Source: an uncultured Candidatus Berkelbacteria bacterium
GTDB taxonomy: Bacteria; Patescibacteriota; UBA1384; XYA2-FULL-43-10; CAINNR01
Assembly (NCBI GenBank): GCA_903851235.1
Contig: CAINNR010000032.1
Location: 25 to 64,024, forward strand
DNA: 64,000 nt
Direction of reading: 5' to 3'
Shown here: piece after piece, positions 1 through 64,000 of the stretch
Position numbering within the stretch: the first letter of the stretch is position 1
How the letters are laid out: each line of letters begins with the position of its first letter
Program-made: the position numbers and the translations under genes
The notes under the pieces: model-generated
Databases searched by the model: none
The model's input: the letters and a program-made list of their open reading frames with translations, nothing else
What the model was told of the DNA's origin: nothing

Positions 1-2121
1 AGCGGTTCCGCTTGCTCCCTCAGTTGTTCCACCGGAGCAGAATCCACCTATACAAAGCGGATTGTGAAAACAAAATGACCCAATGCAAATAGTTGGAGGA
101 ATCGGTTTACAACTGTCACCAGTGCAAGCTTTGCAATTATCACCGACACAAATTTTACAGATGTTTGGGTCAGTGCATTTGCAAGCTTCACCAATGCAAA
201 CACATTTATCGCCGGTGCATTGGCAAGCGTCTCCGACGCAAGGCTTGCAGGCATCACCAGAGCAAGGTTTGCAACTTTCACCGGTGCAAATTTGGCAACT
301 ATCCGGATTACTGCAAGCGCACTCCGGTCCGCTGCATTGGCATTTATCACCAGTGCAGGCGCAATCACTACCAATACAAACCGGTGAACAACTTGAGCCG
401 GTGCAAACCGGTGGTGTTGGCGGCGTTATCGGTGGGACAACCGGTGGTGTTGGCGGACAGGCTGAACAGCCCAAAGTACCACAATGATTCAAACAATATG
501 CTGGTGGAAAAACCCAGGCAACGGTCACCGTGGCTGAAACGCTTTTACCACAGGAACTGGCAGTTACGGTGTATATTCCGGGCAACGCCGGAGCAACAAA
601 CCTGGCAGTGTCATTACCATTATCAACAATCGTTCCACCAGAAGCCGACCAAGCAATTGTCGCATTTGTAATTCTTGTTCCGTCATTGGCGTACAATTTA
701 GCGGAAAAAGTTGTGCCGGAGTTTGGCGTTAGATAAATACTGGAGGGTGAAATTGTTAAATGATTGGCGCTGGCACAAACATCCGGTGGGGTTGGTGGAA
801 CAACCGGTGGGGTTGGTGGTGTGACCGGACATGCGGAACAACTGCCGCCACAGTCTACACCGGTCTCGCTACCATTTTGAATCCTATCAGAACAGGTTGG
901 AGGCGTTGGTGGACAAGCCGGACAACTTCCGCCACAATCAACACCGGTCTCAGAACCATTCTGGATCCCATCACTACAAGTTGGCGGCGTTGGTGGACAA
1001 GCCGGACAACTTCCGCCACAGTCAACACCGGTCTCAGAACCATTCTGGATCCCATCACTACAAGTTGGCGGCGTTGGTGGACAAGCCGGACAACTTCCGC
1101 CACAATCGACTCCAGTTTCATCTTGGTTTTGAATCCCGTCAGAACAGGTGGCAGGTGGAGAATTGTTTGTGGTGTAGTAAACTGTGTAACTGAGTATTGC
1201 GGGGCTTGCGATACCGTCAGCAGTGCTCAAAGTTGAACGCACTTGTAGATATCGATGGCTAGCATCAGCATTTAAACTACTCAAATCTAGTGCGGTACCG
1301 GAATAATCTTGCGGCCCAGTCCATGAAGACCAATTTGTATTTCCGTCGCCACTTCGAAACTCATAAGTGTTGGTGGTGTTGGCGTTACCACTGTTTTGGT
1401 TATGGTCTATTTCATATGGTGAAAAGTTGTCCCAAGAAGTCAGGTCTACAGTTCCATCAATTTGTGTTGGGGCAGAGACGTGGGTACCGATTGTGCCACC
1501 TGAAGCCTGAATTTCAAAAAGTTGATCCATATAATTATATGAATCACCAAAAACAGTGCCGGTAAATCTTAAATATCGTGCGTTAACTGCTGCAAAATCA
1601 AATGTCCACCAAGGAGGTGAGACAATACCAGATCCACCGGCTTGACCACGCTCTGTATAAACGACACCGTCTTCAGAAGTGTAATCATATAATTGTCCTG
1701 ATGTGACATTTATATAATTTTTTATTTCGCTTATTTGGAAGACCTGACCAAGGTCCATTGTCCATGTTATTGTTCCTGAATGAACTGGGCCAATGCCATA
1801 TGGTGTCGAGACGTCTCCATCAATTGCCAGTTCAGGGTTTGGCCAATCGCCAACAAGTCTTGAGGGGTCTTGTTGATATATCGACCATAGGTCAATGTGT
1901 GTGGCAACGGGATCAATTGTAATAGTTCCATTATTAGTTATCACGTCGCTTTTAGTACCTGCATCCCAATCGGCCTGAGTAGTAAGTGTCGTTGAGTTTG
2001 AGGCTGCTTTTATTTCTTTGTTTGGATTAATCCGATTGTATGAAACAAAATAAAAAAGTGCCAAAAAAACAACAACCACAAAAACTACCAACACGTTTTT
2101 TGAAAGTAAAGCCCTCTTCAT
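1..2121 (-). CDS. Secreted/cell-surface protein, 5'-partial (continues past the left edge). It has an N-terminal signal/TM segment, an F5/8 type C (discoidin)-like domain, four 28-aa CGGSCxxC repeats and a long Cys-rich tail.
   Basis: My own minus-strand translation from ATG at 2121 (MKRALLSKNVLVVFVVVVFLALFYF...) stays open to position 1 with no stops. The track misses it because it runs off the edge. The motif '...DGDVSTPYGIG...ITWTMDLGQVFQISEIK...ARYLRFTGT' resembles discoidin domains. The unit TCSDGIQNGSETGVDCGGSCPACPPTPP repeats four times, followed by a CxxC-rich tail. Confidence 0.75.
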   Translation of the reverse strand, partial: MKRALLSKNVLVVFVVVVFLALFYFVSYNRINPNKEIKAASNSTTLTTQADWDAGTKSDVITNNGTITIDPVATHIDLWSIYQQDPSRLVGDWPNPELAIDGDVSTPYGIGPVHSGTITWTMDLGQVFQISEIKNYINVTSGQLYDYTSEDGVVYTERGQAGGSGIVSPPWWTFDFAAVNARYLRFTGTVFGDSYNYMDQLFEIQASGGTIGTHVSAPTQIDGTVDLTSWDNFSPYEIDHNQNSGNANTTNTYEFRSGDGNTNWSSWTGPQDYSGTALDLSSLNADASHRYLQVRSTLSTADGIASPAILSYTVYYTTNNSPPATCSDGIQNQDETGVDCGGSCPACPPTPPTCSDGIQNGSETGVDCGGSCPACPPTPPTCSDGIQNGSETGVDCGGSCPACPPTPPTCSDRIQNGSETGVDCGGSCSACPVTPPTPPVVPPTPPDVCASANHLTISPSSIYLTPNSGTTFSAKLYANDGTRITNATIAWSASGGTIVDNGNDTARFVAPALPGIYTVTASSCGKSVSATVTVAWVFPPAYCLNHCGTLGCSACPPTPPVVPPITPPTPPVCTGSSCSPVCIGSDCACTGDKCQCSGPECACSNPDSCQICTGESCKPCSGDACKPCVGDACQCTGDKCVCIGEACKCTDPNICKICVGDNCKACTGDSCKPIPPTICIGSFCFHNPLCIGGFCSGGTTEGASGTA
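812..1147. repeat. Four tandem copies of an 84-bp coding repeat; the two central copies are near-identical.
   Basis: ccggacaacttccgccaca...ggatcccatcactacaagttggcggcgttggtggacaag recurs with an 84-nt period at ~896, 980 and 1064, with a diverged copy at ~812. It encodes the 28-aa repeat of the minus-strand protein. Confidence 0.8.
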
Positions 2122-2224
2122 AATCAATTTTTTATTACTAATATAAGTATAACAAAATTCAAGATCAACCGCTACTTTGTAAAAATAGAATTAAAAAAGG
2201 GCTCTCTCGTGAGAGCCCAAATGT

Positions 2225-3223
2225 TCAACCGATCACCCTGATCGGTACTACTCCCTGTGGAGCGAATGGTAGCTCCTTAACAGGGATTATTGTGTAGAGC
2301 CAAGGGCCGGGACCCGCCACAAGTTGGATGGTTGGGGTGGCGGTTACGATTGTTTCGACCTGACCGACTCGCAACTTTACTCCGGGTCGAACGGTCTGCC
2401 TAACATCACCGTCGACCAAGAGTTGTTTTTTCCCAAAACGTGACATTTTGGACGTTTCCTTCAATTCCGCCTGAGTCTTCTCGGCCTTGGCAGAAGAGAT
2501 TGTCCATGTCCCGTTTTCGTTCGTTGCGATGACAGTGCCTTGCCCCGCCGGGATGGCGGTACCGAGCATGGAAAACACAGGAGTCTGTTGGCTTGGAGTC
2601 CAGACCTGTACGGTGCCATTACTGGCAGTCACAGCCCAGCTCTGGTACAAGTACTTGTCTCTAGGCGCGAATTCCAGCTCTAACCGATTCTCGAACCGTC
2701 CGCTGGTGGCAAGTGACCGCCACATGCGTTTTGGCGACCAGATGTCGTTCGCACGGCCGGCGACTTCGGCGTAGGGAATTACCACTTGACGCCATTCGTC
2801 TTTGTTGTCGGCGCCGAAAGTGGAATCCATACTGTGATCGGTGTTATCGCCACGGACGATGAGACCGTCGTGGCGAACCTCGGCAACGCGTTTGACTGCC
2901 CAGCCGAGAGTCTGCCCTCGGAGGGCAACCAGGTCGTTGACCCGAAGTTGCTTCGCCGGATCGGTGAGCCGTTCCATGTGGAAGTTGCCACCGATCAGTG
3001 GCAGTGTTGGCTGCATCGACGGTCCAAAGACGGGGTGGTAACCCCAGATCATCGGGATCGTTGCAAACAACCCGAGGGCAACCATTCCTCCCAGGATCAG
3101 GAATGCCAGCCACATTACGATGCGGCCGACGATGTGGGCCGACAAGTCGGCCTGCCACCATGGAACCGTCGTTCGGACAGGTCGACGCAGAACTTCGGTT
3201 CCGGCGTGTGCAAAGATAGCCAT
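2225..3223 (-). CDS. Signal peptidase I (S26 family)-like membrane protein with a long C-terminal extension. Strongly GC-rich compared with its surroundings.
   Basis: 332-aa ORF. The motifs 'GPSMQPTL' (catalytic Ser box) and 'DGLIVRGDNTDHSMDS' are typical of LepB-like peptidases, and there is a TM helix near the N-terminus. GC is visibly higher than in the flanking DNA. Confidence 0.65.
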   Translation of the reverse strand: MAIFAHAGTEVLRRPVRTTVPWWQADLSAHIVGRIVMWLAFLILGGMVALGLFATIPMIWGYHPVFGPSMQPTLPLIGGNFHMERLTDPAKQLRVNDLVALRGQTLGWAVKRVAEVRHDGLIVRGDNTDHSMDSTFGADNKDEWRQVVIPYAEVAGRANDIWSPKRMWRSLATSGRFENRLELEFAPRDKYLYQSWAVTASNGTVQVWTPSQQTPVFSMLGTAIPAGQGTVIATNENGTWTISSAKAEKTQAELKETSKMSRFGKKQLLVDGDVRQTVRPGVKLRVGQVETIVTATPTIQLVAGPGPWLYTIIPVKELPFAPQGVVPIRVIG

Positions 3224-3308
3224 CAGAAACAGCCTCCGTGCCCGTGTTGGGCGGGTTTTGTGTTTGGAAAAGTGCGGTTTTGATAACGCCTGCGCATTTG
3301 CGCGGGTG

Positions 3309-3356
3309 CTACCTAACCCAAGGATTTTCGGTTTTTAGGCTGAAAACTGCTTGGAT
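3309..3356. repeat. Direct repeat copy 1 (48 bp, identical to 4170-4217).
   Basis: ctacctaacccaaggattttcggtttttaggctgaaaactgcttggat. It is followed by a second, diverged similar block (...tagcatacttttaaaaaaaagtcaatgagt). Confidence 0.85.
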
Positions 3357-3404
3357 TAAGTACAAATCGTTACGCTTGCATTATAGCATACTTTTAAAAA
3401 AAAG

Positions 3405-3947
3405 TCAATGAGTTTTCTCTTGAATTTTCTTCACCATCTTAATACTGTAGTCTCTGAAATCATTTTTTAAATAAAAGTTGATGGCATTTTTATTAAATGC
3501 GTGGACGAGAACAATTAAATTATTAATTCCTTTTTTCTTTGCCCAATTCTGAGTATTTTCTATTAACATTGTCCCAACGCCCTGGCGGGAAAAATCTTTC
3601 GAAACCGACATTTCTTCAACTGAAACACGATTATAGGGGTGAGTCCAATCGTCTCCGTCATCTTTTTCTATAATTGCATAAAGTATGCCGACAACTTTTT
3701 CATCAATTTCGGCAACTAAAAGAAGAGCGTTTTTGTCCTCTGTAATATTTAGAAATGTTCCTTTTGGAAGTGTTGGGATTGGCGGATTTTTGTAATCATT
3801 GGAAATGTTTTTGCTGTAAAGCTTATAATTTTGTTGATATAAAAAATCAACAGATTGAAAATCTGTTTCAACTGCTTTTCTGATTTTGATATTTTCTATT
3901 GTCATTTTATTGTATTGTTCTGCCGGTGGACGCTTTAAGGCGTCCAC
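3405..3947 (-). CDS. GNAT family N-acetyltransferase.
   Basis: 'RQGVGTMLIENTQNWAKKKG' matches the acetyl-CoA binding motif A. The first 14 annotated codons overlap a perfect hairpin, so the true start may be the internal Met at ~3905 (MTIENIK...). Confidence 0.7.
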   Translation of the reverse strand: MDALKRPPAEQYNKMTIENIKIRKAVETDFQSVDFLYQQNYKLYSKNISNDYKNPPIPTLPKGTFLNITEDKNALLLVAEIDEKVVGILYAIIEKDDGDDWTHPYNRVSVEEMSVSKDFSRQGVGTMLIENTQNWAKKKGINNLIVLVHAFNKNAINFYLKNDFRDYSIKMVKKIQEKTH

Positions 3948-4169
3948 CGGCAGACTGATGTTCTCCGCCTCTACTTCTTGAACTTTTCCGGTTTGTAGCT
4001 CTCCTTCGTCGGGCCGGGCTTATTCCCGGGACCCCTCGGCACCTTGGTCTGGTGCTTGTCGCGGGTGCTTTTGGGGTTGCCTGTCGACTGCTTCTTCCGA
4101 TCGTGAGTCATGTTCGACACAACCTTTCTTGACGTCTGCGACAGGTCGGTTGGTGCTCGGAAGCGATCC

Positions 4170-4217
4170 TACCTAACCCAAGGATTTTCGGTTTTTAGGC
4201 TGAAAACTGCTTGGATC
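4170..4217. repeat. Direct repeat copy 2 (48 bp, identical to 3309-3356).
   Basis: Same 48-mer, followed by a diverged similar block (...tagcacacttcttgcaaaaagtcaatgagt). GC-rich DNA abuts the left side of both copies. Confidence 0.85.
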
Positions 4218-4493
4218 AGGCTTAAATCATTAACTCCTCCAGTATAGCACACTTCTTGCAAAAAGTCAATGAGTCTGTATATATTTTTATCGCTCTGACA
4301 TTTTTTCTATTACTATTATATCAAATCCCCTACAGATTATCCCTTTGATCCATTAGTAAATAGTAATAGAGCAAAGGAGTAAATCGTAAAGCGGGCAAAA
4401 ATTATAAAAAAAATGAAAAAAACGGGAATTACCGAGTCAAGTAGTTAGAACAGGTAACTTTAGTCGGGGTGTTGCATGATTCATAAGTTCTCC

Positions 4494-4527
4494 GGGGATT
4501 CGAGACGATCGACTCCCCTTTTTTTAT
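4494..4527 (+). terminator. Putative intrinsic terminator (hairpin plus T-run) in a non-coding stretch upstream of yebC.
   Basis: ggggattcgagacgatcgactcccc followed by ttttttt. No upstream ORF was identified. Confidence 0.3.
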
Positions 4528-4601
4528 TGCCAAAAACAACGGAATGAGATAAATTTAAATTAGGTTCCCGCCTTCGCGGGAATGACAGTTAAGGAGAAAC
4601 C

Positions 4602-5321
4602 ATGTCAGGACATTCAAAGTGGGCGACAACTAAACATAAAAAGGCGATTATTGATGCCAAGAGGTCGGCTTCTTTTACCAAATTGGCGAACATCGTCACT
4701 ATCGCCGCTAGAAACGGTGGTGATCCGATTTTAAATTTTGCGTTGCGGTTGGCGATTGATCGGGCAAAAGCCGCTTCAATGCCGAAGGAAAATATTGACA
4801 GGGCGATCAAACGAGGAACCGGCGAAATTGCTGGTATGGCGATCGAAGAGATTATTTATGAAGGTTACGGTCCAGGTGGTGTGGCAATATTGGTTCAGTG
4901 TTTAAGCGATAATCGCCAACGAACGGTCGGAAATGTTCGAGCGGCATTCAGCAAATTTGGCGGATCTTTAGCCGAGGCCGGTAGTGTTGCCTATCTGTTT
5001 GAGAAAAAAGGCCAAATTCTTATCAATCAATCGGAAAATAGTTTATCGGCTGATCAGTTAGAGGAGTTAACTATCGAATCTGCTGCTGATGATTTTCAAA
5101 TAGAAGACGAAAACATCATCATTTATACTTCCGTTTCCGATTTACAATCCGTTTCAAAATTTCTGACCGATGCCGGCGCAAAAATATCATCATCGGAACT
5201 AACTTATTTGCCAAAAACAACTGTTACGGTTCCGGAGGACAAATTAGTGTCATTGGGAAAACTTCTTGATCTACTTGAGGCTGACGATGATGTGACTAAT
5301 GTTTATTCGAATATCGAATAA
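4602..5321 (+). CDS. yebC: YebC/PmpR family DNA-binding transcriptional regulator.
   Basis: 'MSGHSKWATTKHKKAIIDAKR...' is the conserved family N-terminus. RBS aaGGAGaaacc precedes the ATG. Length 239 aa. Confidence 0.9.
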   Translation: MSGHSKWATTKHKKAIIDAKRSASFTKLANIVTIAARNGGDPILNFALRLAIDRAKAASMPKENIDRAIKRGTGEIAGMAIEEIIYEGYGPGGVAILVQCLSDNRQRTVGNVRAAFSKFGGSLAEAGSVAYLFEKKGQILINQSENSLSADQLEELTIESAADDFQIEDENIIIYTSVSDLQSVSKFLTDAGAKISSSELTYLPKTTVTVPEDKLVSLGKLLDLLEADDDVTNVYSNIE

Positions 5322-5363
5322 TTTTTTAGCTCAAAAGATAAATTTGAACTTTAATTTACAGTT

Positions 5364-5855
5364 ATGAAAATTCTTGGCATTGACCCTGGTACGGCGATTG
5401 TTGGTTGGGGAATGATTGAAACTAGCGGCCGGAAGATCGGGAATACAGTTGTTCCGAAGGTTTTGAGTTGTGGAGTTATCACAACCAAATCGGGAACTCC
5501 TGACGCCGATCGGCTGGAGATTATTTTTGATTCCATTTCTGATATAATAAAAGGCGGGAAGCCAGATTCTGTCGCCGTCGAGCAATTATTCTTTTTTAAG
5601 AATCAGAAAACCATTATGACGGTTTCTCAAAGTCGAGGCGCGATTATCCTGGCGGTCAGAAAATCCAGGACGCCGATGTTTGAATTTACGCCGCTTCAAG
5701 TCAAACAAGCGGTTTGCGGTTATGGGCGGGCCGACAAAAATCAAGTTCAGGAGATGGTGAAGGCATTATTACATTTAAAAGAAATTCCCAAACCGGATGA
5801 CGCCGCCGATGCATTGGCAATAGCGCTGTGCTGTGCACAAACAGGAAAATTTTAG
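5364..5855 (+). CDS. ruvC: Holliday junction resolvase RuvC.
   Basis: 'MKILGIDPGTAIVGWG' carries the catalytic Asp motif. Length 163 aa. Confidence 0.9.
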   Translation: MKILGIDPGTAIVGWGMIETSGRKIGNTVVPKVLSCGVITTKSGTPDADRLEIIFDSISDIIKGGKPDSVAVEQLFFFKNQKTIMTVSQSRGAIILAVRKSRTPMFEFTPLQVKQAVCGYGRADKNQVQEMVKALLHLKEIPKPDDAADALAIALCCAQTGKF

Positions 5856-5880
5856 ATATTAATTTCTATTTCTAAACTGT

Positions 5881-6936
5881 TTGGAAGAAAAATATATTCT
5901 AATTTTTATAGTCATGTCTCTAATCGATATCAACAAGCGGATGCAAGAAGAGAGCGGTTTTATTCCGCCGATTTTGCGTCAAAATATTATTACTGGAGAC
6001 TGGATTGTTATTGCCCCCGGCCGTTCTCGCCGGCCGGATGATTTTATCCATCCGAAAATGGAAGCGACAAAATCTAGCGGTAAGTGCCCGTTTTGTGTCG
6101 GCTCCAAGGGTTATAAGGAAAATGAAATAGTTGTAAACCATGGAGATATTTACGTTATTGAAAATAAATTTCCGGCTTTTTACGAAAAACGTTCGGCAAC
6201 CAGAAGTTATTATCCCGAAGACGCTTTCTATCGCGAACGTCCATCAGTTGGTCAACATGAGGTTGTAATCATCAAAGATCACGACACCGGTCTAACGAAG
6301 CTCTCAAAGAGCTTGACTTCGGAAATGTTTTGGATTATTCTAGAGCGGTACCGGAAAATGAAAGAGGACGACCAGGTTGTCTCGATTACGGCGATTTACA
6401 ATCACGGTCCGGAGGCTGGAGCTTCGATTGATCATCCACATGCACAGATTTTCGCTTCGGGGATCGTTGCCAATACAGTCAATCGAGAAATGGATGGTGC
6501 TGAAAGATATTTCGGCATCAATGGTGTTTGTGTTTACTGCGACATAATCAAACATGAACGGAGTGAAAAATCGCGAATAGTCTATCAAAATGATTATTTT
6601 CTAGCTTTTGCGCCTTTTGCTTCGCGTTATCCGTTCGAGACGTGGGTCATTCCCAAGCGTCACCAGAGCCAATTTGAAAACTCATCGCGGAATGAAATTG
6701 ATGAATTTGCCGATGCGGCGACCGAAGTCTTGCACCGATTGGAAAAAGTCTTACCTGGGTTGTCGCTTAACATGTATGTTCGAACTTTGCCGGTCATAAT
6801 GAACGACTGTGGCTATTATCACTGGTATTTGGAAATTGCGCCGCGCCTGACAACTTTTGGCGGTTTTGAAATGGGTTCGGGTGTTATTATCAACATTGTT
6901 CCGCCGGAAAAAGCGGCCGAATATTTAAAAAAATAA
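5881..6936 (+). CDS. galT: Galactose-1-phosphate uridylyltransferase-like (GalT/HIT superfamily).
   Basis: Zinc-site 'CPFCVG' and the HIT-like 'HPHAQIFA' motif. The start could be ATG at ~5911. Confidence 0.75.
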   Translation: MEEKYILIFIVMSLIDINKRMQEESGFIPPILRQNIITGDWIVIAPGRSRRPDDFIHPKMEATKSSGKCPFCVGSKGYKENEIVVNHGDIYVIENKFPAFYEKRSATRSYYPEDAFYRERPSVGQHEVVIIKDHDTGLTKLSKSLTSEMFWIILERYRKMKEDDQVVSITAIYNHGPEAGASIDHPHAQIFASGIVANTVNREMDGAERYFGINGVCVYCDIIKHERSEKSRIVYQNDYFLAFAPFASRYPFETWVIPKRHQSQFENSSRNEIDEFADAATEVLHRLEKVLPGLSLNMYVRTLPVIMNDCGYYHWYLEIAPRLTTFGGFEMGSGVIINIVPPEKAAEYLKK

Positions 6937-6939
6937 ATC

Positions 6940-8214
6940 ATGAAAATACTACAACTTCTATGCGTTCCTCTTTACGGGACCGGAAGTGGAACTTACGTTA
7001 GAAAGCTCTCTGAACGTTTGGTAAAAAGCGGCCACCAAGTCGCAATCGTCACTCCGGATAATCGCGAACTTAAAAAAATAAAGATCTATGAAGTAAAATT
7101 GCCTTTTATGGCGACTTTTCTCGGTCAACCGGAACATCCTGAGGCGAAGCTTTACTCCAAGCTTTCCGGCGAAGAGCTTAATGATGTCCAAACGGCTTTC
7201 GAGTCATCAATTATCAAAGCGGTTGAGGATTTCAGGCCCGATGTTATCCATGTTCATCATGCTGCCAATTTGAGTTGGATCGCAAATTATCTAAAATCGG
7301 TTTATCAAATTCATTATATTATTACCTCTCATAACACTGATGTGATTAATGCAATTCTTGACAAAAGATATATACCGATGACCCAAGACGCTCTAAATCG
7401 GGCAGATGTAATTACGGCGGTTTCAAAAAACACTAAAGATCGGTTGTTGAAAATCTTTGGCAAAGGATTGCCAAAGATGAAATCAAAAACCAAGGTAATC
7501 TCTTGCGGTGTCGACACGAAATTTTATCCATCAAGAGGCAGCGTTGATTTGGCGAATGAAAAATTCAATCTGAAAGGAAAAAAAGTTATTCTTTATTCCG
7601 GCCGAGTAAATATCGTGAAAGGCGTCGGCATATTAATAAAAACGGCAAAATTGTTTCCGGAGATAGCCTTTGTTATTATGGGCAACGGTGAAGATTTGGA
7701 TCAACTAAAACAGTTGGTCAAAGAAATTGGCGTCAAGAATATTATTTTTACCGGTTATCTTGGCCCTGACGATCAAAATTTGATGTGCCAATTATACCGT
7801 CGAGCTGATATTGTCGCCGTTCCATCAATTATTGTTGAAGGTGTTCCACTCTCGGCGCTTGAAGCGATGTCCTCCGGCGCTTTGGTAATTGCCAGTAATA
7901 TCGGCGGAATCCCGACAGCTATCTCCAATTTAAAAAACGGAATTCTGGTTAAACCTAAAAGTGTTAGCGCCTTGGCCGAAGCGATAAAATTCGCATATAA
8001 CAATCCGAGAAAAGTTAAAAAAATGGTTTTGAAAGCTAGAAATGATGTCAAAACAAAGTTTGATTGGAAGGTAATTTCTAAAAAATTTGAACACGCATAT
8101 AATGTTGCTTTCCAGAGAGGATTAAAGAATCGCCTGACAAAGAAACCGTCATTTGTCAGCGAAGAGGAGTATATGGAAAGCAAGGAGTACGCAAAACAAA
8201 AAATTAAACTCTAG
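6940..8214 (+). CDS. Glycosyltransferase family 4 (group 1).
   Basis: C-terminal 'EGVPLSALEAMSSGALVIASNIGGIP' is a typical GT4 EX7E region. Confidence 0.8.
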   Translation: MKILQLLCVPLYGTGSGTYVRKLSERLVKSGHQVAIVTPDNRELKKIKIYEVKLPFMATFLGQPEHPEAKLYSKLSGEELNDVQTAFESSIIKAVEDFRPDVIHVHHAANLSWIANYLKSVYQIHYIITSHNTDVINAILDKRYIPMTQDALNRADVITAVSKNTKDRLLKIFGKGLPKMKSKTKVISCGVDTKFYPSRGSVDLANEKFNLKGKKVILYSGRVNIVKGVGILIKTAKLFPEIAFVIMGNGEDLDQLKQLVKEIGVKNIIFTGYLGPDDQNLMCQLYRRADIVAVPSIIVEGVPLSALEAMSSGALVIASNIGGIPTAISNLKNGILVKPKSVSALAEAIKFAYNNPRKVKKMVLKARNDVKTKFDWKVISKKFEHAYNVAFQRGLKNRLTKKPSFVSEEEYMESKEYAKQKIKL

Positions 8215-8223
8215 GAGGATTGA

Positions 8224-9096
8224 ATGCCGGAACAAATATCTCCCGGTGAAATTGGCCTTTGTCCGCACGGCAGATTGCCGGGGATTTGCAAGGAATGTCT
8301 GGCGACTGACGAAGGAAAAAATCAGCAAACGGAGATTAGAGAATTGGCGAAGGCAATCGGCTCTGAAAAAGCAAAGGAACTCTGGAAAAGTTTGGAAGAT
8401 GAAGGTAAGGATCCTAAAGAATATATTTATGATATGGCTATGGTTTTGGGTGCCGGCTTTCGCGAAGCCAATGAACACCTGAATAAGGAATTTCGCATGA
8501 GATTGATTGCCGCCGCTCAAATGTATATTGAGGGCCGAGTCAGAGTCATTTGTTTAACCGGTGGCATGGGGAGTGAAAAATGGCAACATCTCGGTGCCTT
8601 GTCCGAAGTAGCAAAAAAATACTTAGTTACAAAATTCGGAATTCCAGCGGAAGATATTATCCTCGAAAACAGGTCTGATGCGACTCATGGAAATTTAGCT
8701 CTCGGTCTCCGAGAAGTCTACAAAGAAGATATTCCGGTTGGCAAATTTGCCATTATCTCGACCAATTATCACCTAAATCGTGCCAGAGAAATGGCCAAAG
8801 CAATGGGAATTAAAACCGATTTAGTGCCAGCCGAATCGCAACTCTTGCATCGCAGTCCGCATTACCGCAAGTTTGTTGAGAATTGGTTAGTGAAGGCGCA
8901 AAATGCCGGTATGGAAGAAAATGAGGTTGATAAACTTCAAGACGAAGAGTATTGGGCTGAGCGCAGAGCGGTTTTTGAAACTCCGCTTGATCAGGAACCG
9001 CCACATGTCGATGTTTCGGCAACGATTGCCAAAACGGCGACAAAATTGTCGCAAGCCGGCGGTGAAACCAAAGGAATCCAAACTGATGCGTTTTGA
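8224..9096 (+). CDS. DUF218/YdcF-like (SanA/ElyC family) protein with an N-terminal CxxC...CxxC ribbon.
   Basis: 'ICLTGGMGSEKW' and 'STNYHLNRAREMAKAMG' match the DUF218 pattern. N-terminal CPHG...CKEC. Confidence 0.6.
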   Translation: MPEQISPGEIGLCPHGRLPGICKECLATDEGKNQQTEIRELAKAIGSEKAKELWKSLEDEGKDPKEYIYDMAMVLGAGFREANEHLNKEFRMRLIAAAQMYIEGRVRVICLTGGMGSEKWQHLGALSEVAKKYLVTKFGIPAEDIILENRSDATHGNLALGLREVYKEDIPVGKFAIISTNYHLNRAREMAKAMGIKTDLVPAESQLLHRSPHYRKFVENWLVKAQNAGMEENEVDKLQDEEYWAERRAVFETPLDQEPPHVDVSATIAKTATKLSQAGGETKGIQTDAF

Positions 9097-9163
9097 ATTA
9101 TTTGATTTCTATTTTGGAAAAGTATATTTTATAATAAATAAGAATTAATTTTTGGAGGCGAAA

Positions 9164-9493
9164 ATGAGCGAGCTTGAAGGAGATTTTAAATCTGAGGAAG
9201 AGCGACAAGCGGCACGGGATATGGAGATCAAAAAAAGAGAAGCACAAGCAGGAAGGATGAATCGGAGAAATCTTCGCCACATGGAGCATTTTATCGACAG
9301 AGAAGTAATAGAGAACAACATACCCGGGGTGGCAAATGCGACGGAATCTGACGCGGCTCGTCAAATAGGCACAGAGTTAAAGGAGGTCAACGATCTGAAA
9401 ATTGATAATACTGAAGTTGATGTAGCTCGTCAAGATGCAATAGCTGAAGAAAGGCTGAGAAAAGAAAGAGTTGGATTCGATCCAAGCAAATAG
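9164..9493 (+). CDS. Hypothetical highly charged protein.
   Basis: ATG preceded by tttttGGAGGcgaaa. The track start at 9152 is a TTG upstream of this SD. Confidence 0.45.
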   Translation: MSELEGDFKSEEERQAARDMEIKKREAQAGRMNRRNLRHMEHFIDREVIENNIPGVANATESDAARQIGTELKEVNDLKIDNTEVDVARQDAIAEERLRKERVGFDPSK

Positions 9494-9513
9494 TATCTTA
9501 TCGGATCAATCCA

Positions 9514-10326
9514 TTAATTCTTTGGGATTGAATCTTCCGAGAACCAAATTTCGTGATTTTTATCAAAGTAGAACTCTTTTACTGCCGGTTCGGCGTTGTT
9601 TTTGACGTACTCCGGGTCAACGTCAAATATCTTATTTTTCTCTCTCACTACTTTATTCCAGTATATTCGGTTTTTAATTTTTCCCCTGTCAGATGAATTA
9701 GTTGTTTGGGCTTTGTGCATCGTAAATTGCGACAGAGCAATATTTTTGCAACAAAATTTGAAGCCGGCGCTTTGCGCTCGTAACCACAAATCCCAATCCT
9801 CACCGATTTTTATATTTTCATCATAACCACCGAGTTTATCAAAAACGTATTTATAGTAGGCGGATGATCCGGCGTGGGCGATATAGTTAATATATTTTAG
9901 CATTACGGGATCATATGGCTGAAAATGCCGGAGTGTTCTTTCGCCGGTTTCGGGGTAAAATCTCTCTAAATTGGCGTAAAAAATATCGGCTTTGTTTTTT
10001 TCAAGTTCCGCCACACTGACCTCGGCCCGATTTGGGAAATTCGGATCGTCGGCATCAACGGGAAAAATTATTTCGCCACTGGCAACCCGTGTTCCTAAAT
10101 TTCTCGCTGCTGCGACGCCGGATTTATTTTCCGGGCTTTTGAGAGTGATTAAATTCGGATGACTCCCCACCATCGTTTTTAGAATCTCTGGAGTCCTGTC
10201 ACTACTGTGATCATCAACAACAATTACTTCAAGATTCTGATAATTTTGATTTAGAATTGAATTAATGGTATTCTCAAGGAAATACTCACCATCTTTTACT
10301 GCCAGAACGAATGAAACTTTTTTCAT
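9514..10326 (-). CDS. Glycosyltransferase family 2.
   Basis: 'VIVVDDHSSDRTPEIL' and 'DADD' (the DxD motif). Confidence 0.8.
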   Translation of the reverse strand: MKKVSFVLAVKDGEYFLENTINSILNQNYQNLEVIVVDDHSSDRTPEILKTMVGSHPNLITLKSPENKSGVAAARNLGTRVASGEIIFPVDADDPNFPNRAEVSVAELEKNKADIFYANLERFYPETGERTLRHFQPYDPVMLKYINYIAHAGSSAYYKYVFDKLGGYDENIKIGEDWDLWLRAQSAGFKFCCKNIALSQFTMHKAQTTNSSDRGKIKNRIYWNKVVREKNKIFDVDPEYVKNNAEPAVKEFYFDKNHEIWFSEDSIPKN

Positions 10327-10417
10327 TTCACTTCCTTTCTACTCGGCTTTTTGATATTATTTAGTAAGTCAAACCTAATTTTAGCAGGGATTCGTAATTT
10401 ATGAAATGAGGTGTCTG

Positions 10418-11182
10418 ATGTCAGAGCCGAAAATTAGCTATATTATTGCCACTCGCGACAGGGCTGATTTGATTGGGGAAACCATCTTATCTTTAATTCA
10501 ACAGGACGAAGCTGATTGGGAAGCGATCATTGTTGACGATCATGGAACCGACAAGACGGAGGAGATAATCAAGAATTTTCATGATCAAAGGTTAGTCTAT
10601 CTCAAACTCGGTGATTCAAATGGTAGGGGTGCCAGTTGCGCCAGAAATTTGGCGGCGATTTGGGCCAAAGCTCCTATTATTGCGATTACTGATTCTGATG
10701 ATATTTTATATCCGAACCGAACTTCAGAGACGCTAAAAGCCTTTAGGGACAACCCTGAGATTGAGGTTTTTTATTCAGATTTTGATATCTGGGATGTTGC
10801 AAGTGGTGAAGTTCGAAGCCGCAAAACTCCGGTTTCGGATTATTCATTTGAAAAAATGAAAGCTGATCATTTTATTCCGCACATTACGGTTGCAATGAAA
10901 AAACAGCTTTTACTTGATAACCCTTATAACCAATACTTTCGGATGGCCGAAGATTACGACATTTTGTCACGACTAGCTGTTCAAGGAAGAAAATTTTATT
11001 TTTGCAAGAAAAAGTTGATGAAATATCGCCTCGGAATAAACAATATGTCGATTGGTAAGGAAAGAAAAACCATTGTCGATCTATACGGACAAATGGCAAA
11101 AATGGCTCGAGGCTTTATTCCATTTGGTTTGGAAGTGGCAAAACAAATTCAAGAATTTGAAAATCAAAGGAGCAAAAAATGA
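10418..11182 (+). CDS. Glycosyltransferase family 2.
   Basis: 'IIVDDHGTDKTEEI' and 'ITDSDD'. Start moved to the ATG that follows the GAGGTG SD (MSEPKISY...). Confidence 0.8.
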   Translation: MSEPKISYIIATRDRADLIGETILSLIQQDEADWEAIIVDDHGTDKTEEIIKNFHDQRLVYLKLGDSNGRGASCARNLAAIWAKAPIIAITDSDDILYPNRTSETLKAFRDNPEIEVFYSDFDIWDVASGEVRSRKTPVSDYSFEKMKADHFIPHITVAMKKQLLLDNPYNQYFRMAEDYDILSRLAVQGRKFYFCKKKLMKYRLGINNMSIGKERKTIVDLYGQMAKMARGFIPFGLEVAKQIQEFENQRSKK

Positions 11183-12219
11183 AAATTGCAATTGTTGGTG
11201 CCATCGATACTCCAATCACTAAAGATTCTACCGCCGGTACTGAGGTTTGGACCTATAATCTGGCGGAAAAATTAATCGAACTCGGGCATTCTGTCACCTT
11301 ATTTGCAAATGGTGGAAGCGTTTTTTCCGGAAAGTTGGTTAATATTGTTGAGGAGCAAGAATTGGTAAACGGTGATTCAACAAAAAAGATCTCTCCCGCC
11401 AAGTTTTCGATGTACAGTGTTAAAGAGATGGTCGAAGTAGTAAAAAAGCAAGCAGATTTTGACGTTATCCATATAAGCGTCTACAGCTTTCATTATCTAT
11501 TACCACTAGTTGATCTGATTGAAAAACCGATAGTAATGACAATCCATGGCACCTCTTTTCAGGATTCGGAGATCGGCCAGGTGTTTAAGTTATATCCAAA
11601 AGTCAATTATGTTTTTATCGCTAAACAATACGAAAAGAAATGGCCTCATCCGGAAAAGTATCAAGTTATATATAACGGTATCGAAGTTGAAAAATTTGAT
11701 TTTAGCGACAAAAAATCGGACTACTTTTTTTGGATGAGCCGAATTTCTCCGGAGAAAGGTGTCGATGACGCAATTGATTTTGCGAAAAAAACCGGCGAAA
11801 AATTAATCATCGCCGGGCCGATTCGTGATCAGGGTTATTTTGACAAAACCGTCAAATCGTATCTTTCGGAAAAAATTAAATATGTCGGTGAATTGGATTT
11901 TGCCGCCAAAAACAAGTATTACAAAAATGCCCGCGCGTTTCTAATGCCGATAAAATGGGAGGAACCGTTTGGTATGGTGGTTGTTGAGGCTTTGGCTTGC
12001 GGTACGCCGGTTATTGCCTATAATCGCGGGGCGATGCCAGAATTAATTGACAATGGCGTCAATGGTTTTTTAGTCGATGATGTCGTTGGCATGATTGAAG
12101 CCGAAAAACAATTAGCTAAAATAGATAGCCAATCATGTAAAAAAAGCGCGGAAAATTTTAGCCTTAAAAGAATGGTTGGGCAGTATGTTAAATATTATGA
12201 TGAAATTATTATAGCTTAG
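11179..12219 (+). CDS. Glycosyltransferase family 4.
   Basis: 'EPFGMVVVEALACGTPVIAYNRGAMPELI'. Confidence 0.85.
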   Translation: MKIAIVGAIDTPITKDSTAGTEVWTYNLAEKLIELGHSVTLFANGGSVFSGKLVNIVEEQELVNGDSTKKISPAKFSMYSVKEMVEVVKKQADFDVIHISVYSFHYLLPLVDLIEKPIVMTIHGTSFQDSEIGQVFKLYPKVNYVFIAKQYEKKWPHPEKYQVIYNGIEVEKFDFSDKKSDYFFWMSRISPEKGVDDAIDFAKKTGEKLIIAGPIRDQGYFDKTVKSYLSEKIKYVGELDFAAKNKYYKNARAFLMPIKWEEPFGMVVVEALACGTPVIAYNRGAMPELIDNGVNGFLVDDVVGMIEAEKQLAKIDSQSCKKSAENFSLKRMVGQYVKYYDEIIIA

Positions 12220-12257
12220 GGAAGTCAGAACAGCTTATTTTTAATTCGGGAGAAATA

Positions 12258-13364
12258 ATGAATAAAGAAAAATTACGAATTGCCCAACTTGGCAGTATTT
12301 GGGAGACCACACCTCCGCCACTTTATGGTGGAACCGAAAGAGTTGTCTATAATTTGACTGAAGGATTGGTTGATCGCGGTCACGAAGTGACTCTTTTTGC
12401 CACCGGTGACTCAAAAACTCGCGCCCGTTTAATCTCTGTCACACCGGAAGCGTTGTATCGCCGAGGAATTTCTTGGGGCAATGCGCTTTATCCACTAATG
12501 AACATTTTTAACGCTTTCAATATGAGTGATCAATTTGATCTGATTCATATTCATCTGAATATGCCAACGGATTTTATTGCTCTGGCCTTTGCTAAATTAA
12601 TAAAAATTCCGACGGTTGTAACCATTCATTTTCGTCTGCCGGATAAAATCGAAGATATAACTGATCGCTATGTTGCACTGGAAAAATTTTCTAGTTTGAA
12701 TTATGTCTCAATTAGCAATAATCAACGAACGAACAAAAAACTGCATTATGCGAAAACCGTATATAACGGAATTGATTTCTCCATCTACAAATTTGATCCC
12801 AAGGGCGGAGTCGATCTCGGTTGGATTGGTCGATTTTCGCCGGACAAAGGTGCCAAACAAGCTATTGAGGTTGCAAATCGATTGGACCAACAACTGGTTT
12901 TGGCCGGCAAACTGGATGCCAATGACAAGAATAACCAACAATACTTTAAAGACGAAATCGAACCGAATTTAAAGAAAACCTTAAAAAATTATTACATCGG
13001 CGAGATTAACGATAAACAAAAATCAAATTTCTTTGGTAAAATGCGTTGTTTATTAAACCCAACAAATTGGCGAGAACCATTCGGTTTAGTTGTAGTTGAA
13101 GCCAACGCTTGCGGGACTCCGGTTGTTGCTTTTGATAATGGCGCAATGCGAGAGATTATCAAAGACGGAGTCAACGGTTTTGTTGTCAAGGCCGGAGATG
13201 TAAACGCAATGGCTAAACGTGCGAAAGAAATATATGATATGTCTGACGAAAAATATCAAGCGTTTCGAAAAACTTCTTGGGAATTCTCAAAGAAGAATTT
13301 TTCGTCTGAAAAGATGGTGGAAAATTATGAGAAATTATACCAGAGAATATTAAAAAATATTTAA
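12258..13364 (+). CDS. Glycosyltransferase family 4.
   Basis: 'EPFGLVVVEANACGTPVVAFDNGAMREII'. Confidence 0.85.
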   Translation: MNKEKLRIAQLGSIWETTPPPLYGGTERVVYNLTEGLVDRGHEVTLFATGDSKTRARLISVTPEALYRRGISWGNALYPLMNIFNAFNMSDQFDLIHIHLNMPTDFIALAFAKLIKIPTVVTIHFRLPDKIEDITDRYVALEKFSSLNYVSISNNQRTNKKLHYAKTVYNGIDFSIYKFDPKGGVDLGWIGRFSPDKGAKQAIEVANRLDQQLVLAGKLDANDKNNQQYFKDEIEPNLKKTLKNYYIGEINDKQKSNFFGKMRCLLNPTNWREPFGLVVVEANACGTPVVAFDNGAMREIIKDGVNGFVVKAGDVNAMAKRAKEIYDMSDEKYQAFRKTSWEFSKKNFSSEKMVENYEKLYQRILKNI

Positions 13365-14329
13365 TGATAAATTATCAAAAAGAATCAGAATTGCTGGCAA
13401 AAAAATTGAACTTTATTCCAAAAGAGGTATTTAGAAATGTTCCTGAATTCGGTTATTTTATTACCAAAGGTACGATTGGAAAAGCTGATGTAGTATTGCG
13501 TCTTTCGCCAAAAATCGACAAGGAAAAGAAAATTAAAGCTTTGAGAGAAAAATTAGCAAATGATATTGCAGGAGATCAACTGGTTGCTAAAATTATTGAT
13601 TTTGGCGAAACTAATGTTTTTACTTGGTCAATTAGAAAGTTTTATCCGGAAAAAACTTTAGCCGTTGATTCAAGTTCCGGGGAATTATTTCACAACAGCG
13701 ATATTATACGAGATGAATTCTTAAAAAAATCCGAAGAAATTATCTTTGCAATAACTGAAAATATTAAACATTTAGAAGACTCTGATTGGTCGGAACTCAA
13801 CTTTAAGAAGCTAAAGTCAAGGAAATTTCCGTTTGCGCTAAATATGGTTAATCAAGAATTGATTGAAAAATCAACAGCCGTAAATTTTAATCAACTTGGG
13901 AAATTCTTTTCGAGCAATAAAAAAATATATTTTAATAAAAAAGAGCTTGTTCCTTGTGTCGGCGATCTGTCACCGGCAAATATACTAATTGGAAAATCGA
14001 ACAAGGTTCTATTTTATGATCTCGAATATTTTTCTATCGAACAAAAAACGATTGATATCGCCTATCTTTGGAATTATCTTTGGCGATATCCCGAGTGGCA
14101 AAAGAAAATAGTTAAATTATTAATCACCAATGATGACGATCAGCTAAAATTTCGTTTCAGCTTAATTCGAGTGATTTTGGGAATTTATAATGAAGGTTTA
14201 TCAACTTATTCAAAAAGTCCAAACAAAGATGTTTTAGTAAAAAAAATCAATCTGTATAAAAAACATATTTGCGCCAGATATCTTACTGCTGCTGGGCAGT
14301 CGTTTGATGCAATTATGAAGGTTAAATAA
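13364..14329 (+). CDS. Kinase-like fold protein (APH/choline-kinase-like phosphotransferase) inside the glycan cluster.
   Basis: 'VGDLSPANILIGKSNKVLFYDLEYF' resembles the HGDxxxxN...D catalytic/Mg loops of the APH family. Confidence 0.5.
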   Translation: MINYQKESELLAKKLNFIPKEVFRNVPEFGYFITKGTIGKADVVLRLSPKIDKEKKIKALREKLANDIAGDQLVAKIIDFGETNVFTWSIRKFYPEKTLAVDSSSGELFHNSDIIRDEFLKKSEEIIFAITENIKHLEDSDWSELNFKKLKSRKFPFALNMVNQELIEKSTAVNFNQLGKFFSSNKKIYFNKKELVPCVGDLSPANILIGKSNKVLFYDLEYFSIEQKTIDIAYLWNYLWRYPEWQKKIVKLLITNDDDQLKFRFSLIRVILGIYNEGLSTYSKSPNKDVLVKKINLYKKHICARYLTAAGQSFDAIMKVK

Positions 14330-14339
14330 TTGGAGAAAT

Positions 14340-15716
14340 ATGGCCAGAATTTTGCAATCAATTTTTAAAACCTATGATATTAGAGGGATATACCCCGAGG
14401 AAATTAATGTTTCTGCAATCGAAAAGATTGCCGCGTCTCAAGTTGAATTTCTAAAAGCAAAATCAATTGTTTTGGGCTTTGACGCAAGAAAATCCTCGCC
14501 CGAATTTCATCGTGCGGCAAAAGAAATTTTTGTTTCCCTTGGTATAAAAGTTTTTGACGTCGGGATGGTTCCGATTGAGGTTCTGTACTTTGCTTGCGGA
14601 GATTTTAAGGCCGATGGCGGCTTTTACATTTCTGCGTCTCACAATCCAAGGGAGTATAATGGAGTCAAATTAATTCGCGAAGAAGCGAAGCCATTGACCT
14701 CCGGTTCCGGCTTAGAAGAAGTAATGAAGATTGCTTTGGGACTTACTAAAATAATTCCGGCAAAAAATCCTGGCCTGATTATTACTACTGATCCATGGGT
14801 TGATTATCTAAGAAAGATTTTTTCTGTTGTAGGAGCGGAAAAAATAAAACCGATAAAAATTATCTGTGATGCCTCGAATGGCGTCTCCGGTTTGGCGTTG
14901 GAAAAAATTGTTGAAAAATTACCGATTGAAATAATCAAATTGAATTTTGCTCCCGATGGTGATTTTCCGAATCATCAACCTAACCCCTTGGTTGCGGCAT
15001 ACCGGCAGCAAATTGTCGCGGAATGCCAAAAAAATAAAGATGTCTCTTTAGCGGCGATTTTTGATGGTGATGGTGACCGAGTTGCTTTCCTGGACGAAGC
15101 CGGTGAATTTATTGACACTGATTTTTCCAGCGCTCTGATAACAAAAATTCTTCTTGGAAAAAATCCCGGTGATTCAATAGTTTTTGATTTACGGCGAGGT
15201 TGGGCGATAAAAGATCAAGCGGAAATTTTAGGTTCAAGATATTACCCGACAAAATCTGGTTACCCGTTTATCAAAGAGAAAATGAGGCAAGAAAATGCTG
15301 TTTTTGCTGGCGAAGCGTCGGCACATTATTTTTATCGCGATTTTTTCTTTTCCGATTCCGGGATCATCACATTACTTTTAGTCGTTAAATTTTTATCGGA
15401 AAATAATTTGAAAATGTCTGAGGCGATTGAAGAATATCGGCAGGCTTATTTCATGTTTGAGGAAACCAATTTTAAAGTCAAAAATAGCGATGAAATTGTG
15501 GAAAAATTAAAAAAAGAATTTTCTGATGGTAAAATCAATTTGCTTGATGGCTTGTCAATTGATTACGCTGATTGGCATTTTAATCTTCGGACTTCAAATA
15601 CTCAACCATTGATTCGTTTAAATGTTGAAGGAAAAAATCAGGAGTTAATTGAAGAAATGCGCGATAAAATAATTAATATTATTAATAGTTTCGGCGGGAT
15701 TGAAGTTGAGGAATAG
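14340..15716 (+). CDS. Phosphoglucomutase/phosphomannomutase (alpha-D-phosphohexomutase).
   Basis: 'SASHNPREYNGVKL' is the phosphoserine active-site loop. Length 458 aa. Confidence 0.88.
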   Translation: MARILQSIFKTYDIRGIYPEEINVSAIEKIAASQVEFLKAKSIVLGFDARKSSPEFHRAAKEIFVSLGIKVFDVGMVPIEVLYFACGDFKADGGFYISASHNPREYNGVKLIREEAKPLTSGSGLEEVMKIALGLTKIIPAKNPGLIITTDPWVDYLRKIFSVVGAEKIKPIKIICDASNGVSGLALEKIVEKLPIEIIKLNFAPDGDFPNHQPNPLVAAYRQQIVAECQKNKDVSLAAIFDGDGDRVAFLDEAGEFIDTDFSSALITKILLGKNPGDSIVFDLRRGWAIKDQAEILGSRYYPTKSGYPFIKEKMRQENAVFAGEASAHYFYRDFFFSDSGIITLLLVVKFLSENNLKMSEAIEEYRQAYFMFEETNFKVKNSDEIVEKLKKEFSDGKINLLDGLSIDYADWHFNLRTSNTQPLIRLNVEGKNQELIEEMRDKIINIINSFGGIEVEE

Positions 15717-15725
15717 AAAAATATT

Positions 15726-16295
15726 ATGATCTCATATTTAAAGGGAGGAATAATAATTTCACGGCCGGGTTTTATCATTATCGATGTTGCCGGTGTCGGT
15801 TATAAAGTTGCGGTTTCGCCGCAAGTTGATTTTTTGGAAAGTATGAAAAAGTATGAGCTTTTCATACATCATCATATAAAAGAGGACGCCAGTGATCTCT
15901 ACGGGTTTTTAAAGTTTGAGGAATTGGAATTGTTTGAAAAATTATTATCAGTCAATGGTGTCGGACCGAAAGTGGCGATGACAATTGTTTCGATCGCTCC
16001 GGCGGAAAAAATAATCGATGCAATTATCTCCGAGGATTCAAACTTCTTTCAATCGGCGCCGGGAGTTGGGAAAAAAGTCGCAATAAAAATTATTCTTGAT
16101 TTAAAATCCAAGATTTCAAATTTAAAATATAGCGGAAACATCGGCGGCGGTCAGCATCAAGATATTTATGATGGTTTGGAAATGCTTGGCTACAAGAAAC
16201 AGGAGATTGATAAAATTATTGGTAAGTTGCCGGCAGAATTGAAGTCATCGGAAGAAAAAATCAGATGGTGCCTTAGAAATTTATCCAAAGTGTAA
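15726..16295 (+). CDS. ruvA: Holliday junction branch-migration protein RuvA.
   Basis: N-terminal 'GVGYKV' OB-fold and helix-hairpin-helix 'VNGVGPKVAMTIV'. Confidence 0.88.
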   Translation: MISYLKGGIIISRPGFIIIDVAGVGYKVAVSPQVDFLESMKKYELFIHHHIKEDASDLYGFLKFEELELFEKLLSVNGVGPKVAMTIVSIAPAEKIIDAIISEDSNFFQSAPGVGKKVAIKIILDLKSKISNLKYSGNIGGGQHQDIYDGLEMLGYKKQEIDKIIGKLPAELKSSEEKIRWCLRNLSKV

Positions 16296-16324
16296 AATTA
16301 TTTTTTATTTTTTGATTTATTGTT

Positions 16325-17353
16325 ATGTCAGAAGCAGACCAAAATATAATAAATACAACCGTTGTTGAGGAAGATTTTGACCTTGATAATTCTTTGCGGC
16401 CAAAAAAACTTTCTGACTATGTCGGTCAAGTTGCGATTAAAGAAAATCTTGATATTTTTATTTCTGCGGCCAAAAAAAGAGACGAAGCGGTTGAACATAT
16501 ACTGTTATATGGACCGCCGGGTTTAGGCAAGACAACTCTGGCTCATATTATCGCTAATGAAATGGGAGCTAATATTCGTGTCACCTCTGGAACAGCAATT
16601 GAGCGCGCCGGTGATTTGGCATCAATTTTGACCTCTTTGCAAGATGGCGACATTCTATTTGTTGATGAAATTCATCGTCTAAATCGTAACATCGAAGAGG
16701 TTTTGTATCCGGCGATGGAAGATTTTGCCATCGATATGATTTTGGGCAAGGGCCCATCGGCAAAAACCTTGCGTTTAGATGTGCCAAGATTTACGCTCAT
16801 CGGCGCAACGACGAAAATTGGCGCGCTTTCTTCACCGCTCCGCGACCGTTTCGGTAATATTTTTCGTTTGGAATTTTACACTGATGAAGAATTGGAGGAA
16901 ATTGTAAAACGTTCGGCGAAAATATTAAATATCAAGCATCGCGGTAATGGCCTGAAGGAGATCTCAAAGAGATCGCGAAAAACTCCGCGTGTCGCCAACC
17001 GAATTTTGAAACGGGTTCGCGACTTTGCCGAAGTAAAACACCAAGGCGAAATTGATGAGGAGATTGCCGAGTTGGCGCTTTCAATGTTGGATATTGATAA
17101 GCTTGGTCTTGATAAAACCGACCGAATGATTCTAGAGATCATTATCGATAAATTTTCTGGCGGACCGGTTGGGCTTGACGCTTTGGCCGCCGCCGCGTCT
17201 GAGGATCGGGATACTATCGAAGACGTAATTGAGCCGTATTTGATGCGCTTGGGCTTTATTGACCGGACCCCTCGTGGCCGAATTGCGACGCCGGGAGCGT
17301 ATGAGCATCTGGGCAGGATTAAAGAATCAGATGAAAAACAGAAACTCCTATAG
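16325..17353 (+). CDS. ruvB: Holliday junction branch-migration ATPase RuvB.
   Basis: Walker A '[14 protein letters not shown]' and 'LFVDEIHRL'. Confidence 0.92.
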
Positions 17354-17372
17354 AAAAATCAATACCTAATAA

Positions 17373-17963
17373 ATGATAAAAACTTTTATGTCAAAAAAAA
17401 TTTTGCTTCATACTTGTTGTGTTTCTTGCCTGTCAATTGTCCATAAAAAATTGCTGGATAATGATTTTTCGCCAGTGATTTTTTATTATAATCCATCAAT
17501 TCAGGGCAAAATTGAATATCTCAATCGGTTGAAGGACGTGACTGAATATTGTCAAAAAAATAGTTTGGAAATAATTGTCCCGGAGTACAATGAAGAGGAA
17601 TTTTTTAAGCCGCTTCGCCCTTGGCAGGACAAAAATTCACTGAAATATATTAACGACAACAACCGCTTTCGGCGCAAACGTTGCGAATTTTGTTATCAAT
17701 TAAAAATCTATCGCACCGCTTCCGAAGCAAAGAAAACCAGAGTCAATTTCTTCTCAACAACGCTTTTGGCTTCACCGTATCAAGATCACGAATTCATTGA
17801 TTACATCTCCAGCCAAATTGCCAAAGAAAATGACTTAGAATTTATTTATGAGGATTTTCGAAAAGGTTACTGGCAGGGTCGAAATTTTTCCCGCTCTCAC
17901 AAATATATTATCCCGACTTATTGCGGTTGCACTTTTAGCCAAACAGAAAGGATGCTAGAATAA
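17373..17963 (+). CDS. queH: Epoxyqueuosine reductase QueH (DUF208).
   Basis: 'LLHTCCVSCLS' matches the Cys-cluster start of QueH. It sits near queA. Confidence 0.7.
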   Translation: MIKTFMSKKILLHTCCVSCLSIVHKKLLDNDFSPVIFYYNPSIQGKIEYLNRLKDVTEYCQKNSLEIIVPEYNEEEFFKPLRPWQDKNSLKYINDNNRFRRKRCEFCYQLKIYRTASEAKKTRVNFFSTTLLASPYQDHEFIDYISSQIAKENDLEFIYEDFRKGYWQGRNFSRSHKYIIPTYCGCTFSQTERMLE

Positions 17964-17967
17964 AATT

Positions 17968-18174
17968 ATGATATTTTTATTAGTTTGTTATTTTGTTTTC
18001 CTTGTCGGCTTTATAATTTTTAGCGCTTCCGGGCTTTATCACCTTTGGCGTTTTGGTTATGTTGGCGATCTGACAAAACCGGTAATGGTGGTATATATTA
18101 TTGTCGCAATTTTTATTATCGTTTTGACTTTATTCGCCATCAGCCTCAGATCTTGGCCGGCCACGATTTCATAA
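17968..18174 (+). CDS. Small two-TM membrane protein.
   Basis: 68-aa hydrophobic ORF tightly packed between queH and the next gene. Confidence 0.45.
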   Translation: MIFLLVCYFVFLVGFIIFSASGLYHLWRFGYVGDLTKPVMVVYIIVAIFIIVLTLFAISLRSWPATIS

Positions 18175-18207
18175 TGATGATTTTCATTAAATATTAAAAT
18201 TATATTT

Positions 18208-19098
18208 ATGCCAATTTCCGGAAAGTATTTTCCATCACAATTAAGTGGAGAGCGAGTATTTCTTTTGATCCGACGTCATTGGATTGTTTTTGCGGCAATG
18301 AGTTTGTTGTTAGCCGTACTTATTGTGCCGGTAATAATGTTGTTGATATATTGGAGCGCCAACCCCGATACTTTTTCCGGTTCGCTGGGAAACTTTTTAA
18401 TAATTCTTTCCAGTATGTACACGCTTGCGGTTATCGGTCTTATGCTTTACGGTTTTGTTAATTACTATCTTGATATTTATATCGTTACCAACAAAAGAAT
18501 CGTTGATATCAAACAAAACGGCTTTTTCAAGCGAGAAATCGCAGAGTTGCATCTTCATCAAATTCAAGATGTTGAAGCCAGGGTTGATGGATTTTTGCAA
18601 ACGGTGATCCATTTTGGCGATATTTACATTCAGACTGCCGGCGAACGGGAGAACTTTATTTTTGCCGATGTTCCTCATCCGTACACTCTGGCAAAAGAGA
18701 TTATAGAGTTGCATGAAGCGGCAATTGAGGCTGAATACGAGCCGCAAATGCCGGATGATGAAATCAAAGCTGATGATTACCGGCCGGAGGATTATTCATC
18801 GGGTAAGACAACTACCGATCAAGCCGAGGAACAAAGATTCCAACAAATTCAGAGCCAAGATAATCAGATTGAGGACTCCGGTGGTGCAATTAAGGAACTT
18901 GAGGAGAGTTATTCGCCAAAGGATGCGAAAGATTTTGAGCAACAGGTCTCCAAATCTTCAGCAACTTCCGCTTCCGATCAAACCCAACCAGAAGTTGAAC
19001 TTGGTTTCGGCTCGCATGACAGCGGCAATCAACAAAAAAATCCAACCGGTGAGTTATCTGAGGGTCAGGAGGTAAACTTAAACGATGATCACAACTAA
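18208..19098 (+). CDS. Membrane protein with a bacterial PH (YdbT/DUF304-like) domain and an acidic low-complexity C-terminal tail.
   Basis: Two TM helices, then 'YYLDIYIVTNKRIVDIKQNGFFKREI...IYIQTAG'. Confidence 0.6.
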   Translation: MPISGKYFPSQLSGERVFLLIRRHWIVFAAMSLLLAVLIVPVIMLLIYWSANPDTFSGSLGNFLIILSSMYTLAVIGLMLYGFVNYYLDIYIVTNKRIVDIKQNGFFKREIAELHLHQIQDVEARVDGFLQTVIHFGDIYIQTAGERENFIFADVPHPYTLAKEIIELHEAAIEAEYEPQMPDDEIKADDYRPEDYSSGKTTTDQAEEQRFQQIQSQDNQIEDSGGAIKELEESYSPKDAKDFEQQVSKSSATSASDQTQPEVELGFGSHDSGNQQKNPTGELSEGQEVNLNDDHN

Positions 19099-20134
19099 GG
19101 AGTTTGATTATAATATACCGGCAAATCTGATTGCCGCTTGTCCGGTTAGTCCGCGAGATTCTTCGCGGCTTTTGGTTTTTGAAACCCAAAAAAATACAGT
19201 TTCTGACCAAATTTTTTATAACATCGGAAATTATCTAAAATCTGGTGATCTTCTAATTTTGAACAACTCTAAAGTAATGCCGGCGCGAATAATCGGTAGG
19301 AGACAGACCACCGGGGAAGTTGAAATATTATTGCTGAAAAAAATTGGAAAATATTGGGATGTGTTGATTGGCGGGAAAATTAAGATTAAGGAAAAAATAT
19401 TTTTTGCCGCTGGTCTTGAAGCCTGTGTTATCGCGAAAGATGGGAAGAATGGGCTACTAAAATTTAATTTTTCGGGCGCAAAATTTTGGCAAAAAGTAAA
19501 TAAGATTGGTAAAATGCCGATTCCGCCATATATCAAAAATTCCAAATTGTCAGAGACTGATTTTAGAAGAGAATATCAAACGGTATATGCGAAAACCTTT
19601 GGCTCGGCGGCGGCACCGACTGCCGGCTTGCACTTCACTTTGAGGTTAATCAAAGAATTAAAATCAGCCGGAATCGGATTTGCTTCTGTTGATTTGCATG
19701 TCGGCATCGGAACATTTGCGCCGATAAATGACGAAGAGATTAGAAATAAGAAATTGCATATGGAAAGTTTTTCGATTCCCGCAGTGACTATTAAAAAAAT
19801 TGTTGAGACAAAGAAGACTGGTGGTAGAATTATCGCAGTTGGGACAACCACAGTTCGAGCCCTCGAGTCGGTTGCCAAGAAGATTTTGTCAGCTGAAAAA
19901 ATAGTCTCTGGTTCAACCGACATATTTATTCAACCTGGGGATAATTTTAAAATTGTTGATGGCTTAATTACAAATTTTCACTTGCCAAAATCGAGTTTAA
20001 TGATGCTAGTGGCGGCTTTTTTGCAGCATCGTGGAATCGATAATGGTCGAAAAAAACTTTTGGAGCTCTACAATATCGCCATTAATAAAGAGTATCGTTT
20101 CTACTCGTTCGGCGATGCGATGTTAATAATTTAA
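19085..20134 (+). CDS. queA: S-adenosylmethionine:tRNA ribosyltransferase-isomerase QueA.
   Basis: 349 aa. 'TAGLHFT' and 'GTTTVRALES' motifs. Confidence 0.88.
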   Translation: MITTKEFDYNIPANLIAACPVSPRDSSRLLVFETQKNTVSDQIFYNIGNYLKSGDLLILNNSKVMPARIIGRRQTTGEVEILLLKKIGKYWDVLIGGKIKIKEKIFFAAGLEACVIAKDGKNGLLKFNFSGAKFWQKVNKIGKMPIPPYIKNSKLSETDFRREYQTVYAKTFGSAAAPTAGLHFTLRLIKELKSAGIGFASVDLHVGIGTFAPINDEEIRNKKLHMESFSIPAVTIKKIVETKKTGGRIIAVGTTTVRALESVAKKILSAEKIVSGSTDIFIQPGDNFKIVDGLITNFHLPKSSLMMLVAAFLQHRGIDNGRKKLLELYNIAINKEYRFYSFGDAMLII

Positions 20135-20159
20135 CGACTTGACAGAAAAATCCCTGGAA

Positions 20160-20300
20160 TATAAACTAATAAAGTAAAAACTTTTGGGGAAAAGCTCGAA
20201 GGTTTTTTGTTTTTTAAACCGAAGGGGAAATTACACTGTGTATGGAGCTTAAAGTTCCCGAAGGCCTCGGGACCACCTAGCTTCACCACAGTGTTTTTTT
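20160..20300 (+). ncRNA. Candidate small RNA.
   Basis: A TTGACA...TATAAA-like promoter sits at ~20139-20165. The non-coding transcript ends in a long-stem hairpin (cactgtg...cacagtg) followed by ttttttt. Nothing matched SRP, 6S or RNase P by eye. Confidence 0.3.
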
Positions 20301-20415
20301 CTTGTCTCCACATCTTGCCGGTTGTTCAAAGTAATGTTAGAATTATCTCATCCTCCGGGCTAGCAAATAGCAGTCCGAATTTCCTGGTTGCAATTATTAT
20401 CTAACTGACACTTAG

Positions 20416-20826
20416 ATGGATTTTATTAGCAATTCTCCTGCGGAAACGGAGAAGCTGGCCAAAAAGTTTATCAAAAATTTTCCCGACACAGTTTTAGTTG
20501 GGCTTTCTGGTGATCTCGGCTCCGGCAAGACTGCTTTTGTTAAAGGTTTGTCTAAAGCTTTGGGAATCAAAAAAAATGTTACAAGTCCGACTTTTGTTAT
20601 TGAGAAGATTTATCAGGGCAAAAGTCGTCAGCTAATCCATATCGATGCTTATCGCTTATCAACAGAAAGCGATTTGCAAACTATCGGTTTTTATGAGTTT
20701 ATTCATAACCCCAAAAACATCATTGTCATCGAGTGGCCGGAGAAAGTTTTCAGCAAAATCCCAGAAAGAATGAGGATAATTAAATTTAGTTATGTTGACG
20801 AAAACAAACGAAAAATCAACTGGTAA
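20416..20826 (+). CDS. tsaE: tRNA t6A37 biosynthesis ATPase TsaE.
   Basis: P-loop 'GDLGSGKTAFVKGL'. Length 136 aa. Confidence 0.85.
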   Translation: MDFISNSPAETEKLAKKFIKNFPDTVLVGLSGDLGSGKTAFVKGLSKALGIKKNVTSPTFVIEKIYQGKSRQLIHIDAYRLSTESDLQTIGFYEFIHNPKNIIVIEWPEKVFSKIPERMRIIKFSYVDENKRKINW

Positions 20827-21193
20827 TTCGCTATTTATCAATACCGCTGACGAACAAACAAGGGTCGTCATTTTTTCAGATGGAAAAGCAATCGCCGAAA
20901 AATCTTGGAACGGTCGTTTTGAGCTTTCTGACAGACTTTTAATTGAAATCAATCAATTGGTCAAAAAAAATACTATCGAAATTGATTCGATCAGAGTTTT
21001 CCCCGGCCCCGGATCTTACACTGGTTTGCGGATTGGGGTTACTGTGGCGAATTTTCTTGCCTGGTCTTACCGGGTTCCAATTTTCCCGGCCGATGACAGT
21101 GGTAATATCACCAGTAAACAAAAAGATTTTATTTTGCCGATTTATTTAAACGACGCTCAGATCACTAAGTCAAGATCGAAAATTAAAATATAG
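20792..21193 (+). CDS. tsaB: tRNA t6A37 biosynthesis protein TsaB. The start is uncertain and probably lies downstream of 20792.
   Basis: 'VFPGPGSYTGLRIGVTVANFLAWSYRVPIF' is typical of TsaB/YeaZ. Confidence 0.8.
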   Translation: MLTKTNEKSTGNSLFINTADEQTRVVIFSDGKAIAEKSWNGRFELSDRLLIEINQLVKKNTIEIDSIRVFPGPGSYTGLRIGVTVANFLAWSYRVPIFPADDSGNITSKQKDFILPIYLNDAQITKSRSKIKI

Positions 21194-21255
21194 TACTGGA
21201 CATCTTATTTCGATCTTTGATACAATACAACCACGAAGGATAATTTATTTTTTTT

Positions 21256-22611
21256 ATGTCAAAAATACTTCTCGAAAACCCGGGACAAAAACCAAAACAA
21301 AAATTCAAAAAGAAACTTTGGATTTGGTTTTCGATAATTTTGGTTATCATTTTGGCGATTGTCGGCGGATATTACTACTACGGTGATAAAATTTTTACCA
21401 AAAATTCAACTGCCGGTTCGCCAATTTTGAAAAAAGCTGCTGATGGCAACAGCATTTCACTTTCGCAGGAGGATGATTCGCGAATTAACATTTTGTTCTT
21501 GGGCTACCAGGGTGCCGGTTCACAGGGCGCGTTTTTAACCGACACGATTCAGGTCGCTTCGATCGATCCGATCAACAAAACCTACACCATGATTTCAATT
21601 CCCCGCGATTTGTATGTTAAAATCTCCTCGCCTTCGTACGCTGGAAAAATCAATGGTGTTTATGAACAGGGTGCGCCGATCGGTAACTCGAAATATGATG
21701 GAGCGGCGTTAATCAAGCAGGAAGTCGGAACAATTATCGATGTCCCGATTCACTACTACGTCGGTGTCAGTTTAAATGGTTTTGTTCAAGAGGTTAACAA
21801 CATTGGCGGACTTGATCTTAACGTTGCCAAGCGGTTGGTAGATTACAATTATCCGGCAACGATGTATGACACCGGTCCGGTAAAAACCGTTACTTTCAGC
21901 GCCGGTATGCAACACATGGATGGAGCGACGGCTTTGGAATATGCTCGCAGTCGCGAATCAACCTCGGACTTTGACCGTTCCGGCCGCCAGCAAATTGTGA
22001 TTTCCGCCTTTGTCAAAAAATTATTGTCACTTGGGACTCTGAGTAACCCAGCTAAAATCGCCGGATTGGTTAATATTGCCAGTTCGAGCATTAAAACCGA
22101 TCTTAGCTTATCGGAAATTGACGATGTTGCGACAATTATCAAACAAATCGATACAACAAAAACCACCGACGCCGTAATCGACAATTCGGCAACTGGTCCG
22201 CTTTACGGCGCAACGATTGATGGTCAAGATTGTTTGACGGCAAAAGGTGGCAATTGGACCCAAGTTCAGGAGTTTGCCCATCAATATCTACCAGATCCGT
22301 TTATCACCAAAGAAGCGGCACAAATCGAACTTAAAAACGCTGCCGGCAAAACCGTCAGTGGTAACAATGTTTCAAAATTCTTAAAAAGTTATGGCTACAA
22401 CATCATTGACACAGTAGTTGCACCGGAAACACAAACAAAAACTATCATCTATGATTACTCTGGTGGCAAAAAAAAATATACTTTGCAATTCCTGGCAAGT
22501 CGTCTGAACGCCAAGGTTATCGGCAAATCAAAGCCGGCGGGATCAACTCTTGACCTTGAGATAATTATCGGGCAAGATAAAAAAGATGCCTATGCGAACA
22601 CTTCGAACTAA
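21256..22611 (+). CDS. LytR-CpsA-Psr (LCP) family cell-envelope glycopolymer ligase.
   Basis: N-terminal TM segment. 'NILFLGYQGAGSQGAFLTDTIQVASIDPINKTYTMISIPRDLYV' is the LCP core. Confidence 0.8.
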   Translation: MSKILLENPGQKPKQKFKKKLWIWFSIILVIILAIVGGYYYYGDKIFTKNSTAGSPILKKAADGNSISLSQEDDSRINILFLGYQGAGSQGAFLTDTIQVASIDPINKTYTMISIPRDLYVKISSPSYAGKINGVYEQGAPIGNSKYDGAALIKQEVGTIIDVPIHYYVGVSLNGFVQEVNNIGGLDLNVAKRLVDYNYPATMYDTGPVKTVTFSAGMQHMDGATALEYARSRESTSDFDRSGRQQIVISAFVKKLLSLGTLSNPAKIAGLVNIASSSIKTDLSLSEIDDVATIIKQIDTTKTTDAVIDNSATGPLYGATIDGQDCLTAKGGNWTQVQEFAHQYLPDPFITKEAAQIELKNAAGKTVSGNNVSKFLKSYGYNIIDTVVAPETQTKTIIYDYSGGKKKYTLQFLASRLNAKVIGKSKPAGSTLDLEIIIGQDKKDAYANTSN

Positions 22612-23161
22612 CAACTTGTATTCTTCAATTGTTTTGGTTTTTTTAATTTTATGGGGCACGGCCTCATTTTTTGTTTTTTCAACTTTTTTGAATCTCGGCT
22701 GGGTATTGTTGGCGGTCGGGCTAATTGCAGCCTATTGTGCTGTTACAGAACAAGCCGGATATTTTGTCCTTATTTTGATTACTTTTTATAACTCATATTT
22801 TCTTTATGGGCTGCAATCTGCGACCGAGCTCCCTCTTTGGCTCTTGCTTCTAATTTTGGCCTCTGTCTTGGGATTTACTTTTTTTCTGCTTAAGCAACAG
22901 TTTGTTTCTGACAACGAAAACTCTTTTCTAGTATTGATTTTCTTTCTAATTTCGATGATGGAAATTTATCTATCTCTAAGCTATTGGTTAATAAATCCAC
23001 TAACAAAAAGTTTAATAATGGGAGTTTTTTCCTACCTTTTTGCTGGTTACTTGGCCAATACTCACTCCGACGGTGTTGTCGATAAGAAATTCTATCGATA
23101 CATTTATTTAGCAATTATTGTTCTGGCAGCCTTATTTTTTACCGTCTCCTGGGGACAGTAA
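22586..23161 (+). CDS. Polytopic membrane protein, hypothetical.
   Basis: Entirely hydrophobic 190-aa ORF overlapping the LCP stop. Confidence 0.5.
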   Translation: MPMRTLRTNNLYSSIVLVFLILWGTASFFVFSTFLNLGWVLLAVGLIAAYCAVTEQAGYFVLILITFYNSYFLYGLQSATELPLWLLLLILASVLGFTFFLLKQQFVSDNENSFLVLIFFLISMMEIYLSLSYWLINPLTKSLIMGVFSYLFAGYLANTHSDGVVDKKFYRYIYLAIIVLAALFFTVSWGQ

Positions 23162-23240
23162 TCTGATACTTTCTTATCTCCTGTTTGTTTGGGTTGCATT
23201 TCTACATCTTTTTAGATAAGATTTATATGAGGAAAAAAAT

Positions 23241-24278
23241 ATGGAAAAAATCAAAAAAATGTTTCTAATGGTTTGGAAGTTTTTCATTAAAATCGGTTTT
23301 AGTATTTGGAAGTTTTGTCTGAAAGTCGTTGATGTAATTAAAAAAATCAGAAATGGTCAGGCGTTGGAACTCCACCCTTTGGTTGGTATCTGGGCAAACA
23401 GAGTTTTTTATGCAATTTTTGTTTTATCACTTCTTGTTTTCGCTTTTGGAACTGCGATTGGAATTGGAATTTATAAATACAAAACAAACGATCAGGTTAC
23501 TAGGATAGTGGCAAAAGTCATTCCCTATCCGGCAGCGATTGTTCAGGGCAGAATTGTCACCATGGATAGTTACTATAAGAATTATCAGTATATCAGTAAA
23601 TTTTACTCATCAACCCAGCAAACCGGTGTTGATTACGGCACGGTAAAATCGCAAATAATGGATCAATTGGTTGATAATGAAATAATGGAAAGCCAAGCAA
23701 AAAAATTTGGCGTAACTGTGTCTAACGCCGATATCACCAACGCTTATAGTGATGTTGTGGCGCAAAACGGCGGAGAAGATGAGGTGAAGAAGGTTCTAAA
23801 TGATCTATATGGCTTAAATGTTGCCGATTTCAAGCAGTTAATCGCCGATCAGATTTTGCAACAGAAGTTGCAAGATGCAGTGCCGGTCCAAATTGATGCC
23901 AGCCACATTCTAATTCGAGTCGATCAAAATGCCGATGCGCCAACGGTTGCGGCGGCGAAAGCGAAAATCGATAAAGTTGCCGCCGATCTTAAGGCTGGAG
24001 CTAACTTTGCTGCCGAAGCTAAACAGTATAGCGAAGACACCGGTTCGGCGACTTCGGGTGGTGAGCTGGGATACTTTTCTCGCGGCCAAATGGATAGTGA
24101 TTTTGAAAAGGTTGCATTTACAACTCCCGTCGGACAAATTTCCGCGCCATTTCGGACACAATTCGGTTGGCATATACTAAAGGTCAATGCCAAAAAGGGT
24201 CAAGTTGACGCCAGTTTCACTGATTGGTTGGCTGGCCTGCGCAAAGACAGTCTGATCATCCGAATGTTCAAATCATAA
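23241..24278 (+). CDS. Peptidyl-prolyl cis-trans isomerase, PpiC/parvulin type (PrsA/SurA-like), membrane-anchored.
   Basis: 'ASHILIRV...GGELGYFSRGQM...FGWHILKV' is the parvulin domain. Confidence 0.8.
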   Translation: MEKIKKMFLMVWKFFIKIGFSIWKFCLKVVDVIKKIRNGQALELHPLVGIWANRVFYAIFVLSLLVFAFGTAIGIGIYKYKTNDQVTRIVAKVIPYPAAIVQGRIVTMDSYYKNYQYISKFYSSTQQTGVDYGTVKSQIMDQLVDNEIMESQAKKFGVTVSNADITNAYSDVVAQNGGEDEVKKVLNDLYGLNVADFKQLIADQILQQKLQDAVPVQIDASHILIRVDQNADAPTVAAAKAKIDKVAADLKAGANFAAEAKQYSEDTGSATSGGELGYFSRGQMDSDFEKVAFTTPVGQISAPFRTQFGWHILKVNAKKGQVDASFTDWLAGLRKDSLIIRMFKS

Positions 24279-24402
24279 TTTCCATATCAAATAGTTTTTT
24301 AAAAAAAACGGTGGCAATCATCTTCCCGCCGTTTTTTTCTTTATTTGATTGCAGCAAGTAATTATGATATATATTATTTAGCAAACAACTCCTCTGAAAG
24401 AG

Positions 24403-24765
24403 GTGCTGACGATGCAAAAAGGACCACTGATTGTTATTGCTATTATGTTTTTTTGGCTGAGTTGTGCGTTGGCGGTGGACCATTTTGTTAGAGTTCCGGG
24501 GTTTGATCCCGCGACGCGTTATTGGTTGGGGCTGATTACTGTAATAATCCAGCCGGTAATTGGTTTGATCGCTTTGGTAATCGGAGTGTTACAAGAGAAT
24601 GGGGAATATGCAGAAGTTGTTTCATGGACGATTCCAAGTTGCTTTTTAGTTGGATTATTCTTGACACCGTCAGCGCTAGATGTCAGGTTTGTCGAATTAC
24701 TTGTTGTCTACGCATCAGTTATCGCATTAGGATCATATCTGGCAAGACGTAAAACTGGCAGGTAA
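24403..24765 (+). CDS. Small membrane protein, hypothetical.
   Basis: 120-aa hydrophobic ORF with an upstream terminator and promoter-like sequence. Confidence 0.45.
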   Translation: MLTMQKGPLIVIAIMFFWLSCALAVDHFVRVPGFDPATRYWLGLITVIIQPVIGLIALVIGVLQENGEYAEVVSWTIPSCFLVGLFLTPSALDVRFVELLVVYASVIALGSYLARRKTGR

Positions 24766-25019
24766 CTGATTGTTCTCTGCCGTAGCCCTGACCTCCTCGC
24801 CCTTTGCCGGGCGAGATTTTTTTATCTGGCTTGGGCTTGCCAACTCTTTTAAAATACATCCGAGAGAAAAAATTATCTCTGGGAAAAGTTTATTGGAAAA
24901 AATCCAAATGAATAAAACCGGGGATAAAAACAGCGGCAAGAAATGCCGCCGATAAAACAGTTGGGACTTAATAAATTGGTCTTGCTTTTTCCCCCATCAT
25001 CAACTATTATATAACAGAA

Positions 25020-25481
25020 ATGAAAAAATCCGAGAATAAGAAATATCAAGAGTTGGAGACGAAAATCGCCGAATTGACTGCCGGCTGGCAGCGAACTCAG
25101 GCCGATTTTTTGAACTTTAAAAAACAAACTGCCGACGAGAGAATTCGATTAATAAAATCTGCCGGCGCCGATTTGGTTGATCAGCTTTTACCGGTTTTGG
25201 ATCACTTTCAATTAGCGGCGAGACATTTGCCCAAAGAGTTGGAAAATGATAACTGGGCAATCGGTATTAAACAAATTGAAAAACAGTTTGAAAATATTTT
25301 GTTCGAAAACGGTTTGGAACGGATTATCTCGATTGACCGGGAATTTGATCCCGAGTTTCATGAGGCGGTGGAGGAAGTTGAGTCAGAAAAACCGTCAGGG
25401 ACTATCGTTGATGAGATTCTTTCCGGTTATAAATTTTCCGCTGTTGTAATCCGCCCGGCTAAAGTCAAAGTTGCAAAATAA
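25020..25481 (+). CDS. grpE: Nucleotide exchange factor GrpE.
   Basis: Coiled-coil N-terminus plus the C-terminal 'FDPEFHEAV...G...V.RPA.V.V' GrpE beta-domain. Confidence 0.85.
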   Translation: MKKSENKKYQELETKIAELTAGWQRTQADFLNFKKQTADERIRLIKSAGADLVDQLLPVLDHFQLAARHLPKELENDNWAIGIKQIEKQFENILFENGLERIISIDREFDPEFHEAVEEVESEKPSGTIVDEILSGYKFSAVVIRPAKVKVAK

Positions 25482-25597
25482 CAATTTAGTTAATCTCTTC
25501 AAATATTTTCATTGCAAATAAAAAATAGCGGATTACGGTTGCTGCCATGTTTTGGATTGATGGTGGGGCAGTTATTAAATTCTAATTTTGAATAAAG

Positions 25598-25631
25598 AAA
25601 AAAAATCGGCTCTGACGGCCGATTTTTTCTT
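25598..25631. terminator. Bidirectional intrinsic terminator between grpE and ppdK.
   Basis: aaaaaaaa-tcggc-tctgac-gccga-tttttt. Confidence 0.6.
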
Positions 25632-25659
25632 ATTAACATCATTATTTAAACAAATCATT

Positions 25660-28344
25660 TTATTTCGAAGTATATTCTTTACTATCCCGCTCCTCAATCA
25701 CCGCTTGGGCAGCGGCCAGGCAAGCGATCGGTACTCTAAATGGTGAGCAGGAAACATAATCCATTCCGGCTCGGTGGCAGAATTTGACCGAGTCCGGATC
25801 GCCACCATGTTCGCCGCAAATACCGATTTTCAATTTCGCTTTTACCGATCGACCCTTTTTAATACCGATTTTCACCAATTGACCGACGCCGTCTTGATCC
25901 AAAGTTTGGAACGGATCGGAGGCGAAGATTCTTTTCTCCAAGTAGACTTTGATAAATTTGCCGGCGTCGTCACGGGAGAAACCCATAGTCATTTGGGTCA
26001 GATCATTGGTACCAAAGGAGAAGAACTCGGCGGCTTCGGCGATCTTGTCGGCGGTAATTGCTGCTCGTGGCACTTCAATCATCGTACCAACCAGATATTT
26101 AATTTTTAGGCCGTAAGCTTTCATTGTCTCGTTGGCGACTCGGTCAATTATTTCACGCTGATCACGAAATTCGGCAACATCGCCAACCAATGGCACCATA
26201 ATCTCCGGCACGATTTTAATACCCTTCTTCTTCGCCAGTTCACAAGCGGCGGAAATTATTGCCTTTGTTTGCATTTCGGTTATTTCAGGATAAGTGATTC
26301 CCAGACGGCAACCGCGATGGCCGAGCATCGGATTAAATTCGTGCAAATCTTCGGTTTTCTGCCAGATGGTTTTGGCATCAATACCAATTTTCTGTGACAG
26401 CTCCTTGGCTTCTTCTTTGGTTTTTGGCAAAAATTCATGAAGCGGTGGATCAAGCAGACGAACGGTGACGGCGAAACCTTTCATTTCTTCAAATAATCCG
26501 AGAAAATCGGCTTTCTGAAACGGCAAAAGTTTTTCCAGCGCCGCTTGGCGATCAGCAAGGTCCTCAACCAAAATCATCTTTTGCATCAATGGTAATCTGG
26601 CGGCGTCAAAGAACATGTGCTCGGTGCGACAAAGTCCGATTCCTTCAGCGCCGAATTCGGCGGCAGTTTTAGCGTCGCGCGGAATGTCGGCGTTGGAGCG
26701 GACTCTAAGGCGTCGTGTCTTGTTGACCCAGCCCATCAAAGTGCCAAAATCTCCGGAGAGTTTGGCTTCAATCGTTGGAACTTGACCCAAAATGACTTCA
26801 CCGGTCGAGCCGTTGATTGAAATCCAATCACCGGCTTTGACGGTTTTGCCAGCGACAACCATTTTGCCGTTTTTTTCGTCAACCTTAATGTCTTCGCAGC
26901 CGGCGACGCAACACTTGCCCATGCCGCGAGCGACAACGGCGGCGTGCGAGGTCATCCCACCCCTGCCGGTCAGTATTCCTTGGGCAACTTCCATGCCGGA
27001 AATGTCGTCCGGACAGGTTTCGGTCCGGACCAAAATCAGTTTTTCCTTTTCCTTTTTGACCGCGTCTTCGGAGCTAAAAACTACTCGACCGACAGCGGCA
27101 CCGGGAGAAGCCGGCAGTCCGCTGGCAACAACGTCATATTTTACCTTGGCGTCGAAAACCGGATGCAATAGTTGATTCAAACTTTCTGCTTCAACGCGCA
27201 TGATTGCCTGATCAATCGTAATCATCTTTTCGCCTACCATATCAACGGCGATTTTAACCGCCGCCTCGGCCGTTCGCTTGCCGGTTCGGGTTTGTAACAT
27301 ATATAATTTGCCCTGCTCGATGGTAAATTCAAAATCCTGAATATCTTTGTAGTGTTGCTCCAAATTATCAGTGATTGATTTTAATTCGGCGAAAGCTTTC
27401 GGCAGGTCTTTTTTCAACTCCAAAATCGGTTTCGGCGTTCGAATTCCGGCAACGACATCTTCGCCTTGAGCGTTGGTCAAATATTCACCGTAAAATTCCC
27501 TGGCTCCGGTTGATGGATTTCTGGTAAAGCCGACACCGGTGGCGCAATCATTGCCCATATTGCCAAAAACCATCGCTTGAACATTTACCGCCGTTCCCAG
27601 ATCATCGGCAATCTTATTCATCCGTCGATAGGTGAAAGCTCGCGGATTATTCCAGCTTTTAAACACTGCATCCCTTGCCATATCCAATTGGACCCCAGGG
27701 TCTGTTGGGAATTCACGGCCGGTACGCTTTTTAACTAGCTCTTTGTACCTGCGAATTACGATATCCAAGTCATCTTCGCGAAGCTCGGTATCCAATTTAA
27801 TTTTCGCGCTGTCTTTTACATGATCCAAAATTTCCTCAAACAAAGCTTTTTCAACTTCTAAAACAACGTCGGAGAACATTTGAATAAATCGGCGATAAGC
27901 GTCCAGGGCGAAACGACGATTTCCGGATTTTTCCGCCAATGCCCTGACTGTTTCCTCATTTAATCCCAAGTTCAAAATTGTGTCCATCATTCCCGGCATC
28001 GAAAATTTTGCCCCGGAACGAACTGAAACCAAAAGCGGATTTTCCGCATCGCCGAACTTCTTATCGACAGCTTTTTCCATTTTAGCAATCGCCTTTTTGT
28101 ATTCGCTGTCAAAACCTGTTGGCATTTTGCCCTTGTTATCGGAGAAATAATTGCAAACTTTAGTCGTGATTGTAAAACCCGGAGGAACCGGAACGCCTAA
28201 ATTATCCATCTCCGCTAAGTTAGCACCCTTGCCACCCAGAAGATCCTTCATTTTGCCGTTTCCCTCGGCTTTTTTGCCACCGAAAGAGTAAACCATTTTT
28301 TTTCTATCCGTTGCCATTTTTCTCCTATAAAATAAAAATCCCAA
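25660..28344 (-). CDS. ppdK: Pyruvate, phosphate dikinase.
   Basis: 894 aa. Phosphohistidine loop 'GGMTSHAAVVARGMG' plus PEP-utilising and ATP-grasp regions. Confidence 0.93.
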   Translation of the reverse strand: MGFLFYRRKMATDRKKMVYSFGGKKAEGNGKMKDLLGGKGANLAEMDNLGVPVPPGFTITTKVCNYFSDNKGKMPTGFDSEYKKAIAKMEKAVDKKFGDAENPLLVSVRSGAKFSMPGMMDTILNLGLNEETVRALAEKSGNRRFALDAYRRFIQMFSDVVLEVEKALFEEILDHVKDSAKIKLDTELREDDLDIVIRRYKELVKKRTGREFPTDPGVQLDMARDAVFKSWNNPRAFTYRRMNKIADDLGTAVNVQAMVFGNMGNDCATGVGFTRNPSTGAREFYGEYLTNAQGEDVVAGIRTPKPILELKKDLPKAFAELKSITDNLEQHYKDIQDFEFTIEQGKLYMLQTRTGKRTAEAAVKIAVDMVGEKMITIDQAIMRVEAESLNQLLHPVFDAKVKYDVVASGLPASPGAAVGRVVFSSEDAVKKEKEKLILVRTETCPDDISGMEVAQGILTGRGGMTSHAAVVARGMGKCCVAGCEDIKVDEKNGKMVVAGKTVKAGDWISINGSTGEVILGQVPTIEAKLSGDFGTLMGWVNKTRRLRVRSNADIPRDAKTAAEFGAEGIGLCRTEHMFFDAARLPLMQKMILVEDLADRQAALEKLLPFQKADFLGLFEEMKGFAVTVRLLDPPLHEFLPKTKEEAKELSQKIGIDAKTIWQKTEDLHEFNPMLGHRGCRLGITYPEITEMQTKAIISAACELAKKKGIKIVPEIMVPLVGDVAEFRDQREIIDRVANETMKAYGLKIKYLVGTMIEVPRAAITADKIAEAAEFFSFGTNDLTQMTMGFSRDDAGKFIKVYLEKRIFASDPFQTLDQDGVGQLVKIGIKKGRSVKAKLKIGICGEHGGDPDSVKFCHRAGMDYVSCSPFRVPIACLAAAQAVIEERDSKEYTSK

Positions 28345-28725
28345 TTTTCAAGGTTCAATTTTCAGGAAGTTCCCAATGATTAAATTGCTAAAGACAAAAA
28401 ATTGAAGATTTTAAATTGAAAATTTGTTGATTAATTATTTCCAATTTAGCAAAAAATTTGATATAAATCAAATAAGACCAATACCTAGGGGGCAATTAGA
28501 TGATAAAGGCAAGCGTTCGCAGGATGATATTAAGGGCGATAAGGGCGACAACGCCAGCTGTTTGTTCATCAGCCGTGACAACTCGAAGTTTCCCAGCTTC
28601 CGATTTGAAAACACTGCCACTAAGTCCGCGGTTGGTTGTTGATGCAAGAGTTGCATTCTCAACGAAATCAGGACAGAACACTGAGGTCGCAACGTAGCGG
28701 CCTCATTTTTTTTCCAAAAAAACCC

Positions 28726-28754
28726 TTGACAAGGATAAAAGTATTTGCTATGAT
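28726..28754 (+). promoter_or_regulatory. Perfect-consensus sigma70 promoter driving a structured leader plus the tRNA cluster.
   Basis: TTGACA, 17 nt, TATGAT. Confidence 0.65.
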
Positions 28755-28759
28755 TTATT

Positions 28760-28974
28760 TTGTCGTTTTTAAACGGGAAGGTTGCCAGCGTTTCCTCGGT
28801 AGTGGCTAGACCTCTGGCTACTTGTGACTCTCTTGATTGGGGCAAAGAGTGTCGCCTGCTGTTCCCACCGAGATGTACCTGGCAACTTTCCCGTCCAGCC
28901 AGCTTTGCGTCGCGACCTGCGATCTCTCCCCCCCCCACAGGGGTCGCAGTGTCGCGACGCTTGATCTGTCAGTT
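28760..28974 (+). ncRNA. GC-rich structured RNA (about 215 nt) between the promoter and tRNA-Lys. Function unknown; possibly a precursor leader or a novel ncRNA.
   Basis: Includes a ~20-bp hairpin gcgtcgcgacctgcgatc-[C-rich loop]-ggtcgcagtgtcgcgacgc ending 15 nt before the tRNA. Confidence 0.35.
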
Positions 28975-29050
28975 GAACTCGTAGCTCAGATGGTAGAGCA
29001 GGGGATTCTTAATCCCAAGGTCGAGGGTTCGACCCCCTCCGAGTTTGCCA
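28975..29050 (+). tRNA. tRNA-Lys (anticodon CTT).
   Basis: Manual cloverleaf: acceptor gaactcg/cgagttt, anticodon loop ttCTTaa, T-arm gaggg-ttcgacc-ccctc, encoded CCA. Confidence 0.8.
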
Positions 29051-29255
29051 TCTTAGGGGCAGCCATACATGGTTTGCCCTTTTTTATAACAAGAAAAACC
29101 CATGTCCGTGGGAATGGGGTAAATGATATAGATGCGGCGTAGGCGTAAGTCCGGTTTATCTTATTGCAATAATTTTCCTCAAAACGGAAAATTTCCATTG
29201 CCATATTGACAAATTAATAGTAATTTGCTATACTGTCTTGACAGTGAATGGTGGT

Positions 29256-29340
29256 GCCGGAGTGGCGGAATGGCAGACGCAGGGGACTTAAAATCCCCCG
29301 TCCTCTGGGCGTGAGGGTTCGAGTCCCTCCTCCGGTACCA
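29256..29340 (+). tRNA. tRNA-Leu (anticodon TAA), with a long variable arm.
   Basis: Anticodon loop ctTAAaa, long variable arm, T-arm gaggg-ttcgagt-ccctc, CCA. Confidence 0.8.
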
Positions 29341-29350
29341 ACTTCGTGGT

Positions 29351-29426
29351 GCGCCTGTAGCTCAGCTGGTAGAGCAGCGGACTTTTAATCCGTTGGTCGC
29401 TGGTTCGAATCCAGCCAGGTGCACCA
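29351..29426 (+). tRNA. tRNA-Lys (anticodon TTT).
   Basis: Anticodon loop ctTTTaa, T-arm gctgg-ttcgaat-ccagc, CCA. Confidence 0.8.
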
Positions 29427-29430
29427 AAGC

Positions 29431-29506
29431 GTGCTTGTAGCTCAGTGGATAGAGCAGCGGCCTTCTAAGCCGTTGGTCGGCGGTTCGAATCCGCCCGAGC
29501 ACGCCA
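29431..29506 (+). tRNA. tRNA-Arg (anticodon TCT).
   Basis: Anticodon loop ctTCTaa, T-arm ggcgg-ttcgaat-ccgcc, CCA. Confidence 0.8.
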
Positions 29507-29591
29507 GCACTTATCCTTTTTTCCCAGCCGGACGACCAGAGAGTTGTCCGGTTTTTATTATTGTGCAATAATTATTTTGGAGGTGAACCAA

Positions 29592-29987
29592 GTGGACGAA
29601 CATCCGTGTTACGCTGTAGCTAACGAATGGAGTAGTGCTTGGTTAAATGTTTTTACCGAACAGTTTGAGGAAATTGCAGCGGATATCAAGGGAAGATTCA
29701 GTGTCCGTTATGATGCCAGAATTTGGATGACAACATACGGCAATATCCACGCAGTTAGTTTTGGAGTTAATGTTGAGCGGATTCCAAAAAGCAATTGGTT
29801 TTCCATGCTATGGTCGAGTATAAGCTGTTATGATGTAGAGTTTGTGCGAATTCTACCGCTTTACTCTTCGGATGATTGTTTGACCTTGGCTGTGGTTTGT
29901 AAAAACCCAATAATCTTCGCTTCTATCAGGTCTCACTTCCAAACTCTGGCCGAATCCAAGGGTGTTCGGCTCAACTATCTGTTTTAA
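29592..29987 (+). CDS. Hypothetical protein, GC-richer than the host DNA.
   Basis: GTG start (VDEHPCYAVANEW...) after GGAGGTGAacca. It lies directly downstream of the tRNA cluster. Confidence 0.45.
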   Translation: MDEHPCYAVANEWSSAWLNVFTEQFEEIAADIKGRFSVRYDARIWMTTYGNIHAVSFGVNVERIPKSNWFSMLWSSISCYDVEFVRILPLYSSDDCLTLAVVCKNPIIFASIRSHFQTLAESKGVRLNYLF

Positions 29988-30082
29988 TCGATCCGTCAAT
30001 CGCCACTGATTTGCCGGTTTTCTTTTTGTCGAAAATTTGGTACTATAATACATAGTATATATCAGCACTTGTCTGGGAGGTG

Positions 30083-30424
30083 ATGGCTGTGAGCAAACTG
30101 CTCGGTCCGGACGATTGTGATTGCCTATGTCAGGGAGATACTCCGATCAAAATGGTTCAGGCTGTAGTCTGTTGTAGACGATGTCAAATTTGTGGAAGAA
30201 ATATCTGCACTGGCGCTTTCACACAGCACAAAGAACAATGCGGCGTATCGTCTGCAGAGAGGGAACAGGTGAATCTTCGTGATCGACGTCATTGCGGTGC
30301 CCATGTTGACGGCTTTGACCCGGATCCGTTGGCATTTTTAGCTGGTGTTAATGTTGATGAGTTGACCGGTAAAAAAGTTCGACTTCTTCGGCGATTAGTC
30401 AGAATTTTATTTGGAGGCAAATGA
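30083..30424 (+). CDS. Small Cys-rich (putative zinc-binding) protein, GC-rich.
   Basis: CDCLC...CCRRCQICGRNIC... SD GGGAGGTG precedes the ATG. Terminator at 30431-30458. Confidence 0.5.
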   Translation: MAVSKLLGPDDCDCLCQGDTPIKMVQAVVCCRRCQICGRNICTGAFTQHKEQCGVSSAEREQVNLRDRRHCGAHVDGFDPDPLAFLAGVNVDELTGKKVRLLRRLVRILFGGK

Positions 30425-30694
30425 ATCCGTCCGCAGCCTGATTGGTTGCGGCTTTTTTATCCCAAAATGGAAATTATCCTTTACCAGAATATACATTTTA
30501 CTTACAGATAAGAATTTTGGCAAAAAACTCTTGACAAAATGTAAAGTTTCCTTTACATTTTATATAGGAGCTGGAAACTATCATCGCTGGGTCACCACAT
30601 TCCGCTTTGATTGTCTGGCTCCAATAAATACTATTTAACAAATAAAAAGTAGCTCCCGAAATAAAATCGGGACGACAAAGAAATAAGGAGAATC

Positions 30695-32641
30695 ATGGGA
30701 AAGATTATCGGGATTGATCTTGGAACGACTAATTCGGCGGTTGCGGTAATGGAAGCCGGTGAAGCAAAAATTATTTCGACCTCAGAGGGTGGCAGAACTT
30801 GTCCGTCAGTTGTCGCCGAAAATAAAAAAGGCGAACGGCTGGTTGGTCAGTTGGCGAAACGTCAAGCGGTAACCAATTCGGAAAACACAATTTTTTCCGT
30901 TAAGCGTTTCATTGGTCGCAAATTTGATGATAAGGAATCACAGGACGATTTGAAAAAAATGCCGTATAAAACGATGAAAGCCGCCGACGGTTCGATTCGA
31001 GTCGTAATGAACGGCAAAGAGTATTCTCCTCAGGAGATTTCCGCCTTTATTTTGCAAAAATTAAAAACCGATGCCGAAACTTATCTTGGCGAAAAGGTTA
31101 CCGAGGCGGTTATTACCGTGCCGGCATATTTTAATGACTCGCAACGTCAGGCGACCACCGATGCCGGTAAAATTGCCGGGCTCGACGTAAAACGAATTAT
31201 TAACGAACCGACTGCCGCTGCGCTAGCTTACGGCCTGGAAAAGAATAAAAGTGAGAAAATCGCCGTTTACGATTTGGGTGGTGGAACTTTTGACATCACA
31301 ATTCTGGAGTTAGGCGACGGAGTTTTTGAGGTTAAATCAACCAATGGTGACACTCATTTGGGTGGTGATGATTTTGATCAGACAATCATGGATTACATCA
31401 TCGACGAATTTAAAAAGGATCAGGGTGTCGATTTGCATAATGATAAAGCGGCGATTCAGCGAGTTAAGGAAGCGGCGGAAAAAGCCAAGATCGAACTTTC
31501 CTCTTCAAACGAAACTGAGATCAACTTACCGTTCGTTACCGCTGACGCAAACGGTCCGAAACATCTGCAACTAAATCTCACACGCTCAAAACTTGAACAG
31601 TTGGTGGGAAATTTAATTGAAAAATCTTTGGTCCCATGCGAAAAGGTACTGTCGGACGCCAAACTTACGATTAAAGACATCGACGAAGTAGTTTTGGTTG
31701 GCGGTCAGACTCGAATGCCGGCGGTTCGTGCCGCTGTCAAAAAGTTTTTTGACAAGGAACCAAATCACTCGGTTAATCCGGACGAAGCGGTGGCTCTTGG
31801 CGCCGCGATTCAGGCCGGCGTGCTTGGTGGTGAAGTCAAGGACCTTCTGTTGTTGGATGTTACGCCGCTGTCGCTTGGAATTGAAACTTTAGGTGGTGTT
31901 AGCACCAAGTTAATCGAGCGAAATACAACAATCCCAACATCGAAATCGCAGGTTTTTTCAACCGCGGCCGATAATCAAACTCAAGTCGATATTCACGTTT
32001 TGCAGGGAGAGCGCGAAATGGCGGCTGATAGTAAAACCCTTGGCCGATTCATCTTAGACGGCATTCCACCGGCAGCGCGCGGTATTCCGCAAATTGAGGT
32101 TACTTTTGATATTGATGCCAACGGAATTGTCAATGTTTCCGCCAAAGACAAGGCGACCGGCAAAGAGCAAAAAATTACCATTACGGCGTCGTCCGGTTTG
32201 TCGAAAGAGGAAATTGAAAAGATGACGAAAGATGCTGAAGCTCACGCCGATGAAGATAAGAAAAAACGCGAGTTGATTGAGGCAAAAAACATGGCTGAAA
32301 GTTTAGTATATACTGCCGAAAAGACGATCAAGGATGCCGGTGACAAAGCCGATTCGAACAAAAAATCGGAAGTTGAAGAAAAAGTTAAAGCTTTGAAAGA
32401 TGTGATGAACGAGGAAAATGCAGAGGTGATCAAAAATGCGACTGAAGCATTATCAGCCTCACTTCAGGAGTTGGGTGCATCGATGTACAAACAGGCCGAA
32501 GCGGAACAACAAACATCCGCAGCCGGCGAAAAATCATCCGAAGAAACTTCAAACCAATCATCGAAGGGAAAGTCGACCGAGGAAACACCAGCAGAAAATA
32601 CAGACGAAAATGAAGCAAATAACTCCAATGGGACCAACTAG
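30695..32641 (+). CDS. dnaK: Molecular chaperone DnaK (Hsp70).
   Basis: 648 aa. '[14 protein letters not shown]' and 'DLGGGTFD' signatures. Confidence 0.95.
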
Positions 32642-32700
32642 ACTGATTGAAATTTGCACCCAATAAAATTAATTGCTAGAATTATCTTATAAGGAGGGAA

Positions 32701-33366
32701 GTGTTGGATTTTTTCCGAAAACCGATTTTTCTGATAATTCTGGCCGCGGCCTTAATCGCCGCCGGTGTTTGGGCGTACATTTCCAACCGTGGAAGTCAAA
32801 CCACTTCCACTACAACCACTACAACCACAACGACTTCAACGACAACCGAGACGATAAGCAATTTAACCAACGCTGATGCCTCAACTTTGGCTGACGGCAT
32901 TGCCGCTCAGTTGGCATTGGCCGACGCCAAAGCGGCAGAAGTTGACAAGAAACTTCAACTAGCGGCGATCGAGGTCGATCTGCCGGCGACGATGGATCAA
33001 AATTCCGGCAGCACATACTATATATACACCTCAACCAGTGATACGCTGAACAATTGGGTAATTGCAATTTCCAATTCCGATAATAAGTTTGTTCGTTCCA
33101 GGACGGTCAAAGCCGATTATATGGGCAGTCTGACATCAATCAATCGAAGCTTTGTAAAAAACAATTTTGTCGCTGCCCTGCAAATTGCGGAAAAAAACGC
33201 TGGCAAAGATTTCCGTCAAGGAAACACAATCACCGGTGTAAAATTAACTCTGAAAAATGCCGATCCGAAAGGCTGGCTTTACTGGTTCGTCGATTATTCG
33301 ACATCAACTAATCAAAAAGAGATCCAAATCGACGCTTCAACCGGTGCAGTTGTTCCAGCCAGTTAA
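32701..33366 (+). CDS. Membrane-anchored or secreted protein with a poly-Thr linker, hypothetical.
   Basis: N-terminal TM segment, then a TTSTTTTTTTTTSTTTE linker and a globular domain. It sits between dnaK and the J-protein. Confidence 0.5.
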   Translation: MLDFFRKPIFLIILAAALIAAGVWAYISNRGSQTTSTTTTTTTTTSTTTETISNLTNADASTLADGIAAQLALADAKAAEVDKKLQLAAIEVDLPATMDQNSGSTYYIYTSTSDTLNNWVIAISNSDNKFVRSRTVKADYMGSLTSINRSFVKNNFVAALQIAEKNAGKDFRQGNTITGVKLTLKNADPKGWLYWFVDYSTSTNQKEIQIDASTGAVVPAS

Positions 33367-33412
33367 TTACTCTAGTTAAATATTTTGAGACAACAGCTCA
33401 AAGGCTGTTTTT

Positions 33413-34039
33413 ATGATGGCAAGCGATTATTACAAAATTCTAGGCGTTTCTAAAACCGCCGGCATAGATGAAATTAAAAAAGCTTACAGAAAGCTGGCTT
33501 TGCAGTACCATCCCGATCGTGGCGGTGACGAAGCGACAGCGGAAAAATTTAAAGAAGTGTCCGAAGCCTATCAAGTGCTCTCGGATCCTGAGAAGCGTTC
33601 ACAGTATGATCAATTCGGCCGAACGGATTTTTCCGCCGCTGGAAATCAGGCTGGTTTTGGCGGATTTCAAGGTGGATTTGAAAATATGGATTTCGATTTT
33701 GGCGGTTTTGGCGGATTGGGTGACATCTTCGAAAACTTTTTTGGTCAAGCGTTTTCACAAGTTCAGGCGGAGATTAAAATTACTCCGGCTCAAGCGGTTA
33801 TTGGCGACAAATTGGAGGCCAATATCGGTGGCGAAAAAATAAAATTTGATATTCCGGCTGGTGTTCAAGACGGTCAAGCATTTCGATTTCCCGGCCGTGG
33901 TAGAGCTCATAACAACGGACGTGGCGATCTTATCCTCACTGTTCGGATCGAAATGCCCCGGCACATTTCAAAGGAACAGCGGGAGCTTTGGCAGAAACTT
34001 CGTGAATCGGAAAGCAAAAAACACAGTTGGTGGAATTAA
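33413..34039 (+). CDS. J-domain co-chaperone (a DnaJ/CbpA-like protein without the zinc-finger domain).
   Basis: '[36 protein letters not shown]' (HPD motif) and a G/F-rich region. No CxxCxGxG repeats. Confidence 0.8.
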
Positions 34040-34094
34040 AATTATTAATTAAATCAATCAAAAAAGGACGGCTGAAATTGCCGCCCTGTGTGTT

Positions 34095-34595
34095 TTAATA
34101 AAAACGTATCAAGCGTTCAGCCCTGTAGTTCGGACCATGAACTTCGACTCCAATGCTGACAAACTCGTGCGCAGTCTGAGCAATGAAATTGCCATCCTGT
34201 TGCATCCAGAGTCCGACTATCTCGTCAATTGCAATTTGCTGCTGTTCAACCCCGGGATAATATTGGCTATTTGGATTGCCGACAATCCGGTCTTGCCAAC
34301 AGCGGATGGTTTCAGGTTTGTCGGGATACAGATGAACTAGAAAGATTCCCGAATCCAAAATTTCGGCGACTGCTTCTTTCATATCAGCGACTCCGGGGCA
34401 TGGATGAAGCTGATCTAAAAATGGAGATCGGAAATATCCTATACCGCCGCCTTCAAACTCTTCGAGAAAGGTTGTTTTGCATTTATGCTCTCGGCCACAA
34501 AGTTGGCAAACAAACTCTCCAATGTGCTCTTGTTTCATCCAAATATGATTTGCTCCCCGCCACCTCCAACCGCAACAGTCGCAGTGATTCCACAT
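34095..34595 (-). CDS. Hypothetical protein with an N-terminal CxxC...CxxC ribbon; GC-richer than its neighbours.
   Basis: 166-aa ORF with no recognisable family. Confidence 0.4.
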   Translation of the reverse strand: MWNHCDCCGWRWRGANHIWMKQEHIGEFVCQLCGREHKCKTTFLEEFEGGGIGYFRSPFLDQLHPCPGVADMKEAVAEILDSGIFLVHLYPDKPETIRCWQDRIVGNPNSQYYPGVEQQQIAIDEIVGLWMQQDGNFIAQTAHEFVSIGVEVHGPNYRAERLIRFY

Positions 34596-34663
34596 TGTTA
34601 CCCCTCCTGTGTTGTTTTGTGTCGGACAGGGGAATCATATCAAAAAAATATTTTTTTTTAAAA

Positions 34664-34693
34664 TCAAAAAAAGACGGCCAGTGGTCGGCCGTC
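34664..34693 (-). terminator. Intrinsic terminator of the 34692-35453 gene.
   Basis: gacggccgaccactggccgtc followed by tttttttt on the minus strand. Confidence 0.6.
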
Positions 34694-35453
34694 ATCGGTT
34701 GATGATTTCTTGGTGAGGAATGCGTGATTCGGCGATCACCGCTCCGGTCATTGTCGTCTGATCGGTATTTTCTGCGATCAGAACTTCTGCACTTTGTTGT
34801 AATTGATCTGCAACCGAAAGGTCTTTGCCGATTCGGTCGTTTGAGCAGTGGAAAGTTTTTGCCCAGTCATCAGCTTGTTGCTGGAGTATGATCAGCTGAT
34901 TTTCCAAATGTTCCATTGTTTTTTGTGACCGTTGAATTTCTGTATCAATTGATGGAATTCTAGACATCAACAGAGAGTTTCTTGACCTGTCACAGACTTT
35001 TCGGTCAAGATTCAAGTTGCCAATTGCTTTTTTCAACTTTCTGATGGATTTTTCTGTCTCTCGGATTTGTTCCATTAGACTTCTGTCCATTGGGTTTTTA
35101 TATCTCTGATTCCACGAATGCAACTTCCACTGGAACAGTCGCCAGCAGATTCGCGGGCTGAAGCGGAGGAGTTGGCGAAACAGCGGAACAAGAACAAAGT
35201 CGTAGAGCACGATCTGAATCATTCCGGGAAGTAATATTAACCACATGAAAGTGATAGGTCCTGGGCCGGGATCAGCCGAAAAGTCTGCAAGTCCATTCTT
35301 GCCCCATGGACTCTCCCCCTCTTTGGTCTCATCATATCGAAAATACCATGCGGCAATTGTTGTAATCAGAGACCAAATACCCAGTACACACATCCACCAA
35401 CTCATCAACATCACCTCTCTTACTGAGATACTTGAACCACTAAATATTATCAC
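34692..35453 (-). CDS. Membrane-anchored coiled-coil protein, hypothetical (paralog A).
   Basis: It shares an 'ILLPGMIQIVLYDFVLVPLFRQLLRFSPRICWR' block and about 100 bp of near-identical DNA with the next gene. Confidence 0.55.
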   Translation of the reverse strand: MIIFSGSSISVREVMLMSWWMCVLGIWSLITTIAAWYFRYDETKEGESPWGKNGLADFSADPGPGPITFMWLILLPGMIQIVLYDFVLVPLFRQLLRFSPRICWRLFQWKLHSWNQRYKNPMDRSLMEQIRETEKSIRKLKKAIGNLNLDRKVCDRSRNSLLMSRIPSIDTEIQRSQKTMEHLENQLIILQQQADDWAKTFHCSNDRIGKDLSVADQLQQSAEVLIAENTDQTTMTGAVIAESRIPHQEIINR

Positions 35454-35542
35454 GATTTTATTTTTTTGTCAAGATTTTCATTCACGATAATTAATTACCA
35501 ATAAAAAAAAGACGGCCAGCTTCGGCCGTCATTTGATAGTTG

Positions 35543-36235
35543 CTAGTGTTGTTCACCGCAAACTTTCGCTCTTGCCGCCTTTGTGGCGGTAAGTTTGTCA
35601 TCGATTTCTCGTGCAACTTCATCTGATATTTCCAAGAGTTCGTCAGCATTCAAAACGTCGTTCATGATTAAATCGCTGGGCCGAAAAAGTTCGAGGTGTT
35701 CAAGTTTTGCCGCTTCAATTTTTTGTAATTGAAGCTGTTGATCGGCAATTCTCTGGCGAAGATGTTTAATATCAGCTTCAACTTTTTCTAGCAATGCCTT
35801 GCGGGGAGTCTTCAAGCCTTCCAGAATCGCTCGATCAACCATAAGTGCTTTGATCCTGCTCTCCATTTTTGTGATTAGAGACTGAATTGATCTGGTGCAC
35901 TCATCGAATGAATCGGTTGAAACCTTGTTTTTTGCTCTAACGCGCCGTCCACCACGCCAAAGCTGAAACTTCCGCCAGCAGATTCGTGGGCTGAAGCGGA
36001 GGAGTTGGCGAAACAGCGGAGCAAGAACAAAGTCGTACAGCGCGATCTGGATAATTCCAGGAAAGATTATTAGCCAAAGGAAGCCTAACAACACGTCATA
36101 ATCAGGTGAAAAATCTATAAGGCCGCCATTGCCCCATATATTGCCTTTCTCTCTGACCGAAATATGCCGAAGCCACCATGCGGCAGCTGTCGCAACCAGC
36201 AACCAAATGGCTAATCCTGGCATCCACCAGACCAT
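35543..36235 (-). CDS. Membrane-anchored coiled-coil protein, hypothetical (paralog B).
   Basis: 'IIFPGIIQIALYDFVLAPLFRQLLRFSPRICWR'. Its own terminator at 35503-35530 resembles the paralog A terminator. Confidence 0.55.
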   Translation of the reverse strand: MVWWMPGLAIWLLVATAAAWWLRHISVREKGNIWGNGGLIDFSPDYDVLLGFLWLIIFPGIIQIALYDFVLAPLFRQLLRFSPRICWRKFQLWRGGRRVRAKNKVSTDSFDECTRSIQSLITKMESRIKALMVDRAILEGLKTPRKALLEKVEADIKHLRQRIADQQLQLQKIEAAKLEHLELFRPSDLIMNDVLNADELLEISDEVAREIDDKLTATKAARAKVCGEQH

Positions 36236-36328
36236 TACTACATCACCTCTCTCACTGAGATACTTAAGCCACTAAATATTAGCACGATTTTATTTTCTCG
36301 TCAAGATTTCTTTATCAAATTCTTGAAT

Positions 36329-37237
36329 TTAAATTTTTTCAATCACCCGCATTTTGGCACTACGGGAACGGGGATTCTCTCTAACATCATCATCAGTCGC
36401 TATGAGAGGTTTTTTTGTGAGTACTTTAAACTCCTCCGGATGCGCGTTTTCCAAATTACGAAAAGTGTGTTTGACAATTCTGTCTTCAAGTGAGTGGAAG
36501 GAGATAATTATCAGTCGGCCATTTTTGTTCAACGATTCAACTGCTGCTGGGATAAACTGTTCCAAAACTTGAAGCTCATTATTAACCTCAATCCGCAAAG
36601 CTTGAAAAACTCGCGTCGCAAAGTGAATGCGCGAGCCGAAGCGGTATTTCGGCGGTGTCGCAGCTTTAATAATTTCAACCAGTTTGGCCGTTGTTTTAAT
36701 TGCTGTTTTTTTTCGCTCCTCTATTATCTTTTTGGCGATCTGTCGCGAGTATTTTTCCTCACCGAATTTATAAAAAATATCGGCCAGCTTTTTTTCATCA
36801 TAATAATTTACAATTTCACCGGCAGTTTCTTCGGCATTTTGGTTCATCCGCATATCAAGCGAAGCGTCGGATTGAAAGGAGAATCCTCGCTCGGGATTAT
36901 CAAGTTGATAGCTGGAAACGCCAAGATCAAGCAAAATACCGTCAATTTTGTCAATTTTTTTGCTCGCCAATATTTCCGCTAAATTTGAATAGTTGTCGTG
37001 AACAAAAATTATTTTATCAGCGATTTTTTTCAGATTTTTTTTGGCGGCAATAATCGCTTCCAAATCTTGGTCAATTCCGATTATTTGACATTTGAAATTA
37101 GAAATTTGACATTTTCGAAGCAACGCTTCGCTGTGTCCGCCGCCACCCAAAGTGCCATCGACAAAAATGCCATTATTTTTTAATGGCATATACTCCAAAA
37201 CCTTGTTTAGTAGTACCGGTTGGTGATTAAATTCCAT
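36329..37237 (-). CDS. rsmH: 16S rRNA (cytosine1402-N4)-methyltransferase RsmH (MraW).
   Basis: 'PVLLNKVLEYMPLKNNGIFVDGTLGGGGHSEALL' is the canonical RsmH N-terminus. Confidence 0.9.
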   Translation of the reverse strand: MEFNHQPVLLNKVLEYMPLKNNGIFVDGTLGGGGHSEALLRKCQISNFKCQIIGIDQDLEAIIAAKKNLKKIADKIIFVHDNYSNLAEILASKKIDKIDGILLDLGVSSYQLDNPERGFSFQSDASLDMRMNQNAEETAGEIVNYYDEKKLADIFYKFGEEKYSRQIAKKIIEERKKTAIKTTAKLVEIIKAATPPKYRFGSRIHFATRVFQALRIEVNNELQVLEQFIPAAVESLNKNGRLIIISFHSLEDRIVKHTFRNLENAHPEEFKVLTKKPLIATDDDVRENPRSRSAKMRVIEKI

Positions 37238-37337
37238 AGTTTTAAATTAGCAGAAAAAGCCGAGATTTGATAGTGGATGGACCGGCAGTGCAGAGACTTG
37301 AATTTATTAACCAAAAATGATAAAGTATTTGTGTTAC

Positions 37338-37413
37338 GGGGTCGTAGTGTAGTGGTTATCACGTCTCCCTGTCACGGAGAAGATCGCCGGTTCGAGTCCG
37401 GTCGACCCCGCCA
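37338..37413 (+). tRNA. tRNA-Asp (anticodon GTC). It marks the left boundary of the cassette array.
   Basis: Acceptor ggggtcg/cgacccc, anticodon stem-loop tctcc-ctGTCac-ggaga, T-arm ccggt-tcgagtc-cggt, discriminator g, CCA. A TTGAAT-17-TAAAGT promoter lies upstream. Confidence 0.85.
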
Positions 37414-37476
37414 TTAAAATTAGTCGCTATCAGAGCGTCTTTTTTTGTATCAGGCAGACCGGATGCAGAACTTTTG
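37411..37476 (+). repeat. Boundary element E0: the tRNA-Asp 3' end, its downstream hairpin, T-tract and the right inverted repeat. This is the template that every later boundary element copies.
   Basis: ccattaaaattagtcgctatcagagcgtctttttttgtatcaggcagaccggatgcagaacttttg. Confidence 0.75.
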
Positions 37477-37525
37477 TATTTCTGAATACTAATCAGGTTT
37501 CATTTTATTGCATTGATCTCTAAGT

Positions 37526-38245
37526 TTGGATATTATTGAGGTTATGATAGATGGAATAAAACAGAAATTACTAGATATAAGCCAACCTTGCCCAGAGCGA
37601 GACCGCGTTTTTGTTCTGAAATATTTGGGTACCAACAAAGAATATCTGAACATACCGGCGCCAGCCAGAGATAAAATTATTTCAAAGGTTATTGTCGAAA
37701 CTTCCGATCTTCCGCCAGAAAAGATTATCGAAATTCTAGATGAATTATTTAGTTCCGGGATTTATGACTACATAAATTTTGCGGGAAAATTTCTTTCAAA
37801 AAATAAAACCATTCGCAATTTTATCTCCCTTGATCAGCTTGAAAGTTGGATTGCGCAAACAAAGGGTTGGGCCGAGTGTGATAGTATATGTCAGTCTATG
37901 TTTGGCGGGGTTGAAGTATTAGACCGTTGGAAAGAATGGGCGAGAGCTATCAAAGAGTTTTCCAGTAGCGACAATATTCAAATTCGCAGAGCAAGTCTAG
38001 TTCTGCAAACTCGACCAGCCAGAGAAGTTACTGACTTAAATTTCAGACGGTTGGCATTTATAACCATTGAAAAATTGATGGATGAAAGGGATATTTTAAT
38101 TACTAAAGCAATATCCTGGCTCTTACGAGACCTTTCTATCAAAAACAAAACTGAAGTTAGAAAATTTTTGAAAACAAATCAATCAGTTCTTCCAGCGATT
38201 GCATACCGAGAAACAATGAAGAAGATTGAAACGGGGAAAAAGTAG
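37526..38245 (+). CDS. Cassette 1: DNA alkylation repair enzyme-like (AlkD/AlkC HEAT-like repeat family). Tentative.
   Basis: 239-aa all-helical ORF. Its length and the C-terminal 'ISWLLRDLS...REAMK'-like pattern fit pfam DNA_alkylation. Confidence 0.45.
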   Translation: MDIIEVMIDGIKQKLLDISQPCPERDRVFVLKYLGTNKEYLNIPAPARDKIISKVIVETSDLPPEKIIEILDELFSSGIYDYINFAGKFLSKNKTIRNFISLDQLESWIAQTKGWAECDSICQSMFGGVEVLDRWKEWARAIKEFSSSDNIQIRRASLVLQTRPAREVTDLNFRRLAFITIEKLMDERDILITKAISWLLRDLSIKNKTEVRKFLKTNQSVLPAIAYRETMKKIETGKK

Positions 38246-38273
38246 CGATAACAAAAAACGGCTAGCAATTGAT

Positions 38274-38370
38274 CAAAAAAGTTCTAACATCGTTCGCTAT
38301 TTCCCGCCAGCAAACCGAATGATGTTAGAACTATTCGGTTTAATCGCTCTAGAAGCGATTTTTTTGTTGT
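38274..38370 (+). repeat. Boundary element E1: perfect 11-bp inverted repeats, a tRNA-3' mimic and a terminator.
   Basis: caaaaaaGTTCTAACATC-gttcgctatttcccgcca-...GATGTTAGAAC, then aatcgctctagaagcgattttttt. Confidence 0.8.
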
Positions 38371-38426
38371 GCGCCAGGGCTGAAATAAACTAACTAAACA
38401 TAGAGTTTCAAACAGTCATCGACATA

Positions 38427-38455
38427 TTGACATTTATTAATTAATATGATATTAT
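38427..38455 (+). promoter_or_regulatory. Consensus promoter of cassette 2; leaderless mRNA.
   Basis: TTGACA, 17 nt, TATTAT, with the ATG at 38463 seven nt after the -10. Confidence 0.6.
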
Positions 38456-38462
38456 GCTCATA

Positions 38463-38723
38463 ATGACCACTCAGAAGGAGACTGACATGACACTGCTTGA
38501 GTTCGTGAAGATGTTGGGGACGATCATGATCCGTGCGATCTTTGACGTTGTCCGGCCTCTCTCGCCGATCATCGGCGCGTTGGCCTTGATTGGGTTCGTC
38601 GTCGAGATCGTCCGGCACCATAGTACATCGTGGGAGCTTGCGCTGTCAGCGTTAGCCCTTGGCGCCATGGCTTACCTGACGCGGCGGCCTGAGCTGCGCG
38701 GGTACACAATGTTCCCGAATTGA
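38463..38723 (+). CDS. Cassette 2: small GC-rich membrane protein, hypothetical.
   Basis: MTTQKETDMTLLEF..., two predicted TM helices. Terminator at 38782-38826. Confidence 0.5.
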   Translation: MTTQKETDMTLLEFVKMLGTIMIRAIFDVVRPLSPIIGALALIGFVVEIVRHHSTSWELALSALALGAMAYLTRRPELRGYTMFPN

Positions 38724-38830
38724 CCGCGCCCCCGCTAGGGCAGGTCACAAACCCATCCCCAATACTCTTCAGTTGCGGGGAAGGACCAGAGCAATCAAAA
38801 CATTGATTTTTCTGGTCCTTTTTTAAATCA

Positions 38831-38931
38831 CAATAGTTCTAACGTCATTCGCTATCTCCCGCCATTTAAATTAGTCGCTCTTATAGCGTCTATTTTTTGT
38901 TACGGCAGACCGAATGTAGAACTTTTTATTG
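38831..38931 (+). repeat. Boundary element E2.
   Basis: caatagttctaac...cgctatctcccgccattt...agtcgctcttatagcgtctattttttgttacggcagaccgaatgtagaacttttt. Confidence 0.8.
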
Positions 38932-38982
38932 AGTGTTAACTTTCGAATTAGAATTTTTAACGGTGATGTATCTGAAATCCAG

Positions 38983-39011
38983 TTGACAAACATATTAAAA
39001 GTTGATTATAT
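38983..39011 (+). promoter_or_regulatory. Consensus promoter of cassette 3; leaderless mRNA.
   Basis: TTGACA, 17 nt, TTATAT, with the ATG six nt downstream. Confidence 0.55.
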
Positions 39012-39017
39012 AAGCGT

Positions 39018-39710
39018 ATGCAAGAAAAAGTCTCCAAAATAAAAAAATATTACGACAATCCTGATCAATATCTGGCGGAACATAAGGATTTTTTTTCTAT
39101 CCATAATCCCGAAAAAGATGTGGATTTTTTAATAAAAGTATTGGAAATTGAAAAAAGCGATAATATTCTTGACATAACTTGCGGTCAGGGACGACACACG
39201 ACTGAACTAGCAAAAAGAGGTTATACAGTAAGTGGTGTTGATTTTTCTTCTTCTCTTATTGACGAAGCAAAACAAATAGCTATCGATGCTAATATTAAAT
39301 CACAGTATTATATCCAGAATATCGAGTCACTTAAGTTACCATCAAAGTTTGATATGGCATATTGGTTTTTCTCTGATTTTGCCAACATTGACCTTGCATC
39401 GGCAATAAAATCTATTTCTAATCAGCTCAATCCCGGCGCTAGAGTCCTATTCGATTCAGATAGTCTTTTCCGAATTGTAAGTCATTTGCAAAATAATCCG
39501 GACTCTCCATACAAATTTGACCCAAAGTTACTTCAGTTAATAGACAATTCTCTCGGTCTTAGCATCCCTTATCCAACTTTCCTTATGTGGCAAGATTGGT
39601 TGAACAAAAATGAACTTGAGATTATTAATGTTTGGGGAAATTACGATCTCTCATCTTATGATATTAAAAGTCCTCGTCTGATCATTTTAGCTAATAAAAA
39701 AGCTGCTTAA
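39018..39710 (+). CDS. Cassette 3: class I SAM-dependent methyltransferase.
   Basis: Motif I 'ILDITCGQGRHTTELAKRGYTVSGVDFS'. Confidence 0.75.
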   Translation: MQEKVSKIKKYYDNPDQYLAEHKDFFSIHNPEKDVDFLIKVLEIEKSDNILDITCGQGRHTTELAKRGYTVSGVDFSSSLIDEAKQIAIDANIKSQYYIQNIESLKLPSKFDMAYWFFSDFANIDLASAIKSISNQLNPGARVLFDSDSLFRIVSHLQNNPDSPYKFDPKLLQLIDNSLGLSIPYPTFLMWQDWLNKNELEIINVWGNYDLSSYDIKSPRLIILANKKAA

Positions 39711-39744
39711 GTCAGAATCGACCTAAACAGCTTGTAGTTCTCCG

Positions 39745-41175
39745 CTATGCCGAGGTGGCATGGGAATTGATCGTGTCATAGAGATTGTCGACCTTGCACT
39801 TGAAGAGGCCGGGGTCCTCTGTTAGTATCCACATCAGCTCAAGTACAGAGTCATGGATCTCCTCGCACTTGAAATGAGGCGAACGCAGGTCTCTCGTGGT
39901 CTGATAGTTCTCTCCTCGACAGTTGCCGGCACAGATATACCTGATATCGCAAGCCGCGCATTTTGGATTCATACTATCGATGTTCAGACTGCGAAGATCC
40001 GTCAGAATGGGGGATCCCTTCCAGATCTCAGCCAAACTATCGGTTTTCAGATTGCCCAGGCAGAAATCGGGGACCGCAGTATCGGCGCATGGGTACAGTG
40101 TGCCGTCCGGTTTAACGTAAACCGCTCGATTCGTACCGATTCCACAGCCGAAGCTTTTGACGCCTCCTGCGATTCCCATCACTTGGTTTGCGAAGGTCGA
40201 GTACATCATCAACTGCTGAAGTCGCTGATCATCTCGTATTGCTTCGAAAACCTTCCGGTAGAAATCCGCCAAAGGGACAGCAACGAGTTGTTGCTTCGTT
40301 TCGGCGCTGTTGCCTCGGCCTACATTCATCATGTTTAAACAGTTAAGGCCTTGGACTCCAAGAGAATCGACCAACTTGAGTGTTGGTCGGACCTCATCGA
40401 TATTGCCTGCGTGAATAAACATGTTGACGGCAACTGAGATCCCTGCGTCGCACAGTGCCTTGATGTTGTTGACTGTTGTAGTGAATGTTCCCTCTCCACG
40501 GATGTATTCGTGGCTCTCAGCCCGACATCCGTCAAGGGAAATCGACATTTTCAGCCGGGGATATTTCGCCAGTTGTTTGATATCTGCTGGCGCCAACAGA
40601 GTCGCATTGGTGTTCACTTGAGCGAAATAGCCATGGTTGTGAACATATTCAATCAGATCCATGGCATCGGGGCGGGTAAACAGCTCACCGCCGGTTAGGG
40701 CAACGCGCGATATGCCGTTTTCCCAGGGCATACTCGAAAGTTGATCGATAACTGCTTTGATTTCGACAGAAGTCATCTCGCCGGGGATCTTCTCTTTGGC
40801 CATGGCATAACACATTGCGCATTCCATGTTGCAGAGTTGAGTTGTGGCGATAACCAAGACATTTTCGACTTCATTGACTTGGAAATCCGGCTTATTCTCT
40901 TCGACATCAACCTTCTCACCATCTACTACCAGCACTCCAGCGGAGTGCAGCAGATCGATAGTTTCAGCGACGATGTCGCCAGCCTCCTCTGCTGAGAGTC
41001 CCAATTGGGTTCTGATCTTAGTGACAGCCACATCAGAGTTTCCACAAGCCAACGACTCAAGGATGAGGGCAATCTCCGCCGTTGCAGAGAACCAGTAGGG
41101 TGCTGAGGGAAAGATCACGACTGCTGATTCTTCCCTGAAATAGACCGATGGTTTTTCGGTGAATGCCAACTGCAT
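39745..41175 (-). CDS. Cassette 4: radical SAM enzyme with a C-terminal SPASM domain and a ~110-aa N-terminal extension (a possible RiPP recognition element). Likely a peptide-modifying maturase. GC-rich.
   Basis: 'CNMECAMC' (CxxxCxxC) and C-terminal 'CAACDIRYICAGNCRGENY'. RBS GGGAGA lies before ATG at 41175. Confidence 0.8.
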   Translation of the reverse strand: MQLAFTEKPSVYFREESAVVIFPSAPYWFSATAEIALILESLACGNSDVAVTKIRTQLGLSAEEAGDIVAETIDLLHSAGVLVVDGEKVDVEENKPDFQVNEVENVLVIATTQLCNMECAMCYAMAKEKIPGEMTSVEIKAVIDQLSSMPWENGISRVALTGGELFTRPDAMDLIEYVHNHGYFAQVNTNATLLAPADIKQLAKYPRLKMSISLDGCRAESHEYIRGEGTFTTTVNNIKALCDAGISVAVNMFIHAGNIDEVRPTLKLVDSLGVQGLNCLNMMNVGRGNSAETKQQLVAVPLADFYRKVFEAIRDDQRLQQLMMYSTFANQVMGIAGGVKSFGCGIGTNRAVYVKPDGTLYPCADTAVPDFCLGNLKTDSLAEIWKGSPILTDLRSLNIDSMNPKCAACDIRYICAGNCRGENYQTTRDLRSPHFKCEEIHDSVLELMWILTEDPGLFKCKVDNLYDTINSHATSA

Positions 41176-41198
41176 TTCGGTCTCCCTTCAAAAAAGAT

Positions 41199-41226
41199 CA
41201 GTGAGGCGCGCTCGCGCGCCTCACTG
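41199..41226 (-). terminator. Attenuator/terminator hairpin between the precursor peptide gene and the maturase.
   Basis: Perfect 12-bp stem cagtgaggcgcg-cgag-cgcgcctcactg followed by a U-tract on the minus strand. Confidence 0.6.
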
Positions 41227-41239
41227 TTGTTACGTGGAG

Positions 41240-41332
41240 CTACTGGCCCCGGTAGTACATCGTCCCTTGTGACTCCTTAGTCAAGACGACGATACGACGA
41301 TTGCCACGGTTCAAAATCCGAAACTTCCGCAT
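41240..41332 (-). CDS. 30-aa candidate RiPP precursor peptide (MRKFRILNRGNRRIVVLTKESQGTMYYRGQ). It is not in the supplied ORF track.
   Basis: A strong SD (AGGAGGagcgtcATG) and a TTGACA promoter on the minus strand at ~41408. It lies directly upstream of the radical-SAM/SPASM gene and is separated from it by an attenuator hairpin. Confidence 0.55.
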   Translation of the reverse strand: MRKFRILNRGNRRIVVLTKESQGTMYYRGQ

Positions 41333-41478
41333 GACGCTCCTCCTGTCAGATGGTGTAAGCTGTCGAAACAGCTTCACTATTATTATTAACATACTTTTTT
41401 TACTTTTGTCAACAGCATCGAGTAAATCTGATAACTTTATGAGGATATTTTTATTAATTTTTATGCTAAAATTTGATT

Positions 41479-42153
41479 ATGAATTGGAAAATTTATAAAA
41501 CACAACATTATACTTTTCACTACTTCTCAGGAACTTTGGCAGAAAAGGAAATTGAGAAAATAGCGGATGAACAGGAAGCGTTTTATCGTCATATTTTGTC
41601 GTAACTAAATTTGAAAAATGAGCGTACCATAAACTATTTTTTATATCCAGCGAATCAACTAAAGGGTGAAATAATGGGCGATGATGGTAATGGCAATACT
41701 AATCGAGAAAAATTTGAAGTCTACGCTGTCTACAATGAAAATATAAAATGTATTGGTGCGCATGAAGATACTCATCTCCTATCTCTTCCATTGGGATTGG
41801 CAACTAAACTATTTCGAGAAGGCCTGGCAGAGTTTATGAGTAAAGAATGACATGGAAAAACTCATGATTTTTGGGCTAAAAAATTTCTGAGTGAAAAAAA
41901 GATTCCTGGACTAGCGAAAATTTTAGATGATAAAGAGGGGGATAAAATCAGCGACTTAATTTCTTATCCTTGCGCCGGCTCTTTTTACATATTTTTAATA
42001 TCTAAAATTGGTAAAGGTATTTTTTTAAAACTTTATGGAGCCCTAGACCGAAATATAAATGTTGAAATAAACTTAGTAACAATTAAAGATATCACAAGTA
42101 AATCTTTAGACCAGTGGCAAAAAGAATGGGCAGAAAAAGTGTTGTACCAGTAA
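41479..42153 (+). pseudogene. Cassette 5: decayed gene. One continuous frame is interrupted by TAA (41602-41604) and TGA (41848-41850).
   Basis: My translation reads MNWKIYKTQHYTFHYFSGTLAEKEIEKIADEQEAFYRHILS*LNLKNERTINYF...AEFMSKE*HGKTHDFWAKKF...KVLYQ* in a single frame. No boundary element separates it from cassette 4. Confidence 0.5.
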
Positions 42154-42200
42154 AATATCTGCCTCTTGTTCATCAACTAGTCCAACCTTAGGGAGCCATA

Positions 42201-42297
42201 CAAAAAGTTCTAACTTCCCCCGCTGTGTTCCGCCATTGAAAAAGTCTCTCTGGAAGAGATTATTTTTGTATACGGCAGACTGGATATAGAACTTTTG
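42201..42297 (+). repeat. Boundary element E5.
   Basis: caaaaagttctaacttcccccgctgtgttccgccattgaaaaagtctctctggaagagattatttttgtatacggcagactggatatagaacttttg. Confidence 0.8.
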
Positions 42298-42414
42298 TTT
42301 TTAAACGTAAAACTTCGGATTGGATTTGAAACGAAATGTATGGGCTATTGTCCAAGAGGTCGTCATCATGTACAGATGTTTGACAAAACTGTTGATTGCC
42401 AATAGACTTAGACT

Positions 42415-42756
42415 ATGAAAACAATCGAAGACAAAATAAGTATCAAAGATTTGCAGGAGATGGCAGAAAAGATGTTCGGCAATTTGGTTAAAGCGGTAAT
42501 TGACATAGAGAAAGAGGCGATGGTCGTTGACGCCGAGCTTTATTCAGACGAGGAAGCGGTTCTAATTGAAAACGGATCAAAACAAAAAGATCTTTGGGGA
42601 ATAAATATCTATCCAAATTTACCCAAAGCCGACCAAATTGAATTTGATTCAATGATTAATTTGCGACCAAAACAGAACAACAGAAGCCGGAGTGTTGATG
42701 ATCCAAAAATCAGAGAAATAATACTAAAAATTTGTGATAAATTAATCAAACAATGA
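42415..42756 (+). CDS. Cassette 6a: hypothetical protein, first gene of a two-gene cassette; leaderless.
   Basis: 113 aa. TTGACA-17-TAGACT promoter with the ATG six nt after the -10. Confidence 0.5.
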   Translation: MKTIEDKISIKDLQEMAEKMFGNLVKAVIDIEKEAMVVDAELYSDEEAVLIENGSKQKDLWGINIYPNLPKADQIEFDSMINLRPKQNNRSRSVDDPKIREIILKICDKLIKQ

Positions 42757-43082
42757 CATATGAACATCAAAATTTGGCCGAAGGCAAGTGGAATAAAATT
42801 CCATTTTTTGAGCAGATGGCTAATATCGGAAGTGAGGTTTTTCGCACAATCAGTTGGAAGAAAAAAAACATTGATTATTCAAATAAAGCTTTTGACAGAA
42901 CTCTCGAACTACTGGATATGACGATTGAAGATTCTAAAAATCGAGGACGACTAAAAGAATTAGTTCGTTTGCGTGAAGTCCTGACCGATTATTTTGTCTT
43001 TGACAATGAGTACAAATCAAATGATGAATTATGGCAGAAGTATTTTTACGCGTTCAATTATGTCGCTAGAATAAATTGTTAG
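42753..43082 (+). CDS. Cassette 6b: hypothetical protein, start overlapping 6a (ATGA).
   Basis: 109 aa, translationally coupled to 6a. Confidence 0.5.
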   Translation: MTYEHQNLAEGKWNKIPFFEQMANIGSEVFRTISWKKKNIDYSNKAFDRTLELLDMTIEDSKNRGRLKELVRLREVLTDYFVFDNEYKSNDELWQKYFYAFNYVARINC

Positions 43083-43083
43083 A

Positions 43084-43150
43084 CAAAAAGTTCTAAATTT
43101 AATCGGCGCTCTAAATCTCCGCCAATGAAAAAGTTAGTCCAGTGCTAGTT
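43084..43150 (+). repeat. Degenerate boundary element E6 (left half only).
   Basis: aaaaagttctaaatt...cgctctaaatctccgccaatgaaaaagttagtccagtgctagttttttt. Confidence 0.5.
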
Positions 43151-43216
43151 TTTTTGCGTACTAAAATAGTATATTCTAATTATCTTTTAGCAAATTGTCC
43201 CTGTCCAAAGTGGTAT

Positions 43217-43888
43217 TGTAGATATATGAAATTATTTTTATCACTAGCTCTGATTGCTTTGCTAACAATAGCTGTCTATTTTTGTTTAACCAAAAAACCT
43301 AGCGATAAAAAATACAATAATATATCCAGAAAAAAAGCTATTATGATATCCGCAACAATATGCATTATTCTGGTTGGAACACTGGCTTATTTAATGTATA
43401 AATCGGCGACAGCTCCAGATATGCAATGTACTACAGTTCACACAACTTCACTGATGCCACCAAAGTCTCTGGCTAGTGCTATGGATTATTACCTTCAGGG
43501 CAATTATGATTATGAAACCGGAAATTGTCAGAAAGCGATTGTTAATTTTAATGCCTCAATTCAACTTGATCCGAATTATCCACAAGCATATAACAACCGG
43601 GCATACACTTTTATGCGAATGCAAAATTATAAAGACGCATTATCAGATCTAGACAAAGCCATTGCCCTCAATCCAAATTATATCAACGCCTTAATGAACA
43701 GGGGCGACATTCACAATTATTACTATGCGATTGATCGCAAAAGCTCGACTGAGGACTACGAAAAAGTAATTTCCCTGGGCGGTGAAAAAGATACAAGCGT
43801 GTGTGGACATCTACTTTTGGCGAAACATGATGGCTGGAATTTGGGCACTCTTTTAGCTCTTCACCAAACTTTGTACAGTTGCAATTAA
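43217..43888 (+). CDS. Cassette 7: membrane-anchored TPR-repeat protein.
   Basis: N-terminal TM (MKLFLSLALIALLTIAVYF), then tandem TPRs (AIVNFNASIQLDPNYPQAYNNRAYTFMRMQNYKDALSDLDKAIALNPNYINALMNRG). Confidence 0.65.
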   Translation, partial: CRYMKLFLSLALIALLTIAVYFCLTKKPSDKKYNNISRKKAIMISATICIILVGTLAYLMYKSATAPDMQCTTVHTTSLMPPKSLASAMDYYLQGNYDYETGNCQKAIVNFNASIQLDPNYPQAYNNRAYTFMRMQNYKDALSDLDKAIALNPNYINALMNRGDIHNYYYAIDRKSSTEDYEKVISLGGEKDTSVCGHLLLAKHDGWNLGTLLALHQTLYSCN

Positions 43889-43911
43889 CTTGTGCACTCA
43901 TCATAAAATAA

Positions 43912-44060
43912 ACTGGTTCTGACATCATCCGCTATACCTCGCCATTTTGCCCGGGTCTAGCGGAGGGCGTTAGAACCGGAGGAATAATCGCTTTCAGAGC
44001 GGTTATTTTTGTTTTTACAAGTACAAAATTATTTCACAAAATAGATGTTAGAACTAAAAA
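43912..44060 (+). repeat. Boundary element E7: an extended form with two right-IR copies.
   Basis: ggttctgacatcatccgctatacctcgccatttt...gcgttagaacc...aatcgctttcagagcggttattttt...atagatgttagaact. Confidence 0.7.
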
Positions 44061-44094
44061 AGTGTTTCCGAGCTCTTGAATCATTGCGCGGCTG

Positions 44095-44123
44095 TTGACA
44101 TGTGAATGTATTTATGATAAACT
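44095..44123 (+). promoter_or_regulatory. Promoter of cassette 8.
   Basis: TTGACA, 17 nt, TAAACT. Confidence 0.45.
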
Positions 44124-44161
44124 AATTGAAGTTTTCACCAACCCAGAAAGAGTGATGCCAC

Positions 44162-44503
44162 ATGATGTTGCTCCAGATTGTCGGCATGCCAAAGGACGCA
44201 CCCGAACTGGATTGCCTGAGGAAGAGGATAGCTGAGACAATGGCCCCTGTTCTTGAACAGGATCTGCTGGTTACCTTCGTGTGCGACATGGAACCAGTTG
44301 AGGTATGCGCTGGACTGTTGTTCAGACTGGAGCCATTTGGTGAAATGACACAAAAGCTCGAGCAAGATGCTGCCGGTCTGTCGGAGCCTCTTGGTGAGCT
44401 TATCCAGGGGTATGCCAAGCAACATGGACATCAGTTCTGTTGTCCGTTCGAGATCACATATGTTCATCCCAAGACTCAGTATGTTTTGGGGGTGAATGGG
44501 TGA
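44162..44503 (+). CDS. Cassette 8: GC-rich hypothetical protein (a weak MIF/tautomerase-like N-terminal pattern).
   Basis: 113 aa. GC content clearly above the host. A terminator gcccc-ttgatc-ggggc-ctttttt follows. Confidence 0.45.
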   Translation: MMLLQIVGMPKDAPELDCLRKRIAETMAPVLEQDLLVTFVCDMEPVEVCAGLLFRLEPFGEMTQKLEQDAAGLSEPLGELIQGYAKQHGHQFCCPFEITYVHPKTQYVLGVNG

Positions 44504-44574
44504 CCAGTCACCAATTCTGCTTCTTTCACACTCGCCCCTTGATCGGGGCCTTTTTTAATTCAAATTTCCATTAC

Positions 44575-44672
44575 CAGAGTTCTATCATTGTTCGCTATTT
44601 CTCGCCATTGAAAATAGTCGCTTCCAGAGCGTCTGTTTTGCATCCGGCAGACCGGACGTAGAGCTTTTTTTA
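44575..44672 (+). repeat. Boundary element E8.
   Basis: cagagttctatcattgttcgctatttctcgccattgaaaatagtcgcttccagagcgtctgttttgcatccggcagaccggacgtagagcttttttt. Confidence 0.8.
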
Positions 44673-44709
44673 AATGTAAAGCTTCGAATTAGAATTTTTC
44701 ACAGCAGTA

Positions 44710-44738
44710 TTGACTTTTGAGTCTGAATATGATATTAT
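44710..44738 (+). promoter_or_regulatory. Promoter of cassette 9, followed by a ~185-nt structured leader.
   Basis: TTGACT, 17 nt, TATTAT. The leader contains several hairpins and a strong SD (aaGGAGGcgtttaggATG). Confidence 0.5.
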
Positions 44739-44929
44739 ATAGTAATCTCAGAATAAGCTGATGGGTATCGAATTTCTGGCGTAAATTAAGACAAATATAG
44801 GCACGAGAGTCTTTAAAACTTGTTTTTTAGAGATTCTCCCGCCTGTATAGGCGGCTATCACATAGCTGGGGTACTTTCATCCTCTACCCCTGAAGCCTAG
44901 AGCTTAAAGCTACAAAGGAGGCGTTTAGG

Positions 44930-45460
44930 ATGAACGCCAGCAAAGTGATTAGAATGCAGTTGACCAAAAGAAGGCTTCCGGCCGTGTGGGAGCGCGGCGG
45001 TTACACTGGCATCAGTATTGACAGTGAGCCAGTGGGTATTGGGATCGTCTGGGCTAACCCGGATGGTATGCCCTATCGCCCATATTTCATTCAGGACACC
45101 GAACCGAACGACCAGCAGGCATTGGTTCCTGTCGAGAACGGGAGCTGGATGGTCGTTGCGAGACAGTGGCATCCTGGTAGATTCAACTATGAGGTCTGCC
45201 AGGTTACCGATGTTCGCACCGATCCAGACTCGTACGGCTTGTCTTTGAGTGAAGTGTTTCAGATGACCGATGGTGAGCCAGACTATCAGTGGCGTCATGA
45301 ATGGCTCAGCTGTTGGTCTCAACAGAAGTCGCACGGCCACCCTCAATCCGTGATCTCAGCCGTACCCATCACACTGAAGGCGGCTATCGACGCCGCCCTG
45401 GCCAAATGCCAGTGCCCGGGTTGCAGGGAAGCACACTATGTGCTGCCTCGCAAGAAGTAG
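44930..45460 (+). CDS. Cassette 9: GC-rich hypothetical protein.
   Basis: 176 aa with a strong SD and no family recognised. Confidence 0.55.
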   Translation: MNASKVIRMQLTKRRLPAVWERGGYTGISIDSEPVGIGIVWANPDGMPYRPYFIQDTEPNDQQALVPVENGSWMVVARQWHPGRFNYEVCQVTDVRTDPDSYGLSLSEVFQMTDGEPDYQWRHEWLSCWSQQKSHGHPQSVISAVPITLKAAIDAALAKCQCPGCREAHYVLPRKK

Positions 45461-45498
45461 CAACAACAAGGAGGACGGACATCAGTTGTTCGTCTTCC

Positions 45499-45549
45499 CC
45501 CTCAACACATTAAGTGTTCTGATGAGTCGTTGAAATTACGACGAAAGGG
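45499..45549 (+). ncRNA. Hammerhead ribozyme (type III, open helix III), copy 1.
   Basis: CCCU-C|AACAC-auuaa-GUGUU-CUGAUGA-G-UCG-uugaaauua-CGA-C-GAAA-GGG. All core nucleotides are present. Helix I is a 5-bp hairpin, helix II is 4 bp closed by the conserved G10.1-C11.1 pair, and helix III is CCCU/AGGG. The predicted cleavage is after C at 45503. Confidence 0.75.
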
Positions 45550-45554
45550 ATAAA

Positions 45555-45653
45555 CAAAATAGTTCTAACTCCCTTCGCTATGCTCCGCCATTAAAAATAG
45601 TCGCTCTAGAAGCGATTATTTTTCTATGTGATAGACAGGATGTAAAACTTTTG
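45555..45653 (+). repeat. Boundary element E9.
   Basis: caaaatagttctaactcccttcgctatgctccgccattaaaaatagtcgctctagaagcgattatttttctatgtgatagacaggatgtaaaacttttg. Confidence 0.8.
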
Positions 45654-45685
45654 TATTCTTAAGCAATTAAAATATAATGTAACTA

Positions 45686-45714
45686 TTGACATTTTATAAC
45701 TTTCTTGCTATAAC
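45686..45714 (+). promoter_or_regulatory. Promoter of cassette 10.
   Basis: aactaTTGACA, 17 nt, TATAAC. An SD (AGGGAGG) then precedes the GTG start. Confidence 0.5.
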
Positions 45715-45750
45715 TATTATACATTCTGAGAATACAAGGGAGGTCATCAC

Positions 45751-46077
45751 GTGACCAGTCAGGAAATACGAGATGCATTGACCGGCGTCGTCGCGGGCAC
45801 CAAGCTACGCCTTACCTTCAACGCTGGGAGTGGCAAGAAGGGCTTTCTCGATGGTGAGACCAAGGCGGCAGTCTGCTACTTCGTAATGATGAAGGACGCG
45901 AACATCATCTTTCCGGACGAGATGGACTGGGCCGTGATGTACGCCGTCGGGTTGTCAGGGTATTGGGATCACGATTCGAACCGCATTGTCGAGGTTCTGA
46001 TCCCAGAGGGTTTCAATCTCGACTGGTTCTCCCAGCGTCTCGAAGGCGGGTTGGAGAAGCTCGAAGTCATCGGATGA
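45751..46077 (+). CDS. Cassette 10: GC-rich hypothetical protein.
   Basis: 108 aa, GTG start. The terminator caccacctagc...ggctggtggtttttgtttt (46104-46140) belongs to the same family as the one after cassette 16. Confidence 0.5.
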   Translation: MTSQEIRDALTGVVAGTKLRLTFNAGSGKKGFLDGETKAAVCYFVMMKDANIIFPDEMDWAVMYAVGLSGYWDHDSNRIVEVLIPEGFNLDWFSQRLEGGLEKLEVIG

Positions 46078-46160
46078 GTTACTCCGACGACAGGTGTAAA
46101 GATCACCACCTAGCTGTAACAGGCTGGTGGTTTTTGTTTTAGACAGCGAAATTCTTGAAA

Positions 46161-46232
46161 CAAAATGTTCCAACTTCCTCTGCTGTCTACTGCCAATAAA
46201 TTAGTCTCTGATAGAGAGTCTTTTTTTGTGTA
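46161..46232 (+). repeat. Degenerate boundary element E10.
   Basis: aaatgttccaacttcctctgctgtctactgccaataaattagtctctgatagagagtctttttttgtgtact. Confidence 0.5.
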
Positions 46233-46283
46233 CTATTGGTTCCACTTGGTCTATAAATCGACTTTGTATGGTAGAATGAAGCC

Positions 46284-46745
46284 ATGAGAATGATAATTAT
46301 ATATCAATCATTTCACCACAAGAACACAGAAAAAGTGGTAAATGCAGTAGCCCCAATTCTTAATTGTGAAGCAATCCCGCTCTCAAAAGCGAAACCTGAA
46401 ATATTAGCCGATTATGACGTTATAGGTTTTGCCAGCGGAGTTTATTATGCAAAGCCGCATGTTGGATTCGAGAAGCTAATTGCCAAAAACAACTTTCAAG
46501 GGAAAATGTGTTTTATCATCGCTACAAGCGGTGGACCTGATACTTTCTATAATAAATTCCATGACAATTTTAGAAAAACTTTTACAGACGCTGGATTTGA
46601 GATAATCGACTTTTTTCAATGCCTCGGTTTTGATACCTATCCTGCGATTTCAAAGCCTTTTGGTGGTTTTGCCAAAGGACACCCCAATAAAGACGACCTT
46701 GAAACGGCGAGATTATGGGCAAAAAAACTAATTGACAAGATATAG
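46284..46745 (+). CDS. Cassette 11: flavodoxin-like fold protein (flavodoxin/NAD(P)H-FMN reductase-like); leaderless.
   Basis: 'MRMIIIYQSFHHKNTEKVVNAVA...DVIGFASGVYYAKP'. A -10 TAGAAT sits six nt before the ATG. Confidence 0.6.
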   Translation: MRMIIIYQSFHHKNTEKVVNAVAPILNCEAIPLSKAKPEILADYDVIGFASGVYYAKPHVGFEKLIAKNNFQGKMCFIIATSGGPDTFYNKFHDNFRKTFTDAGFEIIDFFQCLGFDTYPAISKPFGGFAKGHPNKDDLETARLWAKKLIDKI

Positions 46746-46837
46746 AGCTGCAACTTATATCAGGACTACGGAATTGTTTTGAAATCAAATTAATCAGAAC
46801 GTTCAAAGAAGGTCTTGGCTCCATATTGTTGATAATC

Positions 46838-46905
46838 CAGTTCTAACATTGTTTGCTGTTCCCCGTCAACGAAAACAGTCGCTACCAGAGCGACTGTTTT
46901 TAATT
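46838..46905 (+). repeat. Boundary element E11 (left IR, mimic, perfect 7-bp terminator hairpin).
   Basis: ccagttctaacattgtttgctgttccccgtcaacgaaaacAGTCGCTaccagAGCGACTgtttttaatt. Confidence 0.7.
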
Positions 46906-46956
46906 TAAGCCGGGAAATTTTTACTAAAAAACGCAAAAGATCTTGCCACTTTACTT

Positions 46957-47328
46957 CTACTTCTTCGCCTTTGACTGGTTGTTGCTTATGGCTGCGCGAA
47001 CAAGAGCCGCAATCTTTCCTTCTTGTACCTGATCACTTTCAGAAAAATCAATAGCCCGCCACTTATTACCAGCCAGTCCGGCGTTGAAGAGTTTGTCAGT
47101 ATCACTAATTGCCGCACCGTCCGGAAAAACAAGCTTCACTTTATTTTTAAAAATATTTCCGACACAAATAATCCCGCCCAACGACCAGATTGGTGACCCC
47201 ATCCATTTCCAGTCTTCAATAATTTTAGGGTCAACAGTGAGAATAATCTTGCGAAGTTTAGCCAGTGTGGCGCCGCGCCAGTCGTGATTCTTTGCGATCA
47301 AATTGTCAATTTCTTCACTTGGATTCAT
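46957..47328 (-). CDS. Cassette 12 (reverse orientation): DUF1801 (YdhG-like) domain protein.
   Basis: The start is set at the Met preceded by GGAGGcggcc (MNPSEEIDNLIAKNHDW...). The track's 47370 start is 14 codons further up. Size and 'W..GSPIW' pattern fit DUF1801. Confidence 0.55.
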   Translation of the reverse strand: MNPSEEIDNLIAKNHDWRGATLAKLRKIILTVDPKIIEDWKWMGSPIWSLGGIICVGNIFKNKVKLVFPDGAAISDTDKLFNAGLAGNKWRAIDFSESDQVQEGKIAALVRAAISNNQSKAKK

Positions 47329-47452
47329 GGCCGCCTCCATATGTTTCCATGTTGTTTGGGTTAAATTCATTCATCTTACTCCTCGTATTAATCTATCTTA
47401 AAACTATCACATTTGATATTTAGGCACAAGCTTCTATTAAACTATTATTAAA

Positions 47453-47540
47453 ACAAAAAGTTCTAACATCCTCCACTATCTGACACCGAATGCCCGAGTC
47501 TAGTGGAGTATATAAATGCTACGAGCGGATATCTTTGTTT
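47453..47540 (+). repeat. Boundary element E12 (partly degenerate).
   Basis: caaaaagttctaacatcctccactatctgacaccgaatgcccgagtctagtggag...cggatatctttgttttt. Confidence 0.6.
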
Positions 47541-47609
47541 TTAAGACGCAATATAATTTCAGAAATTTGTAGGTTAAAACTAAAAATGTTGGCACTTTAC
47601 TCGAAACCC

Positions 47610-47638
47610 TTGACATTATGTAAATAATTTAGTATAGT
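47610..47638 (+). promoter_or_regulatory. Consensus promoter of cassette 14.
   Basis: TTGACA, 17 nt, TATAGT. The leader has an SD (cGGAGGcacaagATG). Confidence 0.6.
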
Positions 47639-47679
47639 TTTTCGTACAAGGTTGTTAATACCGTCTTCGGAGGCACAAG

Positions 47680-47913
47680 ATGACACTCGGACTCATACTG
47701 CTGGTCGCTGGAGTTATTGCATTTTTGGTAGGATTTGCCATTGCAGCGAACAACATGGCTTCAGTCGCCAAGAACCCTGACGACATGCTTGACAGCCAGA
47801 ACAACCCGTTCGTGAAGCATCTTGGCGCCATGGTAGTCATGGCCTTCGGTGGTGGTAGCGCGCTCATCGGCCTTGTCCTAATCGTCATTGCGCTGGTCGG
47901 CAAACACGCGTAG
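47680..47913 (+). CDS. Cassette 14: small GC-rich two-TM membrane protein.
   Basis: 77 aa, MTLGLILLVAGVIAFLVGFAIAA... Confidence 0.55.
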   Translation: MTLGLILLVAGVIAFLVGFAIAANNMASVAKNPDDMLDSQNNPFVKHLGAMVVMAFGGGSALIGLVLIVIALVGKHA

Positions 47914-47966
47914 TAAGCACAACAACAGAGGGGATTCACTAAGAGGGTACGAAGTTGTACTCTCCC

Positions 47967-48017
47967 CCCTCAACATTAAATTGTTCTGATGAGTCGTTGA
48001 AAATTACGACGAAAGGG
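47967..48017 (+). ncRNA. Hammerhead ribozyme (type III), copy 2.
   Basis: CCCU-C|AACA-uuaaau-UGUU-CUGAUGA-G-UCG-uugaaaauua-CGA-C-GAAA-GGG. Helix I is 4 bp; in copy 1 a compensatory change makes it 5 bp. Confidence 0.75.
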
Positions 48018-48021
48018 ATAA

Positions 48022-48112
48022 ACAAATAGTTCTATCATCCTCCATTACCTCTTACCATGAAAAAGTAGCCTTGGAAGCTATTTTTTTGTATATGGCAGAC
48101 CGAATGTAGAAC
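48022..48112 (+). repeat. Boundary element E14.
   Basis: caaatagttctatcatcctccattacctcttaccatgaaaaagtagccttggaagctatttttttgtatatggcagaccgaatgtagaacg. Confidence 0.8.
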
Positions 48113-48136
48113 GTCTGTCCTTCTAGGCTCACAACT

Positions 48137-48165
48137 ATTGACACACTTGGCACTTTTTGTTATAG
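48137..48165 (+). promoter_or_regulatory. Perfect-consensus promoter of cassette 15, duplicated at 62890-62918.
   Basis: aactaTTGACA-cacttggcactttttgt-TATAGT-gatttgcgaagac. The 46-bp segment 48133-48178 is almost identical to 62886-62931. Confidence 0.7.
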
Positions 48166-48196
48166 TGATTTGCGAAGACAGAATCCTGAAAGGATG

Positions 48197-48712
48197 TGTT
48201 TGTTTATGTCCTGCGGATGTCCGAGACCGTTGCTACTAGATGTTGATCTGCCGTTTCTGATCGAGACCGTCTTACCCCACGTGCTGGCCGAGGTTGCCAG
48301 AGTCAGCGACATGCGAGATCGAGAGGGTGGCATGTTCGTGTTGATGCGAGCCGTCACCGGCGAGATCATCGTCGGCCCGAAGCAGGTCGGCCAGATTAAC
48401 AACGGTAAGGAAGATAAGTACGCCGAGTTCGCTCAGGAGAAACCGGTTCGGCTCCTCGAACACCCAGATCACTGTCTGAGCTGGGAGAGTCGAGATCCGG
48501 ACAACAACAAGTGGGGTGGCGCCGTCAATGATGGCCTCTTCGTCTGGTCCTTCTCCGGACTCTCGGAGGAACAGGACGAAGCGCTCGTGCTGATGGCATC
48601 CCATCTCTGCGGCCGCATTCGCAACGGCGACCCCAAGGCAATGGCAGAGATTTCCAATAACAGAATCATCATCGACAATCCCTACCTCTTCTGGTGTCCT
48701 CGGGAGAGTTAG
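48197..48712 (+). CDS. Cassette 15: GC-rich hypothetical protein.
   Basis: About 170 aa (MCLFMSCGCPRPLLLDV...). The start is ambiguous between ATGs at 48197 and 48209; the track uses TTG at 48170. Confidence 0.5.
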   Translation, partial: CLFMSCGCPRPLLLDVDLPFLIETVLPHVLAEVARVSDMRDREGGMFVLMRAVTGEIIVGPKQVGQINNGKEDKYAEFAQEKPVRLLEHPDHCLSWESRDPDNNKWGGAVNDGLFVWSFSGLSEEQDEALVLMASHLCGRIRNGDPKAMAEISNNRIIIDNPYLFWCPRES

Positions 48713-48762
48713 AGTGTCGGCGACACGGGGACTTACCCAAATGGGCACGACCTGTGCCCATT

Positions 48763-48813
48763 CCCTCAACATTAAATTGTTCTGATGAGTCGTTGAAAAT
48801 TACGACGAAAGGG
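48763..48813 (+). ncRNA. Hammerhead ribozyme (type III), copy 3.
   Basis: CCCU-C|AACA-uuaaau-UGUU-CUGAUGA-G-UCG-uugaaaauua-CGA-C-GAAA-GGG. It is preceded by the terminator-like hairpin gggcac-gacct-gtgccc. Confidence 0.75.
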
Positions 48814-48818
48814 ATGAG

Positions 48819-48918
48819 CAAATTGTTCTAGCTTACTACGCTATCTTCCGCCAATAAAAATAGTCGTTCTACGAGAGGTTATTTTTTTGTATATTGCGGA
48901 CCGGATGCAGAACTTTTG
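48819..48918 (+). repeat. Boundary element E15.
   Basis: caaattgttctagcttactacgctatcttccgccaataaaaatagtcgttctacgagaggttatttttttgtatattgcggaccggatgcagaacttttg. Confidence 0.8.
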
Positions 48919-48950
48919 TCTTTATTGACCATTGAAACATCACAAATCTA

Positions 48951-48979
48951 TTGACATTATATGATATACGTGATATATT
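48951..48979 (+). promoter_or_regulatory. Consensus promoter of cassette 16.
   Basis: tctaTTGACA, 17 nt, TATATT. The leader has an SD (taGGAGtctgcaATG). Confidence 0.55.
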
Positions 48980-49048
48980 ACCGAAGTAATATCGGGAACG
49001 GTAGACGTCTGGTATAACATCAAGTAAATTCTCTGATAGGAGTCTGCA

Positions 49049-49282
49049 ATGGCCACGCCTAAGAAAATCGCCATGCTTCTCTTCGGAGCAGGGTACCGTT
49101 TGTCCTTGACAGATGGGCACTACCGCTTCAGCGACAGATCAGGCAAGACGCTGCTTCAGCGCGACCAACCACCATCACGCTTTGATTTCGAAGTTCTTCA
49201 ATTTGCTAAGGGATCTGGGATTATCATCTCGAGCAATACCGATGTTGCCGAAGTAGCACGAGAACTAGCACAGATGGAGTAG
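49049..49282 (+). CDS. Cassette 16: GC-rich hypothetical protein.
   Basis: 77 aa. Terminator cccaccacctagccatatcaggctggtggtttttgtttt at 49295-49333. Confidence 0.5.
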   Translation: MATPKKIAMLLFGAGYRLSLTDGHYRFSDRSGKTLLQRDQPPSRFDFEVLQFAKGSGIIISSNTDVAEVARELAQME

Positions 49283-49354
49283 CGCGACTTGCGACCCACC
49301 ACCTAGCCATATCAGGCTGGTGGTTTTTGTTTTATCGGCCAAAATTATCGAGGC

Positions 49355-49400
49355 AAAAAAATTCTAACTTCCTAGTTGATCTCCGACAATGAAAAATCGC
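49355..49400 (+). repeat. Degenerate boundary element E16 (left half).
   Basis: aaaaaaattctaacttcctagttgatctccgacaatgaaaaat. Confidence 0.45.
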
Positions 49401-49823
49401 GTGCCTGTTGAAATACCAGTTTTTTCATTCTTGTGGCATTTATGGAAATCTGGTTATGAAGGACAAACCTTTATTGTTTTATCCAAAAAACTTCTGAAAT
49501 ATAAAAAAATATATTCAATCTTTGTAAAAATTAATCCTAACCCTTCAAAGGCTGGCGGACATCATTTGCTTAATTTAGCCCTTTGTTAATTAAAGCTTTT
49601 TCAAGGCCAGTGATTTTATAATGGAAAAGTATCAATTTGACAACTATTTCAACCGGTTGTAACATATGAAGTATAATAAGGAAAAATAAACAATACACGA
49701 CTCTCTTTCTTAATTTCTATATTACTAAATACGCCAGAGTTAAGCTGTTGTTTGACCAGTTATTTGCTCCAAAAATACAGTGATTGAGAAAGAAAATATT
49801 ATGATAACAAGGGGAGGTTAAAA

Positions 49824-50090
49824 ATGGGCTGGATTGTATTTATTTTGGTTGGTGCTTTAATCGGCTGGTTAGCCAGTCTTGTTATGAGTACTGACAAGCA
49901 GCAAGGTTCCCTGGCGAATATTGCCATTGGTATTGTTGGTTCACTGCTCGGCAGTTGGTTGTTCGGTTCGGTGCTAGGTATCGGTGGTGCCGTGGTCGCC
50001 GGAACGCTTAGTGTCTGGGGCATTATTTGGGGGGTTTTTGGAGCAGTTGTTCTGATTGCACTTTTGAAAGTGCTGAAGATTTTAAAATAA
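49824..50090 (+). CDS. Cassette 17a: GlsB/YeaQ/YmgE family stress-response membrane protein (transglycosylase-associated protein).
   Basis: '[21 protein letters not shown]...[16 protein letters not shown]' is the family signature. SD GGGGAGG. Confidence 0.75.
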
Positions 50091-50105
50091 TAAAAGGAGG
50101 CAATA

Positions 50106-50534
50106 ATGCCTGTTAACGTTCAAAAGGAAACTACTAAAACCAGTAGTGGACCGGTTTCCGATCAGGTTAGCCAAACATCAACTGCTGCTCAAGTACCAAC
50201 CAGTGGCGAAGTAATAGCTGCAAAGCAAGAAGCGGAGTCAGATAGGGGAAACGCCTGGGTCTGGTACATCGTTGGGGTTATTGATCTGTTGCTTTTGCTA
50301 AGAATAGTCTTCTACCTGGCCGGCGCCGAGTCAGTTGGGTTTGCCAATCTGCTCTACGGTATTACCGGTCCTTTAGTTGCACCCTTCCGTGGGATCTTCC
50401 CCAACCCCGACGCCGCGGGATCTTATTTCGATATGGCCGCTCTTGCTGCCATCGTCATTTTTGCCTTGCTTGGTTGGATAGTATCACGGCTGATAGATTT
50501 AGCCACCAGACCAGCGAATAGCAAGAAAATCTAG
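50106..50534 (+). CDS. Cassette 17b: YggT-like membrane protein with a Thr/Ser/Gln-rich N-terminus.
   Basis: 'LLLLLRIVFYLAG...LLYGITGPLVAPFRGIFPNPDAAGSYFDMAALAAIVIFALL' resembles YggT/Ycf19. Confidence 0.5.
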   Translation: MPVNVQKETTKTSSGPVSDQVSQTSTAAQVPTSGEVIAAKQEAESDRGNAWVWYIVGVIDLLLLLRIVFYLAGAESVGFANLLYGITGPLVAPFRGIFPNPDAAGSYFDMAALAAIVIFALLGWIVSRLIDLATRPANSKKI

Positions 50535-50552
50535 TATCTAGTTTTGAGCTAA

Positions 50553-50650
50553 AAATCATCTCTAACATCGTTTTCTGCCCCCAGACATTAAAAATAGTCG
50601 CTCTGAAAGCGTCTATTTTTAATACTCCAGACCGGATGCAAAACTATAGA
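50553..50650 (+). repeat. Boundary element E18.
   Basis: catctctaacatcgttttctgcccccagacattaaaaatagtcgctctgaaagcgtctatttttaatactccagaccggatgcaaaactatag. Confidence 0.75.
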
Positions 50651-50813
50651 ATATTCTAATTGTATTTGCTAGGATGAAATTATATTGCTTATTAAGTCTT
50701 AATTGATGACTTCTTGGGGTAAATTTTACAAATTTATCATTAAAGTATATACTCAAAAGCAAAGAAGTGGGGGGGCAGATCAAGGCTCCGATTTTTAATT
50801 ATGAAGGGAGATT

Positions 50814-52088
50814 ATGAATCGATCGATCTCAGTAATTGGCTTGGGATATGTTGGCTTACCGCTTGCAATCTTGGCGGATCAGAAAAACTATCATGTAATA
50901 GGCATTGATACTGATCCTAAAAAGATTGCATTGCTAAACAAAAAACTATCACCTTTCCATGATAAAAAAATATCCAAGGATTTAAAAACTAGCGGTATCA
51001 TTGCCAGCCAAGATTATAATAATATCCAAAAATCTTCGATTATAATAATATGTGTTCCCACTCCGGTGAATGATGATCATACTCCAAACCTTAGCCCGGT
51101 TATAAATGCCTGCAAATCACTAGCTCCTTTTTTGCAAAAAGGCCAATTAATCATCCTTGAATCAACTGTTAATCCCGGCGTATCAGAAGATATCGTTCTG
51201 CCAATCTTAGAAAAAATATCAGGATTAAAGTGCGGGCCGGATTTTTCACTGGCTCACTGTCCAGAGAGAATCAACCCAGGTGATAAGAAATGGACTGTTG
51301 AGAATATTCCTAGAGTTATCGGCGCAACGGATGAAACCGGGTTGAAAAGAGCAGCTGAATTCTATCGCTCAATCATCAAAGGTGAAATAAAAGAAATGAA
51401 AACTATCAAAGAAGCAGAGGCTGTAAAAGTGGTTGAAAATTCATTTCGTGATATAAATATTGCTTTCGTCAATGAGCTCGCGATGTCTTTTGACAACCTG
51501 GGTATTGATGTCGTTAATGTCATCAACGGTGCCGCTACCAAACCCTTCGCCTTTATGGCCCACTACCCCGGTTGTGGAGTCGGTGGACATTGTATTCCGG
51601 TTGATCCATACTATCTTATTGAGTACGCTAGAAAGCATGGCTTTCAAAACGACTTTTTGTTGATGGCTCGTAATGTAAATAACAAAATGCCAAAATATAC
51701 TGCTGACAAAGTTTCTGATGAATTAAACCAAAAGAAGATAGCAATCAATGGCACCAAAGTCGCCGTATTGGGTTTGTCGTATAAATCAAATGTTGGTGAT
51801 GATCGGGAAAGTCCGTCATACAAAATCATACAAAATCTCGAAAAACTTGGCGCTGAAGTTGCCAGTTTCGACTCATATATTCCAGACAAATCCAGCGCTA
51901 GCACTCTGGAAGACGCTATCAACGGGGCCAAAGCGGTTGTAATTGCGACCTGCCATAAGGAATTTAGGAAGTTGACGCCAGAATATCTACGATCGTCTGG
52001 AATTGAAGTTGTAGTTGATGGGCGGAATTGCTTAAGTAAGGAGATTTTTTCCAGCTCTGGAATTATATATAAAGGTATTGGGCAGTAA
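50814..52088 (+). CDS. Nucleotide-sugar dehydrogenase (UDP-glucose/GDP-mannose dehydrogenase family).
   Basis: 'ISVIGLGYVGLPLAILADQ' Rossmann N-terminus and the catalytic-Cys region 'GGHCIPVDPYYL'. Confidence 0.85.
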   Translation: MNRSISVIGLGYVGLPLAILADQKNYHVIGIDTDPKKIALLNKKLSPFHDKKISKDLKTSGIIASQDYNNIQKSSIIIICVPTPVNDDHTPNLSPVINACKSLAPFLQKGQLIILESTVNPGVSEDIVLPILEKISGLKCGPDFSLAHCPERINPGDKKWTVENIPRVIGATDETGLKRAAEFYRSIIKGEIKEMKTIKEAEAVKVVENSFRDINIAFVNELAMSFDNLGIDVVNVINGAATKPFAFMAHYPGCGVGGHCIPVDPYYLIEYARKHGFQNDFLLMARNVNNKMPKYTADKVSDELNQKKIAINGTKVAVLGLSYKSNVGDDRESPSYKIIQNLEKLGAEVASFDSYIPDKSSASTLEDAINGAKAVVIATCHKEFRKLTPEYLRSSGIEVVVDGRNCLSKEIFSSSGIIYKGIGQ

Positions 52089-52091
52089 ATA

Positions 52092-53486
52092 ATGAATCTT
52101 TTATTCTCCAAAATTTCTCAGATATTAGACAAATTAATACGAAAAGAGGAAAAGCTCCGGCTTATTCCGCATTTTATTGTTATCTGTATTTTTACATTTC
52201 TAATTGCTAAAGTAGTTTTCAGGTCACCTACTTCCAATACAATATTATTTACTTATGGGATCACGGTCACATCAATATTATTTATGACTTTTACCGTCGC
52301 ATTTATCTTCTACAGGGATCCTTATGAAAAAGCTATGAAGGAAGCTAAAAAACTTTCCAAAATGGCGGACCCATTGGTTAGTTGCATGGTTGCAGTATTT
52401 AATGAAGAAAAAATTATTGAACAATGTGTTTTGTCAATTGTAAATCAAACATATCAGAATAAGGAAGTCATCTTCGTAAATGATAAAAGTACTGATAAAA
52501 CCGGCAAAATTCTCGATCGACTTGAAAAAAAATACAACTTCCGAACAATCCATCTGAAACAGAATCTTGGCAAGAAAGGTGCGCTTGCTCGCGCATGTCA
52601 TGAAGCAAAAGGCGATATACTGGCTTTTTCCGATAGTGATTCAATATGGGCCCCTGATGCGATAGAAAAAATTGTACCAATTTTTAAACACGACTCAAAA
52701 GTGGGGGCAGTTAGCGGTCATACACTGGCATTAAATGCCACTAAAAATCTACTCACAAGAGTCCAAGATTCCTGGTACGAAGGTCAATACTCCATCAGGA
52801 AAGCGTTTGAAAGTGTTTTCGGATGTGTAACTTGTGTTTCAGGTCCCCTAGCCGTTTTTCGTAGAGAAAGTATTTATAATTATATACCGGCATGGGAACA
52901 TGATAAGTTTTTGGGTCAACCATTTCGCTTTGCTACCGATCGAACTCTGACCGGCTTTGTCCTGGGTAGTAAATATATTAGTAAACGCATAAAGAAGAAA
53001 TACGCTACATCACCATTTATGAGCATTGATTATCCAGCGCAGGATTGGAAGATAGTATATTGCAAAGCTGCGCATGCCTGGACAGAAGTACCTGATACTT
53101 TTCGTGGGGTGATAAAACAACAAACGCGTTGGAAGAAGAGTTTTATCCGAAACATTTTTTTCACAGGCCGTTTCTATTGGCATAAACCACTTTTGCCTAC
53201 TCTGGTATATTACTTGCATATTGTCTTTGTTGTACTGGGCCCATTCGTTGTTTTTCGTCATCTAATTTACTTACCACTAAATGGAAATCTGTATTCAATG
53301 TTTCTCTACTTGGCTGGTATCTGTTTTATCGGTTTAATGTTCGGATTGGCAATAAAGCTTGAAGATCCAAAATCTCACCGTTGGATTTATCGACCGCTTA
53401 TGAGTCTGTTTTCAACACTGGTTTTGTCATGGCTTATTTTTTATTCAGCCTTAACTATCCGCAAGATGTTTTGGTCAAGGAATTAG
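52092..53486 (+). CDS. Processive family-2 glycosyltransferase (cellulose/chitin/hyaluronan-synthase-like), membrane-embedded.
   Basis: 'VAVFNEEKIIEQCVLSIVNQTY', 'VNDKSTD', 'FSDSDS', 'QQTRWKKSF' (QxxRW motif). Flanking TM helices. Confidence 0.8.
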   Translation: MNLLFSKISQILDKLIRKEEKLRLIPHFIVICIFTFLIAKVVFRSPTSNTILFTYGITVTSILFMTFTVAFIFYRDPYEKAMKEAKKLSKMADPLVSCMVAVFNEEKIIEQCVLSIVNQTYQNKEVIFVNDKSTDKTGKILDRLEKKYNFRTIHLKQNLGKKGALARACHEAKGDILAFSDSDSIWAPDAIEKIVPIFKHDSKVGAVSGHTLALNATKNLLTRVQDSWYEGQYSIRKAFESVFGCVTCVSGPLAVFRRESIYNYIPAWEHDKFLGQPFRFATDRTLTGFVLGSKYISKRIKKKYATSPFMSIDYPAQDWKIVYCKAAHAWTEVPDTFRGVIKQQTRWKKSFIRNIFFTGRFYWHKPLLPTLVYYLHIVFVVLGPFVVFRHLIYLPLNGNLYSMFLYLAGICFIGLMFGLAIKLEDPKSHRWIYRPLMSLFSTLVLSWLIFYSALTIRKMFWSRN

Positions 53487-53487
53487 T

Positions 53488-56400
53488 GTGAAAATCTTAC
53501 ACTTGAGAAAATTGGAAAAAAAAGCGAAGAAAATTAATAAAAGCAGCGCCAAAAAAGTAAGGCGTTTCTTTCGGAGACCTTCAACTCGCTGGATTGAAGT
53601 TGGAGTTTTTATTTTGTTGCTGCTTATATTCATCATAAAAACCACAAACTACATACATTGGGATGTCTTGAGTCCAGCACATGTTGCAGACTCGATTAAG
53701 AAAACTTTTGTACTAACAAAAAGAGATATTGCTGAGTTAAAATACTTCAAAAAATGTCCGGAAGGAGAGATTAAGGTCGATATCGGTATGAGCTATCTAT
53801 GTAGAGGTGAAACTAGCCCCGGCGTAGACCAAAAGATATATGATACATATCCAATCCACGGTAATGGCCGTGAGATAATTTATCCTTCGCTCGATGATGG
53901 CGATATTCAATCAGCTAATGACTTTGTAAACAACAAAATTGATATCAGTCGATATGATACGGTGTCATTGCCAGATGACCCTCAGTGGGATGAAGACCCA
54001 TATAATGATCGTTATTGGCGTATGAACTATTACAGTTTACGTCCAGTACTGGATCTGCTCTATGCCAGTAGAACAACCCACGACCCAAAGTACAACGATA
54101 AACTAATTACGACAGTTAATAGTTTTGTCACCACCGGCATAAACCGGCCTGACAGCTGGGATGATGCCCATGCAGTTGCTTTCCGGACAATGGCTCTTAC
54201 GGATATTTGGTGGAAAATGCGTGAGGAGCGAATACTTTCTATCGACGAAAGTAACAAGCTGCTAACTGCCCTCGAACAGCATGGTGAATATTTAGCGGAT
54301 CGTAATCATTATGACCCGGGGCAAAACCATGGGACAAACGAAGCAGCGGCGTTATACCTTCTGGCAAATAGTTTTCCTGATCTTCCCGGCTCATCAGGCT
54401 GGCTTAGCGTATCACAAGACAGGATCAATACCAGCATGGATAATCTTATCGATCAAGATGGTGCTTTAACTGAGAACTCTCCTTATTATCATTTCTACAC
54501 ATTACAAAAGTACTGGGATATTTACCAATATTCCAATCAACAGCGGCAGTATTTTAATCCAGAGTTTAAAAATAAACTCTACCAGATGATCTCTTATGCT
54601 ACGTATATCTTACAGCCTGATGACAGCCCCCCTCTCTTAGGGGCTTCACTGCAAACAATAATCAATAAGCATGCTGAATATGGTGAAATGGCTGCGATAG
54701 ATCCGCAATTTTTATATGTTCTTACTCAGGGCAAAAAAGGCAAAAAACCGAAGAATCTTAACAAATTCTATTCTGACACCGGTCAAACCATTATGCGTTC
54801 TGGCTGGGGTATGGGTGATGAGTTTATTAACCAGACTCAACTAATTTATGATGTAGGAGCTTATCGCACGGATCACAGCGATTACGACGCATTGAGTTTT
54901 TCTTTGTACTCAAACGGGATAACGCTTCTGCCTGATTCTGGTTTGTGTACATATGCCCCGGGACCTTACCGTGATTATTTTCATGGTACCGCCGCCCATA
55001 ATACCGTAGTAGTGGATGACAAAGACCAGGCAACGGGTTCAGCTTCGGCTGGTGATTTTGTGACGAATAAAGATTATACCCTGCAGACTGCTCAGCATCA
55101 GCTATATGCGGGCGTAACCCATGAACGCAGCATAATCATGCTGGATAAGTCACACAGCTTGATTATTGATAAGCTGATTTCGGAACAGGTTCATAATTAC
55201 AAGCAAATGTTTCATCTATTTCCAGGTGCTGTCTTTAGTAAAGATGGTTTAACCGTTAAGGGAGTGGGGGATAACCCAGAACAATCCATAACCGTCCAAC
55301 AGTTAAAGACAGATGGTATTACAGAGTCAGATTCTATCAATCAGACTTCTCCACCAGCTGGCATATGCTCAGAGGAGTACAATAGATACGTCCCGTGCGA
55401 ATCGGTTGCCTATAGCCAAAATGGAAAAGATGCTTATTTTGTGACTTTGCTAACCATCGGTAGTGGGGACCCGCAATTCCATGCAACATTAAGTGCAGAC
55501 CAATCAGAAATCACTATTGATCAAAACCACAAACATCTCAATTTCAAAGTCGGCCAGACTGAACAAAAAGCTGAAGTAATAAGGGCAACTGACCCTAAAG
55601 CCCCCGACTTCGCAAAAAACTCTGTGGCGGGATTTGACGACCTAAATAACTGGACTAGCGATCTTGGCACTCTCTCAAAAGATTCAACCTCTGGGGCGGT
55701 GTCTCTTCAACTAGCCGGTACAACAAAAGATCAAACAATGGAGAATAATAAGGTAAATATTGATTTATCTCACGCAAACATGGCGGTGCAAATGCGCATC
55801 ACGAATAGAGTAAACGTAAAAGATTTTGAACTGTCTCTATCTAATAATCACTGGTCAACTTTTGCCACAAACAATATTGATTATGCCTACGGTGCTGATT
55901 ATTATGGAGAATGGATCAACATTTCTCTCGGCAAAGGTACAGAAAGAGACAGGAATGGTCATTGGTCAATAAGTGGCCAATTCGATTGGGGCAAAATCGA
56001 TGGAGTGCGTCTAAAAATCACGGGGAAAGAAAATAGCAACAGTACCGTAGAGTTGGGATCTCTCTACACCACTCCAGAGCAGCAGCAGGGTGGAGTGGTT
56101 ATTGTCTTTGACGATGGTTACGATTCTGTTTTACCGGCAGCTGATTATCTCCGCCAACTGAATCTCAAAGCGAACATCGCTGTAATTGCCAAAGATGTTG
56201 TGACGCCCACGAGAGGATATCTTGGGTTAAATGACCTCAAGAATCTTCAGAATCAATTTGGCTGGAACATTGCAAGCCACTCCTATGATCACGTTGATGC
56301 CGTTCAAGCATATTTTCAGACGGGCGAACTGGATCAATACCAAGCAGATATTCTTGCTGGGGCAAAGTTTCTTTCAGATAATAAAATCGATAGTGCTCCC

Positions 56401-56919
56401 AATTGGTTTATATACCCTCACGGAACCACCAACAGTGCATTAAAAGCTGTAGTAAGTAAATACTACAAGTTTGCCAGAGTTACGACTAATGAGCCCGAGG
56501 TTTATCCTTTCGGTGACCCTTATCTTGTCAAAACTATGTCTGTGCAAAATAATTCGGATGGCTCTGAAGATATAGCTGATCAAAAGGTTGCAACAACGCC
56601 TGATGATGTTGCAAAAGCTGTTAGCGATGCTAAAAACTTTAAGACCACTTTATTCCTAACTTTCCACCGTATCCACTCTAAGCCATCAGACAGGCCAGGT
56701 TATGAGCTGACCGATTTTAAAAAAATCGCCGATAACCTTAAGCAGCAAAATATTTCAGTTTTAACACTTAGTGATCTAGACAAGCAAAATGGTGTTCCGC
56801 TTGATAATAAGATTATTTTTGGCGATAATAAACCTGCACAGTTGTCAATAGAGGTACAAGTTACATCAGACAGCATATTTAAAAGAATTAAAAGCTTATT
56901 CTCATGGCTAAAAATATAA
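53488..56919 (+). CDS. Large membrane-anchored fusion protein: a heparinase II/III-like (polysaccharide lyase or epimerase fold) domain plus a C-terminal NodB-type polysaccharide deacetylase.
   Basis: 1143 aa. N-terminal TM; 'DDAHAVAFRTMALTDIWW'; 'NHGTNEAAALYLLANSF'; C-terminal 'VVIVFDDGYDSVLPAADYL...IASHSYDHVD' (NodB motifs 1-3). Confidence 0.65.
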   Translation: MKILHLRKLEKKAKKINKSSAKKVRRFFRRPSTRWIEVGVFILLLLIFIIKTTNYIHWDVLSPAHVADSIKKTFVLTKRDIAELKYFKKCPEGEIKVDIGMSYLCRGETSPGVDQKIYDTYPIHGNGREIIYPSLDDGDIQSANDFVNNKIDISRYDTVSLPDDPQWDEDPYNDRYWRMNYYSLRPVLDLLYASRTTHDPKYNDKLITTVNSFVTTGINRPDSWDDAHAVAFRTMALTDIWWKMREERILSIDESNKLLTALEQHGEYLADRNHYDPGQNHGTNEAAALYLLANSFPDLPGSSGWLSVSQDRINTSMDNLIDQDGALTENSPYYHFYTLQKYWDIYQYSNQQRQYFNPEFKNKLYQMISYATYILQPDDSPPLLGASLQTIINKHAEYGEMAAIDPQFLYVLTQGKKGKKPKNLNKFYSDTGQTIMRSGWGMGDEFINQTQLIYDVGAYRTDHSDYDALSFSLYSNGITLLPDSGLCTYAPGPYRDYFHGTAAHNTVVVDDKDQATGSASAGDFVTNKDYTLQTAQHQLYAGVTHERSIIMLDKSHSLIIDKLISEQVHNYKQMFHLFPGAVFSKDGLTVKGVGDNPEQSITVQQLKTDGITESDSINQTSPPAGICSEEYNRYVPCESVAYSQNGKDAYFVTLLTIGSGDPQFHATLSADQSEITIDQNHKHLNFKVGQTEQKAEVIRATDPKAPDFAKNSVAGFDDLNNWTSDLGTLSKDSTSGAVSLQLAGTTKDQTMENNKVNIDLSHANMAVQMRITNRVNVKDFELSLSNNHWSTFATNNIDYAYGADYYGEWINISLGKGTERDRNGHWSISGQFDWGKIDGVRLKITGKENSNSTVELGSLYTTPEQQQGGVVIVFDDGYDSVLPAADYLRQLNLKANIAVIAKDVVTPTRGYLGLNDLKNLQNQFGWNIASHSYDHVDAVQAYFQTGELDQYQADILAGAKFLSDNKIDSAPNWFIYPHGTTNSALKAVVSKYYKFARVTTNEPEVYPFGDPYLVKTMSVQNNSDGSEDIADQKVATTPDDVAKAVSDAKNFKTTLFLTFHRIHSKPSDRPGYELTDFKKIADNLKQQNISVLTLSDLDKQNGVPLDNKIIFGDNKPAQLSIEVQVTSDSIFKRIKSLFSWLKI

Positions 56920-57731
56920 AAATATCGGCAATAGTTTTATTAATAATTATTGCGACCGTGGCCATAGGCAGCCTCTATTATTATCTGCATCGGACGAAAC
57001 AGGTTGATAAGAATAGTCAGACCCTGTTTCTTGATAAACTTGATGGATCTGACCGCCTAGTCACCAACGAGTATGTGTATTGGAATCCTAACTCAACTTG
57101 TCCGTATAAATCAGATAAGTGGGATATGACAAGCGGCACACTGCTGATCAAAAATGGAGTTGGTTATTCAGGGCTGCCTAACAAAGAGAGCCGATCTGTA
57201 TGTGAATCAAATAATCAAACAAATTCTTATACTTTTAGGCTTAATACCAAAGATGCTAGCTTCACTAACACAGTTACATCTCTAGATTACGAAATGCTCA
57301 AACATGGTGATGCTTCCAGTAATACCGAAAATTCCTATGACGGTTTACATATTTGGGTTCGATACCAAAGCCAATATGCGCTCTATGCAGTATCAATTAG
57401 TCGATGGGATGGTAACTTAGCGATTAAAAAGAAGGTACCCGTAGAGATAGCTCACTGCAGCGATCCATCAAATGAAGGCTGCTATTATGATCTTGTTAGT
57501 CAAGTCAATCGACCCGATCTTACAAAATCTGCTGTATGGCATCATGCAGACATCACCACTGAGGATAGATCGGATGGCAAACTTCAGATTAAATTAGTTA
57601 TAGATGGTCAGACCGCTCTTGAAGCAACCGATGGTGGTGAACATGATTCTGTTTATCACACTGGTGCAGTTGGTGTACGCGGAGACAACACAGAATTTTA
57701 CTTTAAAAATTTTTTGGTTAAAAAAACCTAA
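56904..57731 (+). CDS. Membrane-anchored secreted protein, hypothetical (a possible concanavalin/LamG-like carbohydrate-binding or lyase fold).
   Basis: N-terminal TM; a beta-rich sequence; its start overlaps the upstream gene. Confidence 0.45.
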   Translation: MAKNIKISAIVLLIIIATVAIGSLYYYLHRTKQVDKNSQTLFLDKLDGSDRLVTNEYVYWNPNSTCPYKSDKWDMTSGTLLIKNGVGYSGLPNKESRSVCESNNQTNSYTFRLNTKDASFTNTVTSLDYEMLKHGDASSNTENSYDGLHIWVRYQSQYALYAVSISRWDGNLAIKKKVPVEIAHCSDPSNEGCYYDLVSQVNRPDLTKSAVWHHADITTEDRSDGKLQIKLVIDGQTALEATDGGEHDSVYHTGAVGVRGDNTEFYFKNFLVKKT

Positions 57732-57857
57732 AGAGCCAGATATCGATCTCAACAACGGCAAAAATTGGGCACTTAATTTAAAAGTTACAGATGTTGGCAA
57801 TGGTTTTGCTGGGCTCCAGTAATTAAACTATTAATTCTTCTGACCGGAAGATCAGAA

Positions 57858-57925
57858 AAGGTCTAAACTTCAATCGCTATGCTCCTCCATAATATAAAAT
57901 AGCCGTTTGGGCTTTTTTGTTTAGT
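57858..57925 (+). repeat. Boundary element E22 (degenerate right half).
   Basis: ggtctaaacttcaatcgctatgctcctccataatataaaatagccgtttgggcttttttgtttag. Confidence 0.6.
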
Positions 57926-57981
57926 TTCAGTTTTGTCCTGTGCTACAATGTAATTAAGAATAACTATTATCGGAGGGCGGA

Positions 57982-60516
57982 ATGTCTATGTTTTGGTTTG
58001 TGTTGCCGATTTTTGCTCTACTAGTAGCTATAGTCCGCAAGGATTTGCGCTTCCAAATGTTTTTGGCCGCCGTACTTTCAATTCCGATATTGATAATTAA
58101 ACCCCTAACCGATCCGAATTTTTTGCAAATAATAGCCGGTCTCGATCTAATAATTTTCTTTGCTGCTAGATTAATTATTGTTGCCTCATTTGCAGCCCTG
58201 GCGGCTGCGGTTTATGAACTATTTTTTCATAATAAAATTTCTCCTGTCCCGCACTCACAACGACCACGACTGCTCTGGTTGCTGAGTGGTCTTTTGTTCT
58301 TGGCTATATTGCTACTTTTGGGTCAAAGCTTTATTGTCGCTATTTTGGCGGCACTTTTGGTTGATCTGATAATAGTGATAATACTGCGCCCCGGTTTGAT
58401 TTGGGATGTCATCTTCTCCGGATTTTTCATGGGGTTTTTATATCTTTTTATTTATTTAATTGCATTTCGCGGTTTCCCCGGCGGACTAAATAATATTTGG
58501 TTTACGGATAGACTTTCCGGTCTAACGCTTTGGTCGCTGCCGGTTGAGGAGCTTCTGGCTGTGGTTTTGTTTGGTGCACTCGTTGGTCCGCTCTACACTG
58601 CAATTAAAACTTTAAAACTGCCAACTAAAATTATCCCATCAGAAGTCTCCGAAAAGAAGCTTGCAAATCCTAAAGTTATTTTTGGTTGGTTGATAATAGT
58701 TTTTTCTTTGCTTGCAATTTTGTTTGGGGCTTATTATTTTGTGATTCCACCGAAGGTCTCTACTTCAACGCCAAAAAATAGTACTTCCAGTGTTGGTTTG
58801 GTTGATGACATCGGTCTTAAATTCAACAAACCAATAAATCGTGATGTCATAAATTTTTCAATTCTACCAGACGTTTCCGGAGTCTGGCATTTTTCCAACG
58901 GAACATTGGCTAATCATTTATTTAGCCAAGCAAATTTTACGCCGGACAAACCACTTGCGGCAGAACAAGAATATACGATTAAAGTCACTAATATCCGTAA
59001 TTTAATCAATACTTCTTCCGGTGCCGATTTTCAATTTTCTTTCCGAACTGAGAGTTTGCCGAAAATCGATCATGCATCAATTGCCGATGGACAAACTGGT
59101 GTGATGCTAAATGATCCGATTAATATTTATTTGAGTCAGAAAAATAATAAAGTCGTAGATTTTAATTTCAAATTTGATCCAGCCGTTGATTTTACACCGT
59201 CAATTTCGGCTGATGGAATGCAGTATACTCTAAAATTAAACCAGCCGCTGACTCAAGGCGCAGTTTACAAATTAACGACGCTTGGTTGGATTTTGCCTGG
59301 TGCTGGAAATCCGGCCCCAGACGCTAATTGGCAAATGGCTTTTACCACAAAAGAGCCGCCAGCGCTTGCCAGTTACACCCCTCAAGGCAGTGGAATTTTG
59401 ACTGACAGTGGAAATATCACTTTGAATTTTGTTCAACCAATGGTTCAAGATGATGTATTGGGTCATATTTCAATTACTCCGGAGATAAAAGGCAGTTGGA
59501 AATGGCAGACTTCGACGAAACTGGTTTACAGCATCAACCAAAAATTATCGTTTGCTACCGGATACACAATTTTAATTGCTAAAGGTGTCCACGATCAATC
59601 GGGCGGTTTTATTGATAATGATATCAAAGCCACTTTTACTACTATCGGGAGTGTTCAAGTCAGTATTTTTTCGCCGAAAAACGCTGGTAGTAATGTCGCT
59701 ACCGATGCAAAAATATCAATTACTTTTGATCAGGCAGTTGACCACGGTTCAGCCGAGCGTGCTTTTTCAGTTTCACCGACTCTAAGTGGCAATTTTTCTT
59801 GGAGCGGTAATAAGATGATTTTTTCTCCCGATGGATTAAAGAAAGATTCGACTTACAATATCAATCTCGCGGCCGGCATCAAAAGTATCTCCGGTCTTGA
59901 TTCGAACAAAATCTTTTCCGCCAGTTTTTCCACTATTACCAGTTCTATTATTCTAAATATTGGAATTGATTATCAGGACCAGGCGCTTTCCTGCGAAGCG
60001 GCGTCGCTGAAAATGGCACTGAACTACCGTGGTGTCGGCGTGACTGAAAACGATATCATGGCTCGAATCGGTTACGACCCAACAATCCGAAATGGCAACA
60101 TTTGGGGTAATCCGAATAATGCTTTTGTCGGCAGTATTAACGGTCGGCAAGATACTACCGGCTATGGTGTTTACTGGCAGCCGATTGCCAGGGCTGCAAA
60201 TGTTTGGCGATCGGCAATTGCTTTTTCCGGCTGGTCGCCAAGCCAAATTGCCGGAGCGATCGCCGACAATAATCCGGTTATTTTGTGGGGAACTTACGGC
60301 AACGCTTCGCGTGATGATTGGCAAACGCCGGACGGCCAGCATATTCTCGCTTGGAAGGGAGAACATGCCAGAACAATTATCGGTTTTTTGGGCACAGCTG
60401 ACAACCCTACTAGCTTTGTTATCAATGATCCTGTCGCCGGACGAATAACCTGGACCGCTGCCCAACTTGCCGGTAACATGTCAGCTTTCGCTGGTAGCGG
60501 AGTCGTAGTTTATTGA
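57982..60516 (+). CDS. Large membrane protein: an N-terminal polytopic domain, bacterial Ig-like repeats and a C-terminal C39-like (Peptidase_C39_2) domain.
   Basis: 844 aa. Repeated Big-like '...S.S..I.I.F...V' segments. The C-terminal 'YQDQALSCEAASLKMALNYRGVGVTENDIMARIGYD' carries a catalytic Cys context. An extended -10 (TGcTACAAT) lies upstream. Confidence 0.6.
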   Translation: MSMFWFVLPIFALLVAIVRKDLRFQMFLAAVLSIPILIIKPLTDPNFLQIIAGLDLIIFFAARLIIVASFAALAAAVYELFFHNKISPVPHSQRPRLLWLLSGLLFLAILLLLGQSFIVAILAALLVDLIIVIILRPGLIWDVIFSGFFMGFLYLFIYLIAFRGFPGGLNNIWFTDRLSGLTLWSLPVEELLAVVLFGALVGPLYTAIKTLKLPTKIIPSEVSEKKLANPKVIFGWLIIVFSLLAILFGAYYFVIPPKVSTSTPKNSTSSVGLVDDIGLKFNKPINRDVINFSILPDVSGVWHFSNGTLANHLFSQANFTPDKPLAAEQEYTIKVTNIRNLINTSSGADFQFSFRTESLPKIDHASIADGQTGVMLNDPINIYLSQKNNKVVDFNFKFDPAVDFTPSISADGMQYTLKLNQPLTQGAVYKLTTLGWILPGAGNPAPDANWQMAFTTKEPPALASYTPQGSGILTDSGNITLNFVQPMVQDDVLGHISITPEIKGSWKWQTSTKLVYSINQKLSFATGYTILIAKGVHDQSGGFIDNDIKATFTTIGSVQVSIFSPKNAGSNVATDAKISITFDQAVDHGSAERAFSVSPTLSGNFSWSGNKMIFSPDGLKKDSTYNINLAAGIKSISGLDSNKIFSASFSTITSSIILNIGIDYQDQALSCEAASLKMALNYRGVGVTENDIMARIGYDPTIRNGNIWGNPNNAFVGSINGRQDTTGYGVYWQPIARAANVWRSAIAFSGWSPSQIAGAIADNNPVILWGTYGNASRDDWQTPDGQHILAWKGEHARTIIGFLGTADNPTSFVINDPVAGRITWTAAQLAGNMSAFAGSGVVVY

Positions 60517-61400
60517 CACCAATATTAATTTATAGTACAGTAAGGATTAAGCAAATCAATCAAAAAAAACAAATGGATAATAACGATAATTCTATTGGGA
60601 GAGAAGAAATCAAAACTTTTGGCGATTATTATTACCGGCCAAAAGCTAAACGCAATTCCTGGTTGAAAATTACCGGGCTGATTTTGCTTGTCGCAATTTT
60701 TCTTGGCGCTGGTTACTATGGGTATCGTCGTTGGCGTTCAAATAGATTAACAGAGAATAACTCCATTGTCGATGTTCCGGTGATAGAAAAGCCAGCCATT
60801 GTCTCGCCGTCAAATCCGGTTATCACACCAGCGGCAATTCCGGCTTCCGGTATGCTTATCGTACCATTTACGACTCAAGCGCCGTTTGCCAATTGGGATG
60901 CCACACACGAGGAGGCTTGTGAAGAAGCCAGTTTAATTATGCTTCATCATTATCAAAACGGAACTGCGATTGACTCCCCAACTTCGGCCGACAAAGAGAT
61001 TTTGGATTTAATCAGTTGGGAAACCGATAATGGTTATGGTGTTGATGTTACACTTGAACAACTTTCTGATATTGCCAGACGGTATTATGGTATGAGCAGT
61101 GGCCGAATTATTACCGATGTTACTACCGACACGATCAAAAAGGAGATCTCGGCCGGTCATCCGATAATTATACCGGCTGCGGGAAAAATCCTGCCGAATC
61201 CGAATTTCCGCGATGGCGGTCCAAACTATCACATGCTGGTTATAATCGGATATAATCAAACAGACTTTATCACCAACGATCCCGGTACCAGAAATGGCCA
61301 AAATTTTCACTATACTTACGATGGTCTCTTAAATGCTGTCCATGATTGGAACCCTGACAATATTCTTAACGGTCCAAAAGAACTCCTAGTTTTTGACTGA
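60513..61400 (+). CDS. Membrane-anchored C39-like peptidase domain protein.
   Basis: 'FTTQAPFANWDATHEEACEEASLIMLHHY' (Cys) ... 'HMLVIIGYN...DP' (His). The start may be ATG at 60573. Confidence 0.6.
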   Translation: MTPILIYSTVRIKQINQKKQMDNNDNSIGREEIKTFGDYYYRPKAKRNSWLKITGLILLVAIFLGAGYYGYRRWRSNRLTENNSIVDVPVIEKPAIVSPSNPVITPAAIPASGMLIVPFTTQAPFANWDATHEEACEEASLIMLHHYQNGTAIDSPTSADKEILDLISWETDNGYGVDVTLEQLSDIARRYYGMSSGRIITDVTTDTIKKEISAGHPIIIPAAGKILPNPNFRDGGPNYHMLVIIGYNQTDFITNDPGTRNGQNFHYTYDGLLNAVHDWNPDNILNGPKELLVFD

Positions 61401-61576
61401 AAATAGTATAATTGGTTATTTTTCGCAATAGTTTTAACTAAAGATTGTGATCAGTGCCCATTTAGAATTATATTAAGGCAAAGTTAGTTTGGAGATTGTT
61501 CGCCACTCCTCATCCCTAGAACATTAATATATTCTCTGCTCGGCGAGAATTGAAAAATATCTGCTACAATTAAACA

Positions 61577-62098
61577 ATGAAGAAAAAACTGCCACATAAA
61601 TTGGATGTCGGTTGCGCTTTCAGAAAACCTAAAGGTTATTGGGGAATCGATAAAGTCAAAGTTAAAGACGTTGATCAGTTTATTGACTTGTCCAAATTTC
61701 CTTGGCCGCTACCGGATAACCATTTTGAGGAAATCAGGGTTTGGCATATTTTACAATTTCTTCCGGATACGGTAAAAACAATGGAGGAAATTTGGCGGAT
61801 CGCTAAATCGGGGGCAAAAATAACGATTGGCGTTCCATATTATATGTCTGCATTGGCTTTTGGTGATCCAGCACACATTCGATATTTTACCGAAGAAACT
61901 TTCAAATTTTTTACCGATGATTCCTGGTATATTTCAAATCACAGCGCATATACTGTTGCAAAATTCAAAATTATCAAACAGAAATTGCGTACCACCGGCC
62001 GTTTACGCCGATTTTTACCTTTTAAGAGGTTCTTACGTTTTTTTGTTTGGAATTTGGTTGATGAACTGGTTATTGAGATGGAAGTAGAGAAACATTGA
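61577..62098 (+). CDS. Class I SAM-dependent methyltransferase-like protein.
   Basis: 'LDVGCAFRKPKGYWGIDK' (motif I) and 'GAKITIGVP'. Confidence 0.55.
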   Translation: MKKKLPHKLDVGCAFRKPKGYWGIDKVKVKDVDQFIDLSKFPWPLPDNHFEEIRVWHILQFLPDTVKTMEEIWRIAKSGAKITIGVPYYMSALAFGDPAHIRYFTEETFKFFTDDSWYISNHSAYTVAKFKIIKQKLRTTGRLRRFLPFKRFLRFFVWNLVDELVIEMEVEKH

Positions 62099-62117
62099 CG
62101 ATATAATAAGTTTTAAT

Positions 62118-62200
62118 TTTGTTCCGCTCTGCCCCATCAATAAAAAAGTAGCTCTGGTAGCTATTTTTTCTTTACAGCAGACAGGGTATAGAACTTTTGT
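62118..62200 (+). repeat. Boundary element E25.
   Basis: tttgttccgctctgccccatcaataaaaaagtagctctggtagctattttttctttacagcagacagggtatagaacttttg. Confidence 0.75.
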
Positions 62201-62231
62201 CTTCCTAGGTTGTTGAAGCGTAGCGAAACTA

Positions 62232-62260
62232 TTGACAAAAAATATATATTATGTTAGCAT
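62232..62260 (+). promoter_or_regulatory. Promoter of cassette 26.
   Basis: aactaTTGACA, 17 nt, TAGCAT. The leader has an SD (gAGAAGGAGcgatcgacgATG). Confidence 0.5.
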
Positions 62261-62294
62261 TTGGATATCCCGCCGTGAGAAGGAGCGATCGACG

Positions 62295-62708
62295 ATGCTG
62301 ACCAAGAAAGCAGTTGTATCAGCAGTAGTTTTACCGTTTCTTTCGATTGTACTGTCTCTGATTGTGGAATTTCTCGCCTGGTTCGTTTGGAGAGTTCTTC
62401 TTTCTAGGCCATTTGAATTTCTTTCTGTTTGGAAATGGTTCTACATCGACACACTAATCGTTTGTTTAAGTTTTGAAATTCTTCTTGTCGCAGCCTGTTA
62501 TATTACCTTCACCATCTACGCTAAGAAGTGGGATGTCAGTTACAAAGAAGCTGAAAAAGCTTTCTTGAAATATAATATCATTCAGAATTGTCCAGCAGAA
62601 GAAGGAATAAAATCATGGAAGGAATGGACAGCTGAAGACTACCATCTCCAAATGACCATCAGAGGAGTTGCGGAGGCGATGGTTGATCGAATTTTTGGGA
62701 ACCTTTGA
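62295..62708 (+). CDS. Cassette 26: membrane protein, hypothetical.
   Basis: The ATG after the SD gives MLTKKAVVSAVVLPFLSIVLSL... The track's 62232 start would overlap the promoter. Terminator at 62727-62757. Confidence 0.5.
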   Translation: MLTKKAVVSAVVLPFLSIVLSLIVEFLAWFVWRVLLSRPFEFLSVWKWFYIDTLIVCLSFEILLVAACYITFTIYAKKWDVSYKEAEKAFLKYNIIQNCPAEEGIKSWKEWTAEDYHLQMTIRGVAEAMVDRIFGNL

Positions 62709-62794
62709 TTTGACTCACAGAAACGTATACTGCCTTGCTTAAGGCAGTATTTTTTTGTCGGGGAACCTACCAATTAACCCGGTTATAAGCTTCC

Positions 62795-62873
62795 CCTACT
62801 GCGCTTTGCTATTGAATTTTATTTTCTTCTAGAGCGTCTTTTTTTGTGTCTGGCAGACTGGATGCAAAACTTT
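62795..62873 (+). repeat. Boundary element E26.
   Basis: ctactgcgctttgctattgaattttattttcttctagagcgtctttttttgtgtctggcagactggatgcaaaacttttt. Confidence 0.7.
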
Positions 62874-62889
62874 TTCTTTTCCTAAACTA

Positions 62890-62918
62890 TTGACATGCTA
62901 GGCACTTTTTGTTATAGT
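62890..62918 (+). promoter_or_regulatory. Second copy of the perfect-consensus promoter (see 48137-48165).
   Basis: aactaTTGACA-tgctaggcactttttgt-TATAGT-gatttgcgaagac. Confidence 0.7.
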
Positions 62919-63016
62919 GATTTGCGAAGACGAACACCAACACGGGAGGCTTGAAAATGCCATTGGCAAAAGGACTTATAACTAAGCGTGGTGGCTCGCC
63001 GGTATCAGTATAAGAA

Positions 63017-63229
63017 GTGATCGATGCCTTAAGAGAGGCATACGACATTGAATCCGTTGAACTTCTCCCTTCGGGAGCGACACTTGTCACGACATCTGTC
63101 GGTAGCATTGTTGCCCATACAGCCGTCGTTATGGTGCCTCAAGAGCCAGGATGGCTGGCACACGCTGAACCCTGCGTCTTGGAAAGGGATATGAGATTCT
63201 TGGCCTTCATAGATGAGGTTGGGCGATAA
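63017..63229 (+). CDS. Cassette 27: GC-rich hypothetical protein, preceded by an 18-codon uORF (62957-63013).
   Basis: 70 aa. An SD (GGGAGG) serves the uORF MPLAKGLITKRGGSPVSV*, whose stop sits 3 nt before the GTG/ATG of the main ORF. Terminator gggccgtcag-taat-ctgacggcc-tttttt at 63241-63269. Confidence 0.45.
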   Translation: MIDALREAYDIESVELLPSGATLVTTSVGSIVAHTAVVMVPQEPGWLAHAEPCVLERDMRFLAFIDEVGR

Positions 63230-63445
63230 CAGTACCCGATATGTGCATCAGGGCCGTCAGTAATCTGACGGCCTTTTTTAATTACCAGTAAACCCCGCAC
63301 GAAAGCGTGCGTCGCGGCCGTAAGTTTAGTCGCTGAAGTGCGGGGATGAATGGCGTATTGAACGCAAGCTTGTCTTGCGCGTGGCGGAGCCAAGAAAACC
63401 CGGAATTAACGAAGTGGTTTCCGGGGAGGACGTCATTTAATTTTA

Positions 63446-63548
63446 AAAAGTCGGATATAAAAGTTCTCATTTCTTTCCTTTGACCTGTTAACCAAATAAT
63501 CTTATAGAAGAGACTATTTTTCTGGCAAAGCGGATATAAAACTTTTTG
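63446..63548 (+). repeat. Boundary element E27.
   Basis: aaaagttctcatttctttcctttgacctgttaaccaaataatcttatagaagagactatttttctggcaaagcggatataaaactttttg. Confidence 0.65.
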
Positions 63549-63671
63549 CCTTCCCAAACTATCGAAATATAATCTTGAGGTGATATTGACATTTATATAA
63601 ATTTGTGATACGGTGGCATCAGCATGCAGTCGTTGATATCAGAAGGCAGGATAAAGGGAGGCGACTAGCGG

Positions 63672-63992
63672 ATGGAGGATCTCTTGGGCAAACACATCTT
63701 TACCATAAGGGAGCGTACCAAGCCCGGGACCGGCCATTTCGGCCAATTCAGTCCGACCAGGCAGTATGAATATGCTGTTGTCAGGTGCCTGGTCACCAGT
63801 CAAAATGGCGATCAGGTGGGACTCTTGGCAGATGGGAACAATAACCCCGAGTTGGACAACAAAACTGGTTGGAGATTAACATCTGGCCTCATCCTCATGC
63901 CCGGAACAAACACTATCCGGGTTGAGGAAGTTCACGGCTCTGACGGCCTGGGTCTGATTGGTATTTGGAAGGAGCGCGGCGCTACCGACTGA
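63672..63992 (+). CDS. Cassette 28: GC-rich hypothetical protein.
   Basis: 106 aa. SD GGGAGGcgactagcggATG. It ends with TGA at the window edge. Confidence 0.5.
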   Translation: MEDLLGKHIFTIRERTKPGTGHFGQFSPTRQYEYAVVRCLVTSQNGDQVGLLADGNNNPELDNKTGWRLTSGLILMPGTNTIRVEEVHGSDGLGLIGIWKERGATD

Positions 63993-64000
63993 ACCAGTGC

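Follow-up and report, generated by a model that had tools for sequence, protein, structure and literature searches.

The tycheposon-seeded genomic islands of Prochlorococcus grow directionally from the 3' end of a specific tRNA gene (Hackl et al., bioRxiv 10.1101/2020.12.28.424599). The multi-kb elements in these islands are flanked by partial tRNA copies and carry their own tyrosine or large serine recombinase and usually a replication module. In Dehalococcoides, tandem islands lie downstream of a single tRNA-like gene, ssrA, and each island is bounded by a 20-bp direct repeat of the 3' end of this gene (McMurdie et al. 2011, PMC3146451). These islands are roughly phage-sized and most carry a CcrB-like serine integrase module, but some lack the integration module and are read as cis-mobilizable elements. 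Such elements (CIMEs) have been reviewed together with ICEs and IMEs as DNA segments that are bounded by att sites, encode no recombination or transfer functions, and depend on an integrase supplied by another element (PMC5704250). Integrons, and CALINs, which are clusters of attC sites lacking an integrase (Cury et al. 2016, PMC4889954), are arrays of mostly single-gene cassettes in one orientation. Finally, the DUF1874 motif is a structured element in consecutive intergenic regions that has been proposed as an unusual attC without an integrase (Weinberg et al. 2017, PMC5737381).

Here we describe a locus in an uncultured Candidatus Berkelbacteria bacterium (CPR) that shares features with several of these systems. 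The window, that is, the whole stretch of DNA analyzed, comprises 64,000 nt of contig CAINNR010000032.1 (assembly GCA_903851235.1). About 27 kb of small, mostly single-gene units sit behind a tRNA-Asp gene in this window. The units are separated by ~90-nt elements that copy the 3' end of the tRNA, its terminator hairpin, and an inverted piece of its T-arm. This arrangement looks like an integron-style gene-capture array built on tRNA attachment-site chemistry, with no recombinase gene nearby.

Results

First, we examined the claim of a sequence-only reading that every cassette boundary carries a copy of the tRNA-Asp 3' end plus its downstream hairpin. The underlying observation is real. The last 7 nt of the tRNA (CCCGCCA), the hairpin following it, and the 19-nt block GGCAGACCGGATGCAGAAC recur on the + strand from 38.3 kb to the contig end. 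Seventeen copies lie in the window and two more just beyond it, whereas none lies in the 37 kb upstream. The sequence CCGCCATTWAAAWTAGTCGCT (up to 3 mismatches) occurs 6 times on the + strand, compared to 0.01 times in shuffled sequences, and GGCAGACCGRATGYAGAAC occurs 8 times, compared to 0.03. A covariance model built from 13 copies placed every significant match on the + strand between 37.4 and 63.5 kb. These matches include copies that were not used to build the model, at 46834–46931 (E = 1e-8), 38275–38338 (E = 5e-5), 43910–43983, and 46161–46250. The same model found nothing better than E = 0.3 in 1–37 kb. The three examples given in the sequence-only reading (45573–45653, 44590–44672, and 38844–38931) fall inside elements e45561, e44578, and e38835 (Table 1). 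The window contains only one tRNA-Asp, so that an intact second copy, which had been named beforehand as evidence for ordinary duplication, does not apply.

The phrase "every boundary" is nevertheless too strong. About 12 junctions have core, hairpin, and right arm. Four junctions (43089, 46165, 46839, and 49360) have left arm, core, and hairpin but no right arm, and three (38280, 43915, and 47459) are short forms with an inner right arm placed before the hairpin. The multigene stretches 38.9–42.2 kb and 50.8–61.4 kb have no internal elements. On the other hand, the homology is wider than had been claimed. It continues leftward into a 29-nt left arm (GTTCTAAC...CCCGCCA) that MAFFT aligns with the T-loop-to-CCA segment of the tRNA, the right arm is complementary to the T-arm of the tRNA and represents an inverted, shortened copy of it, and the array continues past the window end.

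Table 1. Coordinates of the tRNA-Asp anchor, boundary elements, hammerhead motifs, and cassette array in the window (all features are listed on the + strand)
Position	Strand	Feature	Description	Support
37338–37413	+	tRNA-Asp(GTC)	Anchor of the array, CCA encoded; T-loop-to-CCA segment GTTCGAGTCCGGTCGACCCCGCCA (37390–37413, 24 nt) takes the place of the left arm in internal elements	ARAGORN; Rfam tRNA, 68.9 bits; alignment with element left arms
37407–37413	+	Core CCCGCCA	Last 7 nt of the tRNA; shared exactly by the best-preserved elements here and in L039, L041, and L033; proposed crossover region	
37414–37476	+	Element-type right half joined to the tRNA	Read as an attL-like junction; A-rich stretch, terminator hairpin (AGTCGCTATCAGAGCGTC plus a T run, 37422–37446), right arm GGCAGACCGGATGCAGAAC (37453–37471), then TTTTG; right arm complementary to the tRNA T-arm (GTTC/GAAC and TCCGGTC/GACCGGA)	DNA fold z = -2.3 and -3.1
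38280–38367	+	e38280, short form	Left arm + core, then inner right arm GCAAACCGAATGATGTTAGAAC pairing with the left arm over a 17-bp stem, then terminator (38342–38367); follows the AlkD-like cassette (37544–38245)	DNA fold z = -7.1 (38277–38335); covariance model E = 5e-5
38835–38923	+	e38835, long form	29-nt left arm, core, hairpin, right arm	DNA fold z = -5.6 on the bottom strand; covariance model 105.7 bits
42206–42293	+	e42206, long form		
43089–43152	+	e43089	Left arm + core + hairpin, no right arm	
43915–44055	+	e43915, short form	Left arm, core, and inner right arm ending GTTAGAACC (43915–43977), terminator (43980–44016), second GATGTTAGAACT box (44044–44055)	Homologous to L039 2203–2307, with one compensatory left/right arm change
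44578–44665	+	e44578, long form		
45496–45552	+	Type III hammerhead ribozyme motif	3' UTR of cassette 44930–45460; ends 8 nt before the left arm	40.6 bits, E = 1e-6; full CUGAUGAG...CGAAA core
45561–45649	+	e45561, long form		
46165–46226	+	Degenerate element	Left arm-like stretch, CTGCCAA core, and hairpin, no right arm	Covariance model E = 4e-3
46839–46906	+	e46839	Left arm + CCCGTCA + hairpin, no right arm	Covariance model E = 1e-8 (not in the training set)
47459–47531	+	Short-form-like element, degenerate	Left arm CTCCACTA pairing with TAGTGGAG	
47964–48020	+	Type III hammerhead motif	3' UTR of cassette 47680–47913	
48028–48113	+	e48028, long form	Decayed core (CTTACCA)	
48760–48816	+	Type III hammerhead motif	3' UTR of cassette 48170–48712	
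48824–48914	+	e48824, long form	Left arm GTTCTAGC and right arm GCAGAAC differ from the usual TAAC/GTAGAAC on both sides	
49360–49425	+	Degenerate element	No right arm	Covariance model E = 0.08
50560–50645	+	e50560, long form	Decayed core (CCAGACA)	
62110–62195	+	e62110, long form		
62783–62871	+	e62783	Left half decayed; right half (hairpin 3' side + right arm) 91% identical to the tRNA junction	
63462–63543	+	e63462, decayed long form	Two more right arms lie just past the window end on overlapping contigs	
37477–64000	+	Cassette array	About 20 small transcription units, mostly on the + strand: AlkD-like protein, methyltransferases, radical SAM/SPASM (- strand), DUF5674, TPR, flavodoxin-like protein, DUF1801 (- strand), YGGT, and many ORFans; an 11-kb polysaccharide/Big_5/peptidase-C39 block (50814–61400) has no internal elements	

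We then turned to the content of the array. The cassettes are of mixed composition, with GC contents ranging from 34 to 57% against a backbone of 41%. By a consensus scan only, strong sigma-70-like sites (10–11 of 12 matches) sit at cassette 5' ends, and each element contains a terminator-like hairpin, a plausible intrinsic terminator. Three cassettes also carry a type III hammerhead motif (RF00008) in the 3' UTR. The catalytic core (CUGAUGA...GAAA) and stems are present in all three, but stem III has only about 3 bp and the scores of 40.6, 36.1, and 32.4 bits are below the Rfam gathering score of 48.5.

The region upstream of the array contains rsmH and the tRNA instead of an integrase gene. 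Pfam scans of 60 ORFs and phmmer searches with IntI1 and XerD against all 318 six-frame ORFs identified no IntI and no tyrosine or serine recombinase of any kind in the 64 kb. Neither a transposase nor a RAYT is encoded in the window. No integrase was found in related loci L033, L036, and L039 or in L045 (see below), and no tyrosine or serine recombinase appears in the fully visible arrays of three of them, the 20-kb loci L033, L036, and L045.

The arms of the elements form inverted repeats (AAAAGTTCTA...TAGAACTTTT), making the elements long imperfect palindromes. On 13 copies, the full palindrome is 73.9% paired, compared to 33–44% when the partners are slid, and eleven pairs change on both sides. 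Column pair 20–87, a same-junction compensatory change, is CG in 4, UG in 4, and UA in 3 copies. In a permutation test, arms of the same junction (cis) paired better than random partners (p = 0.06), whereas the two arms flanking the same cassette, the partners expected in a circle, did not (p = 0.36). Both tests were weak. Most long forms pair no better with their own left arm than with others, and several right arms pair best with the tRNA. The short forms e38280 and e43915 fold well and carry TCTAAC...GTTAGA, whereas the long forms have GTA, GCA, or ATA in place of GTT. The tRNA site itself also folds into such a hairpin.

Relatives carry the same family of elements. L033 is a minimal version. 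It reads tRNA-Asp, hairpin and right arm, one cassette, then AGTTCTAG...CCCGCCA and a terminator without a right arm (8595–8665), followed by genes shared with L036. Content immediately downstream of the tRNA site differs between L033 and L036 while both flanks are conserved, and the homology between the two loci stops exactly at the end of the right arm (...CGAGAAC). Both loci also carry exact 18–19-nt direct repeats of the tRNA-Asp 3' end. In L039, the last element (2742–2830) lacks a right arm and sits near the array end. Left arm and core are 97–100% identical between organisms whose RsmH is only 68% identical, while these near-identical blocks are joined to unrelated right halves and unrelated genes. 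For example, 30 of 30 nt match between 38280 in the window and 565 in L039.

An unrelated CPR contig (L045) has the same architecture behind tRNA-Asn. Its boundary elements read GTTC(G/T)AAATG...(G/A)GGGAGCCA, and each is again exactly 29 nt from GTTC to CCA and ends in the tRNA-Asn 3' end (GGGGAGCCA copies). A terminator follows each one, and an inverted GTTCGAA box lies downstream of the tRNA. In total, the left arm is 29 nt in all 14 well-preserved copies, drawn from four loci and two families, whereas the tRNA segment is 24 nt. The AlkD-like cassette, which is first after the tRNA in the window, is internal in L041 and sits in the tRNA-Asn array of L045. In the AlkD comparison only the right boundary, just after the core, is sharp, and the elements downstream of the two AlkD homologues cannot be aligned beyond the core. 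The left boundary cannot be placed because all elements are 72–85% alike; the tRNA junction is as similar to e38835 (85%) as to the L041 element (83%).

Contigs of the same population from at least 8 samples show the same cassette order; samples that hold this population include ERZ18626762, ERZ27313102, ERZ27313081, ERR4193245, and ERR4193360. The single exception is a 28-nt alternative end on contig L042, whose breakpoint (window 38980/38981) is not in an element. Cluster look-ups showed that the cassette proteins exist only in this population, and a homologue search with 12 cassette proteins concatenated into one query returned nothing. L043, a close rsmH relative, ends before the tRNA, and L040, which contains an AlkD homologue, has no element of this family. 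Scans of genome and metagenome contigs with the right-arm pattern gave only single chance hits without element context. Four scans of viral contigs (right arm, tRNA-Asp 3' end, left arm, and hammerhead) found nothing relevant. Blastn against phages matched only tRNA-Asp genes and not the flank, and blastn against plasmids found nothing.

Discussion

How may such an array arise? Because the core follows the anchoring tRNA, we favor, with modest confidence, serial site-specific integration with crossover in the tRNA 3'-end core by a recombinase acting in trans. In this view, the mobile unit is a small transcription unit with a promoter-like site, usually one gene, and a terminator. In circular form, it would carry one ~90-nt attP-like element consisting of the 29-nt left arm, the 7-nt core, an A-rich stretch plus terminator hairpin, and the right arm. 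The recombinase, encoded outside this contig, could be a tyrosine or a large serine recombinase, and could be host-encoded or carried on a helper element. The tRNA would stay intact and be followed by the right half of the element (attL-like, 37407–37476), while older cassettes would be pushed distally and be separated by full hybrid elements. The far end should be an attR, that is, left arm, core, and the native tRNA terminator without a right arm. L033 matches this attL...attR picture. The anatomy and number of the copies, their restriction to one strand and to the array, the absence of a recombinase gene, the core that tracks the tRNA in a second family, and the different content in relatives rest on direct observation. 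In contrast, the circular intermediates and their mobilization by a helper, the exact crossover, the enzyme class, and any present activity of the array are inferences.

The sequence-only reading had argued for a tRNA-targeting recombinase acting cassette by cassette, rather than classical IntI/attI chemistry, and our data support this interpretation in part. In agreement with it, the units are small and mostly single-gene, the stretch that the best-preserved copies share exactly with the tRNA is its 3'-terminal CCCGCCA, and no IntI is encoded in the window. The switch to the tRNA-Asn 3' end in L045 is predicted by a crossover in the tRNA core but not by integron R'-box chemistry. The constant 29-nt left arm, the direct repeats in L033 and L036, the near-identical left arm and core blocks joined to unrelated right halves and genes, the different positions of the AlkD-like cassette, the different content downstream of the tRNA site in L033 and L036, and the range of cassette GC contents also support serial integration. 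Repeated tRNA or tmRNA 3' ends produced by serial integration also have precedents in the Dehalococcoides ssrA islands (PMC3146451) and the tycheposons (10.1101/2020.12.28.424599). However, no recombinase, circular junction, or empty site was seen, and the contigs of the population are colinear. The sequence directly to the right of the core varies among elements, and no conserved pair of inverted binding sites flanks the core at the 6–8 bp spacing usual for tyrosine recombinases. Serial integration into an attL-type junction is not a standard reaction for serine integrases. The model explains neither why the right arm is an inverted T-arm copy nor why this arm is better conserved than left arm and core in distal, decayed elements. 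The end point of the homology between L033 and L036 would also fit a crossover at the right-arm box.

Several more specific readings were considered and dropped. A T-loop crossover in this family is disfavored because the internal left arms could not restore the acceptor stem. A dif/Xer-like duplex core would require an 11-6-11 arrangement, which is not present. A tRNA-like structure in cassette mRNAs lacks a 5' partner for a T stem, and a retroviral-type primer-binding site is disfavored because the right arm lacks the acceptor/CCA complement. A fixed-distance operator upstream of promoters does not fit the distance from right arm to -35 box, which varies from 25 to 87 nt. The 5-bp half-site offset between attP and attB of large serine integrases could be related to the difference between 29 and 24 nt, but the offset here sits in the inner part of the arm, so that this idea remains only a lead.

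The strongest rival, which we consider less likely but alive, is an integron-like array (a CALIN or a new integron relative). In this case, the ~55–90-nt elements would act as attC-type single-stranded hairpins, the tRNA 3' half plus right arm would be the attI-like first site, crossover would occur in the outer right box (G|T(T)AGAAC), and an IntI- or Xer-like recombinase would be encoded elsewhere. The inverted-repeat arms, the strong folding of the short forms and of the tRNA site, and the single-gene cassettes in shared orientation are consistent with this view. The TCTAAC...GTTAGA boxes of the short forms match the integron R''/R' consensus RYYYAAC/GTTRRRY. The same-junction compensatory changes, such as that between 43915 and L039 2203, the cis pairing, and the end point of the L033/L036 homology point in the same direction. 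On the other hand, no intI lies in the 64 kb, the long forms lack the invariant GTT, and their cis pairing is weak. A conserved loop motif equal to the tRNA 3' end has no role in attC chemistry. Terminal or solitary elements without a right arm (L033 8595–8665, L039 2742, and window 43089 and 46839) cannot fold as attC. Integron cassettes are promoterless and expressed from Pc, whereas the cassettes here carry their own promoter-like sites and terminators.

A second alternative, which we consider doubtful, is that there is no dedicated recombination system today. The elements would be relics of old integrations or reused terminator/promoter modules, and cassettes would be gained and lost by homologous recombination between the repeats or by transformation with flanking homology. 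The identical array in all same-population contigs, the decay of many distal elements, the L042 variant that breaks outside an element, and the terminator in every element agree with this view, as do homology blocks that often run past the element ends into promoters or 3' UTR modules. However, the near-identity of left arm and core between distant organisms with unrelated flanks, the rigid 29-nt spacing across two tRNA families, and the confinement of the copies to one strand and to the array argue against it. The right arm is conserved where nothing else is, which points to selection on the sites themselves and not just on a terminator. MITE- or REPIN-type repeats spread by a transposase or a RAYT are very unlikely: although the elements have 10-nt terminal inverted repeats, are about 90 nt long, lie between genes, contain a terminator-like hairpin, and include a GTAG within the right box, all copies share one orientation and lie only downstream of the tRNA, none lies in 37 kb of housekeeping DNA, no target-site duplications were seen, no transposase or RAYT is encoded in the window, and the core copies the neighboring tRNA in two independent families.

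A more far-reaching possibility, which we put forward only tentatively, is that CPR bacteria have a dedicated gene-capture platform that does the job of an integron by different means. A tRNA 3' end would serve as the fixed insertion site, and cassettes would carry a ~90-nt site that mimics this tRNA, with a 29-nt arm ending in the last 7–9 nt of the tRNA and an inverted T-arm box. The recombinase would act in trans, each cassette would bring its own promoter and terminator and sometimes a hammerhead ribozyme, and the design would have been adapted to at least two tRNAs (Asp and Asn). CPR/Patescibacteria have tiny genomes, and our literature searches found no description of integron-like cassette arrays in them. 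A tRNA-anchored array of gene-sized cassettes would be a concrete route for gene gain in these organisms. It would also link two fields that are usually kept apart, tRNA-att integrative elements and integron-type cassette arrays. This link bears on the origin of cassette recombination sites, because here each site is visibly modeled on the tRNA and its flank. The fixed architecture (GTTCKAA, 29 nt to the CCA, the core of the neighboring tRNA, a hairpin, and an inverted box) provides a simple search pattern that makes the question testable across genomes. The hammerhead motifs in cassette 3' UTRs give a defined genetic context for bacterial hammerheads, whose role is largely unknown.

Comparison with known systems

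Like the DUF1874 motif, the elements described here are conserved, structured, and recurrent in consecutive intergenic regions with no integrase at the 5' end of the run, but sequence and structure are different and no link to a tRNA was reported for that motif. Like CIMEs, the segments are bounded by att-like sites and carry no recombination or transfer genes. CIMEs, however, are described as decayed ICEs or IMEs, usually one or two per site, and not as a long series of gene-sized units with a dedicated composite site.

With integrons and CALINs, the array shares mostly single-gene cassettes in one orientation, many of them ORFans, separated by imperfect inverted-repeat sites with conserved outer boxes and a variable middle. 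The best-preserved elements lie nearest the anchor, which may mean that the newest cassettes are there, and an integrase can be absent from CALINs as well. In contrast to integrons, the array is anchored on a tRNA gene and not on intI/attI, the site carries a core identical to the tRNA 3' end, long forms lack the GTT triplet, the cassettes have their own promoter-like sites and terminators, and terminal sites lack one arm.

The Dehalococcoides ssrA islands resemble the array in their tandem arrangement downstream of a tRNA-like gene, in the direct repeats of its 3' end, and in the extra conserved bases that surround each repeat. Their repeat is a faithful 20-bp copy, whereas here only 7 nt are identical and sit inside a diverged 29-nt arm. 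The tycheposon islands share directional growth from the 3' end of an intact tRNA gene, partial tRNA copies at the element boundaries, a tRNA-specific attachment site, plug-in cargo, and a host with a streamlined genome. The units described here, however, are 0.5–1.5 kb and mostly single-gene, no recombinase or replication gene occurs in more than 27 kb, and the junctions, in their full form, are ~90-nt palindromic elements with an inverted T-arm copy.

Genomic context and recurrence of the junction elements

ARAGORN and Rfam identified a tRNA-Asp(GTC) with its CCA encoded. The gene upstream on the minus strand is rsmH (Pfam Methyltransf_5, E=1e-115), followed by division-cluster-like ORFs, dnaJ and dnaK, so that the left flank of the tRNA is housekeeping DNA. 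RsmH homologs place the organism in Candidatus Berkelbacteria, a CPR lineage, and with a contig of 64,299 nt the window is essentially the whole contig. Its left end has about 50% GC, unlike the housekeeping region that follows (38–43% GC), and carries ORFs without Pfam hits next to a GNAT acetyltransferase. The coordinates of all features are collected in the table below.

Coordinates of the features in the window and in the related contigs
Feature	Contig	Position	Strand
Left end of the contig	window	1-4000	
ORFs without Pfam hits	window	93-671, 760-1236, 2225-3223 on the minus strand	
rsmH	window	36329-37237	-
tRNA-Asp(GTC)	window	37338-37413	
Short-form junctions, inner right arm before the hairpin	window	38280, 43915, 47459	
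Junctions without a right arm	window	43089, 46165, 46839, 49360	
Elements with homology past the right arm	window	38835-38961, 42206-42327, 44578-44702	
Alternative end on L042	L042 against window	1-28 against 38953-38980	
Stretch matched by L042 at 99.9%	window	38981-42367	
Multigene unit with SAM methyltransferase and radical SAM/SPASM enzyme	window	39018-41850	
Type III hammerhead motif	window	45496-45552	+
Type III hammerhead motif	window	47964-48020	+
Type III hammerhead motif	window	48760-48816	+
Right arm and promoter region, similar pair	window	48081-48179 against 62839-62931	
Block without internal elements	window	50814-61400	
Methyltransferase-like gene, 173 aa	window and L039	61577-62098 and 3302-3823	
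Pseudo-tRNA-Asp pieces and intact tRNA-Asp	L033	7620-7930	
Repeated junction module around GC-rich ORFs	L036	8040-8720	
Cassette array behind tRNA-Asn	L045	7271-14340	
More faithful T-loop-to-CCA copy	L045	8250-8272	
Intergenic CCCGCCA and CCGCCA motifs	L040	1140-1160 and 4840-4860	

The string straddling the tRNA 3' end does recur. CCGCCATTWAAAWTAGTCGCT matches 6 times, whereas shuffled sequences predict 0.01 matches, and GGCAGACCGRATGYAGAAC matches 8 times against 0.03 expected. All of these matches are on the + strand downstream of the tRNA. Inspection and alignment of the junctions gave a consensus element of about 90 nt that consists, in order, of the left arm AAAAAGTTCTAAC-nTCnTTCGCTATnT, the core CCCGCCA, TTAAAA, a hairpin (TAGTCGCT-loop-AGCGA plus a T run), GTAT, the right arm GGCAGACCGGATGYAGAAC, and TTTTG. 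A covariance model built from 13 copies found all significant matches on the + strand between 37.4 and 63.5 kb, six of which had not been used to build it. The same model found nothing better than E=0.3 in the first 37 kb. Overlapping contigs show two more right arms just past the window end. The observation made in the sequence-only reading is therefore confirmed, although the claim that every cassette boundary carries such a copy is too strong. Four junctions lack the right arm, three are short forms in which an inner right arm precedes the hairpin, and two multigene stretches have no internal elements.

The homology is wider than first described. MAFFT aligns the left arm of the element with the segment of the tRNA that runs from the T-loop to the CCA (GTTCGAGTCCGGTCGACCCCGCCA). 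In all 14 well-preserved copies, which come from the window and from the related contigs L039, L041 and L045 described below, the distance from GTTC to the CCA is exactly 29 nt, whereas in the tRNA it is 24 nt. The right arm is an inverted, shortened copy of the tRNA's own T-arm: GAAC pairs with GTTC, GACCGGA with TCCGGTC, and GGC with GCC. The tRNA junction folds accordingly (z = -2.3 and -3.1). Several distal right arms pair better with the tRNA than with their own left arm, and the copy just beyond the window, GGCAGACCGGACTCAGAAC, gives -18.6 kcal/mol. Each element is thus one long imperfect palindrome centered on a terminator-like hairpin. On 13 copies, 73.9% of cells are paired, compared to 33–44% in slid controls, and the hairpin stem shows compensatory changes. 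In three elements the homology continues about 35 nt past the right arm, and this extension contains a second, weaker motif that resembles the right box (for example AAATGTAAAGCTTCGAATTAGAATTTTT).

Contents of the array

Between the elements lie about 20 small units, mostly on the + strand. Recognizable products are an AlkD-like protein, two methyltransferases, a radical SAM/SPASM enzyme, DUF5674, a TPR protein, a flavodoxin-like protein, DUF1801 and YGGT, while many others have no Pfam hit. The GC content of the cassettes ranges from 34 to 57%, against 41% for the backbone. Strong sigma-70-like sites sit at many cassette 5' ends (44 sites against 28 ± 5 in shuffled sequences), and the elements contain terminator-like hairpins, although both assignments rest on consensus matches only. 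In front of two unrelated genes, the right arm and the next ~60 nt of promoter region are 78% identical, so that right arm and promoter behave as one module.

Two multigene stretches depart from the single-gene pattern. One multigene unit holds a SAM methyltransferase (+), a convergent radical SAM/SPASM enzyme (-, 51% GC) and small ORFs, and could be a peptide-modification cassette. The other is an 11-kb block with backbone-like GC and no internal elements. It encodes UDP-glucose dehydrogenase, a GT2 glycosyltransferase, a heparinase II/III-like + polysaccharide deacetylase protein, and Big_5 and peptidase C39-like proteins. This block is either one very large cassette or native DNA between two array segments.

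A relaxed Rfam search also revealed three type III hammerhead ribozyme motifs (RF00008). They score 40.6, 36.1 and 32.4 bits, below the gathering score of 48.5, but all three have the full catalytic core (CUGAUGAG...CGAAA) and a short stem III. Each sits in the 3' UTR of a GC-rich ORFan cassette and ends 7–8 nt before the left arm, and the three share a roughly 95-nt 3' module.

We then asked whether the region encodes an enzyme that could move these units. Pfam scans of 60 ORFs, comprising those of at least 150 aa in 1–24.3 kb and the main ORFs from 25.7 kb to the window end, found no tyrosine or serine recombinase and no transposase. The only recombination genes among them are ruvABC. A phmmer search with approximate IntI1 and XerD sequences against all 318 six-frame ORFs gave nothing below E=1, which counts as a screen only.

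Related arrays in other genomes

The contig L039, from an organism with 68% identical RsmH, has three elements of the same family. One has a left arm and core identical over 30 nt to the junction at window position 38280, although the genes on both sides are unrelated. The last element of L039 lacks a right arm and lies near the end of the array, and no integrase follows. The two organisms also share a methyltransferase-like gene that is 82% identical in nucleotide sequence, more than RsmH is. The similarity starts at the ATG and stops at the stop codon, and the gene is internal to the array in the window but last before native genes in L039. A further contig, L041, carries a 77%-identical AlkD-like gene as an internal cassette between two elements. 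By contrast, L040, a contig with another AlkD homolog, has no element of this family. Intergenic CCCGCCA and CCGCCA motifs follow the AlkD homolog and another gene in this contig, which could be chance or a third family.

In L033 and L036 (RsmH 64–66% identical), tRNA-Asp is followed by a hairpin and a right-arm-like box, (T/C)GACCGG(A/G)CGAGAAC, which is again complementary to the T-arm. Both loci also carry exact 18–19-nt direct repeats of the tRNA 3' end. They are colinear on both sides but differ immediately after that box. L033 then holds one inverted cassette, after which comes AGTTCTAGTATTATCCGCTGTTTCCCGCCA plus a terminator, with no right arm, and then genes shared with L036. This is what an attL...cassette...attR arrangement looks like if the native tRNA flank was a plain terminator. 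Upstream of the intact tRNA-Asp of L033, a stretch of about 190 nt holds broken pseudo-tRNA-Asp pieces, and a 16-bp inverted repeat (GAAAAAAATCAACTGG / CCAGTTGATTTTTTTC) flanks the intact gene. It looks as if a new tRNA copy was inserted into an older one. In L036, a different repeated junction module, the terminator CCACCAGCnGCACCGGTGG followed by the promoter-like TTGTAnAAAAGAnGAAAAAATGGTATATATTTAT, surrounds GC-rich ORFs downstream of the tRNA-Asp site.

An independent family was found in L045, another CPR contig, which was reached through a 58%-identical AlkD homolog. Here, a tRNA-Asn is followed by + strand units: HD, two small ORFs, a methyltransferase, AlkD, a lactate permease and a 524-aa protein. 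After several of them sits an element ending GTTC(G/T)AAATG-N10-(G/A)GGGAGCCA. This element is again 29 nt from GTTC to CCA, ends in the last 8–9 nt of tRNA-Asn (GGGGAGCCA), and is followed by a terminator. An inverted GTTCGAA box lies about 45 nt downstream of the tRNA, and the locus also contains a second, more faithful T-loop-to-CCA copy. No integrase was called in 20.7 kb. The outer box and the spacing are conserved, while the core switches with the anchoring tRNA.

Possible mechanisms

The core that tracks the tRNA, the terminal elements that lack one arm, the exact tRNA-end repeats in relatives and the missing intI all fit serial integration with crossover in the core at the tRNA 3' end. 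In this view, the recombinase would be encoded elsewhere. There are published precedents for repeated tRNA or tmRNA ends from serial integration (PMC3146451; tycheposons). We consider this model somewhat more likely than not. The sequences show the anatomy of the elements, their confinement to one strand downstream of the tRNA, the lack of a recombinase gene among the ORFs scanned and the switch of the core in L045, whereas the integration events, the point of crossover, the enzyme acting in trans and the mobility of the cassettes are inferred. The suggestion of the sequence-only reading that a tRNA-targeting recombinase acted cassette by cassette, rather than classical IntI/attI chemistry, is therefore supported in part.

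Three points count against a clean verdict. First, the arms are inverted repeats; short forms look like textbook attC sites (TCTAAC...GTTAGA), and there is modest covariation within the same junction. Second, homology between L033 and L036 ends exactly at the right box. Third, no conserved duplex binding sites flank the core at the usual spacing. An integron-like hairpin mechanism thus remains possible, but we hold it to be unlikely. A comparison of the AlkD cassettes shows a sharp loss of similarity just after the downstream core, but the upstream boundary cannot be placed because all right halves are 72–85% alike.

Less likely still is the reading of the array as a static relic or as a product of homologous recombination. 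Contigs of the same population are colinear, so that we saw no direct sign of current mobility. The one exception is L042, a contig from sample ERZ27313081, whose first 28 nt (AAGCCACCTTTTAATTGAGGCGGCTTTT, terminator-like) are absent from the window. The methyltransferase unit therefore has an alternative upstream neighbor, but the breakpoint lies just 5' of AGTTGACA (the -35 box) and not in an element. An origin as MITE/REPIN repeats is very improbable.

Comparison with known systems

Searches of the literature for integrons in Patescibacteria/CPR, for attC with tRNA, and for hammerheads with integrons found no description of this arrangement. The principle of accretion at a tRNA is already known, and in logic the array works like tycheposon or ssrA-island accretion, whereas in form it looks like an integron or CALIN. 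It does not fit the integron family as defined, because no intI/attI was found in the window, its cassettes carry their own promoter-like sites, and its long forms lack the GTT triplet, although its short forms look like attC sites. It also lacks the self-encoded integrase of tRNA-targeting islands. The array fits the CIME description, but as a long, regular series of gene-sized units with a dedicated composite site.

Follow-up and report, generated by a model that had tools for sequence, protein, structure and literature searches.

The cassette array in the 64,000-nucleotide stretch analysed here (the window) appears to hold two coexisting designs, AT-rich cassettes arranged in the manner of leaderless genes and GC-rich cassettes led by Shine-Dalgarno (SD) sites, with cassette 2 in the latter; we assign this reading a probability of roughly 0.7. 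In the AT-rich cassettes, a -10 element, usually of the extended form TGnTAnnnT, ends 6 nt (7 nt in cassette 1) before the ATG, so that RNA polymerase is expected to begin transcription at the A of the start codon. Such an mRNA would lack both a 5' UTR and an SD site, and for its translation the ribosome and the initiator tRNA would bind directly to the 5'-terminal AUG. The GC-rich ORFan cassettes would be expressed from a shared promoter module, ACTATTGACA-17-TAnnnT, through leaders 24 to 185 nt long with a strong GGAGG-type SD site; for cassette 2, which would follow this scheme, the predicted leader is ~24 nt and the start codon would be ATG 38487. Additional, leadered mRNAs might arise where transcription runs on from a cassette upstream.

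Architecture of the array

The source lineage was read as probably Patescibacteria (CPR) with low GC; the contig was found again in ENA sample ERZ18624736, and relatives were found in groundwater assemblies from Hainich H52. The array adjoins rsmH and starts directly downstream of the tRNA-Asp(GTC) gene that follows it (37338-37413, identified by ARAGORN and Rfam; all features are on the forward strand except rsmH). Its units are short, co-oriented gene cassettes. Each ends in an imperfect-palindrome repeat with an intrinsic-terminator hairpin within it, and each cassette was found to be preceded by a repeat containing a terminator-like hairpin followed by a T run. Since each cassette is closed by a terminator-containing repeat, each needs its own sigma-70-type promoter, and nearly every cassette was found to carry one after the preceding terminator hairpin, either as TTGACA-17-TAnnnT or as an extended -10. 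With each cassette thus insulated, expression should not depend on array position, unlike in Pc-driven integrons.

Folding of the repeats gave imperfect hairpins 55-95 nt long, with z-scores between -1.5 and -6.5, and the first arm of the repeats mimics the 3' end of the tRNA. The 5' box TTCTAAC recurs (AGTTCTAAC, 8 occurrences versus 0.33 expected), while at the 3' end most repeats have the box G(T/C)AGAAC and not GTTRRRY, GTTAGAA being present only in the copies at 38281-38331 and 44047-44055. A pattern for the second arm, CAGACYGRATRYARAACTTTT, had no match in viral contigs and nine in metagenome contigs, none of which was accompanied by the rest of the repeat or by tRNA-Asp; we read these nine as chance matches. 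At gathering thresholds, Rfam reported only tRNAs in the window; hammerheads appeared only in its E-value mode, below the gathering score.

Leaderless-style cassettes

An initial annotation of this DNA had proposed leaderless transcription of cassettes 2, 3, 6 and 11. All of the motifs that it quoted were recovered at their positions, and the leaderless arrangement was borne out for cassettes 3, 6 and 11 by motif spacing, the lack of an SD site and start codons confirmed by homolog length.

Cassette 6 (42380-42417) is, in our best reading of the sequence, the best-supported candidate. It encodes a DUF5674 protein (42415-42756) and an overlapping 109-aa protein (42753-43082) and has TTGACA (42380-42385), 17 nt, TAGACT (42403-42408), 6 nt and ATG 42415. 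The start was supported by Pfam, with DUF5674 profile positions 3-109 aligned to residues 4-110, and by the 5058 DUF5674 homologs, which are mostly 113 aa long with 100% coverage. The arrangement TTGACA-17-TA[GAC]ACT-6-ATG was kept in five diverged DUF5674 cassettes on five distinct contigs with differing upstream contexts, where the hexamers were identical at 44/48 positions (92%) versus 45/92 (49%) for the spacer plus discriminator, with no indels.

Cassette 11 (46269-46286), encoding a flavodoxin-like protein (46284-46745), has the extended -10 TGgTAGAAT (46269-46277) 6 nt before ATG 46284. Pfam flavodoxin profiles begin at residues 4-5, and among the best 150 of 928 representative homologs (E<=0.001), most align from their own first residue to that of cassette 11, one of them a 153-aa protein with 76% identity. 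Both cassettes 6 and 11 are best read as transcribed without a leader.

In cassette 3 (38983-39020), encoding a SAM methyltransferase (39018-39710), TTGACA (38983-38988) is followed by 17 nt including TGa, TTATAT (39006-39011), 6 nt and ATG 39018, before which the ORF has no other start codon; its homologs are 226-239 aa long with full coverage. In a comparison with a homolog in another locus (L096, 70% aa identity), the -35-to-ATG segment was identical at 32 of 35 nt and the coding sequences were 74% identical; homology began at the -35 hexamer, and the sequences upstream of it were unrelated. The promoter had been called near-consensus, and it does have a perfect -35 and, one base before the -10 hexamer, a TG. 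The -10 itself is not near-consensus because TTATAT agrees with TATAAT at only 3/6 positions and has no A at position 2. Leaderless transcription is again the best reading, somewhat less firm than for cassettes 6 and 11.

The same geometry was found in four cassettes beyond those initially listed, and leaderless transcription is our best reading of these as well. Cassette 1 (37508-37546), a DNA alkylation repair gene (37544-38245) with an ORF GC of 0.37 and a Pfam DNA_alkylation match over residues 24-228, has TTGCAT, 17 nt, TATTAT (37531-37536), 7 nt and ATG 37544. Cassette 5 (41464-41481) has TGcTAAAAT 6 nt before ATG 41479, opening a frame of 225 codons (41479-42153) that is interrupted by two in-frame stops and is probably a decaying gene. 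Cassette 7 (43211-43228), which by Pfam encodes a TPR protein (43226-43888) with an N-terminal hydrophobic segment, has TGgTATTGT 6 nt before ATG 43226, and a methyltransferase-like gene identified by Pfam (61577-62098; element at 61562-61579) has TGcTACAAT 6 nt before ATG 61577. In the 18 nt before each of the starts at 37544, 39018, 41479, 42415, 43226, 46284 and 61577, none of GGAG, GAGG and AGGA was present.

Host genes with the same geometry

Three host genes outside the initial list also showed this arrangement. The core gene rsmH (36329-37237, reverse strand; element at 37235-37252), which lies outside the array, has TGcTAATTT 6 nt before its ATG at 37237, and relatives align from residue 1 of its N-terminus MEFNHQPVLL. 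Another core gene, ruvC (5364-5855; element at 5352-5366), has TAATTT 6 nt before ATG 5364 and no SD site, with Pfam RuvC profile positions 1-147 aligned to residues 3-156. The third, a 68-aa ORF with two hydrophobic segments in the host region (17953-17970), has TGcTAGAAT 6 nt before ATG 17968. Since these three genes and the array of a relative (locus L090) share the design, the leaderless style would be native to the lineage. Other core genes of this genome carry strong GGAGG sites, and the ribosome is therefore SD-competent. A scan of genome contigs with RsmH found no close relative whose array could be compared, the best match being 51% identical and from unrelated phyla. Exact look-ups returned nothing on record for the window RsmH or for P0002, the DUF5674 protein as called on the contig itself.

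Statistics of the spacing

The -10 ended 6 nt before the ATG in cassettes 3 (with its weak hexamer), 5, 6, 7 and 11, the 61577 gene, rsmH, ruvC and the 17968 ORF, and 7 nt before it in cassettes 1 and 2, where the extra nucleotide could mean a 1-nt leader. We counted TGNTANNNT-N6-ATG seven times in the window versus 2.44 expected, a number reached in 1 of 100 shuffles, and six of the seven matches fell on the first ATG of an ORF. In L090 there were four matches versus 0.56 expected, all four at called gene starts. Varying the spacer from N0 to N15 gave matches at gene starts essentially at N6 alone, where they made up 6/7 of the matches in the window and 4/4 of those in L090. Altogether, 10 of 11 extended-motif matches were at gene starts, compared with ~68 of 1810 ATGs being starts by a start-codon list that was partly curated by eye and in which the starts 41479 and 43226 were set after their motif had been noticed. 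N6 matches resembling ORF starts numbered eight in 108 kb of loci of this lineage and eight in 1.25 Mb of other phyla.

The hexamer by itself was far less specific: AT-rich DNA raises the TAnnnT background, and only 9 of the 42 TAnnnT-N6-ATG sites in the window were at starts, with 20 to 42 TAnnnT-Nn-ATG sites per spacer value. The overall excess in a promoter scan was moderate (47 versus 29.5 +/- 5.6).

SD-led cassettes and the start of cassette 2

The GGAGG-type sites initially described for the genes starting at 44930, 45751, 47680, 49049 and 63672 were all confirmed, and the leaders predicted for these genes are ~30 to 185 nt long. Cassette 9 (44710-44932), a GC-rich ORFan (44930-45460) that represents this class, has TTGACT, 17 nt, TATTAT (ending at 44738), a predicted leader of ~185 nt, AAGGAGG and ATG 44930; its promoter and the first ~55 nt of its leader are conserved with L090 positions 7240-7330, while the proteins are unrelated. 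Cassette 10 (45686-45753), also a GC-rich ORFan, has TTGACA, 17 nt, TATAAC, a predicted leader of ~30 nt, GGGAGG and GTG 45751, and cassette 13 (47610-47682), a GC-rich small membrane ORF, has TTGACA, 17 nt, TATAGT, a predicted leader of ~35 nt, GGAGG and ATG 47680. The corresponding elements of the GC-rich ORFan in cassette 15 (48951-49051) are TTGACA, 17 nt, TATATT, a predicted leader of ~63 nt, TAGGAG and ATG 49049, and those of the last GC-rich cassette (63586-63674) are TTGACA, 17 nt, TGaTACGGT, a predicted leader of ~51 nt, AAGGGAGG and ATG 63672.

The promoter and starts of cassette 2 span 38427-38489, and its ORF ends at 38723. TTGACA (38427-38432), 17 nt and TGaTATTAT (hexamer 38450-38455) are followed after 7 nt by ATG 38463, and an additional in-frame ATG (38454) lies inside the -10, both as initially described. 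The accompanying claim that there is no room for an SD site holds for ATG 38463 but not for the in-frame ATG 38487, which had gone unmentioned and is preceded at 6 nt by AAGGAG (38475-38480). We consider a leader of ~24 nt and SD-led translation from ATG 38487 most likely, and cassette 2 proved the weakest of the four cases proposed as leaderless.

Transcription of cassette 2 from 38462/38463 with translation at a 5'-terminal AUG 38463, possibly besides 38487, seems unlikely to us, though it is the strongest of the competing explanations. Its promoter is the best in the array by the promoter scan, matching the consensus at 11/12 positions plus TG, ATG 38463 is in the frame of the ORF 7 nt past the -10, and a 5'-terminal AUG is generally enough for leaderless initiation. 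Against this, beyond the strong SD site before ATG 38487, the ORF GC is 0.58 and GC3 is 0.76, as in all SD-led cassettes; the other GC-rich cassettes are all SD-led and the leaderless-style ORFs are all at or below 0.37. Moreover, the 7-nt spacing differs from the 6 nt found in 10/10 extended -10 cases, and the long-leader cassettes 9 and L090 7240 have promoters of the same family. The deposited annotation also starts the gene at 38487; this 78-aa call on the source contig was the sole database relative in a homolog search and, being cassette 2 itself, it cannot decide the start by homology. Both ATGs could be used.

Alternative origins of the leaderless-style arrangement

We also considered that the AT-rich genes are translated from leadered transcripts, produced by read-through or from further-upstream start sites, by SD-independent initiation on an unstructured A/U-rich leader, with the -10-like hexamers being incidental or minor promoters. 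The co-orientation of the cassettes, the strong promoters upstream and the weakness of some terminator hairpins, which have few G-C pairs, would allow this, and non-SD initiation is known elsewhere, for example in GeneMarkS-2 group B (PMC6028130). Against it are the very sharp peak at exactly 6 nt together with the TGn extension, the exact -35/17/-10/6/ATG geometry kept among the diverged DUF5674 cassettes, and the strong GGAGG sites on core genes, which point to an SD-competent ribosome; we regard it as rather improbable. A functionless chance product of AT-rich intergenic DNA, which the commonness of TAnnnT at every spacer value and the moderate promoter-scan excess might suggest, is effectively refuted by the shuffles of the window and L090, the concentration of extended-motif matches on gene starts, the lack of a comparable signal at other spacer lengths and the conservation across genomes.

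Composition and origin of the cassettes

ORF GC separated the two styles fully, with 0.32-0.37 for the leaderless-style ORFs versus 0.39-0.58 for the SD-led ones (Mann-Whitney U=0, p=8e-6), the GC-rich ORFan cassettes being at 0.50-0.58. The AT-rich leaderless-style cassettes (1, 3, 5, 6, 7, 11 and 61577) encode Patescibacteria-typical proteins. The full GC split agrees with the initial suggestion that the two styles came from different donors, but host rsmH and ruvC and the array of the relative are also leaderless-style, and the GC-rich ORFans have AT-rich promoter, leader and 3' modules in common despite unrelated proteins. The signals of these ORFans thus look like a shared cassette chassis, not an inheritance from separate donors. 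No GC-rich ORFan had a match in PHROGs, and a phage donor for them is therefore unsupported. How such cassettes originate can be approached from this clean division, in which the AT-rich leaderless-style cassettes belong to known families and the GC-rich ORFan cassettes are built on the shared chassis.

Comparison with known systems

Large chromosomal integron arrays such as that of Vibrio sp. DAT722, where transcription of many cassettes begins at promoters within the array and not at a single Pc (PMC2945992), resemble this array in their short, co-oriented single-gene units separated by imperfect-palindrome repeats. In contrast to them, this array adjoins tRNA-Asp and its repeats copy the tRNA 3' end in their first arm. 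Integron attC sites have the boxes R'' (RYYYAAC) and R' (GTTRRRY), of which R' is not conserved here, and integron cassettes are mostly promoterless and share a common Pc, whereas essentially every cassette here has its own promoter and terminator. Neither a Phage_integrase nor another recombinase Pfam match was found among ~60 ORFs scanned across the 64-kb window, and the gene list of the 20-kb L090 locus contained no IntI or tyrosine recombinase; an integrase elsewhere in the genome is possible. With no intI found, the R' box not conserved and promoters on the cassettes, a canonical integron was rejected. Our literature search found nothing pertinent on attC or integrons in Patescibacteria within the searchable literature.

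Tentatively, the array may be an undescribed integron-like cassette system of Patescibacteria, distant from its integrase and accreting at tRNA-Asp. Its imperfect palindromes of ~90 nt, with the tRNA-copying first arm and the enclosed terminator, would be recombination sites, and its cassettes would be autonomous, each with its own leaderless or SD-led promoter and terminator and, in the GC-rich ORFan ones, a 3' hammerhead ribozyme. Leaderless expression would then be lineage-wide and systematically mis-annotated by standard gene callers.

The leaderless style of the AT-rich cassettes, as read from the DNA, is a well-supported and unsurprising instance of a known expression style. A Pribnow box 6-8 nt from the start of first-in-operon genes is the computational signature of bacterial leaderless genes, and the GeneMarkS-2 'group C' genomes of Actinobacteria and Deinococcus-Thermus combine leaderless and SD-led genes in one genome (PMC6028130). 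The cassettes here share with the group C leaderless genes, known from dRNA-seq in M. tuberculosis and D. deserti, a -10 ending 6 nt before the ATG and the lack of an SD site, and differ from them in a -10 mostly of the extended TGn type and in a low-GC lineage that is probably Patescibacteria (CPR). Lambda cI transcribed from PRM and Tn1721 tetR are classic, experimentally proven single leaderless genes, both isolated regulatory genes. As in these, the promoter abuts the AUG with no SD site and transcription is predicted to start on the A; unlike them, the design recurs over many cassette and core genes.

The searchable literature yielded no report of leaderless mRNAs in CPR/Patescibacteria. 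The present results extend the leaderless-gene signature to a probable member of this lineage, where core genes (rsmH and ruvC) and mobile cassettes both use it. In the deposited annotation of this contig and of a relative, the DUF5674 gene is cut to 94 aa, starting at an internal ATG behind an SD-like AGGAG, compared with 113 aa for the family, and start-codon errors of this kind are likely common in such MAGs.

Promoters placed close to the start codon

The interval 38427-38463 holds the promoter of c2, the second unit of a gene array that begins directly downstream of a tRNA-Asp(GTC) gene (37338-37413). The genes of the array are short and for the most part point the same way, and rsmH (36329-37237, minus strand), which is not an integrase, lies on the opposite flank of the tRNA. 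The initial annotation had read cassettes c2, c3, c6 and c11 as leaderless genes with near-consensus promoters, and all of the motifs it quoted were present where it placed them. In c6, TTGACA (42380-42385) is followed after 17 nt by TAGACT (42403-42408) and after a further 6 nt by ATG 42415, and in c11, TGgTAGAAT (46269-46277) lies 6 nt ahead of ATG 46284. The c3 promoter has a perfect -35 element (TTGACA, 38983-38988) and, 17 nt downstream, TTATAT (39006-39011), with a TG one base ahead of this hexamer and ATG 39018 6 nt after it. The description as near-consensus fits the -35 element but not TTATAT, which matches TATAAT at 3 of 6 positions without the conserved A at position 2; c3 is for this reason absent from the promoter-scanner list.

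The upstream regions of all ORFs were read for a -10 element ending 6-7 nt before the first ATG without a Shine-Dalgarno (SD) site. This added c1, a DNA alkylation repair gene (TTGCAT-17-TATTAT-7-ATG 37544), c5 (TGcTAAAAT-6-ATG 41479), c7, encoding a TPR protein (TGgTATTGT-6-ATG 43226), and a methyltransferase-like gene (TGcTACAAT-6-ATG 61577). Outside the array, the arrangement was found at the core genes rsmH (minus strand, TGcTAATTT-6-ATG 37237) and ruvC (TAATTT-6-ATG 5364, with the Pfam RuvC profile starting from residue 3) and at an ORF for a 68-aa protein that has two hydrophobic segments (TGcTAGAAT-6-ATG 17968). In published work, bacterial leaderless genes are recognised by a Pribnow box 6-8 nt from the start (PMC6028130), and with the -10 hexamer at -12 to -7, a 6-nt gap would place +1 on the A of ATG. 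We estimate a probability of roughly 0.7-0.8, for each of c1, c5, c6, c7, c11, the gene at 61577, rsmH and ruvC, that the mRNA has no leader or a leader of at most 1 nt, and for c3 the odds of this appear about even.

The c5 frame (41479-42153) carries an in-frame TAA at codon 42 and a TGA at codon 124, and another cassette frame (62957-63229) a TAA at codon 19, with the promoter present and the rest intact in both. These are probably decaying cassettes, or else the stops are possibly sequencing errors.

Excess over chance

The pattern TGNTANNNT-N6-ATG, N6 being the 6 nt between the -10 element and ATG, had 7 matches in the window; dinucleotide-preserving shuffles gave 2.44 ± 1.44, and 1 of 100 shuffles reached the observed count. 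Six of the seven matches fell on the first ATG of an ORF, where gene starts account for only ~68 of the 1810 ATGs in the window. With a 7-nt spacer there were 4 matches against 2.0 expected, and the sole one at a candidate start was ATG 38463 of c2. On L090, a 105.8-kb JGI contig of a relative in which a tRNA-Asp is likewise followed by a cassette array, 4 N6 matches were found against 0.56 expected, all at called gene starts (8459, Exo_endo_phos; 9385, NUDIX; 13305; and 16386, GDSL lipase). When spacers from N0 to N15 were scanned, gene-start matches were confined essentially to N6 (6/7 in the window, 4/4 in L090), and the start-located count of the looser TAnnnT motif was also highest there (9 and 5, respectively). 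Over 66 start codons, from a list partly curated by eye, TAnnnT peaked at the 6-nt spacing with 8 occurrences against a background of ~2.3 per offset.

A promoter scan of 37-51 kb returned 47 sites against 29.5 ± 5.6 expected, and the TTGACA-17 sites scoring 10-11/12 were all on the plus strand, the majority sitting at a cassette 5' end. ORF-start-like N6 matches numbered 8 in 108 kb of the lineage's loci and likewise 8 in rsmH loci of other phyla totalling 1.25 Mb, a density ~11-fold higher in the lineage.

Conservation in relatives

L090, reached through its annotated DUF5674 protein (P0012), has in common with the window the DUF5674 cassette (c6) and a hammerhead motif that is identical by eye. 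The comparison of DUF5674 cassettes covered five distinct copies (window, L090, L091/L092, L093 and L094; CDS nucleotide identity 77-82%), and TTGACA-17-TA[G/A/C]ACT-6-ATG was present in all five with no indel. Relative to the window copy, the two hexamers were identical at 44 of 48 positions and the spacer and discriminator at 45 of 92, while the sequence upstream of the -35 element was unrelated. Such a pattern would be expected under selection for both the promoter and its exact spacing from the AUG. For c3 and its homolog on L096 (70% aa and 74% CDS nucleotide identity), the segment from -35 to ATG was identical at 32 of 35 positions and that upstream of -35 at 15 of 60, which is unrelated; the conserved unit therefore starts at the promoter. 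A more distant c3 homolog (L097, 59%) differs in having an SD-like AAAGGA.

Start codons and annotation

In c6, Pfam DUF5674 profile positions 3-109 align to residues 4-110, and most of the best matches listed among its 5058 homologs are 113 aa long with 100% query coverage. The deposited DUF5674 calls of the source contig (P0002) and of L090 (P0012) are 94 aa each, starting at an internal ATG (42472) behind AGGAG, in genes that span 42415-42756 in the window and 9944-10285 in L090 and belong to a family with a length of 113 aa. The 94-aa call is the error expected from an SD-seeking gene caller on a leaderless gene; such errors are likely systematic at leaderless genes in MAGs of this kind. 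The finding is useful for annotation. The c3 start, 39018, is the first start codon of its ORF, and its homologs are 226-239 aa long with full coverage. In c11, flavodoxin profiles start at residues 4-5, and among the best 150 representative homologs listed, out of 928 with E ≤ 0.001, most alignments pair the two first residues; one such homolog is a 153-aa protein with 76% identity.

The flagged promoter of c2

The c2 motifs cited as evidence of a leaderless gene are in place (TTGACA 38427-38432, 17 nt, TATTAT 38450-38455, 7 nt, ATG 38463), but an in-frame ATG at 38487, preceded at 6-nt spacing by AAGGAG (38475-38480), had been missed. The ORF composition (GC 0.58, GC3 0.76) is that of the SD-led class, and the promoter, TTGACAtttattaattaatatgaTATTAT, belongs to one family with those of c9 and of the L090 cassette at 7240. 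Homology does not decide the start, since the contig's own 78-aa call, with its start at 38487, is the sole relative in the databases. The more likely reading is an SD-led start at this ATG from a predicted leader of ~24 nt, and a leaderless mRNA, or a leader of at most 1 nt, is unlikely for c2.

Two cassette classes

Leaders with GGAGG-type sites had been described for GC-rich cassettes, and such sites were indeed found at 44930 (AAGGAGG, predicted leader ~185 nt), 45751 (GTG start, GGGAGG, ~30 nt), 47680 (GGAGG, ~35 nt), 49049 (TAGGAG, ~63 nt) and 63672 (AAGGGAGG, ~51 nt). ORF GC separated the classes completely (leaderless-style, n = 7, 0.32-0.37; SD-led, n = 16, 0.39-0.58; Mann-Whitney U = 0, p = 8e-6; host core median 0.43). 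AT-rich cassettes code for recognisable families (DNA_alkylation, SAM methyltransferase, DUF5674, TPR and flavodoxin-like), and the GC-rich class had no Pfam or PHROG match except for c4 (39745-41175, minus strand), a radical SAM/SPASM gene.

Non-coding modules are common to unrelated GC-rich ORFs. They include a promoter module (ACTATTGACA-17-TAnnnT, repeat family D13), a stretch of 47 nt covering promoter and 5' end (48133-48179 and 62885-62931, 94% identical, D17), and a promoter with a ~55-nt hairpin-forming leader common to c9 and an L090 cassette with unrelated proteins. At their 3' ends, GC-rich cassettes carry a hammerhead-like motif or a shared terminator. This suggests that a common non-coding chassis underlies the GC-rich ORFan cassettes. 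The proposal that two expression styles reflect cassettes from different donors is supported by the composition split, but the leaderless style belongs to the host lineage itself rather than having been imported, and the GC-rich signals look like a common cassette chassis rather than each donor's own.

The c9 module lies at 44710-44795 and its L090 counterpart at 7240-7330, and one of the shared promoter/5'-leader modules holds a conserved hairpin (CCAGAAT...ATTCTGG-like). Type III hammerhead-like motifs (CUGAUGAG...CGAAA core) were found at 45496-45552, 47964-48020 and 48760-48816 (40.6, 36.1 and 32.4 bits, all under the 48.5 that Rfam sets as gathering score). Each lies behind a GC-rich ORFan, in the interval from its stop codon to the first repeat arm, and the relative's array holds a copy (L090 ~8217-8270) that by eye matches the one at 47964-48020. 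A 62-nt 3' module with a terminator-like hairpin (CACCACCTAGC...GGCTGGTGGTTTTTGTTTTA; 46104-46165 and 49297-49358, 79% identical) trails two different GC-rich ORFs, c10 and c15.

Array layout and relation to known systems

The array units are set apart by a three-part composite repeat of ~90 nt, an imperfect palindrome that forms each junction of the array (regions 37338-50650, 57850-57900 and 62140-63545). Its first arm, AGTTCTAAC...CGCTAT..CCGCCA, resembles the tRNA 3' end as a diverged copy (AGTTCTAAC occurs 8 times against 0.33 expected) and is followed by a terminator hairpin with a T run (TAGTCGCTCTAGAAGCGATTATTTTT) and a second arm (GGCAGACCGGATGTAGAAC), which in the single-stranded repeat pairs with the first arm around the hairpin. 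We found no recombinase domain in the ~60 ORFs scanned across the window; "cassette" is therefore used descriptively and does not imply that the array is an established member of the integron family. The array looks like mini-elements accreted in tandem at a tRNA with attC-like sites, anchored at tRNA-Asp rather than at an integrase gene. Names borne by homologs of the cassette proteins include Patescibacteria group, Parcubacteria, Magasanikbacteria and Nealsonbacteria.

Promoters inside cassettes are known from large chromosomal integrons (PMC2945992). Leaderless genes with a -10 element near the start are a familiar feature of Actinobacteria and Deinococcus-Thermus and are found at low frequency in other groups (PMC6028130); the genes described here share the -10 to start distance of these published genes and are known from sequence alone. 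A literature search of incomplete coverage returned nothing on leaderless mRNAs in CPR/Patescibacteria and nothing on an array of this type. The leaderless finding is sound and of modest surprise, and the array itself is more unusual.

In L090 (6376-6720), a second, interrupted tRNA-Asp-like copy lies upstream of tRNA-Asp, with the 25-nt 5' segment duplicated at 6376-6400 and 6524-6548, and the tRNA 3' end recurs downstream as a direct repeat (GTCGACCCCGCCA, ~6707-6719); these look like footprints of integration at this tRNA. Within the array of the window, an inverted GC-rich unit (39745-41412, minus strand) has a TTGACA-17-TTAATA promoter, a GGAGGAG SD site and a 30-aa ORF (41332-41240) followed by the radical SAM/SPASM enzyme (41175-39745), and has the look of a small RiPP-type precursor paired with its maturase. 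A tandem duplication of ~830 nt (34692-36310) holds two paralogous minus-strand genes with no Pfam match (34692-35453 and 35543-36235), the upstream regions of which share 86-91% identity (repeat families D12 and D14).

Follow-up and report, generated by a model that had tools for sequence, protein, structure and literature searches.

A 30-codon ORF lies on the minus strand directly upstream of a radical SAM (rSAM) enzyme gene in a window of 64,000 nucleotides, the whole stretch of DNA analysed here. The question that this locus raises is whether the two form a peptide-modifying system of the RiPP type or whether the small ORF is fortuitous or serves another role. CPR/Patescibacteria have tiny genomes, are usually called poor in secondary metabolism, and to our knowledge no modified peptide has been characterised from them. 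Our analysis points to a mobile three-gene RiPP-type module, CPR-centred and forming a new family, in which a precursor peptide is accompanied by an RRE-radical SAM-SPASM maturase and a methyltransferase; we assign this reading a probability of roughly 80%. The trio very probably represents an undescribed family of enzyme-modified peptide, as predicted from sequence. A search for homologous peptide-maturase pairs, suggested by the earlier sequence-only reading of this DNA, showed that the trio recurs in dozens of Patescibacteria/CPR genomes. The features of the locus are as follows.

38826..38931, plus strand: left boundary repeat of the module cassette, a copy of the tRNA-Asp 3' end and downstream sequence
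39018..39710, plus strand: class I SAM-dependent methyltransferase of 230 aa, matching Methyltransf_25 and related Pfam families
39700..39733, minus strand: stem-loop resembling a terminator, located where the rSAM and methyltransferase genes converge, 15 pairs followed by a T-run
39745..41175, minus strand: predicted RRE-radical SAM-SPASM enzyme, 476 aa (Radical_SAM and SPASM domains)
41182..41188, minus strand: RBS AAGGGAG of the rSAM gene, read directly
41199..41226, minus strand: intercistronic GC-rich hairpin, 12 bp (9 G-C), followed by ATCTTTTTTG with a T-run at 41189..41198
41240..41332, minus strand: predicted precursor peptide gene, 30 aa, MRKFRILNRGNRRIVVLTKESQGTMYYRGQ, with ATG at 41332 and stop TAG at 41242..41240
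41339..41344, minus strand: Shine-Dalgarno AGGAGG of the peptide gene, 6 nt to the ATG
41357..41374, minus strand: small 5'-UTR hairpin of the peptide transcript, AAGCTGT-TTCG-ACAGCTT
41407..41412, minus strand: TTGACA, read directly, resembling a -35 box and preceding the peptide gene
42197..42301, plus strand: right boundary repeat of the module cassette

The peptide gene and its transcript

Both the minus-strand ORF and the AGGAGG claimed to precede its ATG by 6 nt are present at the positions given by the sequence-only reading. Taken alone, a 30-codon ORF could conceivably arise by chance; however, it is found upstream of 49/49 homologous rSAM genes for which upstream DNA was available, which argues against chance; without exception, the peptide gene accompanies an enzyme of this family. 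These 49 loci carry 32 distinct nucleotide versions of the gene, and an in-frame start preceded by a Shine-Dalgarno sequence occurs in 32 of 33 distinct homologous peptide genes. The core LTKESQGxMYY is near-invariant across the homologous loci, its codon differences being 2551 synonymous vs 282 non-synonymous. Residues G, N, L, T, K, E, Q, G, M, Y and Y are fixed among the 32 versions with all synonymous codons in use, apart from one variant (L065) with Met in place of the otherwise fixed Leu, so that the fixed set of the core reads T-K-E-x-Q-G-x-M-Y-Y. Such a substitution pattern marks the small ORF as a genuine gene under strong purifying selection. Annotation pipelines almost never call it: using the 50-aa extended ORF as query, only three called proteins matched among 5.8 billion protein clusters. 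Comparison of the peptide with Pfam and NCBIfam yielded no model match apart from a lone chance-level RsgI_N (E-value = 0.14). Literature searches on the peptide motifs, on CPR with SPASM or RiPP and on Uhrbacteria with radical SAM returned nothing relevant, and these CPR taxa go unmentioned in the rSAM-RiPP compendium paper.

The peptide consists of a leader-like part, FRILNRGNxxVV, predicted to form a beta-hairpin, followed by the core, in which Glu20 and Tyr26/27 are invariant. The YYRG tail that had been singled out earlier holds in part: Tyr-Tyr is fixed, whereas Arg28 (replaced by Leu in L060), Gly29 (G/A/S) and the following Gln30 (Q/E) vary, giving a family C-terminus of R-[GAS]-[QE]. 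The peptide contains no Trp. It had also been described as Cys-free, and the whole family indeed lacks a conserved Cys, making thioether chemistry unlikely.

Concerning transcription, the proposed TTGACA promoter stands as a box, and TTGAC(A) recurs in homologous loci of clade A, 66-100 nt ahead of the peptide start; the consensus scan gave no full sigma-70 site at this position, owing to a poor -10 region at spacings of 16-18 nt. The small 5'-UTR hairpin has counterparts at the same position, identified by eye, in L001, L005, L006 and L007, and may contribute to mRNA stability. Between the peptide and enzyme genes, the 12-bp stem and its T-run were confirmed (fold z-score of -3.8), and nearly all loci have a strong hairpin of differing sequence there, followed by a U-tail in about 7/33. 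The attenuator role previously attributed to it found little support, as no competing antiterminator fold was found (-82.3 vs -66.9 kcal/mol) and U-tails are few. The hairpin is unlikely to be a switchable attenuator; more probably, it terminates transcription in part or stabilises the transcript end. By ending or protecting most transcripts after the peptide gene, it would keep the precursor in excess over the enzyme.

The same region bears on the possibility that the ORF acts in regulation, as a leader or arrest peptide whose stalling at the conserved C-terminus controls hairpin read-through into the rSAM gene, with the true substrate encoded elsewhere. Here the ORF ends 13 nt before the terminator-like hairpin, and amino-acid conservation is also known for arrest peptides. 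Against such a role, besides the absent antiterminator and the scarcity of U-tails, the distance from stop to stem ranges from 0 to 38 nt across loci, and constraint spans the entire 24-residue C-terminal part of the peptide, leader-like beta-hairpin included. Furthermore, the enzyme carries a predicted peptide-binding fold (see below) and no other conserved candidate substrate was found near it by flank clustering. We therefore regard an arrest peptide as highly improbable and treat the ORF as a precursor.

The predicted maturase and its relation to known families

The 476-aa rSAM enzyme with CxxxCxxC and SPASM motifs was confirmed at 41175..39745. It matches Radical_SAM (PF04055, E-value = 3e-20) and SPASM (PF13186, E-value = 4e-12), and is laid out as an RRE-like domain at residues ~1-98 (nt 41175..40882), the rSAM core at ~105-290 and SPASM at ~340-440. 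In the cluster motif C115-x3-C119-x2-C122, an alignment of 89 sequences shows no variation at C119 or C122 and at least 90% conservation of C115, and all three are invariant in one of 19 sequences. The seven SPASM cysteines (C344, C363, C406, C409, C415, C419 and C437), expected to bind two auxiliary clusters, are likewise conserved and have their counterparts in the aligned CteB sequence, so that by sequence the enzyme has the cysteine set of a three-cluster rSAM/SPASM protein. The AF2 model (pLDDT 92.8) gives the N-terminal domain a beta-beta-beta-beta-alpha-alpha-alpha topology, that of the RRE, a PqqD-like winged helix-turn-helix with a peptide-binding fold. The earlier suggestion that the N-terminal extension is a peptide-recognition element is therefore borne out by the modelled fold, but not by sequence: the domain alone had no significant match in Pfam, PqqD included, and as a 22-sequence profile it matched no solved RRE among PDB sequences. 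The RRE assignment accordingly rests on fold, and the missing sequence match counts against the three-gene reading.

Every NCBIfam match of the enzyme falls far below its cut-off. The top one is StsB (NF045574; 156 bits vs 625), the RRE-containing streptosactin maturase, with an alignment at residues 15-450 that covers both the RRE and the catalytic domains. The others include MftC (128 vs 265), PqqE (85.5 vs 381), AlbA (93 vs 850), PapB (91 vs 340), anSME (81 vs 349), NirJ2 (136 vs 500) and AhbD (136 vs 500); WgkB is a mid-rank match (137 bits) and XyeB is absent from the best 25. By these scores, the enzyme belongs to no curated family. Distant full-length relatives with 26-28% identity (L015-L018, L023 and L033) have no similar upstream peptide and hence offer no bridge to a known family.

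The sequence-only reading had considered that the enzyme could fall into a non-RiPP class next to an unconserved ORF. An ordinary rSAM/SPASM protein of this kind (an anaerobic sulfatase maturase or a NirJ/AhbD-type heme/d1 enzyme) beside a fortuitous ORF is effectively refuted by the scores just given, by the strict conservation of the ORF and by the predicted N-terminal RRE, which is absent from those families; there are also neither sulfatase nor heme genes near the module.

Among RiPP maturases that combine an RRE with radical SAM and SPASM or twitch domains, CteB, SuiB, SkfB and ChlB share 14-25% identity with the enzyme described here, and their precursors are unrelated to this peptide family, which has neither the conserved Cys of the CteB/SkfB thioether substrates nor the Trp of the SuiB Lys-Trp substrate. 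For sactipeptides and ranthipeptides in general (StsB, AlbA, CteB, PapB), core Cys donors, which sactionine bonds need, are lacking and the HMM scores stay below cut-off. The triceptide formers XyeB, GrrM and FxsB, which make three-residue cyclophanes, and the RaS-RiPP cross-linkers RrrB (Arg-Tyr), TqqB (Thr-Gln ether) and WgkB are likewise rSAM-SPASM enzymes; they couple an sp3 carbon to either a hydroxyl or an aromatic ring. To such chemistry, as generally known, the present peptide would offer Y-Y-R, T...Q and K...Y. None of these families reaches cut-off, and the motif here is single and not in repeats. Y26-Y27-R28 formally fits the aromatic-X-X motif, whose third residue bears a C-beta, with R28 to L tolerated; the replacement of Arg28 by Leu in L060 excludes an Arg-Tyr link as the conserved reaction.

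Further parallels are PqqE/PqqA, which form a Glu-Tyr C-C cross-link, and MftC/MftA, which join Val to Tyr. In both, as here, an RRE-needing rSAM-SPASM enzyme is paired with a peptide that is devoid of Cys, has an invariant Glu and Tyr and is very highly conserved in its core; the RRE is a separate protein there (PqqD, MftB) and fused to the enzyme here. The same parts could yield, in place of a bioactive peptide, a small redox cofactor or another conserved metabolite akin to PQQ or mycofactocin, which would be cut out of the Glu/Tyr core once this has been cross-linked and methylated. The invariance of the core, Glu20 and Tyr26/27 included, across enzymes only 45-73% identical is consistent with this, since the cores of PqqA and MftA are invariant likewise, and so is the lack of a conserved exporter or immunity gene. 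MftC is also among the better HMM matches, and StsB and MftC fall into one group in a published survey (PMC10288494). However, both MftC and PqqE scores remain below cut-off, the spacing is E-x5/6-Y instead of the E-x3-Y of PqqA, the Tyr is not C-terminal, and the peptide lacks the Val-Tyr end of a mycofactocin precursor. Neither pqqB/C/D/F- nor mftB/D/E/F-like genes were found nearby, and no conserved cofactor-using enzyme is linked. A sporadic module in mobile cassettes would also be unusual for a cofactor pathway. We consider such a cofactor precursor unlikely, and the RiPP-type module remains the preferred reading.

The methyltransferase, the cassette and its neighbourhood

The methyltransferase partner is the third gene of the module and was absent from the earlier reading. 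It adjoins the rSAM gene in 58/62 family loci, in either orientation, and belongs to a discrete family (31 relatives with at least 40% identity, then a gap to 26%) that is mostly confined to module loci. L043, L065 and L069 lack it, and L110 and L113 carry it on its own; the methyltransferase may thus be neither obligatory nor exclusive to the module, a point against the three-gene reading. Its AF2 model (pLDDT 89.6) has as nearest solved folds NmbA, CypM and CcbJ, all N-methyltransferases (TM about 0.7, E-values of 1e-14 to 1e-17), with which, CypM being of the RiPP type and NmbA and CcbJ acting on small molecules, it shares 15-22% identity. The class I fold is generic and does not reveal which substrate atom is methylated. 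The last nucleotides of the methyltransferase ORF lie within the stem-loop at 39700..39733.

The locus had been placed inside a cassette array and this is confirmed by the repeats at 38826..38931 and 42197..42301, between which the module fills a single cassette of 3.3 kb. The repeat array is based on the tRNA-Asp 3' end. The repeats are ~105 nt long with inverted GTTCTAAC/GTAGAAC boxes and, through their tRNA-Asp origin, are unlike the classical attC of integrons. No recombinase or integrase for the array was found among the ORFs scanned. Direct repeats also bracket the module in other hosts (L002, L004 and L009), which together with the array of the window supports the horizontal mobility suggested before. 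The locus had further been called GC-rich: the rSAM gene (50.5%) and the peptide gene (51.6%) do exceed the window (41.7%), whereas the GC excess of the rSAM gene over the methyltransferase gene is family-wide and not specific to the window. Such a persistent difference in base composition between the two genes is odd for one co-inherited unit and speaks against the three-gene reading.

All-against-all clustering of the flanks revealed no protease, transporter or immunity gene conserved with the module, a further argument against the three-gene reading. The ORF at 41479..42150, which carries an HExxH motif, was tried as a leader peptidase and rejected, as it has two in-frame stops and no Pfam match and is unconserved in other loci. 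7TM histidine kinases are located near the module in several loci.

Predicted chemistry and significance

For the maturation of the peptide, we propose that its N-terminal half FRILNRGNxxVV docks on the RRE and that the enzyme reductively cleaves SAM, after which the 5'-deoxyadenosyl radical would abstract a hydrogen from an invariant residue of the T-K-E-x-Q-G-x-M-Y-Y core. An intramolecular C-C or C-O cross-link would follow, for which the ring of Tyr26 or Tyr27 is the most probable site of attachment, and the auxiliary clusters would take up the electron. Methylation of the cross-linked product by the methyltransferase would come next; an amine is our best guess for the target because the nearest solved folds are N-methyltransferases. 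A Tyr-centred cross-link followed by methylation is thus a guess. Since the peptide has neither Cys nor Trp and the enzyme lies outside curated families, the reaction could add a new type of radical SAM cross-link.

Antimicrobial RiPP cores are usually variable, and the invariant core found here therefore weighs against the three-gene reading. Antagonism, signalling and a cofactor function are all conceivable for the product. Tentatively, and with considerable doubt, the product may instead be a signal or cofactor-like metabolite specific to CPR/Patescibacteria, and not an antibiotic, made by a new rSAM cross-link plus methylation and spread by cassettes at tRNA-linked sites, with 7TM histidine kinases as possible receptors. 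An invariant core combined with cassette mobility raises the question of which accessory function is worth trading among these episymbionts. The module defines a precise unit for addressing it, namely a 30-aa substrate, one enzyme and one methyltransferase, with about 50 natural variants marking the key residues. Finally, in L011 the module adjoins a classical pair of Cys-rich peptide and rSAM enzyme, with upstream sequence common to both, which favours a RiPP-type module.

Conserved module of peptide, enzyme and methyltransferase genes

The elements from which the sequence-only reading had built an inverted RiPP-like cassette (TTGACA, AGGAGG, 30-codon ORF, hairpin, ribosome-binding site and 476-aa radical SAM (rSAM) enzyme) were all found as described on the minus strand within 39600..41600, but a third partner, a conserved methyltransferase, had been overlooked. 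The features of the locus are the following:

41412..41407, minus strand: TTGACA box upstream of the peptide gene, read in the sequence
41357..41374, minus strand: small 5'-UTR hairpin of the peptide transcript
41344..41339, minus strand: AGGAGG Shine-Dalgarno, six bases 5' of the ATG at 41332
41332..41240, minus strand: 30-codon peptide ORF, MRKFRILNRGNRRIVVLTKESQGTMYYRGQ, from the ATG at 41332 to a TAG ending at 41240
41226..41199, minus strand: hairpin of 12 pairs (9 G-C), then ATCTTTTTTG, between the peptide and rSAM genes
5' of the 476-aa ORF, minus strand: AAGGGAG ribosome-binding site
41175..39745, minus strand: rSAM/SPASM ORF, 476 aa, by domain matches
39018..39710, plus strand: class I SAM methyltransferase, 230 aa, by clustering of flanking ORFs
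41479..42150, plus strand: decayed ORF of ~224 aa with an HEDTH (HExxH) motif, divergent from the peptide gene

The TTGACA site was not reported by a consensus promoter scan because, at the usual spacing, it is followed by only a weak -10 region. Both a TTGAC(A) box and the small 5'-UTR hairpin recur upstream of the peptide gene in clade A (enzymes at least 58% identical to that of the window, peptides mostly ending RGQ).

All-against-all clustering of the flanking ORFs led to one more conserved gene, the methyltransferase, which adjoins the rSAM 3' end in 58 of the 62 family loci collected from scans of genome and metagenome contigs; it is absent in L043, L065 and L069, and in L079 there is no space for it. 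Relative to the rSAM gene, its orientation is convergent in clade A and co-directional in clade B (enzymes 49-55% identical to the window enzyme, peptides mostly ending RAE). The family is discrete, identity falling to 26% after the 31 relatives that share at least 40%, and a further member (L111) lies again inside a complete module. Homologues stand alone in L110 (4001-4696) and L113 (4001-4549), surrounded by genes of the cassette type (HepT/MNT toxin-antitoxin pairs, NUDIX, GNAT), and truncated rSAM and methyltransferase remnants exist (L014, L075-L077, L084-L085); decaying or split modules thus do occur.

Over the window (39018-41175) and 31 loci homologous to it, GC is consistently higher in the rSAM gene than in the methyltransferase gene beside it (median GC3 difference +16 points, positive in 29/31 loci); relative to the flanks the medians are 5.5 points above for the former and 7.4 points below for the latter, whatever the GC content of the host. 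In four distinct clade-A loci (L001, 6176-7075; L004, 6153-7070; L034; L042) the gene directly 3' of the methyltransferase encodes an APH-family phosphotransferase (35-62% identity), which the window lacks. Histidine kinases are found within 1-3 kb in several loci (L001, 1095-2753; L002, 6222-6929; L011, 6889-8646; L113, 1-957), those of L001, L011 and L113 matching the 7TM type (HisKA_7TM).

Concerning the small ORF, a same-strand counterpart ends 60-95 nt 5' of the enzyme in all 49 loci with upstream DNA, the L065 variant included. The consensus is ...I-L-N-[RK]-G-N-x-x-V-V-x-L-T-K-E-S-Q-G-x-M-Y-Y-R-[GAS]-[QE]*, in which G, N, L, T, K, E, Q, G, M, Y and Y are constant over 32 distinct nucleotide versions with all synonymous codons in use. 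Pairwise codon differences in the 11-codon core are 2551 synonymous against 282 non-synonymous, and 32 of 33 distinct versions (modal length 30 aa) have a Shine-Dalgarno and an in-frame start. On these data the ORF is a gene that is translated and subject to strong purifying selection. Tolerated changes are Ser21 to Thr or Ala, Leu17 to Met and Arg28 to Leu, while positions 29 and 30 are variable; the constrained set is T-K-E-x-Q-G-x-M-Y-Y rather than the Tyr-Tyr-Arg-Gly end to which the earlier reading had pointed. No Pfam or NCBIfam model matches the peptide, only three called proteins in 5.8 billion clusters match it, and its gene is uncalled in all public contigs with an identical enzyme (L115-L117); it is essentially unannotated in public data.

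Enzyme architecture and proposed chemistry

The enzyme harbors a Radical_SAM domain (residues 111-268, E = 3e-20) and a SPASM domain (344-410, E = 4e-12). More than 100 relatives share 45-73% identity, all of about 473-477 aa. The named ones, like the named close methyltransferase relatives, are almost all Patescibacteria (for the enzyme Uhrbacteria, Magasanikbacteria, Parcubacteria and Paceibacterota), by which the window too would belong to that group; four family loci are labelled as 'uncultured Gammaproteobacteria' MAGs. C115/C119/C122 and seven SPASM cysteines (344, 363, 406, 409, 415, 419, 437) are conserved and align with those of CteB. In the AlphaFold2 model (89-sequence alignment, pLDDT 92.8), residues 2-78 form a separate N-terminal domain (four strands, three helices) ahead of the rSAM barrel, and Foldseek ranked SkfB, CteB, SuiB, anSME, TigE and PqqE. 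The N-terminal extension had been suspected to be a peptide-recognition element; its predicted fold is of the RiPP recognition element (RRE) type, although no match was found at sequence level (Pfam; 22-sequence profile against PDB sequences). RREs commonly give no match by sequence alone. Domain matches, cysteines and N-terminal fold point to an RRE + rSAM + SPASM architecture, which is that of a peptide maturase, unlike sulfatase maturases or heme enzymes.

No curated NCBIfam family reaches its cut-off: StsB scored 156 bits (cut-off 625), TIGR04053 151 (395), ScmF 139 (400), WgkB 137 (650), NirJ2 136 (500), AhbD 136 (500), MftC 128 (265), AlbA 93 (850), PapB 91 (340), PqqE 85 (381) and anSME 81 (349). 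With these scores, the RRE-type fold and the small ORF at all 49 loci, it is most improbable that the enzyme serves a non-RiPP function, and the RiPP reading stands. RRE-rSAM-SPASM RiPP systems are a well-known class. Neither a curated model nor a publication in the literature searched covers the enzyme family, the Cys-free invariant precursor or the methyltransferase partner, and the module, centred on Patescibacteria, is new within this class.

Regarding mechanism, the leader-like half of the peptide would dock on the RRE, the 5'-deoxyadenosyl radical would take hydrogen from an invariant core residue, and a cross-link would be made, most plausibly onto Tyr26 or Tyr27, after which the product would receive one or more methyls from the methyltransferase. 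The methyltransferase model (pLDDT 89.6) has as nearest structures NmbA (bacillithiol N-methyltransferase), methyltransferases without assignment, CypM (an N-methyltransferase acting on the N-terminus of the RiPP cypemycin) and CcbJ, a fold likeness that is a lead towards possible N-methylation. Thioether formation is excluded, as already proposed, because the peptide family has no conserved Cys. The replacement of Arg28 by Leu makes an Arg-Tyr link improbable as the conserved reaction, and a Y27-R28-G29 three-residue cyclophane was rejected because Gly has no C-beta. Candidate cross-links are Glu20-Tyr (as made by PqqE, though differently spaced), Lys19-Tyr, a Thr18...Gln22 ether and a Y26-x-R28 cyclophane.

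Intercistronic hairpin

As RNA, the window hairpin (41226..41199) has -28.3 kcal/mol (z = -3.8 against shuffles). Nearly all loci carry a strong stem, GC-rich and 10-14 pairs long, between peptide stop and enzyme ribosome-binding site, with a sequence that differs from locus to locus, a U-rich tail in only about 7/33 and a distance from the stop codon of 0 to 38 nt. The hairpin had been called an attenuator, but blocking it in the window carries a penalty of 15 kcal/mol, and no antiterminator fold appears that would compete with it. Given also the few U-tails and the variable stop-stem distance, a switchable attenuator was rejected. For the small ORF to be a regulatory arrest peptide is likewise quite improbable, considering that the hairpin geometry varies, that no alternative RNA structure appears and that the enzyme has a predicted RRE fold. 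In our reading the hairpin would terminate part of the transcripts or protect their 3' ends and so raise the precursor:enzyme ratio, an arrangement familiar from lantibiotic and subtilosin operons.

Cassette array and mobility

Around 12 copies of a roughly 105-nt repeat extend from tRNA-Asp (37338..37413) to about 49400. Aligned, each reproduces the tRNA-Asp 3' end (..CCCGCCA) along with its downstream sequence, a small terminator hairpin followed by GGCAGACCGGATGTAGAAC, with the inverted box AGTTCTAAC 5' of each copy. They delimit cassettes of 0.5-3.4 kb that are by turns GC-rich and AT-rich, and many of these carry a TTGACA-N17-TATGAT promoter of their own (repeat family D8). As a whole, the array looks like tandem cassette accretion at a tRNA-linked recombination site; it is integron-like, but its repeats are tRNA-derived, and the ORFs scanned included no recombinase. 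The largest cassette (38931..42197, 3.3 kb) is filled by the module plus the decayed HExxH ORF, which has no Pfam match. The latter was rejected as a module part, having two in-frame stops (TAA at about 41603, TGA at about 41849) and no conservation beside the module elsewhere.

Perfect 39-nt direct repeats enclose exactly the peptide, rSAM and methyltransferase genes in L002, and the module lies between direct repeats of 172 nt in L004 and 110 nt in L009; with the array in the window, these agree with the mobile setting previously suggested. The identical module occurs on short contigs (2.2-3.4 kb) in several metagenome assemblies (L115-L117), as expected if repeats break assemblies. This setting would be odd for a cofactor-type end product, for which every accessory gene and linked user enzyme is also missing; although an invariant core without export genes would fit it, such a product is unlikely, and we retain the RiPP reading.

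Two clade-B loci, L011 (809-3738) and L009 (6245-9125), bear a second rSAM unit beside the module that shares the module's upstream sequence. That of L011, a Cys-rich 46-aa ORF (MENIAITSLVELEAISMATANLDNPGHKLSGECCCDQCCDDYVCKD) with a 435-aa rSAM, is a classical RiPP pair; that of L009 has a 484-aa rSAM without an obvious upstream peptide. Finally, three hammerhead type III ribozyme-like elements with an intact CUGAUGA...GAAA core are located on the plus strand of the window (45496-45552, 47964-48020, 48760-48816), scoring 32-41 bits against Rfam RF00008 (E = 5e-6 to 9e-4) and thus short of its gathering score of 48.5; a cassette-boundary repeat follows directly 3' of each.
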